Shown here: positions 1-51,754 of the stretch, piece after piece | Layout: each line of letters begins with the position of its first letter | Position numbering within the stretch: position 1 is the stretch's first letter | Assembly: GCA_008632985.1 (NCBI GenBank) | Contig: QPGO01000030.1 | Location: 372,001-423,754, forward strand | Length of the DNA stretch: 51,754 nt | Source of the DNA: Psammoneis japonica | Taxonomy: Eukaryota | Reading direction: 5' to 3' | Translations under genes and position numbers: made by a program | The notes under the pieces: generated by a model | Databases searched by the model: none | What the model was told of the DNA's origin: nothing | What the model saw: the letters and a program-made list of their open reading frames with translations, nothing else

Positions 1-1575
1 GAGAACTCGAGGGGGCTGGAAAGGATGCTGAGAAAGAACTAGCCGGAGAAGAGGGTCGATCGTGCCGAGTTGCAGCTAGGTTTGTGACTCCACTGTGCGT
101 CGAGTCGCTGAGGGCTCCGTCTGTATGACGGTGCTTAGCAACATATTCCAATGCATCCTGTAGAAGCTTTGGTTCTTTGCCGGCCCACATCGCTGCTGCC
201 TTTTCGGTGCACTCGTATCGGTTGGAATAGAAGAACATGTCGACTAGAGCAATTACCTTATGATGCTTCAGGACACGGAGACAGGCTCGAACCATTTCCA
301 TATCTACATCCGACTGTGTCGATATCCAACGTGCGTGCTTCGCGCCATCAATGTGCAATACAACCCAATTTATGGCTAGGTCCCAATCAAACTGCAGGAC
401 AAGAAATCATTCGTCATGAGAAACACCAAGCAATGATACCAAGCTTCTGAGAATGAGGAACGTACCAGCTGAAAGCAATCTGTTCGCAACAGGACCGGTA
501 CCTAATAATGAAACGAAAGAGAGAAAGACTAAGGTAAGACTTCTTTCATGACATAGTATGAAGGAATAGTGAAGACAATAACGCTCACCTTGTGGTCAGG
601 AACAGGCGAGGCAGGCGGTTTTGGTGGACGAAACAACTTCAGATTAAGTGAGTTGGCTGAATCAAGCAATAGATTGCATTCCTTTCGTTTCGAATTAAGA
701 GAAACAAGAAGGCGTTTCAAAAATCCTTGCAACTTGGGTCGCAGAGTCGGTTCCGTCAGGAACTGCGATTCGACTTCCATGCTACGTAAAGCCACGGCCC
801 ATTTCGACAACAGAGGACGGAAAGGACGGGGATCTTCCTCACGTCTGAGAACAAAGCCCAAGCAGAAAAGGAGAGAATTTCGCTCATACCTTTCGTTGGC
901 TATGGCAGTTGGTCGTGTCAAGATGTGAATTCGATGCGTAGAAAGACAAATCATTTTGCCAGCGAGCTCATTTCCGGTTATCGCGTATTCGCTTGTAGCA
1001 TCAAAAATGGAATGCGAGACGTCGTCAAGCTTTGTCGGAAAGTTCTGGTCACCTCCTACTTCGTGCTCATCGGGAGCTATCTCGCTTGTTGCCGCCACGG
1101 GCTTCTGATCTTGTTGGGTATTCTCACCTACGTTTTCGTGCTGCGCATCCGTTTTCGCGCTCTCCTCCTCCATGATACCCTTGAAGGCTTCGGCAAGGAT
1201 TCCATGTACCTCTTCCGTCGATATATTGATGTCTTGATCCATAAAACGTTCGGGGCTCTGAAAGCAAACTTTCGGGCCGACTACATTATCGAATTCTGCG
1301 TAGAAGCAACAAAACAAAGGACACCGAGAAGGATCGTTAGGTTCGGGTAACGACGGCCGATCTTCGGCTAAGACGCGTTCAACAGCATTGCGAGATGCTT
1401 CCGACATTGAACTCGACCTTCTGTCGACTGTGGCTATACTTTGGAGAAATGGAAGCTCGCTCCTTGAGTTCGTTCGCGACATGGTACGAGATCGCAGGGA
1501 CGATGGAGTCGTCGATGTTTGCAGTGCCCGTGGAGACCCATCTGGCGTTGCTGAGATAGACGGCGCGTCTGGCAT
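1..1575 (-). CDS. NPRL2: GATOR1 subunit NPRL2 / nitrogen permease regulator 2 (3' end runs off window)
   Basis: Exon 1 (1575-589) has FYAEFDNVVGPKVCFQSP and YERNSLLFCLGF. GT-AG introns 588-502 and 465-392 join VPVLL..FQL and FDWDLAINWVVLHIDG...DVDMEMVRACLRVLKHH..LVDMFFYSNRY, which are NPR2 family motifs. Confidence 0.9.
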
Positions 1576-2056
1576 TGTCTGATTTTCTCGTCAAAGTAGC
1601 TGATTCATTACTACGCTGGTTCCAGGCAGGCAGAAGTTGGTTGCAAGAGAAGCAGCTGATTTGAGTTTGGAAGTTCCAAGTATTGGAGGCCCGCAAGTCT
1701 ACATAAATCGGTGGGTTTGGAGGGATTCGTTGATGAGATAGGTGACTCGCAAGTTGGTCGGAGTTGTCTCGTGTTGCTGTCAATCGTAAACAGACTTACC
1801 GCACGGCGCCGCCGAAAACCAAAAACCGACCTGCCGCCGCCACAGCAAGAAAGGACTACAAGTACAGTGCTTTGAGATCAGATCAACATTTACGAAATAA
1901 CAACAACCGCGCAATAGGCCCTAGATAGACACGAGAGCTGCACAGCTTGTGTACTGATATGATCATTGAAACGACGTACTGTAAGCCTCTTGGAGAGGGT
2001 AGGTGTAGTAAGGTAGAGATGAATGAGGCATCTTCATCTTCAATACGTACTGTAAT

Positions 2057-2396
2057 TCAGATTCCTATTATTTGCGTGCGACAGATTCCTATTTGCGTAC
2101 GAAAGGAGGAAATTTCGTACGACAGATTCCTATTTGCGTGCGAAATGAGGCAATTTCGTACGAAGGATTCCTCCGGTGCTACGAAATCGACTCGAAATTG
2201 ACGAAATGTTCCGATTCCGGTATATTTCTTACGTGAGATCCACCACGAAAAATGGAATCTTTCTTTTGAAAATCAGCTTTCGTCGACGTACAAAAAGGAA
2301 TCTTGGTTGAAAGAAAGAATCCTCTAGTCGTGCCAAAAAGGAATCTTGCTTTTCCATTCATTACACCAAGTTATGTGAAAAAGGAATCTTGCTTTG
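2057..2396. repeat. Phased subterminal-type repeat array (AGATTCC copies followed by inverted GGAATCT copies), probable DNA transposon end
   Basis: (A/G)GATTCC at 2059, 2083, 2124, 2165. AAAA(A/T)GGAATCTT with GGAATCT starting at 2254, 2297, 2340, 2383 (exact 43-bp period). Confidence 0.7.
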
Positions 2397-4063
2397 CAGA
2401 CCATCATTCCCCTCGCGATCGCTGTGAGACGGTGCGACGACACACGGCGAGCGAACGGCATGTCGCCCATGACGGAAGCGACATCGCCTTGCCAACACTG
2501 TGAAACAGAAGGTTCTGGCCAGTGCAGGCTAATGAGAGTTGCACTTGAGCATTGTGGCCATGTTCAATGCCTTTGCTGTGTGACAGAACTGGACGCCGCC
2601 TGAGGCGAAAAACTGAGACGCCACAGTCGTGAGTTCATCACTCATCACGGCATCAGATCACAAACGTCTGAATGCATTGTTCCGACTAACTTGTTCCTTT
2701 CAATGGAAAGCACAGCCAGCAGAATGATGCAACAATGTGAGCGAGCTTGTTGAGTCAGTCTTTCCAACTGTGCGGGTTTGATCCCCTCAGCCCGATTCAC
2801 ATGCAACGTGAGTGTGTCCAGATTCAAAAGATTGACAGGCTCCATTGGGGCGAAGCCAGAAAAGTCGTGCCGAACGGTCTGTCAATGGTGGCGAAGTTTT
2901 TTTTGCTGTTCAAAAATCTCGATGCTGAAAACACTTGTCGAAAATCGGCTTTCGTCACTCGCTGGAAAACACCCAGTTCCAGCGAGTGACGAAAGCTGAT
3001 TTTTGACATCGTCCATTGTGAAAGCTCCAGAACAAGAGCAAAGTGTAGAAACAAGGCGTCCCATGAGCAATTTGTGCAGTGTGCAAACCTGCATGATGTT
3101 GCCAAACCCCGGATTGAATGTCAAATTTATGATGTGATCAACGTCCAGACATTGACGTGAAAATCAATTCGAAAAAGGCGAACAGAAAAGTTGTTTCTGC
3201 TTGAACAAATGCCAAATTTTCAACAACAAACATTTGCTTTCCGCTCACTCTGACCGACACAACATGCATTTGACCTTGTCCAGCTCGTCACGAGCTTTCC
3301 ATGACACACGGGTTGTGGGGTCTGCGAGGTCATCCCGAAAAAACTTCTCAACCATTGACAGACTGTCGGTGGGATGACAAGATGAGAGCACACAACTTTG
3401 TCATCTTGCCCAGCTCCCAATCATCCCTCATGCATTGCACCAGCAAACGTCAGCCAAATTGTTCGTTTCCAAACAAATGCCAATTTCAGATGGATCATTG
3501 TGTCCAAACCGTTCATGTTTTGCCAGCATCAAAACATTCTGGAGTGCACCATTGTCTGCACAGGCGATTCATGAATGTGACGGGGAGGAGTGCGGTGCAC
3601 CGAGTTCAAACAAGTTGGCATTGTGTGCCTGTCCGCTGTTTCGTGGTGGGTTGCGCTCTACGAGAGATTAGAAACATGACGAACCTCGGCATGTGGGTTC
3701 TACGTTCTACCGTGCTTCTATGATGTGCAAGTCATGAACGTCCCAGTCTAGAGTCTTTTCGTTTGCCCTCACGATCTTGCTGTCAATCTCGGTTCTACAA
3801 TGTTTCAATCCTGCGAAGAGCAACTTGACATTGACAACAACCGCTTGGAGGGCGCAGCACCTCTTCACGTTTCTGAATTGACACTGCTCCGTAAGTTTCA
3901 CCACTTTTCAAGAGGGCACACCAAATTTCTTCCACCCATGTTGCTCAAATCTCCCTTTGCCACTTGCCCCTTTCAGGACATTTTTCAGTTCAGCAAGTTT
4001 GCTTCTACAATCAGCACAAGAATTGGGCATTTTACAAGCTTGGGTGAGTTTGATTTTCGCACG

Positions 4064-4500
4064 CAGGCCAACTGATTGCAAAGTTTTCTGCAGCAATCAG
4101 ATTGCAGTCAGTCGATTGCATCACTGTGGACAGCAATTGGCCAACTGCAATTGCACAGCGATTGCGCGGTCTGATGAACAGATCAATCGCCCCACCGGCC
4201 AGGCGCACCCCCCGTGCAGGGGCTCTCTCTGCGCAAGAGCGCTCTCTGCGCAAGAGCGCTCTCTGCGCAAGAGCGCTCTCTGCGCAAGAGTGCACTCCGC
4301 GCAGGAGAAATCGAGCAATTTCACTGATTTCAGCTGACAAAAGAGCTTGAATTTCGATTGCAATCGATTGCAACAGTGACTGTGATTGCGACCTCGGCTC
4401 TTTCCCGACAATCAGGTCATTGCAATCGAGTTTGCAATTGCGATTGCAGTCAAAGTGAGGCTGGCTGATTGCAATTGATCCCAGCAATTAGTTGACGCTG
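4064..4500. mobile_element. hAT-like MITE with degenerate TIRs and 8-bp TSD
   Basis: Left end CAG-GCCAACTGATTGC versus reverse complement of right end CAGCGTCAACTAATTGC. Flanks TTCGCACG (4056-4063) and TTTGCACA (4501-4508). Many internal (G)ATTGCAAT(C) motifs. Confidence 0.65.
4225..4290 (+). repeat. 17-bp tandem repeat (CTCTCTGCGCAAGAGCG) x~4 at MITE centre
   Basis: Directly visible tandem copies, each nearly self-complementary. Confidence 0.9.
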
Positions 4501-4583
4501 TTTGCACATGCTTTCATCTCTCTTGCTGTCACCACACATGGACAGTCACAGCAATCTCAACCCCGTCCTCTTTCTTCCAACAG

Positions 4584-5150
4584 AATTGCTGAACATGGAA
4601 GGCAATCTTGTTTCTGGCACTCTGCCGGAAGTGATGAAAGATTTGACAAGCTTGAGCAGGTCGATTATCAGTCTCCCGAAATTTCGTGCACCAATTGATC
4701 ACGTCTGCCCTTGACTGGCATTTGCCTTGTTCGTTCGTTCGTTCGTTTGTTTGTCCGTTCGTTTGTTCCTTGACAACCCAAGAATGCGTCTCGTTTGAAA
4801 GCAACAAGTTGTGTGGTCCCCTTTTTGATTTTGTCATGGAACAGAAGGAAGCAGGTGTTGGAAAAGAACAAGTTCTGCACCATCCTGCATTTGCTCTTTC
4901 CAATGCCCCTGATTCTCATTCAATTTCAATCGAAATCATGGCTGAGAGGACCCACTTCACTGGAACGCTCCCGGCTGATCTGCGCTTGTCGTCAAACTTG
5001 GGTGACGCTCCACTTTGGTTGCAGCTTTGTCAATGGAGTGAGCCTTTCTCATCTGCATGCGTGTGTTTGCCCGTGTCTGCGTCAGCCAAGGTAAACACTG
5101 CTGGAGCAAATCTTGTTGGTGCAGACAATCCCAACTGAAATGGGCCTTGT
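4584..5150 (+). pseudogene. Leucine-rich-repeat gene relic with 72-nt exons
   Basis: Exons 4584-4655 (LLNMEGNLVSGTLPEVMKDLTSL), 4783-4854 (CVSFESNKLCGPLFDFV) and 4930-5001 (EIMAERTHFTGTLPADLRLSSNL) are each 72 nt. A fourth, frameshifted exon has TIPTEMGL. Splice sites are damaged: GC donor at 4656, AA acceptor at 4928-4929. Confidence 0.75.
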
Positions 5151-5755
5151 TTTTGCAACCTGGGTGCGTTTCGATTTACACGCATTGCAGCAGATGGCAG
5201 ACAATGCTTTTTGTTGCCATCCATTGTCATCGGCATCAGTTTTCATCATCAGAGAGAGAATGTTGTGCCCGTTGTCTTGGACCCTCCACAACAGACACCG
5301 TAAAAATTTTCCAGCGATGCAGGCGATGCCATTTAAAGAGTGATGGCGCGAGCAGCAAAGAAGCAAGAGATCCCAGCGGTCCAGACACACAACTTGTTGG
5401 GACTTGGGGAGCACTGGCTTTTTCACATGCGTTCGTGCTCACTCTCTCTCTCTCTGTCCAAGACGTTGCTTGCTCATGACTCTGCCAATTTCGAGATGAC
5501 AATGTTCTCTGTTTAAAGACAGGAACAAAGACATTGTTTTGACGAGAATTCCAAATGACGGGGCAGTGTCGCCAAGAGGAGCAGTTTGCATGACATCGGA
5601 GGGAAAAGAAAAGGGCCACTTCCTGAGCTCACATGCTTCGGGAACACTGCCGTTTCAGTTGGAATCCGCAGCATTTGCGTGGCCTCCAGTGCAATGCACT
5701 CGAGCTGCCGTTTGACCTGCTGTTCTGCGGTTTCAGCGGGAATCCATGGAATCCA

Positions 5756-5882
5756 CGTGGCTTCCAGCACAAAAGAGATTCTGAATTGCTGGAGTGAAAT
5801 GGTCTGCCATTTCAGCAGGAATCTGTGGAAATGACGTGGCTTCCAGCACAAAAGATTTTGAATTGCTGGAGTGAAACGGTCA
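5756..5882 (+). repeat. Local direct duplication (~47-49 bp, ~80-bp offset)
   Basis: CGTGGCTTCCAGCACAAAAGA(GA)TT(C/T)TGAATTGCTGGAGTGAAA(T/C)GGTC occurs at ~5756 and ~5836. Confidence 0.8.
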
Positions 5883-7029
5883 CTGCAAATGTCAGTTGAG
5901 ACAGGAATTCATAGAATCTGGTGCAAGTTCCATGGAAGAAGACTGCTCATGCCCGCAAATTTCCCGTGACTGCTCATTCAGTCTCATCATTCATTGCTCT
6001 CACAATTTGCTCAAGAGACGCACTTCGCCCCATTGCTTCACAGCATTCATGATGCTCACTTTTTTCTCCAAGTTCGCAAACCGCAAAGCTGTGGTTGAAG
6101 ATGGTGCATCTGAAGCGAAGCGCACGATGTGTCCTCACGTCCGCAGCATGGCAAAAACCCTGAAGCTTTCTTTGAAGAAGTTCCTCTGCATGCCGTGAAC
6201 CGAGCAAGTCAAGATGATTTTGGAGTTTGAATCCCTCGCCACTGCGATCGAGAACAAGGTCAACAGCTTGAAGGAGGCAGCTTCGACTCTGCGCGAACAG
6301 GCTCAGAGCAAACCTTAGACTCTGAGCCTGTGCCGCGTGCATGCCACTGTGTGGAGCTGGATCGCATGATCGATGAGCCAGCATGAAAGAAGGCAAGAAG
6401 AGGCTTGCGAACATCCAGCCCAAGATTGCGACATTTCGTGATGTGCTCGAGAAGCAGCAAGAGATTCTCAAGTGTCCTCAGATGACATTGCAGGAGGTTC
6501 GGATTGCTTGGCTGTGACCTCCATGAGGATTGTTCCCTTTCGGAACCCGCTGATCTCTCCAAGACCATGATGACAAAAGAGGAACACCAAGAGTGCATTG
6601 CTCGCATCTTGCTCATCAACATGGAGACACCCTCTTTGAAGTGCAAAGCCTTGGACATGTTGGAGTCAGCTCCGTCGGCTGATGACAAGGGATGATGCAG
6701 AGGAAGGCGCAGATGGCACCCATGAAGGATCTGACCCCCCCCCCCCCCCCCCCCACCAAGAAGGCCAAGATGGAAGGCAACTGGATTCCATGAACAAGGA
6801 GACCAAGGCAGAGTGCATTTTTCATTGGGCAGCATCTGGCAAAGGCAGCAACAGTGCAGCGCATTGTTCTGCAAGAAATCCAGAAAGTGCAACGGCAATC
6901 TTCCACAGCATCAAACAGTTTCACAGGCTCAGCGCATCAGTCCAACTGCATCAGCTCGGCTTGCCTTTGGTGCAGTGGGAAATGAGAGGGACTGACAACT
7001 CGCTGTGAATGGAGTGCACTCATTAAAAA

Positions 7030-8880
7030 GCAAGTGTCATCAGAAAGAAAATGTCAATTCCCACGTCACTGTTGTCATCCAGTTGCGCAAACAGATCTTT
7101 TCTCCAAGGATCAAATTTGGATTGTTTCGGTGCCAAGTGTGCTGGGGCAGGTGCTTTGGAACAATCAGTGACTGTGGTGTTGTGGAAGATGTTGGTGTGG
7201 GGAAATGTGTGGTGGGAGAGGTGCGCAAAGCGCGCTTGGGGATGGAGAGAAAAAGTGTGGGCCCAAAGTGCAGACAGACGGCTGAGGTGAGGAGTTGTCA
7301 GCAAGGGTGCCGGTGGGGTGGTGAAGCAGCTGATCTCGGTGCGAAGAGAGATGGTGGGAGAGAGCACAGCCAAAGTTGAGGCCAAGGATTTGGGAGGCCC
7401 AGAGTTGGGGTGTGGCTGCATGGCAAGATGAGCCAAAACGGTCTGGGGAGAGCAGTTTCCAGGCGTGTTGGAGTGGGTGAGGAGGTCGGAAGGGGCAAGC
7501 AGTGAGTCAGTGAAGGCAGAGAAGGATGCTTGAGAGTTGGAGAAGGAAGATGGGTTTGTCCAGGGTGGCTTGGAGGAAGGGGTGGGACAGAGGCGGATGA
7601 TGAAGAGGAGGAGCTGAAGAAAAAAACGTGAAATGGCATCCAATGCCACCCAGGTGGTCGAATGTGAATGGGAGAAGGAAGAGGCCAGCTTGGTTGATGG
7701 CGTCAATGACATCAGAGCTGGGGGCGGATTGTGCAGAGTGACCAAGAAGCTTGTCCCATGTGCTCTGCTGAGGTGAACCTTGTTTGATGGGTTTTCAGGG
7801 ATGGGTGAGCCAGGTGCAGGAAGCAGGGGAGCTGGTGGTGCGGTGACATCAATGGCCAAGAAGTGATGAGCAGATTGGGCGTTGGGTGGTGTGGAGCCAG
7901 GAGCAAGTTGTGCGCCGACGTCGGCGGGGCATTTGAGGGGGTGGTCAACTGGGAGACCGGCTGGTTCAAGGTGCACTTGTTGACAGGAGAGGCACAGGCC
8001 GCAAAGGTGGCCTGGAGTGTCAATGACAGTGCAGATGGTGTCATGGATGTGGTTGGACAGCGGCTTTTGTGCATTTTGGAGCATGCGAAGGCGTGATCTC
8101 TGAAGGGGTCAGGGCGGGTGTGGCCATGTGTGGACAGTCATGTTGGAGTGGAGCGGCAGAGATTGTTGGGAGGCGCAGCTTGCGGAGGAGAAGGAGTGCA
8201 AAAATGTGTGAATGGAGTCAGTTGGAGATGGAGGATTGGGAGAGAGAGTGCAGGCAAAGGCTTGTTGGAGGGGATGGAAGGGATGGAAGGGCTGGTTGTG
8301 TGGAAGGATCAGCCAGGATCAGAGGAAGGGTGTTGGTTTTGTGGTGATGTGGATGAAGGCATTGCACGAGACCGTGCAGGTTGTGGTGTTCAATGGCATG
8401 CTTGAGGGAGGCAAAGGAGGAAGAGTCGAAACGGAGGAGAATGGGGGTGCAGTGACGGAAGATGCGGCAGAGGGAGAGGGTGGAGCGCGGGTTAGACCAT
8501 GAGCCAAGAGCAGCAGAACGGCTTGGAGGGAGATGAAAGATGTCGCCACCGGTGAGTGGGATGCCATGCTTGGTGTAGCGCATTGATCTTGTGAGCAAAG
8601 CAACAAGAGCTGGGATGGCGACAGCGGAGATGTCGCGACATCTGACACCACCCAAAGAAACGGGTGGGTTGGCAATGAGTTTGGCGGCTGAAGGGAAGGG
8701 GGCGGAGTGTTGAGTAAGGTGGGCAAGGAAACGCAAGGAATGGCGGATGATTTTGTCAACAAAAGGTGATGCCCATTGGAAAGGAGGGGTTGAGAAGTCG
8801 TTGGAGTGCATGAGGTTGAAACATGCATCAGCCGCGAGAAGGTGGTGTTGCCGGAGGAGCCGCCGCCGCGCTTGCGAATC
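7030..8880 (-). mobile_element. 5'-truncated, decayed non-LTR retrotransposon of the restriction-like-endonuclease group (CRE/R2-like)
   Basis: Minus-strand fragments occur in canonical order: post-RT PVSLGGVRCRD..AIPA, knuckle CPH...DPFRDHAFAC, SNHIHD (HNxxRD-like), VHLEP, CPADV (RPAD-like), LAIDVT, LLPFTFDHLGGIG. Multiple frameshifts. Ends approximate. Confidence 0.75.
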
Positions 8881-9207
8881 TTGAATCATCTCCCGTGTGG
8901 CCTGTCAGTCGTTACCGCGCCGCACATGCGAAATCAGATGAGGACTCGTGTGCCCAACAGTACCTTTCTTTCTTATTTATCTTCTCCTCGCTCATTCGCA
9001 TCCGCTCATCCTCATCTACTTTTGAGTTTTAAGCCACAGCATTTGGTTGCTAAGAGAGAGTGCCTACGACTTAAATTTTGCAGCTAAGACCTTTTTGGGT
9101 AGAGGCCACTCCCAGCTTGGGAGGTCTGTAACAAAAGTACCGTGCGGGTAAGTTCCATTGAAACATCGGGGGTCCTCTCTGGGGAACGTGCTAGTTTGAC
9201 ATTATGT

Positions 9208-12200
9208 CTACCTGGTACAACTACTCTCAAGCAAACGTCGCTCGTTGCTTTCTTGGGATCCTTGTTGGCGAAAGGGCTGGCCGTGTCGGACTCGCTTCAA
9301 TATATCTCCAGCTACCAAGCAGTAGTCTTGATGAGATGAAACCAAATCAGAAACGTCAACATTTTCCACTCCATCGATATCAACTGGACAAGTGCCACAG
9401 ACAGGTTTGAATCCGCCAGATAATCGCTTAAACTTGAACATAAGAGAAAGCACCAAGTCTTTACGAGAATAGCAATTGACAAGTCGCCCTGCAACAACCC
9501 GTCGGCAGGCAGCCCAGGATGACAGACTCAAGTGATTTGGCATTCCCATCAGAATGACGTCTTCTACAATACTCGCCGGTTCCCTCATGAGTTCTATCAG
9601 TTCGTCGTTGGCGGCCCTCTTCTTCATTCCTGTTCGACCGTCTTCTCCCAAAGCCCTGTTTTGGCGTAACTCCTCCCAGTGTTCTTGATATCTTGCAAGT
9701 TCTTTCAAACAAGTATAGATTGTGCGTGCGCCCATTGAAAATCCTACCAGAACTACGGGACGATAACCGGCACGACTGAGAAGCAGAGAACGGGCCAACT
9801 CTTTGCCGGCTTCCTCCGAGCGCTCAATAGCTAGCGTCCATGTGCCATCGATCATATTTGCTGCATTGACCAGCACATACGGCAATGCCAACGACGAGAG
9901 AAGCGTCGAGAGAGCAGTCTGCTTCAAGACATGTGCCGTAGCGCCTCCCATCATATCTAGCGCTAAATCCTCGACTGAATCACTCAGTTCCAACAGGAGT
10001 TTACTCTCCCACTTTACTGTATATTGTTCTCCTCCGAAATTCGCTTGATAATCCCATACAGTAGCGATGTGCTTTGGAATTGTACGCTCTTTGTCATCTT
10101 GATCTTCCGTCGCTAGCATTGCTGAAGAATCCACAGATATCGTGCTGCTGTCTAACCCCGACGAGACGTGAGACCCGTGTTCCGAGGCAGACGACGTACC
10201 GTCTACACGAAATTTGCGAAAAGAGTCAGAGAGTGGAGTTCTTATACGCTGGCTACCGACCACCGAGTTCTGGGGAGTTGCGTGCTGAGATGACAAGCCT
10301 TCGCCGCGCTGACTGCGTCTCATAATCTTCTGTCTCCATCCTGACTTCGATTTCTCACCGGGAGTCATTTCCTCATCGCCGCGACCTCGAGCCGAAGAAT
10401 CCCTTTCCTTCTTCGGGGACAAGGACACATCCGAATCACGCTCCTGAGTGGAAAATCCAAGCTCATAAAGAATGTTTCCAACGATTTCGGTTTGTTCGAG
10501 TGTCAACGCCGCCCTGTGTCTCGGACCGTCGTCGAGAGGAAACAAGTGGGAAGGATCGCTACCATAGGTCTCCCTTAGATATTGCCAAAGCTCCCGTTCC
10601 TGACCTTTCCATCTCTTCAATATCGTCGGGGCTCTAGTAATGTACTCCGGCTTATGAATGGCATAGAAACGCTCGAGTAGTTCTTGTAGGTCTTTCACAC
10701 GTGGATTGCTCGGGGTCACACCCCAAGGTCTCTGGAAGTCGCAAGCATCCCTGAGCCACCCAGAAAGACAGATTGTACTAAAAAGCTCCGCTTCTATCTT
10801 TTTCTTGACTGGACGGCCGCCAATGTCACGTTTATTACCACTTTCTTTTTGAAATTCAAACTCCGTCAATCCTTGTGTGCGTCGTTGCATTTTGTATGCA
10901 GCGAGCCCTCCACCACCAACGCCGAATATCGCGGTGATTGCCGCACTACTAGTCAGTGTCACGACAGCGGCGGTGGCGGCCGAAGAGCCTGCGACAGCTG
11001 CCACTCCGGCCGCAATTCCCGGAGCCGCGAGCCCTCCCGTTACGGCAAACAACGTGCCGGCAACGAGACCAGCAGAACCAATCTTCAGACCTCTCACTAT
11101 CTGATCTCGGGATACCCCCTTCTTTCGTGTACTACCTCGTTCCTGCGAACTGTGTGGGTTTGCTTCTCGTCTATTTGATCGACCCTCTGACGAAAGATGG
11201 AGAAGCTTCCAGGCAATGATATGTTCTAGGGATTCAAACTTGCGCGTTGCTGCGCTTTCAAATTCAATGTTGGTAAAGGAAGCAGTCCCTCCATCCTTGT
11301 CCCCCGGTAAATCACAAGCATCACGTTTCATTTCTTGAACCAACACAATTACACCTAACTTTTTGAAAACATGGCGAACCCTAGCGTCGTATCCCACTGC
11401 GCTATGAAGTAACTGTTGCAAAAGCAAGAGCGCAAGACACCTGAAGCCAGACCCCGGGGAAAGAGACTCCAAGAACGGTTGAAGCGACTGGTCGCTATCA
11501 AGCTCCATTGTCTTGGGATTTGTATCGCCAAAGTCTCGATTCGAAATTTCAGAATGCATTGTTGAATCTGTCGCAACTGACGGAGACGGCAAAAACTCGC
11601 ATTCCAAATCGTTTGAACGCGCGGTCGACGATGCGGTAGCATGAGACGAAGCGTAGAAATCACTATGTATTTCGTTCATTCCTTCGTTTCCTGGTGAAGC
11701 AGGCATTGACTGGGCGCGTTGTGGTGATGTCTGTTGACGAGATTGTGGTCGTCTTTCGCGTTGTTGGGGGTTGTATGACGGGGCTTTTCGTCGGGAAGGA
11801 TTCGGCAACAAGAGACGATCAAGCATTGGAAGGAACGCCCGCGCATGGCTCTTCTCCAGCAAGAGAAGTTCAGCAGCTGAGAGAAGCAAGTCCGAAAAAA
11901 TCTGATAGCGCCGCAGTCGATGTCGACTTTGAGCCAAATCAGTTGCTTCATCATTCTTGTTTCGTCGACGGCCTGAGTTTCTATCGGTTTGTTTGTTAGA
12001 ATCCCTAGAGCTCGATCCTTTCTCCATACCGCCAGACGATCTACTCTGTGAGAAATTTCTCTGAAATTTTCGTGCTGATGCCGGGACTCGGCTAGGTCTT
12101 TTCGTTTCATCTGAAATTCCACTCTCGCCGTGAGCTGATGTCTGCGGTGTACGATCGGGGCTACTGTTCGTGCTGGAACGCGATATCGATTGTCTCAGGT

Positions 12201-12708
12201 CAAGCTTTTCCTCGTCGTCCGACATATTTCCATCATCACTATCGTCGTAATAAGCAAACGAGTCAGTCATTGTAAGCGTAGCCGAATCTTCATCGTTGTC
12301 ACGAGAATAGTCATAATCATAGGAGGAAGCCAGTACAGCTGCAAGACATCCCTGTCGAATCGCGCATGAAAAAAAAGGAAGTTTGAACGGTCTGTCAAGC
12401 AACATACCTGGTACCAGCAGCATTTCTCAACTTACAATAAATCGCTTTCGATCCTGCTCTCCCGGTAGCGCAGGCAATGTTTCGGTGAGCAACGATTCAA
12501 GGCGGGGTGACGCAGGAGTTGCTTTTGAACTGTCTTCATCGTCGTCCGACACTGCGGAACTTGGGGTGTCTAGCAACGACTTGGCGGCCGATTGAACCAG
12601 CGAGGCAGTGTATGTCCTTGAAACAGGAGTCTCGATAGATTGCGAGGAGCTTTCGACGTTGTTCTTACTAAGCGGATGATCGACAACACCTCGAACCATT
12701 GGTGACAT
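9208..12708 (-). CDS. TMCO4 / DUF726 family protein (alpha/beta-hydrolase-like)
   Basis: Motifs GYDARVRHV, AVTGGLAAP hydrophobic segment, GGGGLAAYKMQRRTQGLTEFEF, PVVLVGFSMGARTIY (GxSxG) and RRVVAGRLVNCYSRKDLVL. Intron 12435-12352 joins DRKRFI|GCLAAVLASSY. The true start may be 12776/12782 if a 1-nt error lies near 12712. Confidence 0.85.
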
Positions 12709-13376
12709 CGGCGGTCTTCCGCTTCTCCGAGGTGGAGTTTGTTCAAATCTGTTGACGTGTCTTTAGTGCTCTCCATAGTCATTCAAATTCGATTTCGTAC
12801 TCAACAGTTTTCGAAAGCACTCTCTCTCTATTCTAGCCAATCTAGTTCTCGATGTGAAAGCAACGAGGTCCGATTGGTATGTACCGTATGGCGGTCATTT
12901 CGGCATGGTGGGTGTGTCAAAGCTTCCACGAGTTTCTTCCTTCCTTCAGTCATGTATTTACTTCTATGATAAACTTATATTTTATCTTTCAAAACTAATA
13001 ATAGTATATAAAATGTCTGTACAAAACATTCGATAGTAATTTGATATAACATTTTCTTTTGAATATATGAGTAAGTAGAACATAAAAAATACTGCAGGTC
13101 GATTGTTAGTCAACGGAGTCGTCTACACCACAGAATCATCATCGACAACATAAAGCTGCCGGACCAAGGATTTATAAGTCTATCGCGCTAGGCTACATAC
13201 TATAGCTGCTACCTATGATAGGGCCCTAGCATTCAACGACATCTTACTATCACAGTACCTGAACCTGCAGCATCATGCAGCCTGCCTTGCTGGAATGAAT
13301 GAAACTGATAGAGATGGCCGTGAGACTCAGATCGAACTGAACTACTCCAGACCGATTGAATGTTCAATCTTCGCGT

Positions 13377-14449
13377 TCAATCGAACCGCGGGAAACGGAG
13401 ACTTTGTGCTGTCCTGGTGGTAGCTTTCCGTAGCATAAGATGTTGAAGCAATCTCTCTCCGTCGTCGCCATATGCGTCCTCGTTTTCGTCTGCTTCTTCC
13501 TCGTCGTTCGAATCAGAAGAATCGGCTTGGTAAACGTCGTCATCATAAGGATTCACCTCTACATAAAAGTCGTCATCCAAATCCACATCATTTCCATGCT
13601 TGTGGTCATTTGTTATTCGTATGGAGGTTGTCACAACCAGAAACACAAGTGTCATGATCACGAGCCCAATTATGGTAAACTCCACCATCCGACGTGTCTT
13701 TTTCGGCACCCATCCACAAATAGGACACGCTGCACCATACGAAGAGTCCGGTGGAGTCCATTCAGATTCTTTGAAACTAGCCATTGAGTCACACGAGGCT
13801 GAAACTGAGCTCCGAGAGTCGGTAACCTGCGAGGCAAGGCTCATTGCGCGTTCACTTTCATCTCGGTGTAGGTTTCTAGACGCAGCAGCGGAAGGAGGCA
13901 CGTTATGGATTTGCCTATTATCACTGTCGTCATGACCCACAATTTCTCCCATGTTCATAAAATCATACTCTTTAACCATATCTCTGTAGTAGCTGCTATC
14001 CGACCCACCAAAACTGAGAACGCTTCCTACGTCGACATCATACCGGGACCCTTCGGACTTTCTCATGAACCACGGGACTCGCAGAGACCACGTGGTAGCT
14101 CCAGAGGCTGTTGACATGACATCTATTTCAGGTGAAACAGTATCTGTTGAATTCGTTGGTGTTTCTTGTGATAGCGTGGTCCATGCAGGTGTTGTCGACT
14201 GTGTTGCAGGGGCAGTTTTAGGCGATACCGGTGGCATTGAGACCCCAGCTTCCTCTGGACGACGGCGACAGTCACGGTCCGCCAATGGCTGCTGTGTAGT
14301 TGCTCTACGCGAATGTGGAGGTTTACCCGACGCGTCCAGAAGAGAGCGTTTTCTAGTAGGCCAGAATTAAAGCAATGTTTTAACGGCGGTAGGTTCAACA
14401 TACCGTTGGTGTGGACGCGAAGAAGGACTTACCTTTCAGCAGCTTCCAT
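13377..14449 (-). CDS. Unknown single-pass membrane protein (Ser-rich N-terminus, one TM helix, acidic tail)
   Basis: ATG at 14449, exon 1 MEAAER, GT-AG intron 14432-14353, then in frame with the 302-aa ORF. YGAACPICGWVPK precedes a TM helix (FTIIGLVIMTLVFLVVTTSI). Confidence 0.65.
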
Positions 14450-15172
14450 TCTGGATCAGATTATTACAATACCAAAAGCTATACTTCAAGCTTTACACGC
14501 AAGAATATGATGCGTGAGAAGGTTCCTTCGTGGTCGATGTTAGCGTAAATAGCTAGCTACCGTAACGTCCCAGGTCGATGACAGCAAATCATCAGCGAAG
14601 TGTGCAAAAATGCGACAGCGATGAGGCTCGCAACTCGCAAGCGCGACAAGAAAAAAGTTTAGCGGTCATATAACGTCTTCTTCAGCAATTTTAAAATGAA
14701 AATGTTAGAGTTTTAATATGTTGAAAAACATATGTTAACTAACGGTATAAAGGGTAACATTGAATTTACAATTCCGTTCAGAGAAGAAGTTCTCCGCCCA
14801 CTTCCATAAATATCAATTTTATCTTCTTATAAAATGTTGAATAGATATTATACACTTGGACGAAAATCGCGTGTGTTTATGAAGTGTGATGAGTGTTTGT
14901 TGGCCTTACGCATCAAGCGGCGTTGGGTATGGTATGATCATTGTACTATCACATTTTGTGTACAAAACCTGCCCGCCCGCTTTTGATTCGTGTGATTGAA
15001 GGATGGCTTGACGATACATCGTTCTTCCGTAGAATGTACGTAAAGTCTAGTATGTCGAAGCAATCCCATCCGAGCAAGCCGTCGAAACCGCAATCACGCT
15101 GAACCTCTCACAATTCCGAAGTTGACCACTTGATCAAGCATCGACGACTTACGTCTTACGACATCAATCATC

Positions 15173-15775
15173 ATGCAGACCTCTCTTCTTCTCTTCACCA
15201 TGACGCTCTCTACCATCTTCGGCGGCGCTATTCCATTCCCCATCGAACATGCGCTCTTTGCCTTTGCCGTCTTCATCGCGTTGAAGCAAGCCGTTCAACT
15301 TTCGAACGTCGATAAGACGTGCGTCGCGACTTTCCAAGTCCCTGAGACCAAGCCATCCAAGACGATTCCTATCCAGATTGATGCCGAGCAATCGAACAAT
15401 AAAAAGAGGAAGCGATCGAGCACTGCCAGCTATTCTGACGATCTTGACGACTCTTCTCGTGAAACGAAAGTGCCCAAAACCGCCATGACCACTTACAAAC
15501 GCACCATCCGTAAAGTCCGCAAGACTAAAAAACGTTCGAAGGACAAGGAACGTGAATCACCCTTCGACCGTCGAAAGATACAAGCATTGGCACGTCAAAA
15601 AATCATCAACGAACGTCGCTTTGGCACAAGCGAAAAGCCCGCTGCTCAGAAGAAGCTCCGCCTCCGCCGACGTCGACCGGACGAAGATGTTCCGCTTCTA
15701 CACCGCATGCGTCAAGAGGTGCAAGCCGCCAAGCGCAAGGAAAGGGTCTGGGCTAATCGTAAAAAAGCCGCCTAA
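15173..15775 (+). CDS. Unknown protein, hydrophobic N-terminus and very Lys/Arg-rich C-terminus
   Basis: Clean 200-aa ATG-TAA ORF with coherent composition. No recognisable domain. Confidence 0.55.
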   Translation: MQTSLLLFTMTLSTIFGGAIPFPIEHALFAFAVFIALKQAVQLSNVDKTCVATFQVPETKPSKTIPIQIDAEQSNNKKRKRSSTASYSDDLDDSSRETKVPKTAMTTYKRTIRKVRKTKKRSKDKERESPFDRRKIQALARQKIINERRFGTSEKPAAQKKLRLRRRRPDEDVPLLHRMRQEVQAAKRKERVWANRKKAA

Positions 15776-17189
15776 GGACAAACAGGGGTCAGTCAATATT
15801 CATTCATCCTGTGGCAGAGTCTATTTGTGTTATGGCATCATTACGTTTTCAAGAGGGGTTCTCGAGGGAAGGATTGCAACTTAATGGGATTGAATGGAGT
15901 TTCTGAGTTTCTGGTTTACCGACTCGTAGCAACGTGACGAATCTGCGGAAGAATTCTACTTCTTAAGAAGAGGTATACCGTGATCCATTTTGGTGAAGCA
16001 ACTGAAAAGAATCAGTCGGTTGTGACCAACTCATCGGATCATAGAGTTCAATATGCGATTTGTATCATTGTTGGGAAGTACTGGTAATCAAAAGAAGAAT
16101 TCTACTCTATCCAGCAATTTAGAACAAAGAAAGGAAATATAATATAGAGCAATCCTACTCAACATCAAAACAGCTATTCTTTCTTTTACTAAGGCTCCTC
16201 TTGCTAGAACCGACGTCGCTTGCCCTTTTATTTGTATTCACCAACATTGGTTAACGGGTACTGCCTTGTGTATTTGGTGCACACCATTAGTTGACTTGTA
16301 GCTTGAAAAGGTATCTACTGGAAATATAATTGTGCGAAATCCGATTAGGCCGACATGTTATAGGCCACGGTACGAGACATTCTGCTAGAGCAGCCCTAAC
16401 GCGTTACAAAAGTATAAACGAGACAAATGTTTACCTTAATCTCGGATCCATTTCGGTTGCTGTAACAGTGGCGGCAATACAGTAGCCTGGACTTTTCGCG
16501 TGTGTACTCTACCTTCTCGGGGCGCATTTCGACCGTCCTCTCCAATGCCAAACACCATCACATTTCGATACATCCCCTTTGGGAGAGCTGGTAACTTTTG
16601 TCCTGGTTTGCTTCCTTACTGCCCGTTTGCTGTAGCACAGCGGATGATAAGCTCGGCGATGAAGTTCCCATACCCAGGTACCGTCGTCCTCTCCTACGAT
16701 CCCCCCCGCAAGACTCCAGGATGATTAGTCCTTTATGTAGGGGACTAGAGAATTGCAGGTATCTTAAACCTTGGTTCAGACGAGAAATCGATTCATATGT
16801 CGGACCCTTGCTGCTCCAGTGACGATGATTCATCAAGCGGAGGTCGTGATGCTCAAACGGGTTGACTCGCGAGCAACTAGATTACGAACAACCTCTTTCA
16901 GAAAAAAACATTTTGCCTACTCCTAAGGGTGCCGGAAAGGCACGCTATCCTCCTGCCTCTGTGCACTGTAGGACGACGCGGTTTCGGGCATCCAAATTGG
17001 AGACTTATTTTCTTCGATACAAACACATCACCAAGAAACAACTTGCGAATCCTAGAGCGCCACTCGCAAGGCATTGGTATGAAACACGTGTCACTTTTGT
17101 ACCATATTGACTCTTCTCCCTCTGGCTGTTGCGGTGTGCCTTCTTATACACTTGCTGCAGCTTCTCGTGTGTCTTTTCAACTGACAGGG

Positions 17190-17880
17190 TAGTTTTCGAA
17201 GCTATACTATCATCCTTTGCGCGGCAAACAATGATTCTGTTCTGTATATATCGTATGAGGCACCAATATCCCATGACATGGCTTTACCGGCGAGTATAAT
17301 GTCCATGACAGTATCAACAGGCATCGAAAGATTCTTGCTCGCAGCCTTCCAGGAAGACCCCGGCGATTGGTCCTTCTGACAACAAGGCATGGCTGCGACA
17401 TGGACGCCAAAAGTGATTGCAATGGGAACAGTTTCATCTGAAAGGTGTTGACGTGCATGACACGCGATCACTAAGATGCGCCTTCTGCTAGTCTTTCCTA
17501 GTTACAACTTCAATTCTTCCGGAAGTCCTGTCCGAAAGCACTCGTGTCAGTGGCGGAGAATTTTTCCGATGTAGTAAGGTCCAAACGCTTTTTGGATGCC
17601 CCTTGCTGGATCTATTATGACAGCATCGTTCGCGGATGTAGTAACAAGCATGAGTGCAGAAATAGCACCATGCCCCCGAGCCACGTCAATGACAACACCG
17701 ATTTCGTTCTTGCCAAAAGCCGAACGGACAGCATTAGTGAAAGCATAACTCTCTTCGAACTCTTTTGCGTTCGGCGAGCGTATTTTGTTAGAACGAAGAG
17801 CATGGAATAACCTCTTTTTGAGACATAGCCCATTGGCGTTCCGTTGTGCTCTGTCTTGAGCTTTTATCTTGAACGACATG
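17190..17880 (-). pseudogene. SAM-dependent methyltransferase-like pseudogene (Methyltransf_32-like)
   Basis: One frame gives KEFEES..VIDVARGHG..VIIDPA..LRH*HECFRTGLPEELKL*..ILVIACHARQHLSD..AAMPCC..DIILAG, with two in-frame stops (TGA 17549-17547, TAA ~17504). The C-terminal QNRIIVCRA motif is in a shifted frame. Confidence 0.65.
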
Positions 17881-17961
17881 TAGCAGTCCTGCACGCTGTT
17901 CCCAGCCTGTCCACTTGTTGTTCAACGCCAATCGAGAGAAGACGAGTGAGCCAGAAAGAAA

Positions 17962-18915
17962 CTACTTCTTCCGTTTCCTTCTCTTCTTCTTGTTCTTTTT
18001 CTTCTTGCTCCCATACAATCCATTGTCTTTCATTTCGGCTTCAATACGTCGAGCGCGATCAATTGATTCCTGTCGTCTTTGCATGTTTGCTTCTCGCTGT
18101 TCCTGAATGTCCTTTATCCTTTGTGATTCTTGTTCTTTCTGTGCCTGCCAGGCTTTCATACACGTTTCTTCCATATGTTTTGGGATCTGCACCCGCTCGG
18201 CTCCTTTTCCATTTTCGCTGTAGAAATTTTCAAGAATAATGCAAGCCGCCTGTGAGTCCAGTGTTCCGTGTAACCACGTATCAGGATTTGCACTGTGGAC
18301 TCGTGCGGCAGCTTCCTTCGTTGTGTACCTCTCGTCCCAGAGATAGAGTGGCACATCGGGTCCTAGTCTCGCCATTGCTAAGCAAGCAACAGCTGATGCG
18401 AAATCTCGCGTCACAAGCGATTGCGGGGCTTCGGTACCATTTTTATGAAGCGGCAGACCAATTATGATCTGCTTCGCTTGTTCCGAGACGCAGTAGTCGA
18501 CAACTTTCTGAGCAACCGTGGTTGAATTTTTGTCCGCCAATATCGCTATTGGTTTTGGTTCATATCCCACTGTTACAGCTACTCCAGTTCTTGAAAGCCC
18601 ATAGTCCACTCCTACTGACTTTATACCCAAGAGTATGCAATTTTGCGTCACGGACGCTGCCGCGGAGATGACATCGTCGTTGACACTCCCCATCGCTCGA
18701 CCGGCGAGTCGATCAGATACTGTTCTCGATTCTGAGCTGTTGTCACTTCCCTGATCCACGCCTGTAGATTTGGATCCCCACAATATCCATGGTTTGTATG
18801 CACCAAGCAAGGGTCTTAACGCAAACATTGGCCTTTGGGGTTGCACATTGAAGCCAGAAGCGGCGCCGCAAGCGGCTGCCAGTATGAAACTGCAGCAAAC
18901 ACCAAAACTCAGCAT
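17962..18915 (-). CDS. yqgF: YqgF/RuvX RNase H-like pre-16S rRNA nuclease, likely plastid-targeted
   Basis: Motifs VGVDYGLSRTGVA, IIIGLPLHKNGTE, LWDERYTTKEA and LDSQAACIILE. A signal peptide ending ASG|F is followed by a transit-like stretch. Confidence 0.85.
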   Translation of the reverse strand: MLSFGVCCSFILAAACGAASGFNVQPQRPMFALRPLLGAYKPWILWGSKSTGVDQGSDNSSESRTVSDRLAGRAMGSVNDDVISAAASVTQNCILLGIKSVGVDYGLSRTGVAVTVGYEPKPIAILADKNSTTVAQKVVDYCVSEQAKQIIIGLPLHKNGTEAPQSLVTRDFASAVACLAMARLGPDVPLYLWDERYTTKEAAARVHSANPDTWLHGTLDSQAACIILENFYSENGKGAERVQIPKHMEETCMKAWQAQKEQESQRIKDIQEQREANMQRRQESIDRARRIEAEMKDNGLYGSKKKKNKKKRRKRKK

Positions 18916-19279
18916 GATTCCAAGCCGGCCTTCCAAGCCGATATCTTGGACGTCTTTGTACTACGGTACAATGACAACCTTACCCTATTACAAGTACGAG
19001 TAGGATTTCCCTCTGCTCGCATCCGTAATGATGCAGATTGAACCAAATACTTGGATTGAATGTTGTCTAGTAGAGTGGTCCAGTGATCATCGCGGTGCGG
19101 CGTCGCGTGGAACGCATGCGCGGGCCCGCCATTTTTCTGCCGATTCCGTGATTCCGTCCGCGCGCTTTTGTTTCTGCGCCACACTTTTTCGCCGGCGTCA
19201 GCGTCGCCCCCATCTTCTTGTGCATTGGTATGATTGTTGTTGCTACTGTTGCCGCTTGTGTCGTGAAGGTTGTGAAAAC

Positions 19280-20911
19280 ATGCACATGACAGCTGCCCTT
19301 CGCAGGGCGGCGCAAGCTTCAACCGGCCGAAGCAGCAAAAATAATAAATCTCAGTCGATTCTGTCACTGGCGTTGAGTGTGTACTTCCGTCAACCAGATT
19401 TTGGAATGAAAGAGCATGAAATTCTGAGCCGTGCAACTGCCTTCTTGTTGGCAGTCGACCCGCCAGAACCAAAAGTGAAGACCGGCCCATATAGCCACCT
19501 GGAGCAATCCGAAGCCGAGCGCGAGGCTCGACGGTTAAAACAACACTATGCGTATGAACCTGCTGGCGGACCTCCGCGAAAGGTTGAAGAATTGGGTTGG
19601 TTGGAATTTTGCCCATCCAAGTGTCGCCCCGAGGTGCATTGTATTGCCGCCAGTCACGTTCTGGCTCCATGGCTTTGGAAGAATTATTATCCTCAAGATT
19701 GGCTTTCGCAAGTGAAACCTGAGCATTGGTAAGAATCCCAAATTTTCATGGGACATCACATAGCTGCAACTCACACCCATCACGTTTGGGCGTTCAATTA
19801 TTGTTCTTTTGAAAAGTGCGTATTCACTTGAAGTTTACGATTCTGAGCGTCCAGATAAAGCGCTGGCGAAGTTTGCATTGAATCCGTATCCTATACACGA
19901 TCCGAATGGGAGGGATTTGGCGATGATTCACTTAACTCAAGAAGAAACAGGTAGGTTGTGTTTCCTCTTTTCCCCTGTAGTCGCGCTTCTTTGCTGACAC
20001 TGATTGCCTTGCTCTGATGCAGCTTTGAAGCACTTGAAGGATTTGGGTGTGAAAATTCATCATGTGAGAGATATAGACAATCAATTTGCGAAGGGAGAGG
20101 AAGTGAGCTTTGACGGTTTCGTTGTTGCGGAACCAAATAGCACCGATCAAGAAAATTTGGACCTCGCGAAAGACGTATGTTGAATCACCTGGAAGTGCGC
20201 GATATTATCATTATCGGTGGCTACAGAGAGCGTCTGACCTGACACGATTGTTTTGGCTCATATCTAATACAGGATGCATCGTCGGAGGACACTAGAGTAT
20301 TCTATCCATATTCAGAGACTGGCTCACTTATTTTCTCTAGCCCAGACCGCTTCTTAGCGTCCACACCGAAACCGCTACCGGAAGGTTTATGTGGAGGCCC
20401 TACGCTTGATGGAGATGGACGTGTTTGTGGCGTTGTTGAGGGTATTGTTCCCGTTGGACACGAGGACAAACGAATGGCTGGGGCCGCGTCTTTCTTGCCT
20501 TCGTTTATTGTAGCACAATTTGTGGATTTTGCTGAACGGTACATGCTGGAGCAAATTGTTCCTAAGAACCTCTTTGAGAAGGTAGTAACGATGAAGTCAG
20601 GGAAATCTCTGAGTCCCAAAAAGCCAGAATATGCAGTTCCGGGATCGAATCCAACCGATTCTGATATAGACGCGGCCTATCTTGAGCTAGTGAAGAATAT
20701 GAAAGAGAGCGTGACCATGGAGCAAGCGGAGGCGATCCTAAATACAATTCAACGTGAACGAGATGAGGTGATCAATATTTGGAAACGAGAAGGAGGAGAT
20801 GTAGATGAGATTGTTAAGCAGGTACGGCAGAAGACACGGGACACACAAGAGAAACTACTTAAAGAAGACGCGGAGAAGGCTCAGAGTTTGTCGAAAGCCA
20901 CGAAAGACTGA
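19280..20911 (+). CDS. Trypsin/chymotrypsin-fold peptidase-like protein with Cys at the nucleophile position
   Basis: Four exons (introns 19729-19816, 19951-20022, 20175-20272) splice in frame. Motifs IAASHVL, RDLAMIHL and EGLCGGPTLDGDGRVCGVV. Basic N-terminus resembles a mitochondrial presequence. Confidence 0.7.
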
Positions 20912-21049
20912 TGAGTTTTGAGCACGAGGAAATTTTTAGCAATACGATGAACCTCAAACTTAAAGTTTAGCAACAACCTTGATATTTTTGCCAGGGTTCG
21001 CCCCTGTTTTCTTGCTCGACTCAACGCTGTGAGCTGAGAGATGAAGTAC

Positions 21050-21330
21050 CGTAGAGCCATACTCTCTACAATATAGCAGTTCTGTTGTAGATAGAGAGTA
21101 GAGAGTATACCTAGCTAGAGAGAGACTTTGATATGTCACGAACTAACATTTGTACGCCATACAGTACCGAGTAAGGTTAGACAGGCGGGCGGGATACCGT
21201 AGATGGAAATACGACGTAATAAATGAACTCTACTCTACTCTCTACCGGTACCTACTAGAGTAGAGCTCTACTCTCTACTATATAGAGTAGAGAGTAGCTA
21301 GAGTAGAGAGAGAGTACAGTAGATATAACC
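21050..21330. repeat. Low-complexity TA-rich (CTCTA/TAGAG) imperfect inverted microrepeat region
   Basis: Repeated TACTC/CTCTAC and GTAGAG/TAGAG motifs in both orientations, e.g. 21226-21317. Confidence 0.7.
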
Positions 21331-21827
21331 AACTACTTTTACTGCAACAAACGGGACGGACATCACGTGTCTTCCCGTTTGTCCGTGACTAATTTACGGG
21401 AGATAGCCAGACCAAACATGTTTCTGACCGCACGAGCGAGCGCGCTCGCCACTCCTAGTCAATTTATAAGTAAGCTTCAATGATGAATAAAAATGAATAT
21501 ACGAAGACCGCGGATTTTGAATGCGTACGAGAAGTTGTGTACATTCTACAGTGGTAGAATATCTCGTTGAAAGCCCCGTAGCAAAATCAGTCCTGCTTCT
21601 TCGTCGTGCTTCTTCACACAATTTTACACGACTGAGGAAAAAAAAGACGGTCGACCACGTCGCGTCGTGCCTCGTGCCTGCTCGAGGAGATTCTTCCTGC
21701 GAACTGTACATAATAGTTGCCTTCATCGTCGTGTGACTCAAATCGCGAACTAGGCCATCTACTTCAAAACAAGCAATACAAAAGAAAGAGATCTACAATA
21801 CAACATCGGCATCACTGATCACCAACA

Positions 21828-22841
21828 ATGAGATTTCCCTCGGCCCCGTTGACAACACTTGAGAGTCGTACGTCCAGCTCATGTTGGATACCAGAGCATA
21901 AGAAAGACTTTGATCCTTCGAAGACTATCGATCAATCTGTATTTGATGACGCAGAGGACGACGACTCTCCAGTATGTCCTCCGGCGGACGCTGTCCCTGC
22001 CAAGCTTACGAGCACCGATTCCTCGGTTCTTCCTAGCGACGACTCGTCTCTACAGAGGCTCATAGCGGCGTCAGCCTTGTGCGAGCAAGCGAGTAACCCT
22101 CGGTTTTCCAGTAGCGAATCCGTTGGCCGGATGTCCAGTCTGGAATCCACCGCTTCCTTTCCACCTACTTCTGCAGATTTCGGAAAGGGATCTTCTAGCG
22201 CCGACCAGATCCAGGCCCTACTTTCATCCATTACGAAAGATGATCAAAATCGGGGTAATCAACAACAACTTTCGACCTACGACTACATTACTCAGGGAAT
22301 GACAAAACTGCAAAGTGCTAAGCCTCCCCCCGCCCCCGCCCCCAAGTCAATTCCTATGATGGCTCTGAAGCCGCTGGTGAAATATAGATATGTTCCTCCT
22401 CCAGCCCTGAAGAGCAGCCAGAAGCGAGTATACGTCGAGGACATAAGGGAGTACGACGTGCTTTGTGGTCGAGGCGGCAAAAGTAACCATCATCTTGGTA
22501 AGTCAAATCTTCATATCTCAAATCAAATGGGGTGACAAAACACTGATTTTATTCTTGGCATCCTTGACCATATAGGCAACAAGCGCTACCGTCAGGTTGT
22601 GAGCGATATGAAAGCGGGCTACAGAGGGATTTCTGCCAAGACAGCCAAGACGGATCTTAGCAGGCAGATCGTCGATCACGTTATTGCTTATGGTGGACGC
22701 TTTCTAAAGAAAGAGGCAAAGTCTGGCAGATATTTCATAATGAAGCACGACGAGGCACGGAAAAAGACCAGCCAAGCGTTGAGGGAAACCAAGGAACTCA
22801 AGTGGACGCTCGACCGCCATGGCTTCCCGCTAGCAACATAG
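21828..22841 (+). CDS. DUF6824-domain protein (diatom-expanded family)
   Basis: YDVLCGRGGKSNHHLG|NKRYR...IVDHV...GGRFLKK...ARKKTSQALRE. Intron 22498-22575. Confidence 0.85.
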
Positions 22842-23434
22842 TCTATGTAATATCGTGTTAAAGTTGAGTTTATGTGTTGTCCTTGACGCTTCTACTTGAC
22901 TGAAGAGCCATTCCGCAATCTACTTTGCGCCACGTAGCGTTCCGTATTACTTGTACGTTGGTATGACTCACTTTCGACTTCGTCGTCAGTGTTGGAGTGA
23001 GTCGAATGATCCGTATATCTTCCTGTCATGGTTTTATTGTCCTATCAGTGATCATCTTATGCTTGTTTCCTTCTAATGTAAACGCGTTCAACGGCGGAAT
23101 CGTCGCGAACAATCACCATGGTGCCCTCACCGACAGCGAACGGCGACGGCCGCCCGCCCCGTACCTTCAGTACCAGATCCTACGTATGACTGACGCAACC
23201 CCGACTCGCTGATCCATCTGTCTGTCTGTCGCTCGGCACATGCACGTTTCACCACTCGGCCTGTCCGCCACACCAACGTGCGTTGCCGGGTTGCCGCCCA
23301 GCCACATCCGTCCGCACACCGCACACCCCACACTGAACACGCCGAGCTTTGTTAGAGATTGCTGTGATATGGATCGAACATGTTAGCATGTTGGATCTTA
23401 TTGGACGGCTCTTTTCTTCAATCAGTGGGAAACG

Positions 23435-26166
23435 ATGACTAGTGAGACAAACGAAGCTGGACAGGAAGCAGTCGGCGATGTTAATGCTGAAGATGCTTCC
23501 CCTGAGCGCAACTCGCCTTTGAGCAAAGCGCCCGAGTCCGCAGTCGCTACTGATGACGAGGCAACAGGTGCGCAGCATGATTGGTCTGCCTTTCATGATC
23601 AGAGTGGACGGCTTTACTATTACAACAATGTAACCGGGGAGAGTTCCTGGGATGAACCAGAAAAATATAATCCTCCTCCAGTGGAATCAGCCGAAGCTTC
23701 GGGAGATGGTATGGAAACCGAAACAAATCAAGCAGATCAAGAGCCAGAATCAACGTCGCCAACCGCACAAACGGCTGAATCATCCGCGGGCCCGTGGACT
23801 GTTCACCACGATGATGAAGGTCGAGAGTACTACTACAACGCAGACACAGGGGAGACTCAGTGGGAGAAACCAGACTCTTTCGAGCCCGTGCCTGCGTTTG
23901 ATGAAAAGGAGTCAAGCCGATCCTCCCCGCAGCGTGTCCAATCTCCAACCACTACGCCAACTGCCGGCACACCTGATGCGACTATGAAAGAAGAAGTTGA
24001 GCCAGAAGTTGAGGAAGAGATAGACCCAGAAGTAAAGAAGCTCCAGGATGCAGAAAAGGCTTTGAACGAACCGGATGCAGTAATGGAACCTGCATGTTGG
24101 GATAACGTATTAGCAGTCGTAGAAGGCTTAGGGCAAGCCGAGGGCGGCCAGAAAGCGATGCAAGCCATCGTAGCCAGTTATAACGGTGAGACGGCAGTTT
24201 GTGGCTTACTTACGCGCTGGTTAGGAGAGCTGAAGACAGAGTCAGCATCGGGCTTGTCCTCCAAGCCGACCCAGCAGCCAAGCGTACCGGTATCTTCAAA
24301 CGCTGCTGACGGCACACGAGAAATTGTGCAAGATATGATCACTCGCATTGCCAAAGAAAAGTTTACAAAAACTTTAGGAGACAACATCCTCAACCTTGAC
24401 AAGAAATCTGTTTCTTTTTTAGAGGCTATGATGGACTCTAGTCGGTGGCGAAGTCTTCTGATTGATCTGTCGGCGACAAACAAGGACAGCGCTTTGCTTA
24501 TGTACTGTCTGGAGTCGATATCGAAGCGAGGTCACCACAGAGAAATTGCTAAACGGATCAATCAGTCTGATCACTTCGCTGTGTATAATGCGATGCTTGC
24601 ATCTGAGTTTGGAGTTCTAGGTAAAGCTGCTGTTTCTGCCTGCGATGACGGCGAACTGAGCATGGGCGTCGACGGACTTGTGGCGGATCTGAAGCGGGCG
24701 TGTACTTCCACATCGTACACATATTTGTATGCGGTCGAGGTAAGTGCATGCAACGCTTTTTTAGAGACTTTTGACTTTGATTGGTACCATCTCAGGGAAA
24801 GTTTGACTCCCCCCAGCTTCTGCGAGAACTCATTTCAGTGTCTAAGGAGACGAAGCCTGCAAGCGAATTGACATCAGTGCGGGCACACAGAGCTTCGTGG
24901 AAATGGGAACGACTGAGGGAAGAGTTGGCGAATGCAATGATTGATCCACACGTGCCTTCGGACGGGACATCTCCTCTTTTTCGAAAACGACGACTCGATG
25001 TTGCTCTTGCCGTGAGTGAACTGTACCAACAACAGCGTCGTCGTCGCAAGCCTTCGCTGGAGGACGTGGTCAAGGAGCATGGCAACGTCAGTCACTCTGA
25101 TTCACTCGAGACGGCGCTTCTGAACTTGCTGAGGAGGAATTTCTTGGGGACACGCATGGACGATCGGCTTTTGGACCAAATGTTACAGAGTGAGACTGGG
25201 CTGGGTTCCGGTGGAGAGATCGGCAAACTTCTTATCATGAATCCCTTAGCAATCCGCGTACTCCTCGGGCATCTTTTCAAACCAGCTGCTTCTCGAGTTC
25301 TTTCGTCGCAAACAAAGCAAAAAGTCGCACGCCTTGTTTCATTGGCAGTAGTAGCTGCCGAGAAGAGCGCCTCAAGCGCAATATCCCAGTCATCGGATTC
25401 CTCCACTGCCTTCGATTCTGACGAGGTTTCCATCACCGAGACGATTATTTCGGCTAGCAATCTATGTGCTCGGATGGAAAATATGGTAAGCTTCACTGTC
25501 AGTGAAGATATGGTCAAGTCAGATGATGTTTCGTCACCAGGAAGGAGGCTCTCGACTTTGGCAATGAAGAGCGCTTGTATTGCTCAAGGCGTCGTGATGT
25601 GGGCCATGGAAATTGCACGAGGGCCTGAATTTGTCACCTCGGCTTCCTACCCGACATTGACGCCTAGCATGCTCTCTCTTTTACGACTTATTAGTCTTCG
25701 GCACCCTTTCACTCGGAGGTCTATTCTAGAAGTGACATTTATCTTCCTGAAGCACTCGAACTCCGACATCTCTTATCAAAAAATGAACGAGATCAAGGAG
25801 CAAAGTTTGAGATTGCTCCTCCTTTTGCTTGTCAAAGGGGAAGCCTGTTCAGTTCTTGGGGAAATATCTCGGCGTCTTAAGCAGCAAGGAAACCCGGAGA
25901 TCGATGCGTCACTCGTGCGATACTTCGTGAGTGGTCTGTTGGATGTTCTCCGACCACCGTTTTCCCTGCCTCTTGTGAGATCCTTAGGGCAGTTGTTATC
26001 AGCGCCAAGGTGCATGGAAGCCTTGAGATCTTCGTATTTCGGGCAGCCAGACAAGCAGAAGCTCAAAGCGATTCTCGCTCGTTTCAAGGATACTCTTTCC
26101 CATCGAGATATAAGCTCCGACGAAGACTCGACTCTTGTAGAGTCTCTTGTCCTTGCCTACAAGTAG
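23435..26166 (+). CDS. NELFCD: Negative elongation factor C/D (TH1-like) with two N-terminal WW domains
   Basis: WW domains WSAFHDQSGRLYYYNNVTGESSWDEP and WTVHHDDEGREYYYNADTGETQWEKP. TH1-like motifs DAVMEP, YNGETAVCGLLTRWL, RWRSLLIDLS..SALLMYCLESISKRGH and TYLYA. Intron 24740-24816. Confidence 0.75.
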
Positions 26167-26322
26167 TGAAGGGCGGGCGGTATGTCTTTGGATGAGCTGA
26201 GATACTGATGACGCTACGGATTATCTGAAATGAGAAAGAGCTATAGTTACGTTGAATGAATGGACTTTCGCCCTATCCCATCGTTGTTTCCTCTTGTCTC
26301 CCTTCGCTGTCATATTCAATAT

Positions 26323-29300
26323 TCAATGCATGATGGAAACAGAAAACAGCGCGTCGTCGATGATTTTCCAGGTTTCCTGGTCAACCTCATCGCACTGTAG
26401 TAGTGTCGTCAATGCAGATCTACAGCGTGCCGCTTCTTCAGCAAGTACGTCGCTGGTACAAACATGCATGCCGTAACAACAAACAGCAAGAGGAGGAACC
26501 TGGAGTAAAGTACGGGTAACGGGGACAAAACGTTAGCAATCGAGTGGCGCGGTTGATCATGTTGAGGTTGCTGATTAGAAAGGCACAAACCTACCTAGCT
26601 CTGACCGTTGTGAGTGCTTCCCGTTCGAGTCGGTTGCATTTTTCGCCGTCGCCCTTGTTCGAAAATTGCGCTTCGCGAGAAACGTAGTTTTCGCTCTGCT
26701 TGATTATTTTGCGAAGTCTTTGGTTGTCTTCTTGAAGGTCACGGAGAAGTACCCTTGTTTCAAAGAGTCCTTCGTCGCATTCGGTATCCACTTCGTCGCT
26801 CTTCTTAGCTCCGTTCGTTTCCCTAAGGACGATAGACTTTGGCGGCTTATGATTACCAACATGTTGGACGTTGTTGATGAAGTCCCGATTATCATCTAGC
26901 TGTTGCAACTGGTCCTTCGGAGGGTTCGACTTTTCTTTCATCTCTTCATTTTCTGAAAGGCTGCCATGGCCAATTCCAGCCTTGATCAAGCTAGGCTGCA
27001 ACAGAGCCGATCCTTCTTCATGCAGTAGAGCCGTTACAATTGAAGATGGCTTGCAATCCTTGAGGAGTCTCTCCTTGGACTCCCTCTTGAGGTCTGCTTC
27101 CTTCTTCTCGGTCAGAAAGGCTCGAATGCATCTCTGAAGAGCTTGTGCCGAAGTCTTGAGCAGTCGATATTCCACGCGTCGCTTCCAAAGTCTGGCCTGG
27201 GTTTGAATCTTTACGGATGCGGATTCAATCATCGTGAATCGAAGACGCCATACGGCTTGCAGAAGAACGAATCCTCGTTTCATGCGGTGATAGCGGCTTC
27301 GCATTAAGAGCATGCGGCAGTTGTTGGTAAGCTTCTCGCCGGCGAGCGATGTCAAAAGTTTCAAATACCTGATAAGAACAGTGGAAACAAAGGAATGCTT
27401 AGAAAGTTGCGATATGGACACCGTACCGTTCCATCGCGAGAATTGCTGGTGTGATGATCTTACCTTTTGCGCTGTACGAATCCTCTGAAAACTTTCTGAA
27501 TATTGAGGGACGCAGACTTCATAGACGAGTACGCTCTACGTTGAAGCCTTCCCCTTACCCATCGCTGAAGCAACGTTGAAGAAGCACTGTGATGGAAAGA
27601 TCGATGGGCTTCTAGCGTGTCGTGGGACGCCTTTTTCAAGAAGACCTTTGAAATGCCAATCTGTATGTCTTCTTTTGTAATGTTCATCGTCACGTCCGTC
27701 GCAGATTCAGCTTGTACGACCCCGGCAGTGGTCGTTGGTTGCAACAATAGTTCTAACATTTGCATGCAGAGATCTCGCTTCCTCTGGTCATCGACCTGCC
27801 ACGGTAGCTGACTTGACGGAAGCAGCATTCGGTATCTCTGAAAGAAACCAGAAAGCGTAAGTCTGACGGGATAGCTGTTTCGAGCGACACGGATGGCCTC
27901 CAAGACTCCTCCGGTCCTAAGCTGATCTCGCAAACGCGCCTTCACCAAAATTCCGGGTTTGGCTTCATCGTTGGGCTTCAGACAACGAATGTAGTGCGGA
28001 TCTGACTGATCGATATTCTTGATCAGTCTCGAAAGCTGCTCCTTGAATTGTCCGCTGACGGTTTCCGCCTTCTTTTTCTTTGGCGCGTTCCCTGGCCTGG
28101 TAGCTGGTTTGCCACGCGAATCATCCTCGAGGCGTTGCACAGAATAGATCTCGCTCATGAGCTCACTCGTTGCCGTTTGAAACAGATGTTGCGCCGTCCA
28201 CGGGATCTCGTTCTTGTTCTTTTCCACGAATCCTGTTTGAGCCGAATAGTTCACGGGCCCCGCGAAGTGGTTGACGCAGAAAATGCCCTTTGCTTGCTGA
28301 ACGGGCGTAGCGCAAAAGCGAGTTCCCGTCTTATCGTCCGATAGTGGGAGAAGGTGCTTGTACATCCGTTTTGCCCAGTTGATGTCACTGCCTCTTGGGA
28401 GTCGAAGTTCATCATCCAACAAAGCAAAGATACCGTTTCTCGGGGCTTGAATGACATCGAGACAGTCTTGGTTGTCGGTAAACGAACCAAGCTCCCATTC
28501 GATTTGCTCTTCCTTGTACATCGCCTCCTCCATCTTGAAAACGTAATTGTTAAATTGCTGCTGTAGAGCCTCATTGGTGAAGTTGATGCAGAGCTGCTCG
28601 AACGAATTCACCGCGAAACATTCGAATCCGAAAATATCGAGCACGCCGATGGTACGAGTTTCAGGAAGAGCTTCCTCTTTCCACCGAATACTCTTATTCA
28701 CTTGCTCCACCAACCAGAGAAACAAAGCGGCATATATGGTCTTTGCCAGTGCGTCCCTGGCATCGGCGGCTTTGTCAGCCGAGTGCGGCGTCCTGATTTC
28801 TTGTCCGCGAGCAACAAGTACGCGAACAGTCATGGCTGTCTTGAGCGTCTCTTGCTCGACACCCAACAGGCGAGCGGAGGCTTTCAGCTTCTCCTCATTT
28901 GCAATTACGGCCGTTGCAACCCCATTTCCGTCTTCTTCCGACTTGAAGGAGATCTGTCCCATGTGAAGGAGTCCTGCCACAAGAGACAAGACGCTCTCAA
29001 TCCTGTCGTCGGACCACCCCAAGCTCTTCATAGCCTTGAGGGTGCACTGGAACGCTTCCTCGTCGGAGAATTCTCGTAGCCGCGGCGCTCCACCTTGTCC
29101 GGTAAAGTGAAAGCAACTCGCGAGATCACCATCTTGGCTTTCTTGCGTAAAATCGAAACGTTCTTTTTGCTCGTCCGTCGCTCCTCGCAACAACTGGTAG
29201 AAAATGTGGTAGTTTCGTTCCTTTTGCGAATGAGACACAAGCCGCACTCGTTCGAGAAGGTAGGTCTGTACCTTTGCGCCGAGGAGGTTGCCGTTGGCGC

Positions 29301-30127
29301 TGAATCCAAGGTCGACGAATTTCCCAAACCTCGAGGAGTTGTCGTTGCGAAGAGTCCGTGCATTCCCAAAGGCTTCGAGGATAGGATTCGACTGCAAGAC
29401 TCGATCCATGATGCTCGGCTCGTCTTTTACCTCGCTTGTTCCGGACGAGCCGAGAGCAGTAAGGTACTGGACAACGTATTTTGTCGACTCGGTCTTGCCG
29501 GCTCCACTTTCACCCGAAATCAAAATAGACTGCGACCTTCTCTCTCTATTCGTCATTTGATGGAATGCCTTGTCGGCGACAGCGAAGACGTGAGGTGCTA
29601 GTCTCGTTTCGTCGGCGTCCTTCGACATGGACAGTTGCAAGCCGTTGGAGCGGTAGCTGTCCAGTATATCCTGTAGGAATCGACAAGACAATTTGAGAGA
29701 ATCGCAATGACAAAGAGCAATGTTTTCCACTTGCGATTCTACGTACGTTTGAGTATGCCGGAATATGCTTGAACGGATTTACCGCGATCAACACGGCGCC
29801 GGTCCACGTGTAGATCTTGTCCTCGTGAAATCTCTGCGAGATTGAGTGGAGGATGGCGGGCTCGTTTAGATACGGCAACATTGTCAGATCCTCGTTCGAA
29901 CCGCCGCTCGCTTTGTCCGGCATTCCGTCGTTGGCGAGTTGAACGCCGCGGTACTTTGTCTCGTTGGTTCCACGAGGCGAATCTTGGGCGGGACAGGAAA
30001 TCGTCACGTCGGGTCTGTCCACCGGCTGAACGCAGAGTTCTTCGTCCGTTCGCGATGTAACGATAGCCAAGATCCATGCCTCATCACTGTCGGTGTCGCA
30101 GTACCAAACACTCGCACCGACTTGCAT
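26323..30127 (-). CDS. Myosin heavy chain (N-terminal SH3-like region, motor, IQ motifs, short coiled-coil tail)
   Basis: Motifs DLTMLPYLNEPAIL, GESGAGKTES, LEAFGNARTLRNDNSSRFGK, DIFGFE and PHYIRCLKPN, then IQ motifs. Introns 29746-29671 and 27463-27369. Last exon and stop are approximate. Confidence 0.92.
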
Positions 30128-30624
30128 GGTTTGGCGGGCAAATGGAAAAATGTGATGAACGATAAACGCGCTTGGTTTCTGGAGCCGGTCAACGCAGCTA
30201 TCCAATGCTGTATAACAAGATAAGACAACGCGTCGACGGTTGCGATATGGGAACGGAGGTGAGCAGTTTGTTTCAATAGAAGGTCGTCGTCGACGGTCTC
30301 GAGTCTGGCGGCGGCACTCGGCGTTGAAATTGTGTCGTCGCGGGGATCGAGCGCAAATCCAAAAATGGGAAAGCATTCTTAACGTGATTATTTGTACTAA
30401 GATTACGTATGTAGAAACTTGTAGAAAGATCCCTATTGTACAAAACATGCTGACTCTACGACAACTGGCATTGGAAACGCGCCTTTCCTCGCGCGCGGGG
30501 AGGGAAGCTTGTGGAAGCTCCGTGCGTGAAGGGACAAAAAAATGGCGGCGGGGTCGTGAGATGAGTGAGGTTTGAACGCATTGAGCACCTTAGTTTGAGC
30601 GACTAGTTGGTGAGGTTTTCGAAC

Positions 30625-33600
30625 ATGACGAGCTACGGTAGCGTAGATGTCAAAGGCAAAAGAGTTGATGAAGGCTCCAACACAGCATCTGCCGAGGCCA
30701 CACCTCTGATTCGACCGGAGAATGGCTACGCTGTTGCGACCGAGGACGTTTCTTGGTGGGATTCTCTTACTTTCTCCTGGTTCAGTCCACTTCTAGCACG
30801 AGGTAACGAGAAGCAGAAGCTCGATCCTGAAGACTTGGAGTTGTTGCCGCTCCCCTCCGAGTTTGAATCGGCAAACGTCACGAGTATCTTTGAAAAGTAC
30901 TGGGAAGAGGAACTGAAACGTGCCGCCGCCGCCGCTAGCACAGAAGGAAAAGGAGCGAGCAAGGGACTGTTTGTCTCTCCATCTCTAGTAAGATGTCTCT
31001 TTCGTGCCTTTGGCGCGGACTTTATCAAGGCTGGCATGTACAAGTTTGTTCACGACGTGGCCTTGTTTGTGGGCCCACAAGTGCTGAATCGACTCATTTA
31101 TTTTCTCCGCGACGCCGACGCGCCCCTCTCCCAGGGCCTTTTGCTAACATTGGTAGTGACACTATCGCAGCTTACAATGTCATTATGTGTTCGACACTAC
31201 TTCTTCAAGTGCTACATTACGGGCCTCAGAATTCGCACGTCCGTGGTTGTTGCTATTTACAAAAAGGCGCTTGCGATTTCTTCCGGAGAGCGGCAAATAC
31301 GAACGACGGGAGAAATCACAAACTTAATGTCGATTGACGCGCAGCGAATGCAAGACCTTATCACGTATCTTCACGCCATCTGGTATTCCTTTCTACAAAT
31401 TGGGATGGCTCTTTTCTTCTTGTGGCAACAGCTAGGCTCCAGCTGCCTCGGGGGAGTGGCTGTTATTATTATTATGATTCCGGTGACAAAATCAGTAGCC
31501 AAATGGATGGGTTACATGCAGAAGAAGCTGATGAAGTCCAGAGATGCTCGTGTGGAACTCAATACAGAGGTTTTGGGGTCGATGAAGGTCATCAAGCTAC
31601 AAGCATGGGAGGAGCCGTTTCGAGAGCGAATCAACGCTTTGCGAGAAACTGAACTCGGTCAGCTGCTCAGATACATTGTTGGAATCAGCTTTTCTGGTAT
31701 GATTTGGAATGGTACGCCACTAGCGGTAGCACTTGCCACCTTTACCACCTACACATTGACTGGTAATCAACTAGAAGTCGCATCAGCGCTTACGGCACTC
31801 GCCCTCTTTGACATTCTGCGCTTCCCATTATTCATGCTTCCTCAAGGTAAGGTCATCGCTCTTTGCTCTTTGGGCTGTGTATTCTTCGCACTATTCCAAT
31901 TTTTTTAACACATGTTTGCTTCATATTTGTACTCCAAGTTGTCAACAACATTGTGGAAGCCTCCGTGTCTTTCAAACGTGTGACTACCTTTCTTTTGTGC
32001 GACGAGCATGAGCCTGTGTCTCCAGGGGGTCTCCGTGAGCCTGGTATCGCAATCGATAATGCAACATTTGCGTACGAAACAAACAAGCTCGTTGTGACTG
32101 GGGCAGATGTCCAGTCAAAAGACGTCGAGTTGACGGACGCCAAGTGGGAGGTCGCCCTTCTCAAAGCTCAGCTAAACGAGGCCGAAACGAGGATCAAGGA
32201 GCTAACCAGCGCTGATGTCGCCGCGTCATCGCCGGAGGAAGAGTCGACGGAGCTTGACCCCACGTCACCTCCTAACCTCCTTTGCTTGAAAAGGATAAAT
32301 TTTGTGTGCGGCAAAGGCGAGCTTGTGGTTGTTGTTGGAGGTAAGAGTTTCTTATTTGTGAAGTGTATTCGTTGAAAGAAGAAAGAAGAAGTAGGCTCAC
32401 CAAGCTTGAGTTCTCTTTTCTGCATACAGGCGTAGGTTGTGGAAAGTCTTCGTTCATAAACGCAATTCTTGGTGAAGTCAAGGCCTTGGCAGGTACAGTT
32501 CATGCCAAAGGCTCCATGGCATGTTTTTCGCAGAACCCCTTCATCTTGAACGCTTCTGTGAAAGACAACATTCTCTTTAGCCACGTCGACGAACCATTCG
32601 ACGACAAAAAGTATCAAAGGTGTATATCATGCTGCGCCTTGACGCATGACCTAGCGATGTTGCCGGCCGCTGATAGAACAGAAATCGGAGAAAAGGGCGT
32701 AACTCTCAGTGGCGGACAGAAAGCACGTGTGGCAATGGCCAGAGCCGTCTACCACGACGCTGACATTTGCTTGTTGGACGAGTAAGCGTTGGTTTCGAAG
32801 CGTTCTACGGTCTTTTCTCGTCATCGTCGTCTAACTTGTTGAATACCCTGTCGCTCATCTTTGCTAGCCCACTTGCTGCCGTGGATGCACATGTCGGAAA
32901 GCACATTTTCCAGAACTGTATAATCAATGAGCTCCTACTTCGAGATGGGGAGGGAGAAGCGACTCGCTCTGAATCTGTGGAAAGGAAAAGGACTGTCATA
33001 CTCGTAACCAACGCACTGCAATACCTAACAAGCCCTTTCGTTGACCGTATTGTGGTTTTGAATGAAGGGCGTGTGGTTGAGGAGGGAACGTACACAGAAC
33101 TTTGTAGCACGGATTCTACATTTGCTCGCTTTCTAGCAGTGATGAATGAAACTGGGGAGGTTCCAGGATGCGGTGATGTATCAACGACTGACGACGCGTC
33201 TGACTCATCTTCCCTTGATTCTGCGTTCGTTGAGAACTTGTCCGCCCTAGACAATACAAATGACGAACCTGAAGTAGCCAGGATCCTCTCACCGCGACTT
33301 TCAATATCGAAAACTCAGGTTTCTCCTGAAAAAGATGGTGGAGATGGACAACCAAGGCGGGAGTCGAGGAGAAGGTCTTCTTCTGCGGGAACTAGGAAAA
33401 GCTTTTCCGCGCTAATGACGGACGAACTTCGAGAGCGCGAGATCGGTCATGTAGATCGGCGGGTGTACCTTGCCTGGGCCAAGGCTGCTGGAGGAGTCTG
33501 GATTTTGTTTGCATTCCTCCTTGGTTACGGAGGTGTTGAAGCATTCAGCGTTCTTTCGAAGTATTGGCTTACTTATTGGTCAAACCACGGAGACGAGTCA

Positions 33601-35741
33601 GGAACCTTTTTTCTGGAAATATATGCTCTCATCAACATAGGAGCAATTCTTGCCAGATTCTGCCAGTTACTTTTCGTCTCGTTGTGCGGTCTAAGGGCAT
33701 CACGTGTGGTGGGTAGTCGGTTGTTTAGCAACTCTCCTCTTTCATCTCTCCCTTTCAATGAACCTTTCGCTGAAGTCTTGCTGTTGTCTTTCTCGAATTC
33801 TCGCAGCTTTTCACCCGTCTTTTGGACTCAGTGCTTGAAGCTCCAATGTCCTTTTTCGATCGTACGCCAATCGGCAGGATCACGAATCGATTCAGTAAAG
33901 GTAAGTGTCAGTTACAGTTCGATTAGTTGGCTTGTGGTGATGACCGTGATCTCACTCAGCAGCAACATCTTTCCAGACGTTTACACGGTCGATGAACAGC
34001 TGATTGCGACCTTGAAGAGTTACTTTTCCACGTTGTTCACTGTGCTGTCTACTATCATTGTTATATCTGGAATTACACCAGTTTTCACGCTTTGCCTCAT
34101 TCCCATTATCGCATTCTACGCCTTGCAACAAAGATACTTCACGGTATGTTTGTGCTTCTCGTTTTTTAATGCCACATCCTTGTGTCTAGGCTTATCACTT
34201 TGATCTTTGTTAATAGGTGACGTATCGTGAGCTCAAGCGATTAGACTCGATCAATCGATCTCCTCTGTATGCATTATTGGGTGAAACACTTGATGGAGTC
34301 TTGACAATCCGAGCATTTGAAGCCCAGAAGTCGCTGGCTTCTCGGATGGTGTCGAACCTTGACAAGCAGCAACACGCCTATTTTCTTACATGCTCTGCCC
34401 AGTGTTGGCTAGCCGTCCGCCTTGAACTTGTCGGAACCCTCATTATCACGTTCGCCTGTCTTTGTTCAGTTCTCCAGCACGGTCGGCTGGGTGGGAACGA
34501 AAGCTTTGCTGGTCTCGCTGGGCTTTCAATCTCGTTCGCTCTAACCGTCACTCAGAGCTTAAACTGGAGCGTCAGGATGGGAAGCGACTTTGAAGCAAAC
34601 ATGGTAAGATCCGGTTTCTGCCTAATATTCGTTGTCTACTGAATACACAGTGACCCGAGAACGTCAGCTTACTCTGTAGTCAATGTGTTGGTGTAGGTTG
34701 CTGTTGAGCGAATTCAGCAGTACACACAGATAAGAAGCGAGGCTCCACGACACACAGACGCAGATCTCACTGTGTCGAAGACGTGGCCTGAGAATGGCCG
34801 GATCGACTTTGTTGGTGTGACGCTGAGATACCGACCAGGCCTCCCTCTTGTCCTCAAAGGATTGGATCTGAATATTCCGGCCGGGAGCAAGGTCGGGGTT
34901 GTGGGAAGGTAATTGCAACGAGTTATAGCGGCTCTGGACATTGATCAATCTAATCAGTGTTATTTTACATTTCTTTATCCGTTATTCGCCCTACAGAACC
35001 GGTGCTGGAAAGTCCACTTTAATGGTGGCGCTGCTAAGGATTGTTGAGCTTGATGCAGGAAATATACTCATTGATGGAGTTGACATACGCACCATTGGTT
35101 TAAGCAAATTGCGGTCCAGCATTGCCGTGATTCCTCAAGATCCAGTTTTGTTTTCTGGAAGTGTCAGAACAAATTTGGATCCTTTTGAGGAGTACACAGA
35201 CGATAGACTGTATGACGTCCTTTCTCGAGTTGGACTGTTCTCAAATGCCAGAGGCGAGACTTCTACCACCAGTCTTTCATCGCTCGCCCACACCGCCGTT
35301 CAGTCATTAGCCGATCAAGTTAGCGAAGGTGGCAGCAATTTTTCAGTAGGACAACGGCAGCTACTTGTCATCGCCCGAGCGCTCCTTTGTGGTGCCACTA
35401 TCGTAATCATGGACGAAGCCACTGCTGCAATTGATGTTGATACTGATTCGAGAATAACACGGGTGATGCGAACTGAGTTTGAATCAGCCACAACCATCAC
35501 TGTCGCGCACCGACTTAATACTATTATGGACAGGTAAGTGTGACGAAAAATTTCGGCTTGAGTTGTCTCCATTTACTCTTACCATCTTGCACACTACAAA
35601 CCTTGACATTACAGTGATTATATTCTTGTAATGGACGATGGTCGCGCTGCCGAATTTGATCGCCCTGGAACCCTCCTGGAAAGAGGAGGGATGTTTAGAG
35701 ATCTTGTGGATGCTGCAGCCAAAGAAGAAGCCGGCGCGTAA
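30625..35741 (+). CDS. ABC transporter subfamily C (MRP-like), full-length, multi-intron
   Basis: TMD1 ([22 protein letters not shown]). NBD1 ([26 protein letters not shown]). TMD2 ([20 protein letters not shown]). NBD2 ([37 protein letters not shown]). Confidence 0.93.
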
Positions 35742-35866
35742 TAACAAAAAAAATGATCCACTATTGCTCTAGCTAGCTAGAGCGTGCGCTACTTAGACAA
35801 TGAAATAACCATCATGGCAGTCATTGTTATTCGACGTCTAGAGGATAAGCCAGATGATTACAGAAT

Positions 35867-37256
35867 TCAAACGTTTTCCTCTTTGCCCGATGCTCTTTTC
35901 TCAGCTGCAGCTAACCTTGCAGCTCTCGCCTCGGAAGAAGGTGGGCGACGACCAGCACCCCCAACTTTCCGCCCCCCAGAAGAGGGAAACTCTGATGCGG
36001 CCTCGGGAGAATCGGGTGGGTTAGTTCTTCCCGGTGCTCTCCAACCACCTGCTGGTGGTTGCGCCACAGTGGCACCTTGTTCACTTGTCTCGCTACCAAT
36101 GGTTTGAGCAGCTCTTTGCAAAAAACTAAATCCACCAGCACCCTTTCAAGTAGTGAATTCAGAATTAGCACAACGCTCGAGCAAACCGGAAAACAGTAAG
36201 AACGCACTCACCTCGGATTGGTTTGACCAGGCTGCAGAACCAGTTGCAGCGTGCCCCACTACCCATCCCTGCCTCCGTGTAAAGTTAACAAGGACAGATT
36301 CTTCCCACCGGTTAATTCTTGATTGGCCGACTTTCAAGAAGTCAAGACGTCCCTTTCTGTGCGTCGTCGAGATAAGCAGCAACGCAAACTTCAGATATGG
36401 CTAAAGCCTGCATTTTAGGAAGAACGCACTTGTGCATGCAATAGTTGAAACTTACCCGTAGGCATATCCAATGCCAGCCGATATGCAGTAAGCCATGTTG
36501 AATCCTCCAAGAAGACAAAAAAGAGCGAGAAGAGCGACTGGGTAGTAGACGGTGGGTACGTCAAAGAAGAATAAACGTCTCTGTGAATCAGTCGGTGCTG
36601 AGACGCATTCAATTGCAATTAGTCCAAACAAAATCGTCCATATTCCAACGGATGGACGGAAAAGCCAAGACTCTATGTTGGAGTGAATTGAAGAGGAGAA
36701 AATTATATTAATATATTGTATGTAAGAAAAGAACAACGAGAGTAAGTCACATCCAAATCAATTATTCATGCTCACCTTCACCAGTAGCATAGTGAAATGC
36801 GACGCAGACGATTAGAAACGCTACATTAGTAACAACCCCAATTGTTAATAAAAGCCAGCCGAAGGCACCAGATCCCATGCTGAACTCCATGACCTTGCCA
36901 CTAGTAACAAAAGACATGTAAGCAAACACCAGCGTCAGGAGACTTTGACAAATCAGAGGAGCGACAACAATCCGATAGATTTCGAACTGAAAAACTGTAA
37001 ATTTGGGTATGTTTCCCATCGCGAAGGTACAATCCACAAACCAGGAAAGAAACCCTGAACGAAACGAAAAGAACGAAAAAGGGGCAATGGAAAGGTTGAG
37101 CGAGTCTTGTTTGTGACGGATGCCTGAACAAAAGGGCTACTCACATGAAAACGTAAGTGTCGTCATCGCGTATCGAGTAACCAACGGGGTATTCTTGACA
37201 AAATCTTCATAACCAGTTAGCACTGGATTTGGTGGAGGCGGTTGGCTCGAAGACAT
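35867..37256 (-). CDS. Rhomboid-superfamily/derlin-like membrane protein, probably catalytically inactive, with C-terminal p97-binding motifs
   Basis: Segments NTPLVTRY, FEIYRIVVAPLI, EFSMGS, GIWTILF and VPTVYYPVALL. C-terminus has FPSSGGRKVG and RAARLAAAEKR. Several introns; exon limits not fully resolved. Confidence 0.7.
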
Positions 37257-37601
37257 GATGAGGGAGCTGTACTTCTCTTTGCTATATTCAGTTCAGTAGA
37301 CTAGCAGACGAGTGTTTCATCATCTCCTGCCGATCGAATGGCATCGTTGACAACCCCAACACGCCACCTGTGCTTGTGCACTCGCAGCACTCTGCACGCT
37401 CCTTCGGCTTTGCGGGGCAGGTGCGACACAGCACAGACGTGACGGATGCTCATGAATGCATTTTGGATTCAGTGCACTCAGCACTCAACATTGCCCATAC
37501 ACAGCCACACGAGCGCACTGGCGAAACAAAAAAGAGACGACATGGATACATTCCTATGATTATTTGTATGATTCCCAAAACAAGACAAGGATTCACCTAA
37601 G

Positions 37602-37958
37602 ATGACGACGGAGCACGTGAGTAAAGAGCTGTTTGAGAAGGCGGCGTCGATTATCGCTGACTCGAGCGTGAAGCCTGTTAGAAGTGCTACATTTGGTGAA
37701 AAATGTAGGTTGTACGGTCTCTTCAAGCGAGGTACCGTTGGAAAATTATCGCCTCCTTTCGACGAGGATGATGTCGACACGGACAAGAGGCCAACTTCAC
37801 GCCCTGGAATATTCAAGGTGGATGCTCGTGCCAAGTATGACGCGTGGGCAGAAGCCGATAAGCTTTCGAAACAAGAAGCTCGTGACGCGTATGTTAAACT
37901 TGCGGAGGAACTGGTCGGGCCTCCCGTCACGGAAGCTATTCAAGCCGCAAGCAAATGA
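37602..37958 (+). CDS. ACBP: Acyl-CoA-binding protein
   Basis: FEKAA...LYGLFKRGTVG...RPGIFKVDARAKYDAW...SKQEARDAYVKL. Confidence 0.9.
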   Translation: MTTEHVSKELFEKAASIIADSSVKPVRSATFGEKCRLYGLFKRGTVGKLSPPFDEDDVDTDKRPTSRPGIFKVDARAKYDAWAEADKLSKQEARDAYVKLAEELVGPPVTEAIQAASK

Positions 37959-38067
37959 GATCTGAGTTCAGCAGTTGGCTCATGCTAAAGCGAAGGATGT
38001 TAGATTTCGATAAGTTAAATGTTTAATGTAGAGGCCAAAGTGAGTTTTCTACTACTGTACAGTTATC

Positions 38068-41000
38068 CTATATAACACTGTATTTGTGACCTCCACTGCC
38101 GAGGCCACGCGTCCCGACTCTCAGTGTCTCTTCGTTGAGTAAACGACGAATTTCAACCACACACTTCTGAAGGATCGTCTCGCTGGTGGCTTCTAAATGA
38201 AGATAGAGCTTTCTTTCTCCCTCTCCTGGAGTTCGATTCGGACCAAAGTATTCGCCTTTCAATGTGACCGCAGTCTGGAACTCGTCCTGAAGACGCGAAG
38301 TTGTTTCTTTCTGCGTAACTTTCCATCTAGCTTCTCTTGGATACTCGTTGATTTCAAACTCCTGAACAAAGTGATTGGGCCCCATCTGAATGGCACGACC
38401 AAGAGTCCCATCTGTCTCGTCGCCATCCTTTGCCATACCGGCCTTCTTCATAATAGCATCGTGCATTCCCGGCAGAGAAAGCAGCTGTGCCGAGAGCTTC
38501 GCCCCTAGTAGCGGCGCGTCACTCTTCGTACCGGATTCCTCGGCGTCAGTGGTGTCATCCATTTTTCCAGCTGAAACTCCTGACTTGGTGTTATCAAGGA
38601 CTGGATCTTCGTCTTCTGGATCAAGGAGTCCCGCCTCAATCAGAGCTTGCCGCTTCTCGAGGCGAGCAAGCTTTTGCGCGTCATTCATTTCAGAAGAATC
38701 GTACGAGTATCCTTTTCCTTTGAACCCCGACCCAGCCCACTTCGCTTCTCCCTTCTTCACTTTCTCCTTGAAGGAGTCCGAGAGTTCCTTGAGAGCTGGA
38801 GCAATATTTTCGGACTGACCAGCTTCGCTAAGAGCGCGAACAATGCTTGGGGCGAACTTTGCTTCGTCAGTCGAATTCACAAAGGTATACGCGACGCCCT
38901 TGTTTGACGCTCGTCCAGTCCTTCCAACCCTGTGGACATAATCTTCCAAATGGTTTGGAGAAGAATAGTTGATCACACAAACACACGACGGAACATCTAA
39001 ACCGCGCCCCGCCACGCTAGTGGCAACCAACACATTCGGACCATCGTTTCGCTTGAAATCAGATATGGTCGAATCACGATCTTCCTGTTCTTTACCTCCA
39101 TGCAGTGAAAGGGAGGGGTACCCGCACCGAAGGAGCTGCTCAAACACATTGTCACATCGCACCTGCGTATCGACAAAAACAATGACTTTCTTGGCTTCGT
39201 CAACGTGATCTCCAAGCAGCTGTAGGAGACGCAAGAATTTTTCGTCCTCTTCGACCACCTCGGCGTATTGGGTAATTGAATCAGAAGCTACCGAACGGCC
39301 TCCCACAATAACCTCTATAGGATATTTGAGAGACTTGCGGGCGAGACTTTCAACCGATTTTGGAAATGTTGCGGAGAATAGCACAGTTTGGCGGTCTGGT
39401 CGAACTGCAGCCAGAATGGCTCCAATCTGCGGGGCAAAGCCCATGTCAAACATTCTGTAGTTGGAGCGAACAAGTGGAGTGATGTGAGTGCTTTCTCATG
39501 CACATGGAAAGAATCGGCAAATTCATGACTTACCTGTCAGCTTCGTCCATAACGACGTATGTTACGCGATGTAACGAAAGAATTTTACCAGACTGCATGG
39601 TTAGAATATCAATCATTCTACCCGGAGTTGCCACAGCAATGTGCGTTCCCCGCTTCAAGTCAGCAATCTGTTCTGCAACTGCGGTTCCTCCATACACCGC
39701 CGTCGACCTGTTGAGAAACACAAGAAAGCAGAGGATTAGTCACAACTGAACAAACGAAAGCAAAGGAAAGAAGACAAAGAGCAGCGTCGGTCTCGAAGTA
39801 TGTCGACTAGTTCAAGGTTCGCACGCCCATGAGCCGACACCAACTTCCATGCATCAAGAAAAGAACGGCTGCCTCGTTAGAGATTTACGCTCCTTCATCG
39901 GCCTATGATTCAAAATGTTTCACTCACTTTATACCCAAATGCTTAGCAAAAACTTTACAAACGGAATGGATCTGGGCTGCGAGTTCTCGTGCAGGAGCAA
40001 GGATGAGGCCGATGGGTCCAGATTCGTGCGGTCCCAGCGGGGGCTGATCGCCGATGTGCCTCAACATTGGGAGGAGATAGGCCAGAGTCTTCCCACTGCC
40101 TGTTTTGGCTATTCCAATCACATCCCGTCCAGCCATTATGCAAGGTAGGCACTGTGCCTGAACGGGATACGGTGCTTCGATTCCTTGTTTCGTCATGATA
40201 CTAATGATTTTCTCAGAAAGTGCACACTCTTGAAACGTAGATACAGGCGCCGGCGCGCCCTGACCCCGGACTTTGACCTTGAGCTTCCCTCGGCGATCAG
40301 CAACTTCGTCACTCGAAAGATTCGCCAGCGATCGAGGAACAATATACAGGTTCTTCTTGAACGGAATGTAATCCATCTTTGAATGGTCTACTGCCTTTAG
40401 TTCCTTTTTCTTGTTTAGCTCTGCAAGCACTTCAAGTGCATCAGGCGCGGCCATTGCAGCATCAAGATTCCGTTCAGCCTCCTCCATGACGCCACCCTCT
40501 GCATCGTTGTACAACCTTCCGGTATCCGGAGCAGAGGCAGCTGCAGCAGCTTCTCTGGCTGCCTCTGCTTCCCGCTCAAGTTGCTTCAGTCGTTCTTCCC
40601 GCCTATGCTTCTCACTCTTGACTTCTGCTGCTAGCTGCGCTGGTCGATTTGTGCCTGCATTCTCTTCTTCTTCTGCAGCAAGCGGCCCCGGTGCTGATTT
40701 TAGGGCCTCGATCAGAGCTTGTCTGGCCTTTCCTCGTCTTCATCCTCTGGCTCACTGGATGACGCAGCATGAGCGTCGCTTTCCCAGTCACTAGCAGTGA
40801 AAAGAGAATCTGGATTTTTCATGGTACCGGAGCTTGGTGTAAACTGAGCGAGTTGCTCGGGAGTAATGACCCCGCCAGAAACAGGTGACGGAATCGGTGG
40901 ATGAGATGCCATATTCGTCCTCATCATGGACCCTGAAACATTCACAGATAGCCTAAGCGCCGGTATGCCATCTGCTTGCTGGCTTGTGACACTTCCCATT

Positions 41001-41455
41001 TCTCCGCTTTGCAGCTTATCCATAAATGTGTCTAGTGCATCATCCATGGTCACGTCAGACACACCAAAAGGCGGAGTTGATTCGGAGGGACCAGCGTCCC
41101 ACCGCTTCGTTCTTCGCCGCTTACGCGGCTGATCTACCTGTTTTTCCTGTCCCCATGTGTCTTCTCCTGTTCCTTCATCGTCGTCGTCATTGTCTAAGTC
41201 AAACCCCATAGCTCGACTTCCTCTCTTTCGCGGCCGTTCCTCGACTTCTTCATCGTTGTCTCGGTCATCCTGAAAGGGATTGTCCTCCACTTTGCGCTTC
41301 GGTCTTCTTTTGCTTTCCTTCTTCTTGCCTCCCAACGAAAGCGAAACTTTCACAGTGGGAGCGGTAGGAGGTACTGGTGACGTTTGCTTCTGCCTCTTTC
41401 TCCAGGCCTCGAGACGTTTGCGTTTGCGCTCAGCAGCAGAATCCGCGTCCGTCAT
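38068..41455 (-). CDS. DDX46: DEAD-box RNA helicase DDX46/Prp5
   Basis: [10 protein letters not shown]-terminus, [51 protein letters not shown] and C-terminal EINEYP...LYLHLE. Two introns. One apparent 1-nt deletion at ~40729. Confidence 0.92.
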
Positions 41456-41460
41456 GGCCA

Positions 41461-41823
41461 GTCAGTCGGTCCGCTTGAAGCTGAACAAATTGTACGGTAG
41501 GCGAGCTTTCGGTCGTTTCAATCTTCTTTCAACGACTTCGATAAGGACGAAGATGCCACCCAGTATGGTATTTCTCTCTGTCTCAACGACTCCTTCCAGA
41601 GTTGAGGAGCGGAGTCAGTCGGTCGTTTTATGTTGCGCTTTCGTCAGTCGGTCCGCTTGAAGCTGAACAAATTGTACGGTAGGCGAGCTTTCGGTCGTTT
41701 CAATCTTCTTTCAACGACTTCGATAAGGACGAAGATGCCACCCAGTATGGTATTTCTCTCTGTCTCAACGACTCCTTCCAGAGTTGAGGAGGAGTCAGTC
41801 GGTCGTTTTATGTTGCGCTTTCG
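41461..41823. repeat. Tandem duplication (182/180 bp) immediately upstream of the DDX46 start codon
   Basis: Copies start at 41461 and 41643 (GTCAGTCGGTCCGCTTGAAG...) and differ by a 2-nt indel. Confidence 0.92.
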
Positions 41824-41859
41824 TTGCTGGTCTCTCGTCGCGAGGAGTCGCGATAGTAC

Positions 41860-44800
41860 CATGTTGTTTGGTGGTTTGGGGTCGCTGCTCGCTGCTCGCT
41901 CGCGCGTTGCGCGCAGGATGGGGCGGGTCTGCCATTCTTCCAGAGCCCCGTGGTTCTTGTCACGAGATGTCGGCATGTGGGAAGAATGAAAGAGGTGGCC
42001 GCCGGAGGCGGCCCAGAAGAATAAACTGAAAAGGAGAAAGGAAAAGAGAGAGAGGAAAAGAAAGGAAAAAGGAGAAAAACAAGAGAAGACGTTGTGGGGC
42101 TGTCAACTTGCGGCCCTTGGCTAGGCTTCTGCCCGCAAAGCAGCTTGTCTGTGACTTGAGGTGCTGCGGTTTTACACGCTTGGCAGCAAAGCTCCCACAG
42201 CATGCTGGAGAACTGCAGAGTTGTGCCAGTCTTTGGCACAGCTTGACAGCGGCATCTTTTGTGAGGAGCGCTTGCTGCCAGCCCATCATGGCTTTTTGGG
42301 CAGCTTGTTTTCCAAGCCTTGCCCCACCAGCTTGGTGGCCACTGCCGCGGATCTGTGTCTTCTTTGTTCTCCAAAATTCAGTGCACACTTTGGCGGGTTT
42401 GGCCCCAGCGCTGTGTCCAAACAATTCTCTGAAGTTTCCAAGTGAGAAAACGCAGTGTCGTCCTCTTTAAAAGATCTTCACAAAGATCCCTGGCAACAAG
42501 CACTGGCCTTCCCCACCCATGCTGTCAGAAGTGCCTGCCTTGACAAATTCACAGCATCTCTCCCAAAGCATCTGTGGATGCTGTGCCCAAATTTTGGCCT
42601 CATGCGTCACAAAATCTTGAGAGAATTTGCGAGATTCACCCCATCACGTGCCGCCACCTTTGGATTTCCAGTGCAGCCATGGCTTCTGCAGCAGGCTGTT
42701 AACAAACATGCAAGCAAGTTCCCACTGGGACCTCAAATTGACCTGCAGCCTTCTTCATTCCGGCTGCACCCCTGCTTGAATTCTGGGTGGCCAGCTGAGC
42801 AAAACCTGGCTCTGTCTGTGTTTCTCAGTTCATGTTTCTGGCTTTGTCACATGCGGTGCAAAGTGCCCTCAGGAAAATGCTTGTGGTTGTGCTTGCCCAA
42901 TGCTGTCCCATCAGCCAGTGCCTTGTGGCGCAGCCCAATGCTTTGCTTGCCAGCTCTCCACTGCAAGCTCCTTGTGGCTGGTCTGGTGTCTTCAAGAAGC
43001 AAACCACACCCCATTTTTGCCCAAAGAGGGGGGGAAATCAGACCGATGCACATGCCTGAAAGACACCCTGTGTCATCAGGAGGTTCCACGATGAAAACGA
43101 GTGAGACGAATGAACAACACCACATCAGCTGCAACGTGTAAAGTGGGAGCGAGATTTTGCGAGCGGTTTTCTGTTGTCTTGGTTGTTGCGAGTGTTGCGC
43201 GAAGCCTTGTTGATGTCGAATCTATGCCACAACATGCTGACTTTGTACGCCACAAAACTTCAAAAATTTGTTGCTTTTGCACTGGGTCTACGCCACTGGG
43301 CGCATGTAGAATCTTATATAAAAATCACGTACGCCACTGTGGTACAAAATTTGTGTACACCCTGAACCATTCTACGCCACTAGTGACGTAGGCTCTGGTG
43401 TGTTTTTTACACTTCTGACTTGAATTTTTCCGTGTCGTGCAAGGGTTCCTTTCGGGAGGAGCCTGCGACACATCTGGCAACGAAAAAAGCAGACCATCAG
43501 AAGTCCCCATCTCCAGTGCTGGTGTGACCCTGTAGATTGGCTGCGGCGATGGGACCGACATTTATTTCAGGAGCATGGGTGGCATCACAGGGCGGGGCTC
43601 TGTGAGACGGTGAAGAGCCCTGGCCTGTGAAATTTTTTTGTCAGTGCAGCCTTGAAGAGTGGCCGTGCATGGCAGCAACATGAGCTGGATGTTTTGGGGG
43701 AGCACATCTCACCAGCCCCACCCAGCATGCAGAAAACAGCAGCTGCCAGCCTGCAACTGTGTGACAGCAGCTTTGATGCCACACCCACAGAAGTTGTGGT
43801 TGTTGGATTGCTCTGTGACAGCTCTGGAATGGCTTGCGAGCACTGGCTGTTTTTGGCCAGTGGCTCTGTGAAGCAAGTGCTCCCCCCCACCCTGCTGGCC
43901 AATGGTGGTTGGTGTGCTCTGTGGTCTGTGGCAGCTCTGCACTCTCCACCATGAGTCTCCTCTGATTGCATGCTTTCTGTCTCTCTGCAGAGAGGCTCCT
44001 CTTGTGGAATTTGGGCACACAGCACACACAACAAGAAAAAAAAACAACACATGACAACTCATCATCTCATCACAATCCTGTTGACACCAGCACAGCTTTG
44101 TTGCAGCACCGTCCAGCTGCCATTGTCAAATTTGACGCACAAGCTTGGTGCACCATTGGAGCAGAGAAAATTGTGGCTGCAGTCTTGCTCACAATTTTGT
44201 TGTCCAAGATTGACAACAAAGAGCCAGCACAAAATCTTGTCACTTTTTTGGGTGGCACTGATGATGTGCACTGTTGTGCTGCTGCCATCTCTGCTCCCAT
44301 CTGCTGCACCTTGCAAGCAATGTTGTGGAAGAATGTGCAAGCATCTTTTTGTTGCACCCCAGTGATGGCATTGCTGTTGTTTTTTTGTGGTGAAGGGATT
44401 GTTTTGGTCATTTTTGTGCTCACGACTCAGGTGCATGTGAGCTTGCTGGGGGCTCGCCTGACATTGTTCACATGGAAACAGTGCTCCTGTGGTGACAACA
44501 AAATGAGAAGCACCTTTGATGGTGCCAGTGGCATGATTTGTGCTGTTGATCATTGTGACAGCACCATCACTGCACAAATGACCTGGTGCTGAGGGTTTCA
44601 GCAAAAAACCTGCTGCCCAACATCTGCTGCTTTCAACCAACCCCAGTCTGGAGCACCACACAGCCTGCATGCAACCCGGCTGGCACAACATCTGCTGTGA
44701 TTCCACGACAGCCTCTTCAGCAGACAGAGAAGGCAAGCAAAGCAGAAAATTGTTGCACAATGGCTTGCAGTGGCAGAAAGCAGGTGGGCCCCACTTCACC

Positions 44801-45745
44801 AGCTTTGTTTTGTGGTGCACACAGCCAGCCAGGGGGGGATGCCAAATTGCATCTCACAACATGACAAAGTGCAAAATGCAAAAGACAACTGCCACACTTC
44901 TGCCACCTGCCATGCTGTGGACATGCACCAAAAGAAACACTGACAACTTGCCAACCACTTTCCACTTCAGTTCATTGCTTCTTCTTTTTCTTTGCTCCTC
45001 ACATCAGCCCCCCACCTCTCCAGGAGGACCTCTCCAGGACAAGGCTCTTCCTCTGCCCCCCCCTTCTCAGTGGCACATGCTTGTGACATGCAGACACAAC
45101 ACTGTGTGCCTTCATGAAAAGGGAGATGCTGAAGGGCACTTGTGTGGGTTCAAACCCCAGGCTTCTGTGTTTGTTTTGGTGTGTCCAGCTCCACTGCACC
45201 TGTCTGGCTTCTTGTGCATGGGTGCATTGACTGGTCTGTGACATTTCATTCTGTGCATTGAGCACACCTTGGCTCAGCAAAACAAAGGTGTGCATCCATC
45301 ATTGGCCTTGTTGCTGATGCTGAGGACTGGGTGGAGTTGCTGCTGTCAGCATTGCTGCCAGCTTGTCTGCTGGGTGTGTTGGCATTGTCAGACTTTTTCC
45401 AGCAAAACAAATGGCAGCCATCCAAAGTGCACCCCCAACACTGTCTCCCACACCTCTGACATGGCAGTCAACCCTTGCAAGAGTGTTGCGACAATGACGG
45501 GAAAGAAATGACTCGAGAGCAGAGACCACCAATCACTCTGGAAAACAGCAAGTCAAGGTGGGAGCCAAACAGGACACACAGGACAAAGAGCAAGGAAGTG
45601 TGCTGTGACATGTTTGTCAAGGAACAGAGAACCCACTCCATCTTCTCATGGATGAAAAAGGCTGAAAAGGGGCTCAATCTGAAGAAAACTCACAAGGACA
45701 TCAAAGTTCACCACCCAGCAAGTTTTTGCTCTTCAATGACGATGT
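41860..45745. other. TpA- and CpG-depleted hypermutated block 2 (unidentified decayed elements)
   Basis: No TA seen in 43565-45744, and CG is very rare there. TG/CA-rich. Tyr-free Cys/His-rich ORFs in all frames. Confidence 0.9.
43223..43398. repeat. TACGCCAC subterminal-type array ending in a near-palindrome; probable DNA transposon end
   Basis: TA(C/T)GCCAC at 43223, 43246, 43289, 43330, 43373. The last copy forms TACGCCAC-TA-GTGACGTA followed by GGCTCTGG. Confidence 0.65.
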
Positions 45746-46090
45746 AATCCATTTTGCGCCAATGGGCCAATCCTCTTCTTGTTGAAATGGCCCATGGTGA
45801 CACAACACAACAATGCTGACTGATCCACATTTTTCTTCCCCCATGCCCCATTTCGCCTTTCCGTGTTCTTGCTTGGTTATTCCAGATTTTGAAGGACCGA
45901 AATGTGCACACACACACGCACACATACACACACAGACAACGAAACATGCGCAAAGCCAAGAGAAGAGACGAGAAGAGGTGCAATGCTGTAATCTGTAATC
46001 TAACCTTACCGTTTCGCAAAGACCGATACGCAATCCATTTTTTACCTTTTTACCTACACCTTCTTGATTGACTTTCCAGGTCAACATAAA

Positions 46091-47150
46091 ATGACAAACT
46101 CTCTCTGGCCTCTGGGCGTTGCAATTTATCTTGGTGGAACTGTCGGCCAGGCCCTCGGGGCCAACCTGCAGCGAAAATCCTTGACAACTGAAATGGAACG
46201 GGCGGAAAAAGATCCAACTACCAACCAAAAGACAAGGCCCAGCAGAAAATGTGGGTGTTCGGAGTCGCACTGCTCGTGTTCTCTGGGATCTTTATGAGCT
46301 TTGCTTGTTTTTGCCAGTCAGACACTCCTCTCTCCTCTGCAGCTCTTTCTTTTGTCGCGAATGCTGTCTTTGCCAATTTGATCAACCACGAAGCGTTTGG
46401 ATGGCTCGGATGGGACGGAATCTATCTGCTGCTTGTTGTTCTTGGCGTCACCATGGCAATCGTGAGCGCTCCAAAACACACTGAAAGCTACACCAACGAT
46501 GAAATGTTGTTGCTCATGCATCAACCTGGCTTTATTGCCTTTTGGTATGTGGCCGGCTCCCTAATTTGCATCATGTATCTGGTACGAAGGTGCATTTTAT
46601 CAATGGGAGATACTTTGCGCCCCTGGCATGCCACTGTTCTCAACATGAGTTATGGAGCCATTGCAGGCGCCTTTGGAGGAATCAATGTTACCTTGACTAA
46701 GACCTTGTTCTCTTTAATTGTCGGGCAGTTTAAAGAGGGAGGCGTTTTGGGGATCTTGTTTTCTCCGTTGTTATGGGCAACGTCGATTGTGTTGGTGGGA
46801 ACCTATGTCTTGCAAATTGTCGTGACGGTGTCGGGGCTCGAAGAGGCAAGTGCCATTATTGTTATTTCGGCCAATGCGGTGACGGCGGAAGTGACCGCAG
46901 CGACGGGGGGATTTTGTATTTTCAGGACTATGAACGGTTTGATCCTTTTACTTGGTTCCTGTTTGTCGGTGGCAATGCGATCGCTATCGTCAGTGTCATT
47001 GGATTATCTCATCTCCGTGTGCGTGATGTACATGCTAGCAAGAGAGCTAATAGTATTATTCCACTGGATATGGAAGGAGGCGAGGTGTCGCTGCTTCCCA
47101 AGGACGCTGATTATTCGTACGGTGCGACAGTTGCGCCGAGCAGTGGCTGA
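46091..47150 (+). CDS. NIPA-like magnesium transporter (DMT superfamily), frameshifted in this sequence
   Basis: GQALGANLQRKS, MWVFGVALL, FASQTLLSPLQLF (shifted frame), GAFGGINVTLTK, QIVVTVSGL and GGILYFQDY. Needs about four single-base insertions, all in short homopolymers. Confidence 0.75.
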
Positions 47151-47744
47151 TTAGTCAAGAATGATTATCTGTCTTCGTTTTTCTGCATGTTGACAATCAC
47201 ACGGCAGTTTTGAGCCACTTGAAGGTGCTATGGTAAATTCAAACACGTTAGGATTTCTGTTTGGGTATTCAAAAAGTGCATGAACTAGTCTACACTGTGT
47301 ATTGTTTCGAACCTCATCCCCAGAACTAGGCGAGGGGCAAATATCTCCCAGTCGAAGCGATGGTGATGACGAGTCTTTCATTTCTGCGAAGAGTAACGTA
47401 TCTGACAGTCGTCCAATAGTACCTTTTGAACGCAACGACGAACCACCCACGGAGGTTAACGAGGAGGAGGCGGTGGGTCGGGATTGCCATTACGAATAAT
47501 AGCTCTAAGCTAGATAGCATTCATTACCCTACGAATAAAAGCTACTTTCCATCTGAACGTCTAGTACCTTTTGAAATGCTGAGTGCCATTACAAACGATA
47601 GCTCCAAACTAGATCATATTCCTTGCGAATAGAAGCTACTTTCCATCCAATCCACGAACAAATCGGAGACCCACCACAAACGTTCAAGCAAATTCGAACA
47701 TCGTGAGCAGTACTGTCGGATTCTCTAGGCAGCTGGCCTAGAGC

Positions 47745-50684
47745 TTACATACTGGTGGATCCAAAATGCTGTACAACTTTCAAGAGGGAGGTTGTCTTCA
47801 TGTTGAGACTGGGGGTGCCATCATCAAAATCAACCATGAAGGTGTTGCCATTGACCTTTCGCGCAAGTTTGCCTCGCAAGCCCTGATACTTTGGTTTGTG
47901 CTGATACGTGTCCTTCACTTGAATAACGTCGCCCACCAAAGCAGTGATTCCTTGATATTCAACGAGGTCTTCGGCTGGAGCTTGGCTCGCTTCCGACTCC
48001 TCCTCGGCGGAAATTTGCGCATCTGCTTTTGAATCTTCTTCGGCGTCTGGCGCAGGCTCTACTTCTTTCACGTCTTCGGATGCTTCATCCTCCTCCGATT
48101 CCTCGGCAGCGTCAATGGAGGGCACTGGCACTTCCTCTTGGGCATCGGACGTGGACTTTTCGTCGCTTCCAACTTCGCCTTGATTTTCGGCGCCTACTTC
48201 TGAGTCTGCCATGGACGCATCTTTTTTGGGGAAATCGCTGCCAACTTCTGGACCCGTCATGTCGGAGATTTCGGTGGACAAACGAGGAGAGGTGCTGAGT
48301 TCTTCCCCATCTTTGGAGCCTTCCGCAGCTAAACGAGGAGGGTCCATTTGCATTTCATGCTTGGGTTCGGGTTCGTCGCCTGCCTGTGCGGGTTCACTCT
48401 CCACTCGGCCCGGACTGAAAAAGTAGTCCCACAAGGCGAAACGAGAACGACGGCTGGTCGCAGTCGTTTCACTGTCGAGGACCGCATTGCTGTCGACCGC
48501 ATCATCATCAGCATTGACCAGATTGTTGGAATCGGGTGCGTCCGCATCCATATCCACGTCGGGTTCCTCGTGCGATGACGACACTTCGGGCGCATTCGCG
48601 TCCATGCACGCTGTTGTTTCGGGTGCGGCATCGCTCGTCAAGATGGTCGAAGTTGCGGTTGTGACGGGAGACTCGGGTGAGGTTACTGTCGTTGGAACGA
48701 TCCCCTCGGGCGAGGCCTGCTCCTTGGGATTGTCGAGGATCACGGGCGAAGTTGCGGTCGTGACGGGAGACTCGGGTGAGGTTACTGTCGTTACAACGAT
48801 CCCCTCGGGCGAGGCATGCTCCTTGGGATTGTCGGGGTCCGAATCGTTCGTCAAGACAGGCGAAGTTGCGGTTGGGGTGGGCGCCTCGGGCGAAGTTACT
48901 GTCGTTACAACGATTCCCTCGGGCGACGCATGCTCCTTGGGATTGTCGGGGGAGGCTTGCTCCTTGGGAGTACCGAATTCATTCTCTTCCTCCTCTTTGG
49001 GATTGGCTGTAGGTCCCGAAGGGGAACGAGGCGGAAACAATGACACGGGCTGCATTCCAGGCACTTCGGTGCCTTCCACAGCAGTTTTCCGGCGCCGATG
49101 TGCTTCAGCTGCATCCATTTGTTGTTGAGCAACGGATTGGGGCACAGAATTGATTTGTTCTGAAAGCTCCCGAGTTGAAGCTCGCTGACTCTCAAGGAGA
49201 GTCTGCGTCATCTGCTTGAGCTGCGCCGACAAATCATCACTATTACCATTTCCACCGCTTTCATTGTTATGCTGGACATTGCTCTGGTGCATCGAGTTTA
49301 CGTAGGAGTAAGTTGCCCCTTCTGTCACGTTGACGAGGTGCACCACAGGGGCTGCTGCCGGAGGAGCTTCTCCGGCTGTGTGTTGCCGCTGAAGGAGTGC
49401 CAGAACTTGCTGCAAAGGCATATTATTGTTGTTATCTTGCCCATTTGCAAGCTGTGACATGCAACAATAATGCAACGTTTGTTAGATACATGCACAATGA
49501 CGAGGTCTGCAAGCAAGGAACCCCGTGGACGACTTACAGAAAGAGGCGCTCCGACGCCCGGGGCACGCGGCTGCCCTGCGTTGCCATTATTCGACTGTTA
49601 AAAATTTTGAAACGAAAGACAATCATCATGTGAGAGGAAAGGGAATACATATTGAACAACGAGGCCGTCGGAATCAAATCTCCCGACGATTCCTACTCGC
49701 TGTGTACTTTGTACTTACGCCAGTATTCTGCTATCACAAGAATTTACACACAAAAGAGACAATCAGATACATGCACAATGACGAGGTCGGCAAGCGAGGA
49801 ACCCTGTGGAAGACTCACCGAAAGACGCGCTCCGGCGCCCGGGGCAGGCGGCTGCCCGGCGTCGCCAGTACTCGGCTGTATTACAAGAAGACATCATCAT
49901 GTGAGAGGAAAGGGAATGAACAACGAGGCGGTCGGAATCAAATCTCCCGACGATTCCTACGCGCTGTGTACTTACGCCAGTATTCTGCTATCACAAGAAT
50001 TTACACACAAAAGAGACAATCAGATACATGCACAATGACGAGGTCGGTAAGCGAGGAACCCTGTGGAAGACTCACCGAAAGACGCGCTCCGGCGCCCGGG
50101 GCAGGCGGCTGCCCGGCGTCGCCAGTACTCGGCTGTATTACAAGAAGACAATCATCATGTGAGAGGGAAGGGAATACATATTATTGAACAACGAGGCCAT
50201 CGGAATCAAATCTCCCGACGATTCCAATACGCTGTGTACTTCGTACTTACGCCAGTATTCGGCTATTTTAAAGATTAAAACAAAAGAGACAATCATTTTG
50301 TGAGAGGAAAGGGAATACATATTGAACAACGAGGCCGGCGGCGGCCGGCGGAATTGAATTGCAATCGATAGGCACAATATACACGCAGCACACTCACATT
50401 CATGCGGGCCATGCATTTCTCCAATTTTGCTTCCATCCTCTTTTGATCCCTTTTCTTCAAAGCCTTGGCTTTGCTTTCTTCTTTGCGTCGCTTGGCCTCG
50501 GCTTCTTTCTGCTCTTGGCGTTGCTTGCGCAATTCCTCCACACTTATTCCCAATGACGCGGCTTGTTGCTTGTCAGCCAATTCCTGTTTCTCTTCCTCCT
50601 CTTCCTTTTCCCTTTGGCGTTGTTGGCCTTCGCTTTCCTATTGTACTCTCTCTTTTCCTCTTCACTTTCGAATTTCTTCGGCAT
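47745..50684 (-). CDS. Unknown protein: charged coiled-coil exon 1, acidic/Thr-Pro repeats and C-terminal KOW/SH3-like domain
   Basis: Exon 1 50684-50398 (MPKKFESEEEKREY..., one apparent 1-nt deletion). Donor GTGAGT at 50397, CTAAC branch point and CACAG acceptor at 49452, phase-0 join MARMN|LANGQD. C-terminus VGDVIQVKD..YQGLRGK..FMVDFDDG. Confidence 0.6.
48640..48970 (-). repeat. Coding repeats DNPKE(Q/H)ASPEGIV(V/P)TTVTSPE x3 plus a partial copy
   Basis: Visible at both DNA and protein level within the 576-aa ORF. Confidence 0.85.
49484..50336. repeat. Tandem array of ~257-281 bp units (3 plus partial), intronic
   Basis: AGATACATGCACAATGACGAGGTC starts at 49484, 49765 and 50022. A partial fourth unit re-enters via AGACAATCA microhomology at ~50287. 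Confidence 0.9.
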
Positions 50685-50870
50685 TGTTGATAGAAGTAGC
50701 TTCAGATGATCGTCGCAAAAGGATTCTTTTTGACAAGAGGGTTTATGGTGTAGTGTCTCATCTCATAGATAGTGTGGCAGTGCATGTAAGGCCCTACCGT
50801 ACTACCGTACGGTACGTATGGTAAACTCGTGATGGATGCTTGAGAACAGAGCGAGATGGCATTGGCGGGA

Positions 50871-51328
50871 GACGGACGTACGACAGACGCGCGTTTCTCG
50901 CGCTCGGCCGGCGCCGGCCCGGCTTGACAGAGATACTCCATTGGATTGACATACCAACAATACCAATTTGGTATTTTCTTATGTCAGTCCCGGTATTTTT
51001 GGTGTCAACCCTGCCAACCCGACGGACGTACGACAGACGCGCGTTTCTCGCGCTCGGCCGGCGCCGGCCCGGCTTGACAGAGATACTCTATTGGATTGAC
51101 ATACCAACAATACCAAATTTGGTATTTTGCTTATGTCAGTCCCGGTATTTTTGGTAGTCAACCCTGCCAACCCGACGGACGTACGACAGACGCGCGTTTC
51201 TCGCGCTCGGCCGGCGCCGGCCCGGCTTGACAGAGATACTCTATTGGATTGACATACCAACAATACCAAATTTGGTATTTTGCTTATGTCAGTCCCGGTA
51301 TTTTTGGTAGTCAACCCTGCCAACCCGA
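50871..51328. repeat. Three tandem ~150-153 bp palindrome-rich units
   Basis: GACGGACGTACGACAGACG starts at 50871, 51021 and 51174. Each unit has GGCCGGCGCCGGCC and AATACCAA(A)TTTGGTATT palindromes. Confidence 0.93.
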
Positions 51329-51754
51329 ATTCGCACACTCATGAGCGCGCTCGCACGCAAGCGGCGCCCCGGCGAGAGCAAATTCTGCAGGCAGAAAAGC
51401 AACGCAAAAAAACAAATAAGCCTCTGCCTTTGAGAGCATGCAATAGCGTTTAGAGGACTCTTGAACGTCGCCATTGTTTTGTAAGATATCTGCTTGGCGC
51501 AGAGCGAAGAACACAGGAAATCTCAACACCGCATTCCGTCTCCGAGGCAAAACCAGCACTTCCTTTTTGATGCAGTGGCTTGTTCCTCGGTCTCGACCCT
51601 CTCGGATTCGCACGAAAACGCTACTTGCTCGTGAACTATCAGTGTGACTGTAAGGTATTGAGTATCGAATAGGACCCCATAAGGAGTGAAGAAACATGTC
51701 GAGATGGCTCGACAAGCTTGACGATCTTGTAGACCGGGCTTTCATCGCAGAGCG

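What the first reader, a model, noticed from the sequence alone, without database searches (positions are those of the whole stretch)
2375..8910. TpA-erased repeat domain: candidate 'reverse-RIP' (A-to-G at TpA) genome-defence system
Seen: TA is common in all flanking genes and intergenic DNA but nearly absent here, with none over ~1.47 kb (7026-8492), while TG/CA are abundant. The block consists of TE relics and a multigene-family pseudogene. CpG partly survives in the left half, so 5mC deamination alone cannot explain the pattern; it also cannot remove TA. Known: fungal RIP does the opposite (CpA to TpA). TpA-preferring A-to-G change is the signature of TadA-type adenine deaminases and of polymerase-eta WA hotspots in somatic hypermutation. 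Inference: a region- or repeat-targeted process converts TpA to TpG on either strand (read as TG or CA). I do not know of a described mechanism for this in diatoms but cannot search the literature.
Basis: partly seen in the sequence, partly recalled or inferred. Interest (0 to 1): 0.95.

Follow-up and report, generated by a model that had tools for sequence, protein, structure and literature searches.

The report
TA-erased transposon graveyards in a diatom
Two gene-free blocks of dead transposons in a diatom genome have had nearly every TA dinucleotide rewritten to TG or CA, the footprint of a targeted mutation process so far reported only in a 2026 preprint on an unrelated alga.

Summary
Block 2375-8910 has 27 TA where about 260 are expected (obs/exp 0.07; the rest of the window is 0.61). 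A second block, 42040-45900, is stronger still and lacks CG as well.

In every block the gain in TG+CA equals the loss of TA+CG. AA, AT and AG are unchanged.

The blocks are transposon relics: a 5'-truncated non-LTR retroelement at 7135-8845 (minus strand), a MITE-like insert, and dispersed repeats.

Three results argue against intrinsic composition:
- Other copies in the same sample carry TA where this copy has TG/CA: 12 rows against 1 the other way.
- Eight environmental relatives of the retroelement have normal TA.
- A tyrosine conserved in intact relatives is His or Cys in tyrosine-free copies.

Neighbouring genes have diatom best hits.

The best reading is in-place, block-confined TpA-to-TpG/CpA hypermutation plus ordinary CpG decay. 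This is the process measured in Bigelowiella natans (bioRxiv 10.64898/2026.01.13.699255). My searches found no report of it in diatoms, so it is a new member of a just-described kind. The enzyme and the targeting are inferred.

The parts
2375..8910 (.). Block 1: TA-erased, TG/CA-enriched mosaic of transposon relics between two host genes
   Evidence: TA 27 (obs/exp 0.07), CG 0.62, TG 1.47, CA 1.58. Loss of TA+CG is 382 against a gain of TG+CA of 366. 706 contigs of run X1 at 80% likeness or more lie on window 1-12000, 286 of them under 90% alike.
7135..8845 (-). 5'-truncated non-LTR (LINE-type) retrotransposon relic with frameshifts and TGA stops
   Evidence: tblastn of RT-bearing homologues (for example P0245 residues 603-1119 of 1145) maps collinearly to 8844-7273. 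7 of 12 homologues scanned carry RVT_1 just N-terminal of the matched part. The family profile's best solved matches are R2 (E 3.3e-6) and LINE-1 ORF2p. Other contigs join 7134 directly to 8846, skipping 1711 bases.
2834..3396 (.). MITE-like nested insert with terminal inverted repeats
   Evidence: Inverted arms 2874-2902 and 3338-3366, 29 nt, 90% complementary. One contig joins 2833 to 3397, skipping 563 bases.
3659..3796 (.). Cluster of 7 surviving TA, 6 of them in the word TCTA
   Evidence: One search lists the contexts. Over all blocks, 26 of 37 surviving TA lie in T[CT]TA on one strand, against 386 of 1646 outside (Fisher p = 3.6e-9).
6001..7134 (.). TA-free stretch on which little other than the locus itself lies in the run
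   Evidence: Summed word depth 70-111 against 57-62 in the flanking genes. Contigs 5955-6719 (11 differences) and 6806-7372 (1 difference). TA obs/exp 0.0-0.04.
42040..43230 (.). Block 2a: TA-erased, CpG half decayed
   Evidence: TA 6 (0.09), CG 0.40, TG 1.66, CA 1.48. Loss 84 against gain 75.
43231..43440 (.). Unmutated island inside block 2, with normal TA and CG
   Evidence: 13 TA (0.77), CG 0.94. The word TACGCCAC recurs at about 42-base spacing (read).
43441..45900 (.). Block 2b: TA and CpG both erased, the most advanced state
   Evidence: TA 4 (0.03), CG 0.15, TG 1.92, CA 1.81. TA-free run 43563-45745. Loss 225 against gain 246.
9208..12426 (-). Flanking host gene (DUF726 / TMCO4-like), normal composition. 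It marks the right edge of block 1 and gives the lineage.
   Evidence: Pfam DUF726, E 1.9e-77. Every organism-named hit among the best 120 is a diatom.
529..1590 (-). Flanking host gene (NPR2-like), normal composition
   Evidence: Pfam NPR2, E 8.5e-18. TA obs/exp 0.52-0.64.

Best explanation
The two blocks are intergenic graveyards of transposable elements in a diatom nuclear genome. A mutation process acted on them where they lie. It changes the dinucleotide TpA, and only TpA, to TpG or CpA (an A-to-G transition read from either strand) and has run almost to completion. Ordinary decay of methylated CpG to TpG/CpA goes on in parallel but more slowly, so the blocks form an age series:
- TA gone, CG largely kept (block 1, left part).
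- CG half gone (block 1 right part, block 2a).
- CG gone (block 2b).

Shown here: the composition, the mass balance, the sharp confinement, the transposon nature of the targets, and the direction of change.

Inferred: this is the same kind of process as the TpA-only hypermutation measured in mutation-accumulation lines of Bigelowiella natans. The most likely chemistry is deamination of adenine to hypoxanthine in DNA by a TadA/ADAT2-like deaminase. My odds for that step alone are about 0.4. From recall, its natural tRNA substrate is A34 preceded by U33, which would explain the need for a 5' T.

Also inferred: the enzyme is recruited by the silent chromatin, the methylation or small RNAs of transposon blocks, not by sequence duplication as such, and the effect is permanent inactivation of the elements.
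For: 1. Size and specificity. TA obs/exp is 0.03-0.09 in the three blocks against 0.61 outside, and TG and CA are 1.5-1.9 against 1.07. AA (1.20 against 1.15), AT (0.91 against 0.90) and AG (1.07 against 1.03) are unchanged. Binomial log10 P is -77.6, -13.6 and -36.7.
2. Mass balance against the window's own background. TA+CG lost against TG+CA gained is 382/366, 84/75 and 225/246.
3. Both strands. TG against CA is 427/452 in 2375-6999 and 291/283 in 43441-45900.
4. Targets are mobile elements: a non-LTR relic, a TIR-bounded insert, and hundreds of diverged contigs of the same sample lying on the block.
5. Direction, DNA level. One search showed 40 of about 1000 difference rows. 38 lie in the block and 26 of these are transitions: 12 'here TG/CA, other copy TA', 6 'here TG/CA, other copy CG', 1 'here TA', 2 'here CG', 5 other. 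Whole-table totals for X1 were G>A 234, C>T 182, A>G 178, T>C 129, and transversions 256.
6. Direction, protein level. In the motif RSLRYATHG of intact RT-bearing relatives, the Tyr is H or C in three Tyr-poor homologues (P0241, P0265, P0267). Pair counts of the relic ORF against 22 intact-like homologues are Y>H 18, Y>C 18, Y>Y 15, and the reverse 1. Among intact-like ones the counts are Y>Y 518, Y>H 199, Y>C 28. The relic ORF has 1 Tyr in 228 residues.
7. Not intrinsic to the element lineage. Eight environmental relatives have TA 0.51-0.85 and CG 0.55-1.03.
8. Not triggered by duplication alone. Tandem arrays in the same window (2 x 182 bases at 98%, 2.8 x 257 at 88%, 3 x 153 at 98%) keep TA at 0.52-1.01. 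Only 3 of 25 differences between their units are TA<->TG/CA.
9. Precedent. In B. natans, 230 of the 231 mutations in two hypermutable regions were A>G or T>C, and the authors state that these fall on TpA. The same paper reports 124 TpA-poor/CpA+TpG-rich clusters and TpA-poor CDS enriched in RT and DDE domains (Results read in full).
Against: - No de novo event is seen here. Everything is inferred from a finished state.
- The DNA-level polarity sample is small: 38 of about 1000 rows, the 'best supported' ones, clustered at 2591-2819 and 3526-3692. These rows come from few contigs and are not independent.
- The protein-level test on the relic itself is modest. At 13 sites where 2 or more of 8 intact homologues have Tyr, the relic has C 3, H 1, Y 1, F 3, L 2, I 1, T 1, V 1. 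Identity is only about 27%.
- The environmental relatives are distant, 32-38% identical to P0245. They are not the same family in the same genome.
- Runs X1 and X2 may be the very data the assembly was made from, so they are not independent confirmation of the base calls.
- No whole genome is held. I could not test how general the pattern is, whether young active copies are spared, or whether a deaminase candidate exists.
- Stretches next to block 1 (1601-2374) also show raised summed depth (155-242) but keep normal TA, so what defines a target is unclear.
Confidence: 0.75

Rival explanations
1. The process and targets are the same, but the chemistry differs. The thymine of TpA is modified (for example oxidised to 5-hydroxymethyluracil by a TET/JBP-type enzyme) and then mispaired or misrepaired, giving T-to-C. 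Adenine is not deaminated.
For: TA>CA on one strand cannot be told from TA>TG on the other, so the composition fits equally well. From recall, not tested here: dinoflagellates replace thymine by 5-hydroxymethyluracil preferentially in TpA and TpC.
Against: No sign of TpC loss: TC obs/exp is 1.13 in block 1 against 1.17 outside. From recall, 5hmU:A pairs are not strongly mutagenic. Nothing in the window speaks to base modification.
Confidence: 0.1
2. Intrinsic or foreign composition: the sequences arrived already TA-free, as is typical of their element families or of a donor genome.
For: Some public homologues of the retroelement protein are also Tyr-free (P0265 0 of 264, P0267 0 of 320). High His content (4-6%) is a trait of the whole family.
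Against: Several unrelated pieces share the state: a non-LTR relic, a TIR element, low-depth DNA and block 2. The mass balance matches the host background. Other copies in the same sample carry TA at the homologous places. Eight relatives have normal TA. Intact homologues have 3-3.7% Tyr.
Confidence: 0.04
3. Artefact: systematic miscalling or mis-polishing of modified bases in heterochromatin during sequencing or assembly.
For: A 20-base poly-C run at 6735-6754 hints at a long-read assembly. The blocks are probably methylated, since CpG has decayed. The runs found may be the assembly's own data.
Against: Logan contigs of run X1 (word depth about 57-62, longest contig 315 kb, so accurate reads) reproduce 6806-7372 with 1 difference in 567 and 8656-12000 with 2. 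The same Tyr>His/Cys pattern stands in independently predicted public proteins. A miscall would not give the exact TA+CG to TG+CA balance with untouched AA and AT.
Confidence: 0.04
4. Editing of RNA before integration: ADAR-like A-to-I editing of retroelement transcripts, fixed by reverse transcription.
For: The clearest identified piece is a retroelement. One public homologue shows a one-sided pattern (P0241: Y>H 49 against Y>C 1), as expected if only one strand was hit.
Against: The change is on both strands of the blocks (TG about equal to CA). It also covers a TIR-type DNA element and DNA between the elements. AA is not depleted, although, from recall, ADARs accept A as well as U at the 5' side and are not known outside animals.
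Confidence: 0.03

Closest known systems
TpA-specific hypermutation of integrated viral DNA in the chlorarachniophyte Bigelowiella natans (Mettrop et al., bioRxiv 10.64898/2026.01.13.699255; abstract, Results and Discussion read)
   Same: Only TpA is hit, and the outcome is TpG or CpA depending on the strand. It is confined to discrete regions beside normally evolving genes. The long-term footprint is TpA-poor, CpA+TpG-rich clusters enriched in reverse-transcriptase and transposase relics and in unannotatable sequence.
   Different: - Host: a diatom (Stramenopila), not a rhizarian. The paper's main text has 0 occurrences of 'diatom', 'stramenopile' or 'CpG'.
- Degree: here the erasure is nearly complete (obs/exp 0.03-0.09). 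The NCLDV region there has Rho 0.45 and the cluster cut-off is 0.43.
- Targets: transposon relics here, not an identified giant virus or virophage.
- CpG decay accompanies it here.
- Surviving TA here show a wider context bias, T[CT]TA.
- No de novo events were observed here.
- The preprint's supplementary tables (cluster list, mutation contexts) could not be seen.
Repeat-induced point mutation (RIP) of ascomycete fungi
   Same: A mutational, irreversible inactivation of mobile DNA that leaves a dinucleotide footprint in blocks with sharp edges.
   Different: - Opposite direction. RIP makes TpA from CpA. Here TpA/ApT is 0.076 and (CpA+TpG)/(ApC+GpT) is 1.79, against 0.675 and 1.16 outside.
- Adenine or thymine is changed, not cytosine.
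- Local duplications of 182-257 bases at 88-98% identity are untouched.
Decay of methylated CpG in silenced transposons (5mC deamination); diatom transposons are CpG-methylated through DNMT5a (PMC9998398, passages read)
   Same: It explains the CG to TG/CA part: CG obs/exp is 0.15-0.70 in the blocks against 1.05 outside.
   Different: It cannot remove TA. TA loss is complete even where CpG is dense (14 CG and 0 TA in 2400-2499).
TadA/ADAT2-type adenine deaminases (tRNA A34 deaminases; evolved TadA in adenine base editors)
   Same: A-to-G outcome with a 5' T/U requirement. The 5' preference and the tRNA context are recalled. The B. natans authors name an ADAT2 homologue as their candidate.
   Different: No enzyme was identified here. 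Natural DNA activity of such enzymes is claimed only for a few cases cited in that preprint.

Membership tests
TpA-targeted hypermutation (B. natans type) | Change restricted to TpA, giving TpG or CpA | tested here: met
   TA 0.03-0.09 with AA, AT and AG unchanged. TA+CG loss equals TG+CA gain. 12 of 26 shown transitions are TG/CA here against TA elsewhere, 1 the reverse.
TpA-targeted hypermutation (B. natans type) | Confined to discrete regions next to normally evolving DNA | tested here: met
   All 11 TA-free gaps over 250 bases lie in the two blocks. Edges are resolved within about 100-200 bases.
TpA-targeted hypermutation (B. natans type) | Targets are invading or mobile DNA | tested here: met
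   Non-LTR relic, TIR insert, many diverged copies in the run. The content of block 2 is unidentified: no Pfam match at E 0.001 or better, and only two weak sub-cut-off matches, in the 87 ORFs scanned from both blocks, 35 of them from block 2.
TpA-targeted hypermutation (B. natans type) | Both strands affected | tested here: met
   TG/CA 427/452 and 291/283. Relic Y>H 18 and Y>C 18 pairs.
TpA-targeted hypermutation (B. natans type) | Elevated de novo rate seen in mutation-accumulation lines | not testable with these tools
   Only three runs of one sample were found, and no whole genome is held.
Fungal RIP | C-to-T at CpA, raising TpA | tested here: not met
   TpA/ApT is 0.076 and 0.035. (CpA+TpG)/(ApC+GpT) is 1.79 and 1.95.
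Fungal RIP | Triggered by sequence duplication | tested here: not met
   Tandem duplications in the window keep TA at 0.52-1.01. RIP length thresholds may not be reached by the shorter ones.
ADAR-type hyperediting | 5' neighbour U or A accepted; acts on RNA, so a single strand of an integrated copy is changed | tested here: not met
   AA is not depleted (1.20 against 1.15), and both strands are changed. The ADAR neighbour preference is recalled and also quoted in the preprint's Discussion.
Polymerase-eta WA hotspot mutagenesis | A-to-G at both AA and TA | tested here: not met
AA obs/exp is 1.20-1.54 in the blocks against 1.15 outside.
Non-LTR (LINE-type) retrotransposon (for 7135-8845) | Homology to the ORF of RT-bearing elements, collinear, 5'-truncated | tested here: met
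   30 hits at E 0.001 or better, best 6.8e-16. RVT_1 in 7 of 12 scanned. Collinear with residues 603-1119 of 1145. The profile hits R2 and LINE-1 ORF2p. No RT domain remains in the window copy.

The most novel reading that the evidence does not exclude
A DNA-level, TpA-specific editing defence against mobile DNA is shared by diatoms and chlorarachniophytes, and so may be ancient within the SAR supergroup. It erases TA from silenced transposon blocks faster than methyl-CpG decays. It has its own extended sequence preference (T[CT]TA escapes). It can hit one strand or both in different episodes: public homologues show Y>H 49:1 in one copy and Y>C 2:1 in others.
Probability: 0.35. Interest if true: 0.88.

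Novelty: new member of a known kind. Interest (0 to 1): 0.7.

Why it matters
Mutational genome defences are well established in only a few lineages, such as RIP in fungi and APOBEC in animals. A TpA-to-TpG/CpA process was first reported in 2026, in one rhizarian alga, on two viral inserts.

The same footprint, run to saturation on transposon relics in a diatom, would mean the system is not a curiosity of one species. It would be a second, adenine- or thymine-directed class of editing defence in a group of major ecological importance.

It would also have practical consequences:
- TA-free blocks lack two of the three stop codons and all Tyr codons. They produce long spurious ORFs and hide transposons from annotation: no Pfam match at E 0.001 or better in 87 block ORFs here.
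- TA obs/exp could serve as a simple genome-wide detector and clock for silenced DNA.
- The enzyme, if it is a natural DNA adenine deaminase with TpA preference, would interest base-editing work.

Tried and rejected
- Whole-genome scan: no genome is held for this window, so genome-wide TA profiles, family consensus sequences and a deaminase search were impossible.
- Protein content of the blocks:
  - Pfam on 16 and then 87 block ORFs gave no match at E 0.001 or better, only a few weak sub-cut-off ones.
  - The word-indexed homology search with ORF 7026-8108(-) found nothing.
  - The exhaustive search with 8221-8904(-) did find the family.
- Rfam and tRNA scans of the window found nothing.
- Self-BLAST of the window found no copy of block sequence elsewhere in the window.
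- RNA evidence: no RNA holder was listed among the runs, so nothing can be said about expression.
- Run X3 gave no laid contigs.
- Earlier notes of this scan: six look-ups gave nothing on this genome and only unrelated phage and mitochondrial findings.
- PDB search with single protein P0245 gave no hit.
- Readings rejected:
  - GC-biased gene conversion: it would also deplete AA, TT and AT, which are unchanged.
  - Polymerase-eta WA hotspots and ADAR: AA is unchanged.
  - Selection against UpA in RNA: it gives the mild 0.6 seen everywhere, not 0.03.
  - UV TA photoproducts (recalled): these would not be confined to blocks.
- Literature: seven searches were answered.
  - No paper holds TpA, TpG, CpA and diatom together.
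  - In the passages found for my six search terms, the diatom mutation-accumulation paper PMC6604790 reports no TpA effect.
  - Of the 25 papers listed (108 held TpA, TpG, CpA and transposable elements), 23 concern fungal RIP or fungal genomes, one concerns virus-host motif usage, and one is the B. natans preprint.

Full report
**Observation**

A sliding-window count shows TA obs/exp falling from 0.5-0.8 in the flanks to 0.0-0.25 across 2251-8750, with TG+CA at 1.4-1.7 times expectation.

Exact counts:
- Block 2375-8910: 27 TA in 6536 bases (obs/exp 0.07), CG 0.62, TG 1.47, CA 1.58.
- Remaining 41357 bases of the window: TA 0.61, CG 1.05, TG 1.07, CA 1.07.

At the flank frequency 260 TA are expected, and binomial log10 P is -77.6.

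- 42040-43230: TA 0.09, CG 0.40.
- 43441-45900: TA 0.03, CG 0.15, TG 1.92, CA 1.81, with a 2182-base TA-free run.
- Between them, a 210-base island (43231-43440) with normal TA (0.77) and CG (0.94).

Edges are sharp, within 100-200 bases.

**What kind of change**

AA, AT and AG are the same inside and outside the blocks (1.20/1.15, 0.91/0.90, 1.07/1.03). The loss is therefore specific to TpA and, more variably, CpG.

Against the window's own background frequencies, the dinucleotides lost (TA+CG) equal those gained (TG+CA): 382 against 366, 84 against 75, and 225 against 246 in the three blocks. This fits conversion of TA and CG into TG/CA. It does not fit a different base composition.

TG and CA are about equal where base composition is balanced (427/452 and 291/283), so both strands were hit.

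The RIP indices are inverted: TpA/ApT is 0.076 and (CpA+TpG)/(ApC+GpT) is 1.79, against 0.675 and 1.16 outside.

TA is erased in every block while CpG ranges from 0.70 to 0.15. TA loss is therefore the faster process, or an independent one. The stretch 2400-2499 has 14 CG and no TA.

**What the blocks are**

With TA gone only TGA stops remain, so long ORFs appear in all frames. Of the 87 block ORFs of 70 residues or more, none matched Pfam at E 0.001 or better; two had weak matches below the curated cut-off.

An exhaustive HMMER search with ORF 8221-8904(-) found 30 proteins at E 0.001 or better, the best at 6.8e-16. Of 12 scanned, 7 carry an RVT_1 reverse-transcriptase domain just N-terminal of the matched part.

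tblastn maps residues 603-1119 of the 1145-residue homologue P0245 collinearly onto 8844-7273, minus strand. The three-frame translation of that strand shows in-frame TGA stops and family motifs lying in different frames. A profile of the family hits R2 (E 3.3e-6) and LINE-1 ORF2p in the PDB.

So 7135-8845 is a 5'-truncated non-LTR retrotransposon relic, not a host multigene-family pseudogene. Contigs of a public run join 7134 directly to 8846, which means the relic sits inside another repeated element.

A second nested element is bounded by 29-nt inverted repeats at 2874-2902 and 3338-3366, and one contig lacks it (2833 joined to 3397).

**Reads**

Three runs of one sample hold the stretch. 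At 80% likeness or more, 706 contigs of X1 lie on window 1-12000: 108 at 99% or more, 115 at 95-99%, 197 at 90-95%, and 286 below 90%.

Summed word depth is 57-62 over the flanking genes and up to 1709 inside the block. The tool warns that this sum is not a copy number. It shows only that many diverged relatives exist.

Stretch 6001-7200 has summed depth of only 70-111 and is TA-free all the same. Contigs reproduce 6806-7372 with 1 difference in 567 and 8656-12000 with 2.

Contigs up to 315 kb imply accurate reads, which argues against a base-calling artefact. The run may however be the assembly's own data.

**Direction of change**

DNA level:
- The tool showed 40 of about 1000 difference rows. 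I dropped the 2 that lie outside the block (380, 1754).
- Of the 38 remaining rows, 12 are transversions and 26 are transitions.
- The 26 transitions break down as: 12 'TG/CA here, TA in other copies', 6 'TG/CA here, CG in other copies', 1 'TA here', 2 'CG here', 5 other.
- The rows cluster in two short stretches and are not independent.

Protein level:
- The relic ORF has 1 Tyr in 228 residues, against 2.4% in the homologue segments.
- In the conserved motif RSLRYATHG the relic keeps Tyr, encoded by one of its few surviving TA.
- Three Tyr-poor public homologues have His or Cys at that position (P0241 H, P0265 C, P0267 C).
- Pair counts of the relic against 22 intact-like homologues: Y>H 18, Y>C 18, Y>Y 15, reverse 1. 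Among intact-like ones: Y>Y 518, Y>H 199, Y>C 28.
- A stricter site count is only modestly supportive. At 13 sites where 2 or more of 8 intact homologues have Tyr, the relic has C 3, H 1, Y 1, F 3, L 2, I 1, T 1, V 1.

Relatives: eight environmental relatives of the element, 32-38% identical to P0245, have normal TA (0.51-0.85) and CG (0.55-1.03). The element lineage is not intrinsically TA-free.

**Targeting**

Tandem duplications in the same window keep normal TA (0.52-1.01): 2 x 182 bases at 98%, 2.8 x 257 bases at 88%, and 3 x 153 bases at 98%. Only 3 of 25 differences between their units are TA<->TG/CA.

Duplication alone is therefore not the trigger, unlike RIP. The unit affected looks like a whole transposon block, including DNA between recognisable elements.

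**Extended context**

Of 37 surviving TA, 26 lie in T[CT]TA on one strand, against 386 of 1646 outside (Fisher p = 3.6e-9). Survival relative to background is 3% for ATA, 7% for GTA, 11% for CTA and 18% for TTA.

This pattern was noticed after looking, so it needs a genome-wide test.

**Lineage**

Genes in the window are long uninterrupted ORFs.
- DUF726 ORF: every organism-named hit among the best 120 is a diatom (Seminavis, Amphora, Nitzschia, Cylindrotheca, Mayamaea, Chaetoceros, Cyclotella-type, Thalassiosira) at 40-47% identity over most of the length. The best hit, unnamed, is 63% identical.
- Myosin ORF: the two organism-named hits are diatoms.

The window is therefore from a diatom, not from Bigelowiella.

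**Comparison with what is known**

A 2026 preprint (10.64898/2026.01.13.699255) was read for its abstract, all Results and its Discussion. Its supplements were not available. It reports mutation-accumulation lines of the chlorarachniophyte Bigelowiella natans:
- 231 of 302 nuclear mutations fall in an integrated giant-virus region and a virophage region.
- All but one of these are A>G or T>C, and the authors state that these fall on TpA. The rate is about 6e-7 per site per generation.
- The genome holds 124 clusters of TpA-poor, CpA+TpG-rich windows, and TpA-poor CDS are enriched in RT and DDE domains.
- The authors propose an ADAT2-like DNA adenine deaminase.

Its text never mentions diatoms, stramenopiles or CpG.

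My other searches found nothing comparable for diatoms. In the passages found for my search terms, the diatom mutation-accumulation study PMC6604790 reports CG, CC and TG as the mutable contexts and no TpA effect. Diatom transposons are CpG-methylated through DNMT5a (PMC9998398, passages), which accounts for the CpG part.

**Mechanism**

Shown: TpA-specific, two-strand, block-confined conversion to TG/CA in mobile-element relics, with CpG decay in parallel.

Inferred:
- It is the same kind of process as in B. natans.
- The chemistry is adenine deamination by a TadA/ADAT2-like enzyme. The U33-A34 logic is recalled. My odds for this step are about 0.4.
- Recruitment is by silent chromatin, methylation or small RNA.

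Rejected:
- Polymerase-eta WA hotspots, ADAR-type editing and GC-biased conversion, because AA and AT are untouched.
- RNA-level editing before integration, because both strands and non-retroelement DNA are affected.
- RIP, because the direction is opposite.

**Verdict**

This is no longer without precedent, but in a diatom it appears to be unreported. Here it is seen in its end state, with CpG decay as an internal clock and a possible extended context. I file it as a new member of a just-described kind, with high but not top interest.

Noticed in passing
window 43231-43440: An unmutated island inside block 2: 13 TA, CG obs/exp 0.94. The word TACGCCAC recurs four times at about 42-base spacing. 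It is either a later insertion or a protected element. No Rfam or tRNA hit.
   Followed up: partly
window 3659-3796 and all blocks: Surviving TA are strongly enriched in T[CT]TA: 26 of 37 against 23.5% outside (p = 3.6e-9). ATA is the most thoroughly erased context, at 3% of background.
   Followed up: partly
proteins P0241, P0265, P0267, P0269 (public homologues of the relic): These are Tyr-free or nearly so (0 of 264, 0 of 320, 0.8%, 0.7%), with opposite strand biases: P0241 has Y>H 49 against Y>C 1, while P0265 and P0267 have Y>C 30-34 against Y>H 15-16. Other hypermutated copies therefore exist in public data, and single episodes may hit one strand. Their source could not be looked up.
   Followed up: partly
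window 1601-2374: A stretch just left of block 1 with raised summed contig depth (155-242 against about 60), including 41-base tandem units at 2069-2187. It keeps normal TA (0.69) and high CG (1.22), so it is repeated but not targeted.
   Followed up: partly
window 41461-41824, 49484-50241, 50871-51328: Tandem arrays (2 x 182 bases at 98%, 2.8 x 257 at 88%, 3 x 153 at 98%) with normal dinucleotide composition. The last two lie near the right end of the window.
   Followed up: partly
window 47745-49481: A GC-rich 578-residue ORF with internal 99/114-base repeats has the lowest TA obs/exp outside the blocks (0.17-0.25), but normal CG and TG/CA. This looks like coding-sequence composition rather than the same process. 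No Pfam match.
   Followed up: no
window 6735-6754: A run of 20 C inside the TA-free block. Contigs of the run seem cut there, so its length may be uncertain.
   Followed up: no
window 27460-30589 and 23387-26166: The myosin gene and the TH1-domain gene each appear as two overlapping ORFs in different frames. This suggests a short intron or a frameshift in each.
   Followed up: no

Follow-up and report, generated by a model that had tools for sequence, protein, structure and literature searches.

The window analysed here, the whole stretch of 51,754 nt from Psammoneis japonica (assembly GCA_008632985.1, contig QPGO01000030.1, positions 372,001-423,754 of the forward strand), contains a group of LRR exons that we read, with a probability of roughly two in three, as a decayed copy of an LRR receptor-like gene. 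On this reading the copy lies in a repeat block that has been subject to TpA hypermutation together with CpG decay, the mechanism being assigned by analogy. The LRR locus was found inside an island from which TpA has been nearly erased, and similar copies from one sequenced sample retain TA at positions that read TG or CA in the window; both results agree with the preliminary description of this DNA, which had proposed that an LRR gene was affected by TpA erasure.

The window is nuclear DNA and carries several long ORFs that are poor in introns, namely DUF726, myosin head, ABC transporter, DEAD-box helicase, TH1 and NPR2-like ORFs. The best named matches of the DUF726 ORF were from raphid pennate diatoms, namely Seminavis robusta (47% identity) and Amphora, Nitzschia and Cylindrotheca (44-45% identity), and its top match overall showed an identity of 63%. 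The myosin ORF had diatom matches at 54-55%. We take these matches to indicate a diatom without close relatives among the searched proteins, and Bigelowiella natans was ruled out as the source because the named best matches were diatoms (41-47% for the DUF726 ORF). Rfam and tRNA scans of the whole window revealed no match. The dinucleotide composition of the window revealed two islands with sharp borders:

2373-8912, unstranded: island 1, repeat-rich, with TpA nearly gone, an excess of TpG and CpA, and a moderate loss of CpG
42174-45744, unstranded: island 2, a stronger version of the island 1 signature, with a TA-normal gap at 43223-43563

The NPR2-like and DUF726 genes beside the islands were spared and have normal TA. 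Island 1 contains 27 TA dinucleotides in 6540 nt, with O/E values of 0.07 for TA, 1.47 for TG, 1.58 for CA and 0.63 for CG, compared with 0.61, 1.08, 1.07 and 1.05, respectively, outside both islands. The two parts of island 2 (42174-43222 and 43564-45744) showed O/E values of 0.02 for TA, 0.20 for CG, 1.89 for TG and 1.79 for CA, and no TA at all was found in the last 2.2 kb (43565-45744). The dinucleotides other than TA, CG, TG and CA were near background in the islands. The CpG O/E of island 2 is 0.06-0.2 and the CG value of island 1 is 0.63, and because of this difference we conclude that the loss of TA and the loss of CpG are not tightly coupled. The 340-nt gap in island 2 keeps 15 TA and contains four copies of a TACGCCAC motif, which are spaced approximately 30-55 nt apart; it gave no Rfam or tRNA match and may have been inserted later or have been protected as an element. 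Another local feature was observed in island 1, where the multi-copy region 7000-8900 has a + strand with 38-44% G and 12-16% C (GC skew +0.4) and TG is about twice as frequent as CA.

As TAA and TAG have been erased, long open frames fill the islands. Together, the two islands hold 85 ORFs of at least 70 aa on both strands, the longest of which is 361 aa, and gene finders would probably call false genes in them. None of these 85 stop-to-stop ORFs reached a Pfam cut-off or contained a transposon or viral domain, and reverse transcriptase, transposase and kinase domains were likewise absent from the Pfam results. The weak matches below the cut-off included DUF4803 (0.0095) and a Vps8 RING finger (0.005).

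Within island 1, the preliminary description had flagged positions 4584-5150 as containing three 72-nt LRR exons. We recovered all three (exons 1, 2 and 3 below), each of which encodes one 24-residue plant-type LRR, and found that the locus extends past the flagged range with four additional exons, which we named Z, A, B and 4:

3615-3688, + strand: LRR exon Z, 74 nt after the AG at 3613-3614, with the LRR frame from 3616 and the donor GCATGT
3689-3818, + strand: intron Z-A, with the GC donor GCATGT and an AG acceptor
3819-3890, + strand: LRR exon A, 72 nt, with the donor GTAAGT, in which TA is kept
3977-4043, + strand: LRR exon B, 67 nt (5 nt short), with a broken frame between A and B and the donor GTGAGT
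4044-4583, + strand: long intron B-1, 540 nt, with a high-copy repeat and GATTGCAATC-type palindromes
4584-4655, + strand: LRR exon 1, 72 nt, the best-preserved LRR of the locus
4656-4782, + strand: intron 1-2, 127 nt, with the GC donor GCAGGT and an AG acceptor
4783-4854, + strand: LRR exon 2, 72 nt, with TGC at 4785-4787, TGT at 4812-4814 and the donor GTGTTG
4855-4929, + strand: intron 2-3, 75 nt, ending in AA (...TTTCAA), not AG
4930-5001, + strand: LRR exon 3, 72 nt, with the conserved Asn changed to Thr and the donor GTGACG
5091-5163, + strand: LRR exon 4, 73 nt, whose LRR frame contains TAA at 5092, with a frame break between 3 and 4 and the donor GTGCGT

The donor at 4656-4661 and the two Cys codons of exon 2 stand in the sequence as the preliminary description gave them; the GTAGGT that it expected at this donor was a guess and is not in the sequence. 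Additionally, the long intron contains five 17-nt tandem units at 4183-4301. A short final exon after 5163 was ruled out, as its intron would be only 27 nt long. Intron prediction at ORF junctions yielded too many candidates, and hexamer counts were used instead to examine the donors.

Plant-type LRR units of 24 residues follow the motif LxxLxLxxNxLxGxIP, and Zambounis et al. reportedly described in 2012 an arrangement of one LRR per 72-nt exon in the LRR genes of brown algae. When the seven LRR-like units were combined into a profile, 92 distinct PDB sequences were matched at E<=1. The FLS2 ectodomain ranked first (E=1.4e-36), the 16 best matches (E<=3e-21) were all ectodomains of plant LRR receptor kinases, and the ectodomains of ERL1, PEPR1 and GSO1 were also matched. 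Searches with single read-through frames gave no such result; Pfam on five read-through LRR ORFs returned only Oxysterol_BP at chance level (E=0.29), and a protein search with the read-through ORF 4656-5138 gave 38 candidates, none of which reached E<=0.01. In contrast to plant-type LRR receptor-like proteins, no kinase, membrane anchor or N-terminus was found at the locus, and its frame is broken.

For comparison with other copies, we used three runs of one sample, which is possibly the sample behind the window assembly. Run X2 had a very uneven depth, and a fraction of 0.30 of the words was present in it. The exon borders 4655|4783 are backed by a contig of a similar copy, found in X1 and X2, in which 148 nt between 4653 and 4802 are skipped and 21 nt stand instead. 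What this contig lacks corresponds exactly to intron 4656-4782 (127 nt), and the GC...AG borders are set by this match. Among the loose ends listed for X2, one contig loses its likeness at 4854 and continues directly into a homologue of exon 3, and by our reading of this junction the start of exon 3 was set at 4930, and hence intron 2-3 at 4855-4929. Another contig joins a homologue of the end of exon Z directly to 3819, which fixes intron Z-A at 3689-3818. Two GC-AG introns (4656-4782 and 3689-3818) thus have independently set borders, and their removal from RNA is predicted. The sample contains an intron-less relative of the LRR gene, in which intron 1-2 is missing exactly (depth 51 in X1 and 67 in X2); judging from the loose ends listed for X2 at 3819 and 4854, this relative has neither intron Z-A nor intron 2-3. 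It may have arisen as a processed copy or may represent an ancestral form that never had introns.

Splicing of the model gave exons Z and A in frame, a frame shift caused by the 5-nt deficit of exon B, and one open frame through exons B, 1, 2 and 3; exon 4, with its surplus of 1 nt, does not continue the frame of exon 3 and carries the TAA in the LRR frame. An intact reading frame is absent, with breaks at A|B and 3|4, and the locus yielded neither a recognisable start nor a signal peptide or membrane anchor. On account of the two frame breaks, the AA acceptor, the in-frame TAA and the lost Asn, we conclude that the LRR locus is a pseudogene, a relic and not a live gene.

The same results bear on the view that the locus is a working gene, in which the GC-AG introns and the Cys residues would be features of the family and the low TA would reflect local composition. 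GC-AG introns are the commonest non-canonical class, exons B, 1, 2 and 3 do splice to a single open frame, and the contigs over 4657 showed no difference from the window among the best 40 of 927 difference rows. However, a working gene is hard to reconcile with the 67 nt of exon B, which place A and B out of frame, with an exon 3 that has no AG acceptor and has lost its conserved Asn, with the 73-nt exon 4 and its TAA, and with the missing start, signal peptide and membrane anchor. The introns and the 6.5 kb surrounding the locus are TA-poor to the same degree as the exons, which argues in the same direction. We regard a working gene as improbable. The depletion of TA itself exceeds what chance would give. 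Only 2 TA were found in 4584-5150, although the background O/E of 0.61 predicts 22.9 (Poisson P=3e-8), and exons 1-4 contain 1 TA, compared with 12.3 expected (P=6e-5).

Island 1 is largely repeated. On 2301-9300, we found 673 X1 contigs at >=80% likeness, of which 95 were at >=99%, 113 at 95-99%, 188 at 90-95% and 277 below 90%. The word depth of unique contigs was approximately 47-65, and the summed contig depth, which is not equal to copy number, was 2269 over 3939-4172, 1604 over 7449-7682, 130-180 over the LRR exons and 49-88, or roughly single-copy, over 6045-6980. Over the repeat of intron 4044-4583, it ranged from 795 to 2269, which is up to approximately 40 times that of unique contigs. 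The differences between the X1 contigs and the window were dominated by transitions; G>A was counted 224 times, C>T 175 times, A>G 172 times and T>C 117 times, while each transversion class had 17-43 cases.

The contexts of these differences were taken from the best-supported 40 of 927 rows, and the context counts may therefore be biased. Among these 40 rows, 19 show G or C in the window and A or T in the other copy; 12 of the 19 give TA in the other copy (chance approximately 0.37, P=0.018), and 3 lie at a window CpG. In all five A>G rows of this set, the window has CA and the other copy CG, and in two of the four T>C rows the window has TG and the other copy CG. As judged from these sequences, the window copy appears to have lost TA as well as CG in comparison with its relatives. 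The direction of change was inferred from composition and not from an outgroup, and the window copy was taken as the changed one because it is this copy, rather than the others, that departs from the composition of its own genome.

In the RIP of ascomycete fungi, CpA is changed to TpA, which leaves an excess of TA and creates stop codons. If a RIP-like C-to-T change at CpA had acted on the other copies, these would have gained TA and the window would stand near the ancestor; pairwise differences alone give no direction, and diatoms have DNMT4 enzymes that are related to fungal RID, with no function assigned to them in the accessible text of the source (PMC9998398). We nevertheless attach very little weight to this reversed direction. 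The window copy is the outlier, with a TA O/E of 0.02-0.07 in the islands against 0.61 outside them, and the TA excess by which fungal RIP is recognised was seen nowhere in the window. Furthermore, island DNA of single-copy depth is also free of TA.

The window and the contigs did not agree throughout. At 4667, 4680 and 5062, all covering contigs differ from the window (A>C, A>C and T>C, respectively), which reflects either assembly errors or strain differences; if the contig letters are right at 4667, the TA at 4666 is not real. Every contig contradicting the window at the first two positions would be expected if long-read miscalls of modified bases had given false TG and CA, as would the finding that, of the 31-letter words sampled from 2401-12400, 22% are absent from X1. 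Such an artefact is scarcely credible, however, since X1 contigs (with an even word depth of approximately 47-65) repeat the TA-free sequence, with 1 other letter in 6806-7372 and 11 in 5955-6719, and hundreds of diverged copies show the same type of difference.

We next compared single sites of the LRR locus with the similar copies. Among the same 40 of 927 rows, TG or CA in the window faces TA in the other copy at 7 sites of 3614-3692, and the reverse was found at 1 site (P=0.035), in agreement with the proposed erasure. In the LRR frame of exon Z, the other copies have TAT where the window has CAT at 3619, and TAC where the window has TGC at 3653. Base 3690 is C in the window (GCATGT) and T in other copies (GTATGT); T was found at a depth of 75.3 of 143.4 in X1, in 2 contigs, and of 211.6 of 211.6 in X2. 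This site would represent a T-to-C change at TpA at donor position +2, one intron upstream of intron 1-2 in our account of the locus. At least one GC donor of the locus (3689) thus appears to be a recent T-to-C change relative to the other copies and not a conserved feature, and its use in splicing is predicted.

The further suggestion that the Cys codons of exon 2 replaced Tyr codons was borne out in part. The intron-less copy has TAC where the window has TGC at 4785-4787, but the surrounding spliced stretch at the exon 1-2 junction agrees at only 11 of 21 positions, and this single difference could be due to chance; among the best 40 of 927 difference rows, none was at 4657 or 4813. Over the seven LRR units together, Tyr accounts for 0 of 161 residues, compared with 2.3% in background ORFs (P=0.024), and Cys for 3.1%, compared with 1.4%.

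The view that GTA is the usual donor was supported by the hexamer counts outside the islands, where GTANGT occurs 81 times against 42.1 expected and GTGNGT 68 times against 71.5. The donors of the seven exons are GTG in four cases, GCA in two and GTA in one, as expected if GTA was converted either way. The last 14 nt of exons B and 1 differ by TA versus TG only. The comparison of exon B with exon 1 was rejected as a means of polarising the changes, as one TA/TG column hits a conserved Gly and cannot be erasure.

Several lesions of the gene are not of the TA type, namely the 5-nt deficit, the change of the acceptor from AG to AA and the 1-nt surplus. Given these lesions of other kinds, we regard it as no more than possible that TpA erasure killed the gene through splicing, as the preliminary description had it; that erasure diversifies LRR receptors, which had also been put forward, is speculation.

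The LRR part is covered by at least 3 distinct contigs (3 at 5062). Another copy, which was found in both X1 and X2, joins 3721 to 4941, so that exons A, B, 1 and 2 (1219 nt) are gone, and it keeps the GTATGT donor; this junction is a rearrangement at the LRR locus. The number of contigs, the rearranged copy, the copy that lacks intron 1-2 exactly in the manner of a processed copy, and the high-copy repeats beside the gene and inside its intron would all suit LRR exons that are the cargo of a mobile or retro-copied unit and were mutated like other repeats. We consider this unlikely, since the window copy keeps its introns and hence is not itself processed, and since no reverse transcriptase or transposase domain was found in the island. 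Moreover, plant-type LRR receptor-like genes are ordinary in diatoms, and the accessible text of one source describes genes of pennate diatoms that are annotated as plant-type LRR receptor-like kinases (PMC5485032).

The proposal that the process spread from adjacent TEs was only partly sustained. Multi-copy repeats do adjoin the locus, but neither transposon nor viral domains were found in the 85 island ORFs. The region 6045-6980 is fully erased despite its roughly single-copy depth, and a sub-zone inside the gene (3641-4043) has a TA O/E of 0.36 between stretches at 0.05 and 0.06. Taken together, the few LRR copies, the erased 6045-6980 and the TA-keeping 3641-4043 argue against a simple spread from the edges. 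These data suggest that island 1 is a mosaic whose pieces differ in their history. At 48600-51300, we also observed several families of tandem and interspersed repeats, with units 99-281 nt long and normal TA; as these repeats keep TA, repetition within the window is not sufficient for erasure. Just to the left of island 2, two 149-nt direct repeats (41461-41609 and 41643-41791) are 100% identical, lie 182 nt apart and have normal TA.

The closest known system is that of Bigelowiella natans, for which the accessible text of a preprint reports that mutation-accumulation lines were used to measure TpA hypermutation directly (Mettrop et al., bioRxiv 10.64898/2026.01.13.699255). Two integrated viral regions accounted for 231 of the 302 new single-nucleotide mutations; nearly all were A>G or T>C changes, which invariably lay at TpA (bioRxiv 10.64898/2026.01.13.699255). 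The same text describes 124 clusters of TpA-poor, CpA+TpG-rich windows and an enrichment of reverse transcriptase and DDE domains in TpA-poor CDS, among which some host-like domains also occur; most depleted sequences are without annotation, and the text proposes an ADAT2-like protein as a candidate DNA adenine deaminase (bioRxiv 10.64898/2026.01.13.699255). By composition, both islands of the window fall into the class of clustered TpA-poor, CpA+TpG-rich windows that is used in B. natans. The exclusive change of TpA to TpG or CpA described in that text is the same as the one that we read in the islands, in our case with a direction taken from composition. There are also differences. B. natans is a chlorarachniophyte (Rhizaria), whereas the window is from a diatom; the targets measured in the accessible text are two inserts, a single-copy one from a giant virus and one from a virophage, whereas here they are multi-copy unclassified repeats and an LRR relic; and the islands of the window are near saturation and show CpG loss. 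A literature search returned no report of TpA hypermutation in diatoms.

The islands also resemble the products of RIP, in that a dinucleotide-specific transition hypermutation of repeated DNA leaves sharp islands and can affect duplicated host genes and neighbouring low-copy DNA. They differ from these products in that TA is destroyed and stop codons are removed. Additionally, the enzymology of RIP is cytosine deamination, while that of the islands is presumably adenine deamination.

In the reading that we prefer, a copy of a plant-type LRR receptor-like gene, bearing introns and with one LRR per 72-nt exon, would have decayed in a 6.5-kb repeat block in which A-to-G transitions on one strand or the other turned TpA into TpG or CpA, alongside ordinary CpG decay. 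Tyr codons in the LRR copy would have become Cys or His codons, and GTA donors would have become either GTG, which is harmless, or GCA, which yields GC donors. By analogy with B. natans, adenine was likely deaminated enzymatically in DNA marked as repeated, silenced or foreign. The LRR copy may have been exposed to this process as one of several similar copies or through its position between high-copy repeats.

TpA-only hypermutation has so far been measured in one organism, as described in the accessible text of one 2026 preprint. If the islands are the long-term product of such a process, it would be present in a second, ecologically dominant algal group, where it would run to saturation and reach host-like gene sequences. 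The LRR relic offers a concrete example of the predicted side effects, namely the loss of Tyr, the change of donors and the removal of TAA and TAG. It is possible, although doubtful, that diatoms have an active TpA-directed DNA-editing defence that also acts on duplicated host receptor genes. If this were true, TpA editing would be old within the SAR lineages or would have evolved repeatedly, and it would act as a RIP-like brake on the expansion of gene families and also generate variation among LRR receptors, turning Tyr into Cys or His and GT donors into GC donors and removing stop codons instead of making them. The finding is relevant to the annotation of diatom genomes and to the search for the responsible enzyme.

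Follow-up and report, generated by a model that had tools for sequence, protein, structure and literature searches.

A gene-free block nearly without TpA and with little CpG in a diatom-like alga: probable TpA editing combined with methylated-CpG decay

Introduction

How can more than 2 kb of DNA lie between two genes without a single TA dinucleotide and with hardly any CG? This question is raised by a block, here called block 2, in a stretch of 51,754 nucleotides of Psammoneis japonica DNA. The whole of this stretch was analysed and is referred to as the window. Targeted A:T>G:C hypermutation at TpA has so far been measured in one organism only, Bigelowiella natans, in a 2026 preprint (Mettrop et al., bioRxiv 10.64898/2026.01.13.699255). 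According to the available text of that preprint, silent integrated viral DNA of B. natans mutates about 1000-fold faster, 230 of 231 mutations in the hypermutable regions were A>G or T>C, all of them at TpA, and 124 TpA-depleted clusters, mostly unannotated, were counted genome-wide. Here, the composition, the limits and the surroundings of block 2 were analysed. We consider it probable that the block is silent DNA in which TpA was edited as in Bigelowiella and methylated CpG decayed.

Results

TpA and CpG are channelled into TpG and CpA

The part of block 2 that was erased of TA is the following.

43566-45744: sub-block 2b, the erased core, with 0 TA, 14 CG and a Rho(TG+CA) of 1.93

The TA-free gap measured 2182 bp, was flanked by TA at 43563 and 45745 and was the longest of the window, the runner-up (1469 bp) lying inside a companion block, block 1. 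Within 43566-45744, no TA was found against ∼81-88 expected (from the background frequency, or 80.6 when adjusted for composition). Given a background TA frequency of 0.0404 per position, the chance of finding none over 2182 bp is about 5e-39. The 14 CG compare with 135 expected from the background frequency or 147 after adjustment for composition (O/E ∼0.10), and one CG-free gap spans 783 bp. These counts bear out the preliminary description of this DNA, which had reported about 2.2 kb without TA and with CG nearly absent. The TA-free, CG-poor sequence of the block is confirmed at the level of the assembly. Over the whole range that had been described, 41858-45744, TA numbered 22 against 141 expected and CG 76 against 267.

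The missing dinucleotides had a counterpart. In 43566-45744 the O/E values of TG and CA were 1.99 and 1.88, compared with 1.08 and 1.06 in the background, and TG+CA came to 526 (266 TG and 260 CA) against ∼290 from background frequencies. The surplus of ∼236 roughly matches the shortfall of ∼209 in TA+CG. The YpR total (TA+CG+TG+CA) was 24.8% in sub-block 2b, 22.6% in sub-block 2a and 23.2% in block 1, compared with 24.2% in non-ORF background and 23.6% in all background. Since this sum is unchanged while TG/CA is doubled, TA and CG have been channelled into TG/CA by transitions, as had been proposed when both self-complementary YpR steps were said to have collapsed. Net GC of block 2 did not change (50.8% vs ∼49%). 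The ratio TA/(TG+CA) in 43566-45744 was below 0.0057 (95% bound; 0 beside 526) vs 0.30 in the background; at equilibrium, these dinucleotide counts would imply a TA-destroying rate more than ∼175-fold above the back-mutation rate.

When every TA and 90% of CG were converted in silico to TG/CA, the trinucleotide correlation with the block rose from 0.42-0.43 to 0.90-0.91. The same conversion of mononucleotide-shuffled background gave an equally good fit (r 0.917), indicating that the simulation supports conversion and is uninformative on the origin of the DNA; a 'host-likeness' of the block read from this simulation was therefore rejected. RY 7-mer spectra did not discriminate as to the origin of the block DNA. 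Strand-coordinated runs of TG or CA in the block were not above background (z -2.3 vs -1.5 to -2.0), so the footprint of a processive single-strand editor is absent.

The depletion is interrupted by an internal island and ends abruptly

Block 2 had been drawn as one domain from 41860 to 45745. It is depleted overall, but the depletion is not uniform, because a central segment keeps CG and the core of that segment keeps TA.

41858-42029: left margin, GC 60.5%, with 15 CG (15.8 expected) and 1 TA (4.0 expected)
42015-42085, + strand: purine-only, A/G-rich low-complexity tract where joint depletion sets in on the left (TRF rows 42028-42077)
42030-43043: sub-block 2a, with 4 TA (35 expected, O/E 0.07), 20 CG (72 expected, O/E 0.29) and a Rho(TG+CA) of 1.57
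43044-43608: central CpG-keeping segment, with 28 CG (36 expected) and 17 TA (22 expected)
43223-43408, + strand: TA-retaining core of the central segment, with 13 TA (9 expected)

Whether the left margin belongs to the block is doubtful. Since these 172 bp have normal CG and only marginally low TA, joint depletion begins near 42030. The right edge, on the other hand, is abrupt and common to both dinucleotides, CG reappearing at 45740 and TA at 45745. The sharp edges claimed before are upheld, and some hundreds of bp separate the depletion from either flanking gene.

The retained TA and CG co-locate in block 2 (Spearman r 0.55 in 100-bp bins, p=3e-4; 0.76 in 200-bp bins), whereas in the background they are anticorrelated (r -0.28 and -0.37, respectively). 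An island of 186-565 bp in mid-block retains both, a feature that the preliminary description did not contain. Four exact TACGCCAC boxes, all on the + strand, occur in its TA-retaining core at 43246, 43289, 43330 and 43373, with a spacing of 41-43 bp. They make up 4 of the 5 exact copies on both strands of the whole window, and one-mismatch copies are located at 43223 (+) and 43383 (-). Pairs of TACGCCAC were found at >117 loci in viral contigs, which is the chance level for two 8-mers.

Block 2 had been taken to be older or more heavily methylated, and the ratio of the two losses had been put forward as a clock. Both ideas are conjectural. For the clock, the O/E values of three sub-blocks imply TA-loss/CG-loss rate ratios of ∼3.7, 2.2 and >1.9, and TA is already saturated.

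Block 2 lies between divergent genes and next to an intact duplication

About 3.7 kb (42030-45744) without genes separates two divergently oriented flanking genes.

38068-41461, - strand: DDX46/PRP5-like DEAD-box helicase gene in three long ORFs, its start facing the block
41461-41824: 182-bp tandem duplication adjoining the block on the left
46192-47154, + strand: membrane-protein gene, weakly NIPA-like, ∼450 bp to the right of the block

The right-flank gene had been called a NIPA gene. A Pfam match to Mg_trans_NIPA does exist, but it is weak (E=0.0011, 18.7 bits) and below the 26.2-bit cut-off. Diatoms accounted for 6 of 6 named homologues of the flanking genes. In the explanation that we favor, the flanking genes are read as housekeeping genes and the setting as the nuclear genome of a diatom-like alga. 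When the NIPA-like flank was searched in metagenome contigs, 51 pattern matches and 0 confirmed ones were obtained, with no orthologous locus. No deaminase was found among the scanned long ORFs of the window.

The copies of the 182-bp duplication differ by 0 substitutions and a single 2-bp indel, with TA and CG intact. No repeat partner of block 2 was detected within the window, either by blastn or in the purine/pyrimidine alphabet, and the latter revealed no LTRs or TIRs in the window. Fungal-type RIP, or another duplication-triggered process, is thus extremely unlikely as the cause. Block 2 does resemble RIP in that context-specific transition hypermutation is limited, with sharp edges, to non-genic or selfish DNA. 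However, the direction is opposite: RIP changes C>T at CpA and gains TpA, whereas block 2 loses TpA (O/E 0.00) and gains CpA (1.88) and TpG (1.99). Moreover, RIP needs a duplicate, while block 2 has no partner in the window and the perfect tandem duplication beside it is untouched.

Miscalling of modified bases is a very unlikely cause of the block

We were also interested in whether the pattern could be an artefact of sequencing or base calling, in which a heavily modified domain (5mC at CG and a modification at TA) was misread as TG/CA. TA and CG, the steps affected, are the two self-complementary ones among the YpR steps and could be modified symmetrically, and the extent is domain-like, as a modification domain would give. 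In addition, the runs with the stretch number only three, from one sample and one study (none RNA among those listed), and may be the assembly's own data. On the other hand, the loss is complete (0 TA vs ∼81-88), so that under an artefact the modification would have to be stoichiometric and the miscall 100% consistent on either strand. The flanking-gene frames are long and intact (1072, 772 and 578 codons), indicating that the consensus is good. When an 8-kb stretch, the block making up half of it, was sampled in 31-letter words, a fraction of 0.85 of these words was present in run X1. No DNA modification specific to TA is known to us from diatoms. Furthermore, in the available text of the preprint, the B. 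natans signature was measured in Illumina mutation-accumulation lines. Taken together, an artefact is very unlikely.

No gene, homologue or foreign signature was found in block 2

One open frame in the erased core was of interest.

43966-44592, + strand: frame of 208 codons without a stop, in which a weak purine/pyrimidine signal of period 3 resembles that of coding sequence (∼43950-44550)

Its RY score was 3.15 per 100 codons, real genes spanning 0.5-4.6, and by this sequence measure the frame may be what is left of an ancestral gene. A HMMER search with the frame (+) against 1.84 billion representatives gave 1 hit (P0121, E=5e-7), which was judged to be chance because it arises from a 17-residue motif that the target contains in more than 20 copies. 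In metagenome contigs the frame gave 99 pattern matches and in viral contigs 2, 0 being confirmed in either. Pfam searches with 37 stop-to-stop frames (30 + 7) of blocks 1 and 2 at E<=1 gave noise, the best value being E=0.023. A match to EsV_1_7_cys (E=0.03) was likewise dismissed as noise, the frame being cysteine-rich through the TG excess. Rfam at gathering score yielded 0 matches over the whole window, the single match over 41400-46200 being meaningless (E=0.8), and a tRNA scan yielded 0. Signs of a foreign origin of block 2 were thus not found in Pfam, the representatives, the metagenome and viral contigs or the window repeats.

These searches bear on the view that the composition is native or selected, meaning that the block, as foreign DNA or as a non-coding RNA template, avoids TA and CG by selection and was not mutated in place. 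The period-3 signal, which hints at a former gene, would agree with such an origin. Joint suppression of CpG and UpA is known in RNA viruses and expressed RNAs, according to the accessible part of PMC3829696. Nevertheless, neither a viral nor another protein signature was found in the block. The 0 TA over 2.2 kb also goes far past any suppression that we know of in natural genomes.

A second block shows the same TA loss and suggests its direction

Further evidence on this point came from the companion block.

about 3000-8900: companion block 1, with 25 TA (215 expected, O/E 0.07) and 224 CG (397 expected, O/E 0.59)

The preliminary description had stated that the loss recurs in unrelated sequence, and this was corroborated: block 1 has the same TA loss, and no DNA similarity between blocks 1 and 2 was found by blastn or in the purine/pyrimidine alphabet. 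TA loss in a second, unrelated block of the same 52 kb favors a process over a quirk of one element and argues against selected composition. At the margin of block 1, a 41-bp tandem repeat in 3 copies has two positions at which a single copy reads TG and the remaining two read TA. Inside block 1, the 2 copies of a 79-bp repeat differ by CG/CA, TG/CG and CA/TG. Such TA/TG and CG/CA/TG differences among repeat copies point to change in place, and we regard a native or selected composition as quite unlikely. The polarised events in the window number only 2, both at block 1. No homologous or unmutated copy of block 2 was found, so the direction within block 2 itself is not polarised. Co-location of TA and CG was weak in block 1 (r 0.18-0.29, not significant), and its Rho(TG+CA) fell just short of the strict threshold in 3 of 6 windows (1.50, 1.51 and 1.48).

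Discussion

Two context-specific transition processes would explain block 2

Block 2 combines an extreme composition with a conserved YpR total, defined boundaries and a lack of genes. Two transition processes would together produce such DNA. The first would turn TpA into TpG/CpA, that is, A:T to G:C only where A follows T, on either strand. The candidate enzyme is a DNA-acting adenine deaminase of the ADAT2 type, as the authors of the B. natans preprint propose in its available text (bioRxiv 10.64898/2026.01.13.699255). The second would turn CpG into TpG/CpA through deamination of 5-methylcytosine. CpG decay is to be expected, since silent transposon-like DNA of diatoms is methylated at CG by way of DNMT5a; the accessible part of PMC9998398 describes CG methylation in diatoms as DNMT5a-dependent and directed at TEs. 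As methylation decay predicts, the CpG deficit (O/E 0.10 in 2b and 0.29 in 2a) is accompanied by a matching TpG/CpA excess. Both processes are apparently aimed at one chromatin domain, since they stop jointly at 45740/45745, spare ∼400 bp beside each flanking gene and spare the internal island. In this reading the DNA would be methylated and of foreign origin, and the activity may be ongoing.

A different chemistry could leave a like footprint. One dual-specificity ADAT2-like deaminase might attack A preceded by T as well as C followed by G, or TpA might be lost via a modified thymine, such as the 5-hydroxymethyluracil that a TET/JBP-type enzyme produces, with mispairing and T>C. 5-Hydroxymethyluracil in dinoflagellates prefers TpA, in line with the latter variant. 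The co-location of retained TA and CG in block 2 and the ends of both losses, <=5 bp apart at the right edge, would fit a single activity, and the preprint, in its available text, refers to reports of ADAT2 enzymes that use A as well as C. In block 1, however, TA is 93% gone and CG only ∼41%, with no co-variation, indicating that the two losses are separable. The contexts are also mirror-opposed, the 5' neighbour counting for A and the 3' neighbour for C, and CG methylation of silent diatom DNA already accounts for the CpG loss (PMC9998398, accessible part). A different chemistry therefore appears unlikely, though less so than the alternatives discussed above.

If TpA editing with methylated-CpG decay is the true cause, the TpA process occurs in two or more distant branches of the SAR supergroup. 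One of them would then be a genetically tractable group (CRISPR, DNMT5 knock-outs and mutation-accumulation lines), in which the editor is findable. The TpA process would also be linked for the first time to CpG loss, and thereby probably to DNA methylation and heterochromatin. TA+CG channelled into TG/CA with the YpR total kept could serve in genome scans as a signature of silent foreign DNA in algae. Annotation should be cautious with such blocks: TAA and TAG are impossible without TA, and false ORFs therefore run long in each of the six frames.

More tentatively, it is quite possible, if short of probable, that diatoms have an active, chromatin-domain-targeted defence by TpA>TpG/CpA DNA editing that is spatially coupled to CG methylation. 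Such a 'reverse-RIP' would be widespread across the SAR supergroup or older, rather than a chlorarachniophyte oddity, and blocks of this kind would be its saturated end products. The island with its four phased TACGCCAC boxes would then be a putative protein-bound element shielded from editing and methylation.

Comparison with known systems

Animal ADAR/APOBEC-type editing shares with block 2 the A>G change, the preference for a 5' U/T and, as far as the sources go, the targeting of foreign or repeated nucleic acid. ADAR acts on RNA, however, and the genome is not edited, whereas the change in block 2 is fixed in DNA, on both strands and without strand runs. We know of no ADAR outside animals.

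The CpG decay of DNMT5-methylated diatom transposons is similar to that of block 2, which has a CpG O/E of 0.09-0.29, a TpG/CpA excess and no genes. In block 2 TpA is lost as well; PMC9998398, in its accessible part, is silent on TpA and contains 0 mentions of deamination. A full-text search found no literature joining diatoms with TpA depletion or hypermutation, and CpG and diatoms are never mentioned in the available text of the B. natans preprint (bioRxiv 10.64898/2026.01.13.699255).

Compared with the B. natans regions as described in that text, block 2 differs in several respects. Its host is a diatom-like stramenopile and not a rhizarian. It is saturated (0 TA), while the measured B. natans viral regions retain 3.3% and 9.2% TpA. 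It shows an additional tenfold CpG loss. Finally, in contrast to the viral inserts of B. natans, no viral or TE signature was found in it. In other respects the two agree: TpA is depleted with a compensating gain of CpA+TpG over several consecutive kb on both strands, and the affected DNA is silent or unannotated. By the B. natans cluster criteria, whose thresholds are quantiles of the B. natans genome and not of the genome analysed here, block 2 counts as a cluster in 4 of 4 windows (42001, 43001, 44001 and 45001, with values of 0.09/1.55, 0.29/1.61, 0.00/2.04 and 0.08/1.76, respectively). Among the systems compared, TpA hypermutation in B. natans, as presented in the available text, is the closest precedent for block 2.

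Depletion of TA and CG in block 2

The composition of block 2, the gene-free stretch at 41858-45744, was compared with the rest of the window (window G+C 49%; background observed/expected ratio, o/e, 0.61 for TA and 1.05 for CG). The longest TA-free gap of the window, 2182 bp between the TA at 43563 and the TA at 45745, has P ~5e-39 under the background TA frequency. The erased core inside this gap (43566-45744) contained 14 CG, against 135 expected from the background frequency or 147 from local composition, and its TG and CA o/e values were 1.99 and 1.88 (background 1.08 and 1.06). With 0 TA and 14 CG in this core, the preliminary description of a depleted block holds; over the full range, TA numbered 22 (141 expected) and CG 76 (267 expected). 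As a compositional domain, block 2 is both genuine and striking, and a base-calling artefact at modified bases is a very improbable source of it. The domain is internally non-uniform.

Segments of block 2, with TA and CG counts as observed/expected
41858-42029: left margin; TA 1/4, CG 15/16; GC-rich, CG normal, TA marginally short
42015-42085: purine-only A/G tract of ~70 nt, exactly at the left onset of joint TA/CG depletion
42030-43043: sub-block 2a; TA 4/35, CG 20/72; joint depletion
43044-43608: central segment (island); TA 17/22, CG 28/36; CG kept
43223-43408: core of the central segment; TA 13/9; TA kept
43566-45744: sub-block 2b, the erased core; TA 0, CG 14

At the right edge, the first CG was found at 45740 and the first TA at 45745. 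On its + strand, the TA-retaining core of the island carries the TACGCCAC box four times without mismatch (43246, 43289, 43330 and 43373; spacing 41-43 bp). Two one-mismatch copies are also present (43223 and 43383), and only 5 exact copies exist on both strands of the whole window. The boxes fall in the sole patch of the block where TA and CG are both kept. In its layout, the array looks like a set of putative protein-binding sites, such as iterons or an enhancer or boundary element. Kept TA and kept CG coincided in block 2 (Spearman r 0.55 in 100-bp bins and 0.76 in 200-bp bins); they were anticorrelated in the background, and in block 1, the companion TA-depleted stretch at 3000-8900, their correlation was weak and non-significant. 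A single deaminase of dual specificity, or a thymine modification, could produce the same footprint, and this is considered unlikely.

Probable conversion of TA and CG to TG and CA

As a share of all dinucleotides, pyrimidine-purine (YpR) steps (TA, CG, TG and CA taken together) reached 24.8% for the erased core, 22.6% for sub-block 2a and 23.2% for block 1, compared with 24.2% outside long ORFs and 23.6% overall in the background. The YpR share is therefore normal in depleted DNA, indicating that the step count was kept and only step identity was altered, as expected from transitions at these two steps, TA and CG. The earlier claim of a collapse to TG/CA was thus borne out, and it appears quite improbable that TA and CG were avoided natively or under selection. 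When all TA and 90% of CG in background sequence were turned into TG/CA, the trinucleotide correlation with the core rose from 0.42-0.43 to 0.90-0.91. A mononucleotide-shuffled background gave 0.917 as control, so the simulation supports conversion but is silent on the origin of the DNA. TG and CA strand runs in block 2 were not above background. Because TA is absent, neither TAA nor TAG is possible on either strand, and open frames run long in every one of the six phases of the block as a by-product of TA loss.

Block 1 showed TA o/e 0.07 and CG o/e 0.59. Its + strand has a marked excess of G (0.294) over C (0.221), tandem repeats of 17 bp (4225-4307) and 79 bp (5724-5881) are present, and no protein family was found in it. 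In a 41-bp tandem repeat of ~3 copies at its left margin (2070-2190), two sites have TG in one copy and TA in the other two. Between the two copies of the 79-bp repeat, the differences are CG/CA, TG/CG and CA/TG, together with one other C/T, two complex ones and one indel. The block 1 repeat differences, few in number, follow the predicted direction. The erased core holds 0 TA against 526 TG+CA, each one transition from TA; at equilibrium, these counts would mean that the rate of TA destruction exceeds that of TA regeneration by more than ~175-fold, and an active or very recent process fits this imbalance better than an old relic. The implied ratio of TA-loss to CG-loss rates, from o/e values, was ~3.7 in block 1, 2.2 in sub-block 2a and above 1.9 in sub-block 2b, too little for the clock that had been proposed alongside a possibly greater age or methylation of block 2, TA being saturated.

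Flanking genes and neighbourhood

Block 2 fills a divergent intergenic space of ~4.7 kb, unusually long in a window otherwise gene-dense with long exons, between a DDX46/PRP5-like helicase gene (left, minus strand) and a membrane-protein gene whose NIPA match is below threshold (right). About 400 bp beside each gene is free of depletion. Directly left of the block, upstream of the DDX46-like gene, a 182-bp tandem duplication (41461-41824) keeps TA and CG intact; its copies differ by one 2-bp indel only, so the duplication is very recent. RIP-like mutation triggered by duplication would be expected to act on such copies, yet they escaped depletion, and the direction of change also contradicts it, making this explanation extremely improbable.

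The organism-named homologues of the window's myosin (Bacillariaceae sp. and Thalassiosira exigua, 54-55% identity each) and helicase (Ditylum and Attheya, 74% each; two Epithemia proteins, 69%) were all from diatoms. The top helicase match overall was 81% identical, and no match was identical. The window thus comes from a diatom or a near relative missing from the protein collection searched, and B. natans is excluded as its source. Two further features were observed in the window.

17962-18960 (-): RuvX/YqgF-type Holliday-junction-resolvase-like domain within a eukaryotic gene
47745-49481 (-): 578-codon ORF with repeated ...NPKE(H/Q)ASPEGIV.TTVTSPE... units, for which no Pfam family was found

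A RuvX/YqgF-type domain in a eukaryotic gene is typical of plastid-bearing lineages, and its presence fits an algal origin. Downstream, 100-260 bp tandem repeats occur in several families (49481-50337 and 50871-51328).

Search for the ancestry of the block

Block 2 showed no similarity to block 1 or the remaining window, either by blastn or in a transition-blind purine/pyrimidine alphabet. Pfam assigned no family to any of 37 frames of blocks 1 and 2, and no RNA family or tRNA was found at the block. A weak, coding-like period-3 signal at ~43950-44550 was in phase with the frames 43966-44592 (+) and 44070-44426 (-). The plus frame had one match among 1.84 billion protein representatives, which was rejected as a homologue since it was caused by a short motif many times repeated in the target; searches of metagenome and viral contigs yielded no relatives. 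At 44559-44864 (+), the EsV-1-7 cysteine-rich motif matched below threshold (E=0.03; 14.6 bits, cut-off 25 bits), and this match probably reflects the surplus of Cys codons generated by the TG excess, not a relic of a phaeovirus.

Comparison with Bigelowiella natans

According to a preprint (bioRxiv 10.64898/2026.01.13.699255, dated 2026-04-14), 302 nuclear mutations arose in mutation-accumulation lines of B. natans, and 231 of them lie in two silent viral inserts, where the mutation rate is ~1000-fold that of the remaining genome; 230 of the 231 were A>G or T>C, all 230 at TpA. The TpA-depleted clusters there are mostly without annotation and enriched in transposon and viral domains, and the authors proposed an ADAT2-like deaminase as the editor. 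By the cluster thresholds of that study, block 2 passed in 4/4 1-kb windows; block 1 passed for TpA in 6/6 and narrowly missed CpA+TpG in 3. The general process suggested in the preliminary description is plausible, and a precedent for it exists. The words CpG, diatom and Phaeodactylum are absent from the preprint, and a full-text literature search found nothing joining diatoms with TpA depletion or hypermutation. In diatoms, transposon methylation at CG runs through DNMT5a (PMC9998398).

The reading that we favour with moderate confidence is that silent, probably once-foreign DNA would be kept in a repressed chromatin domain, where TA would be removed by TpA-directed A:T>G:C editing of the Bigelowiella kind and CG by deamination of 5-methylcytosine. 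Both would be limited to the same domain, sparing the promoter-proximal flanks and a protein-bound or unmethylated island. Block 2 has two features that are not described for the B. natans footprint: CpG is reduced tenfold, and an island inside the block is protected. On the present analysis, block 2 is probably best filed with the hypermutation footprint so far described in one other alga, B. natans. TpA hypermutation of this kind was described only in 2026, and in one alga; block 2 would add a diatom-like genome to it.
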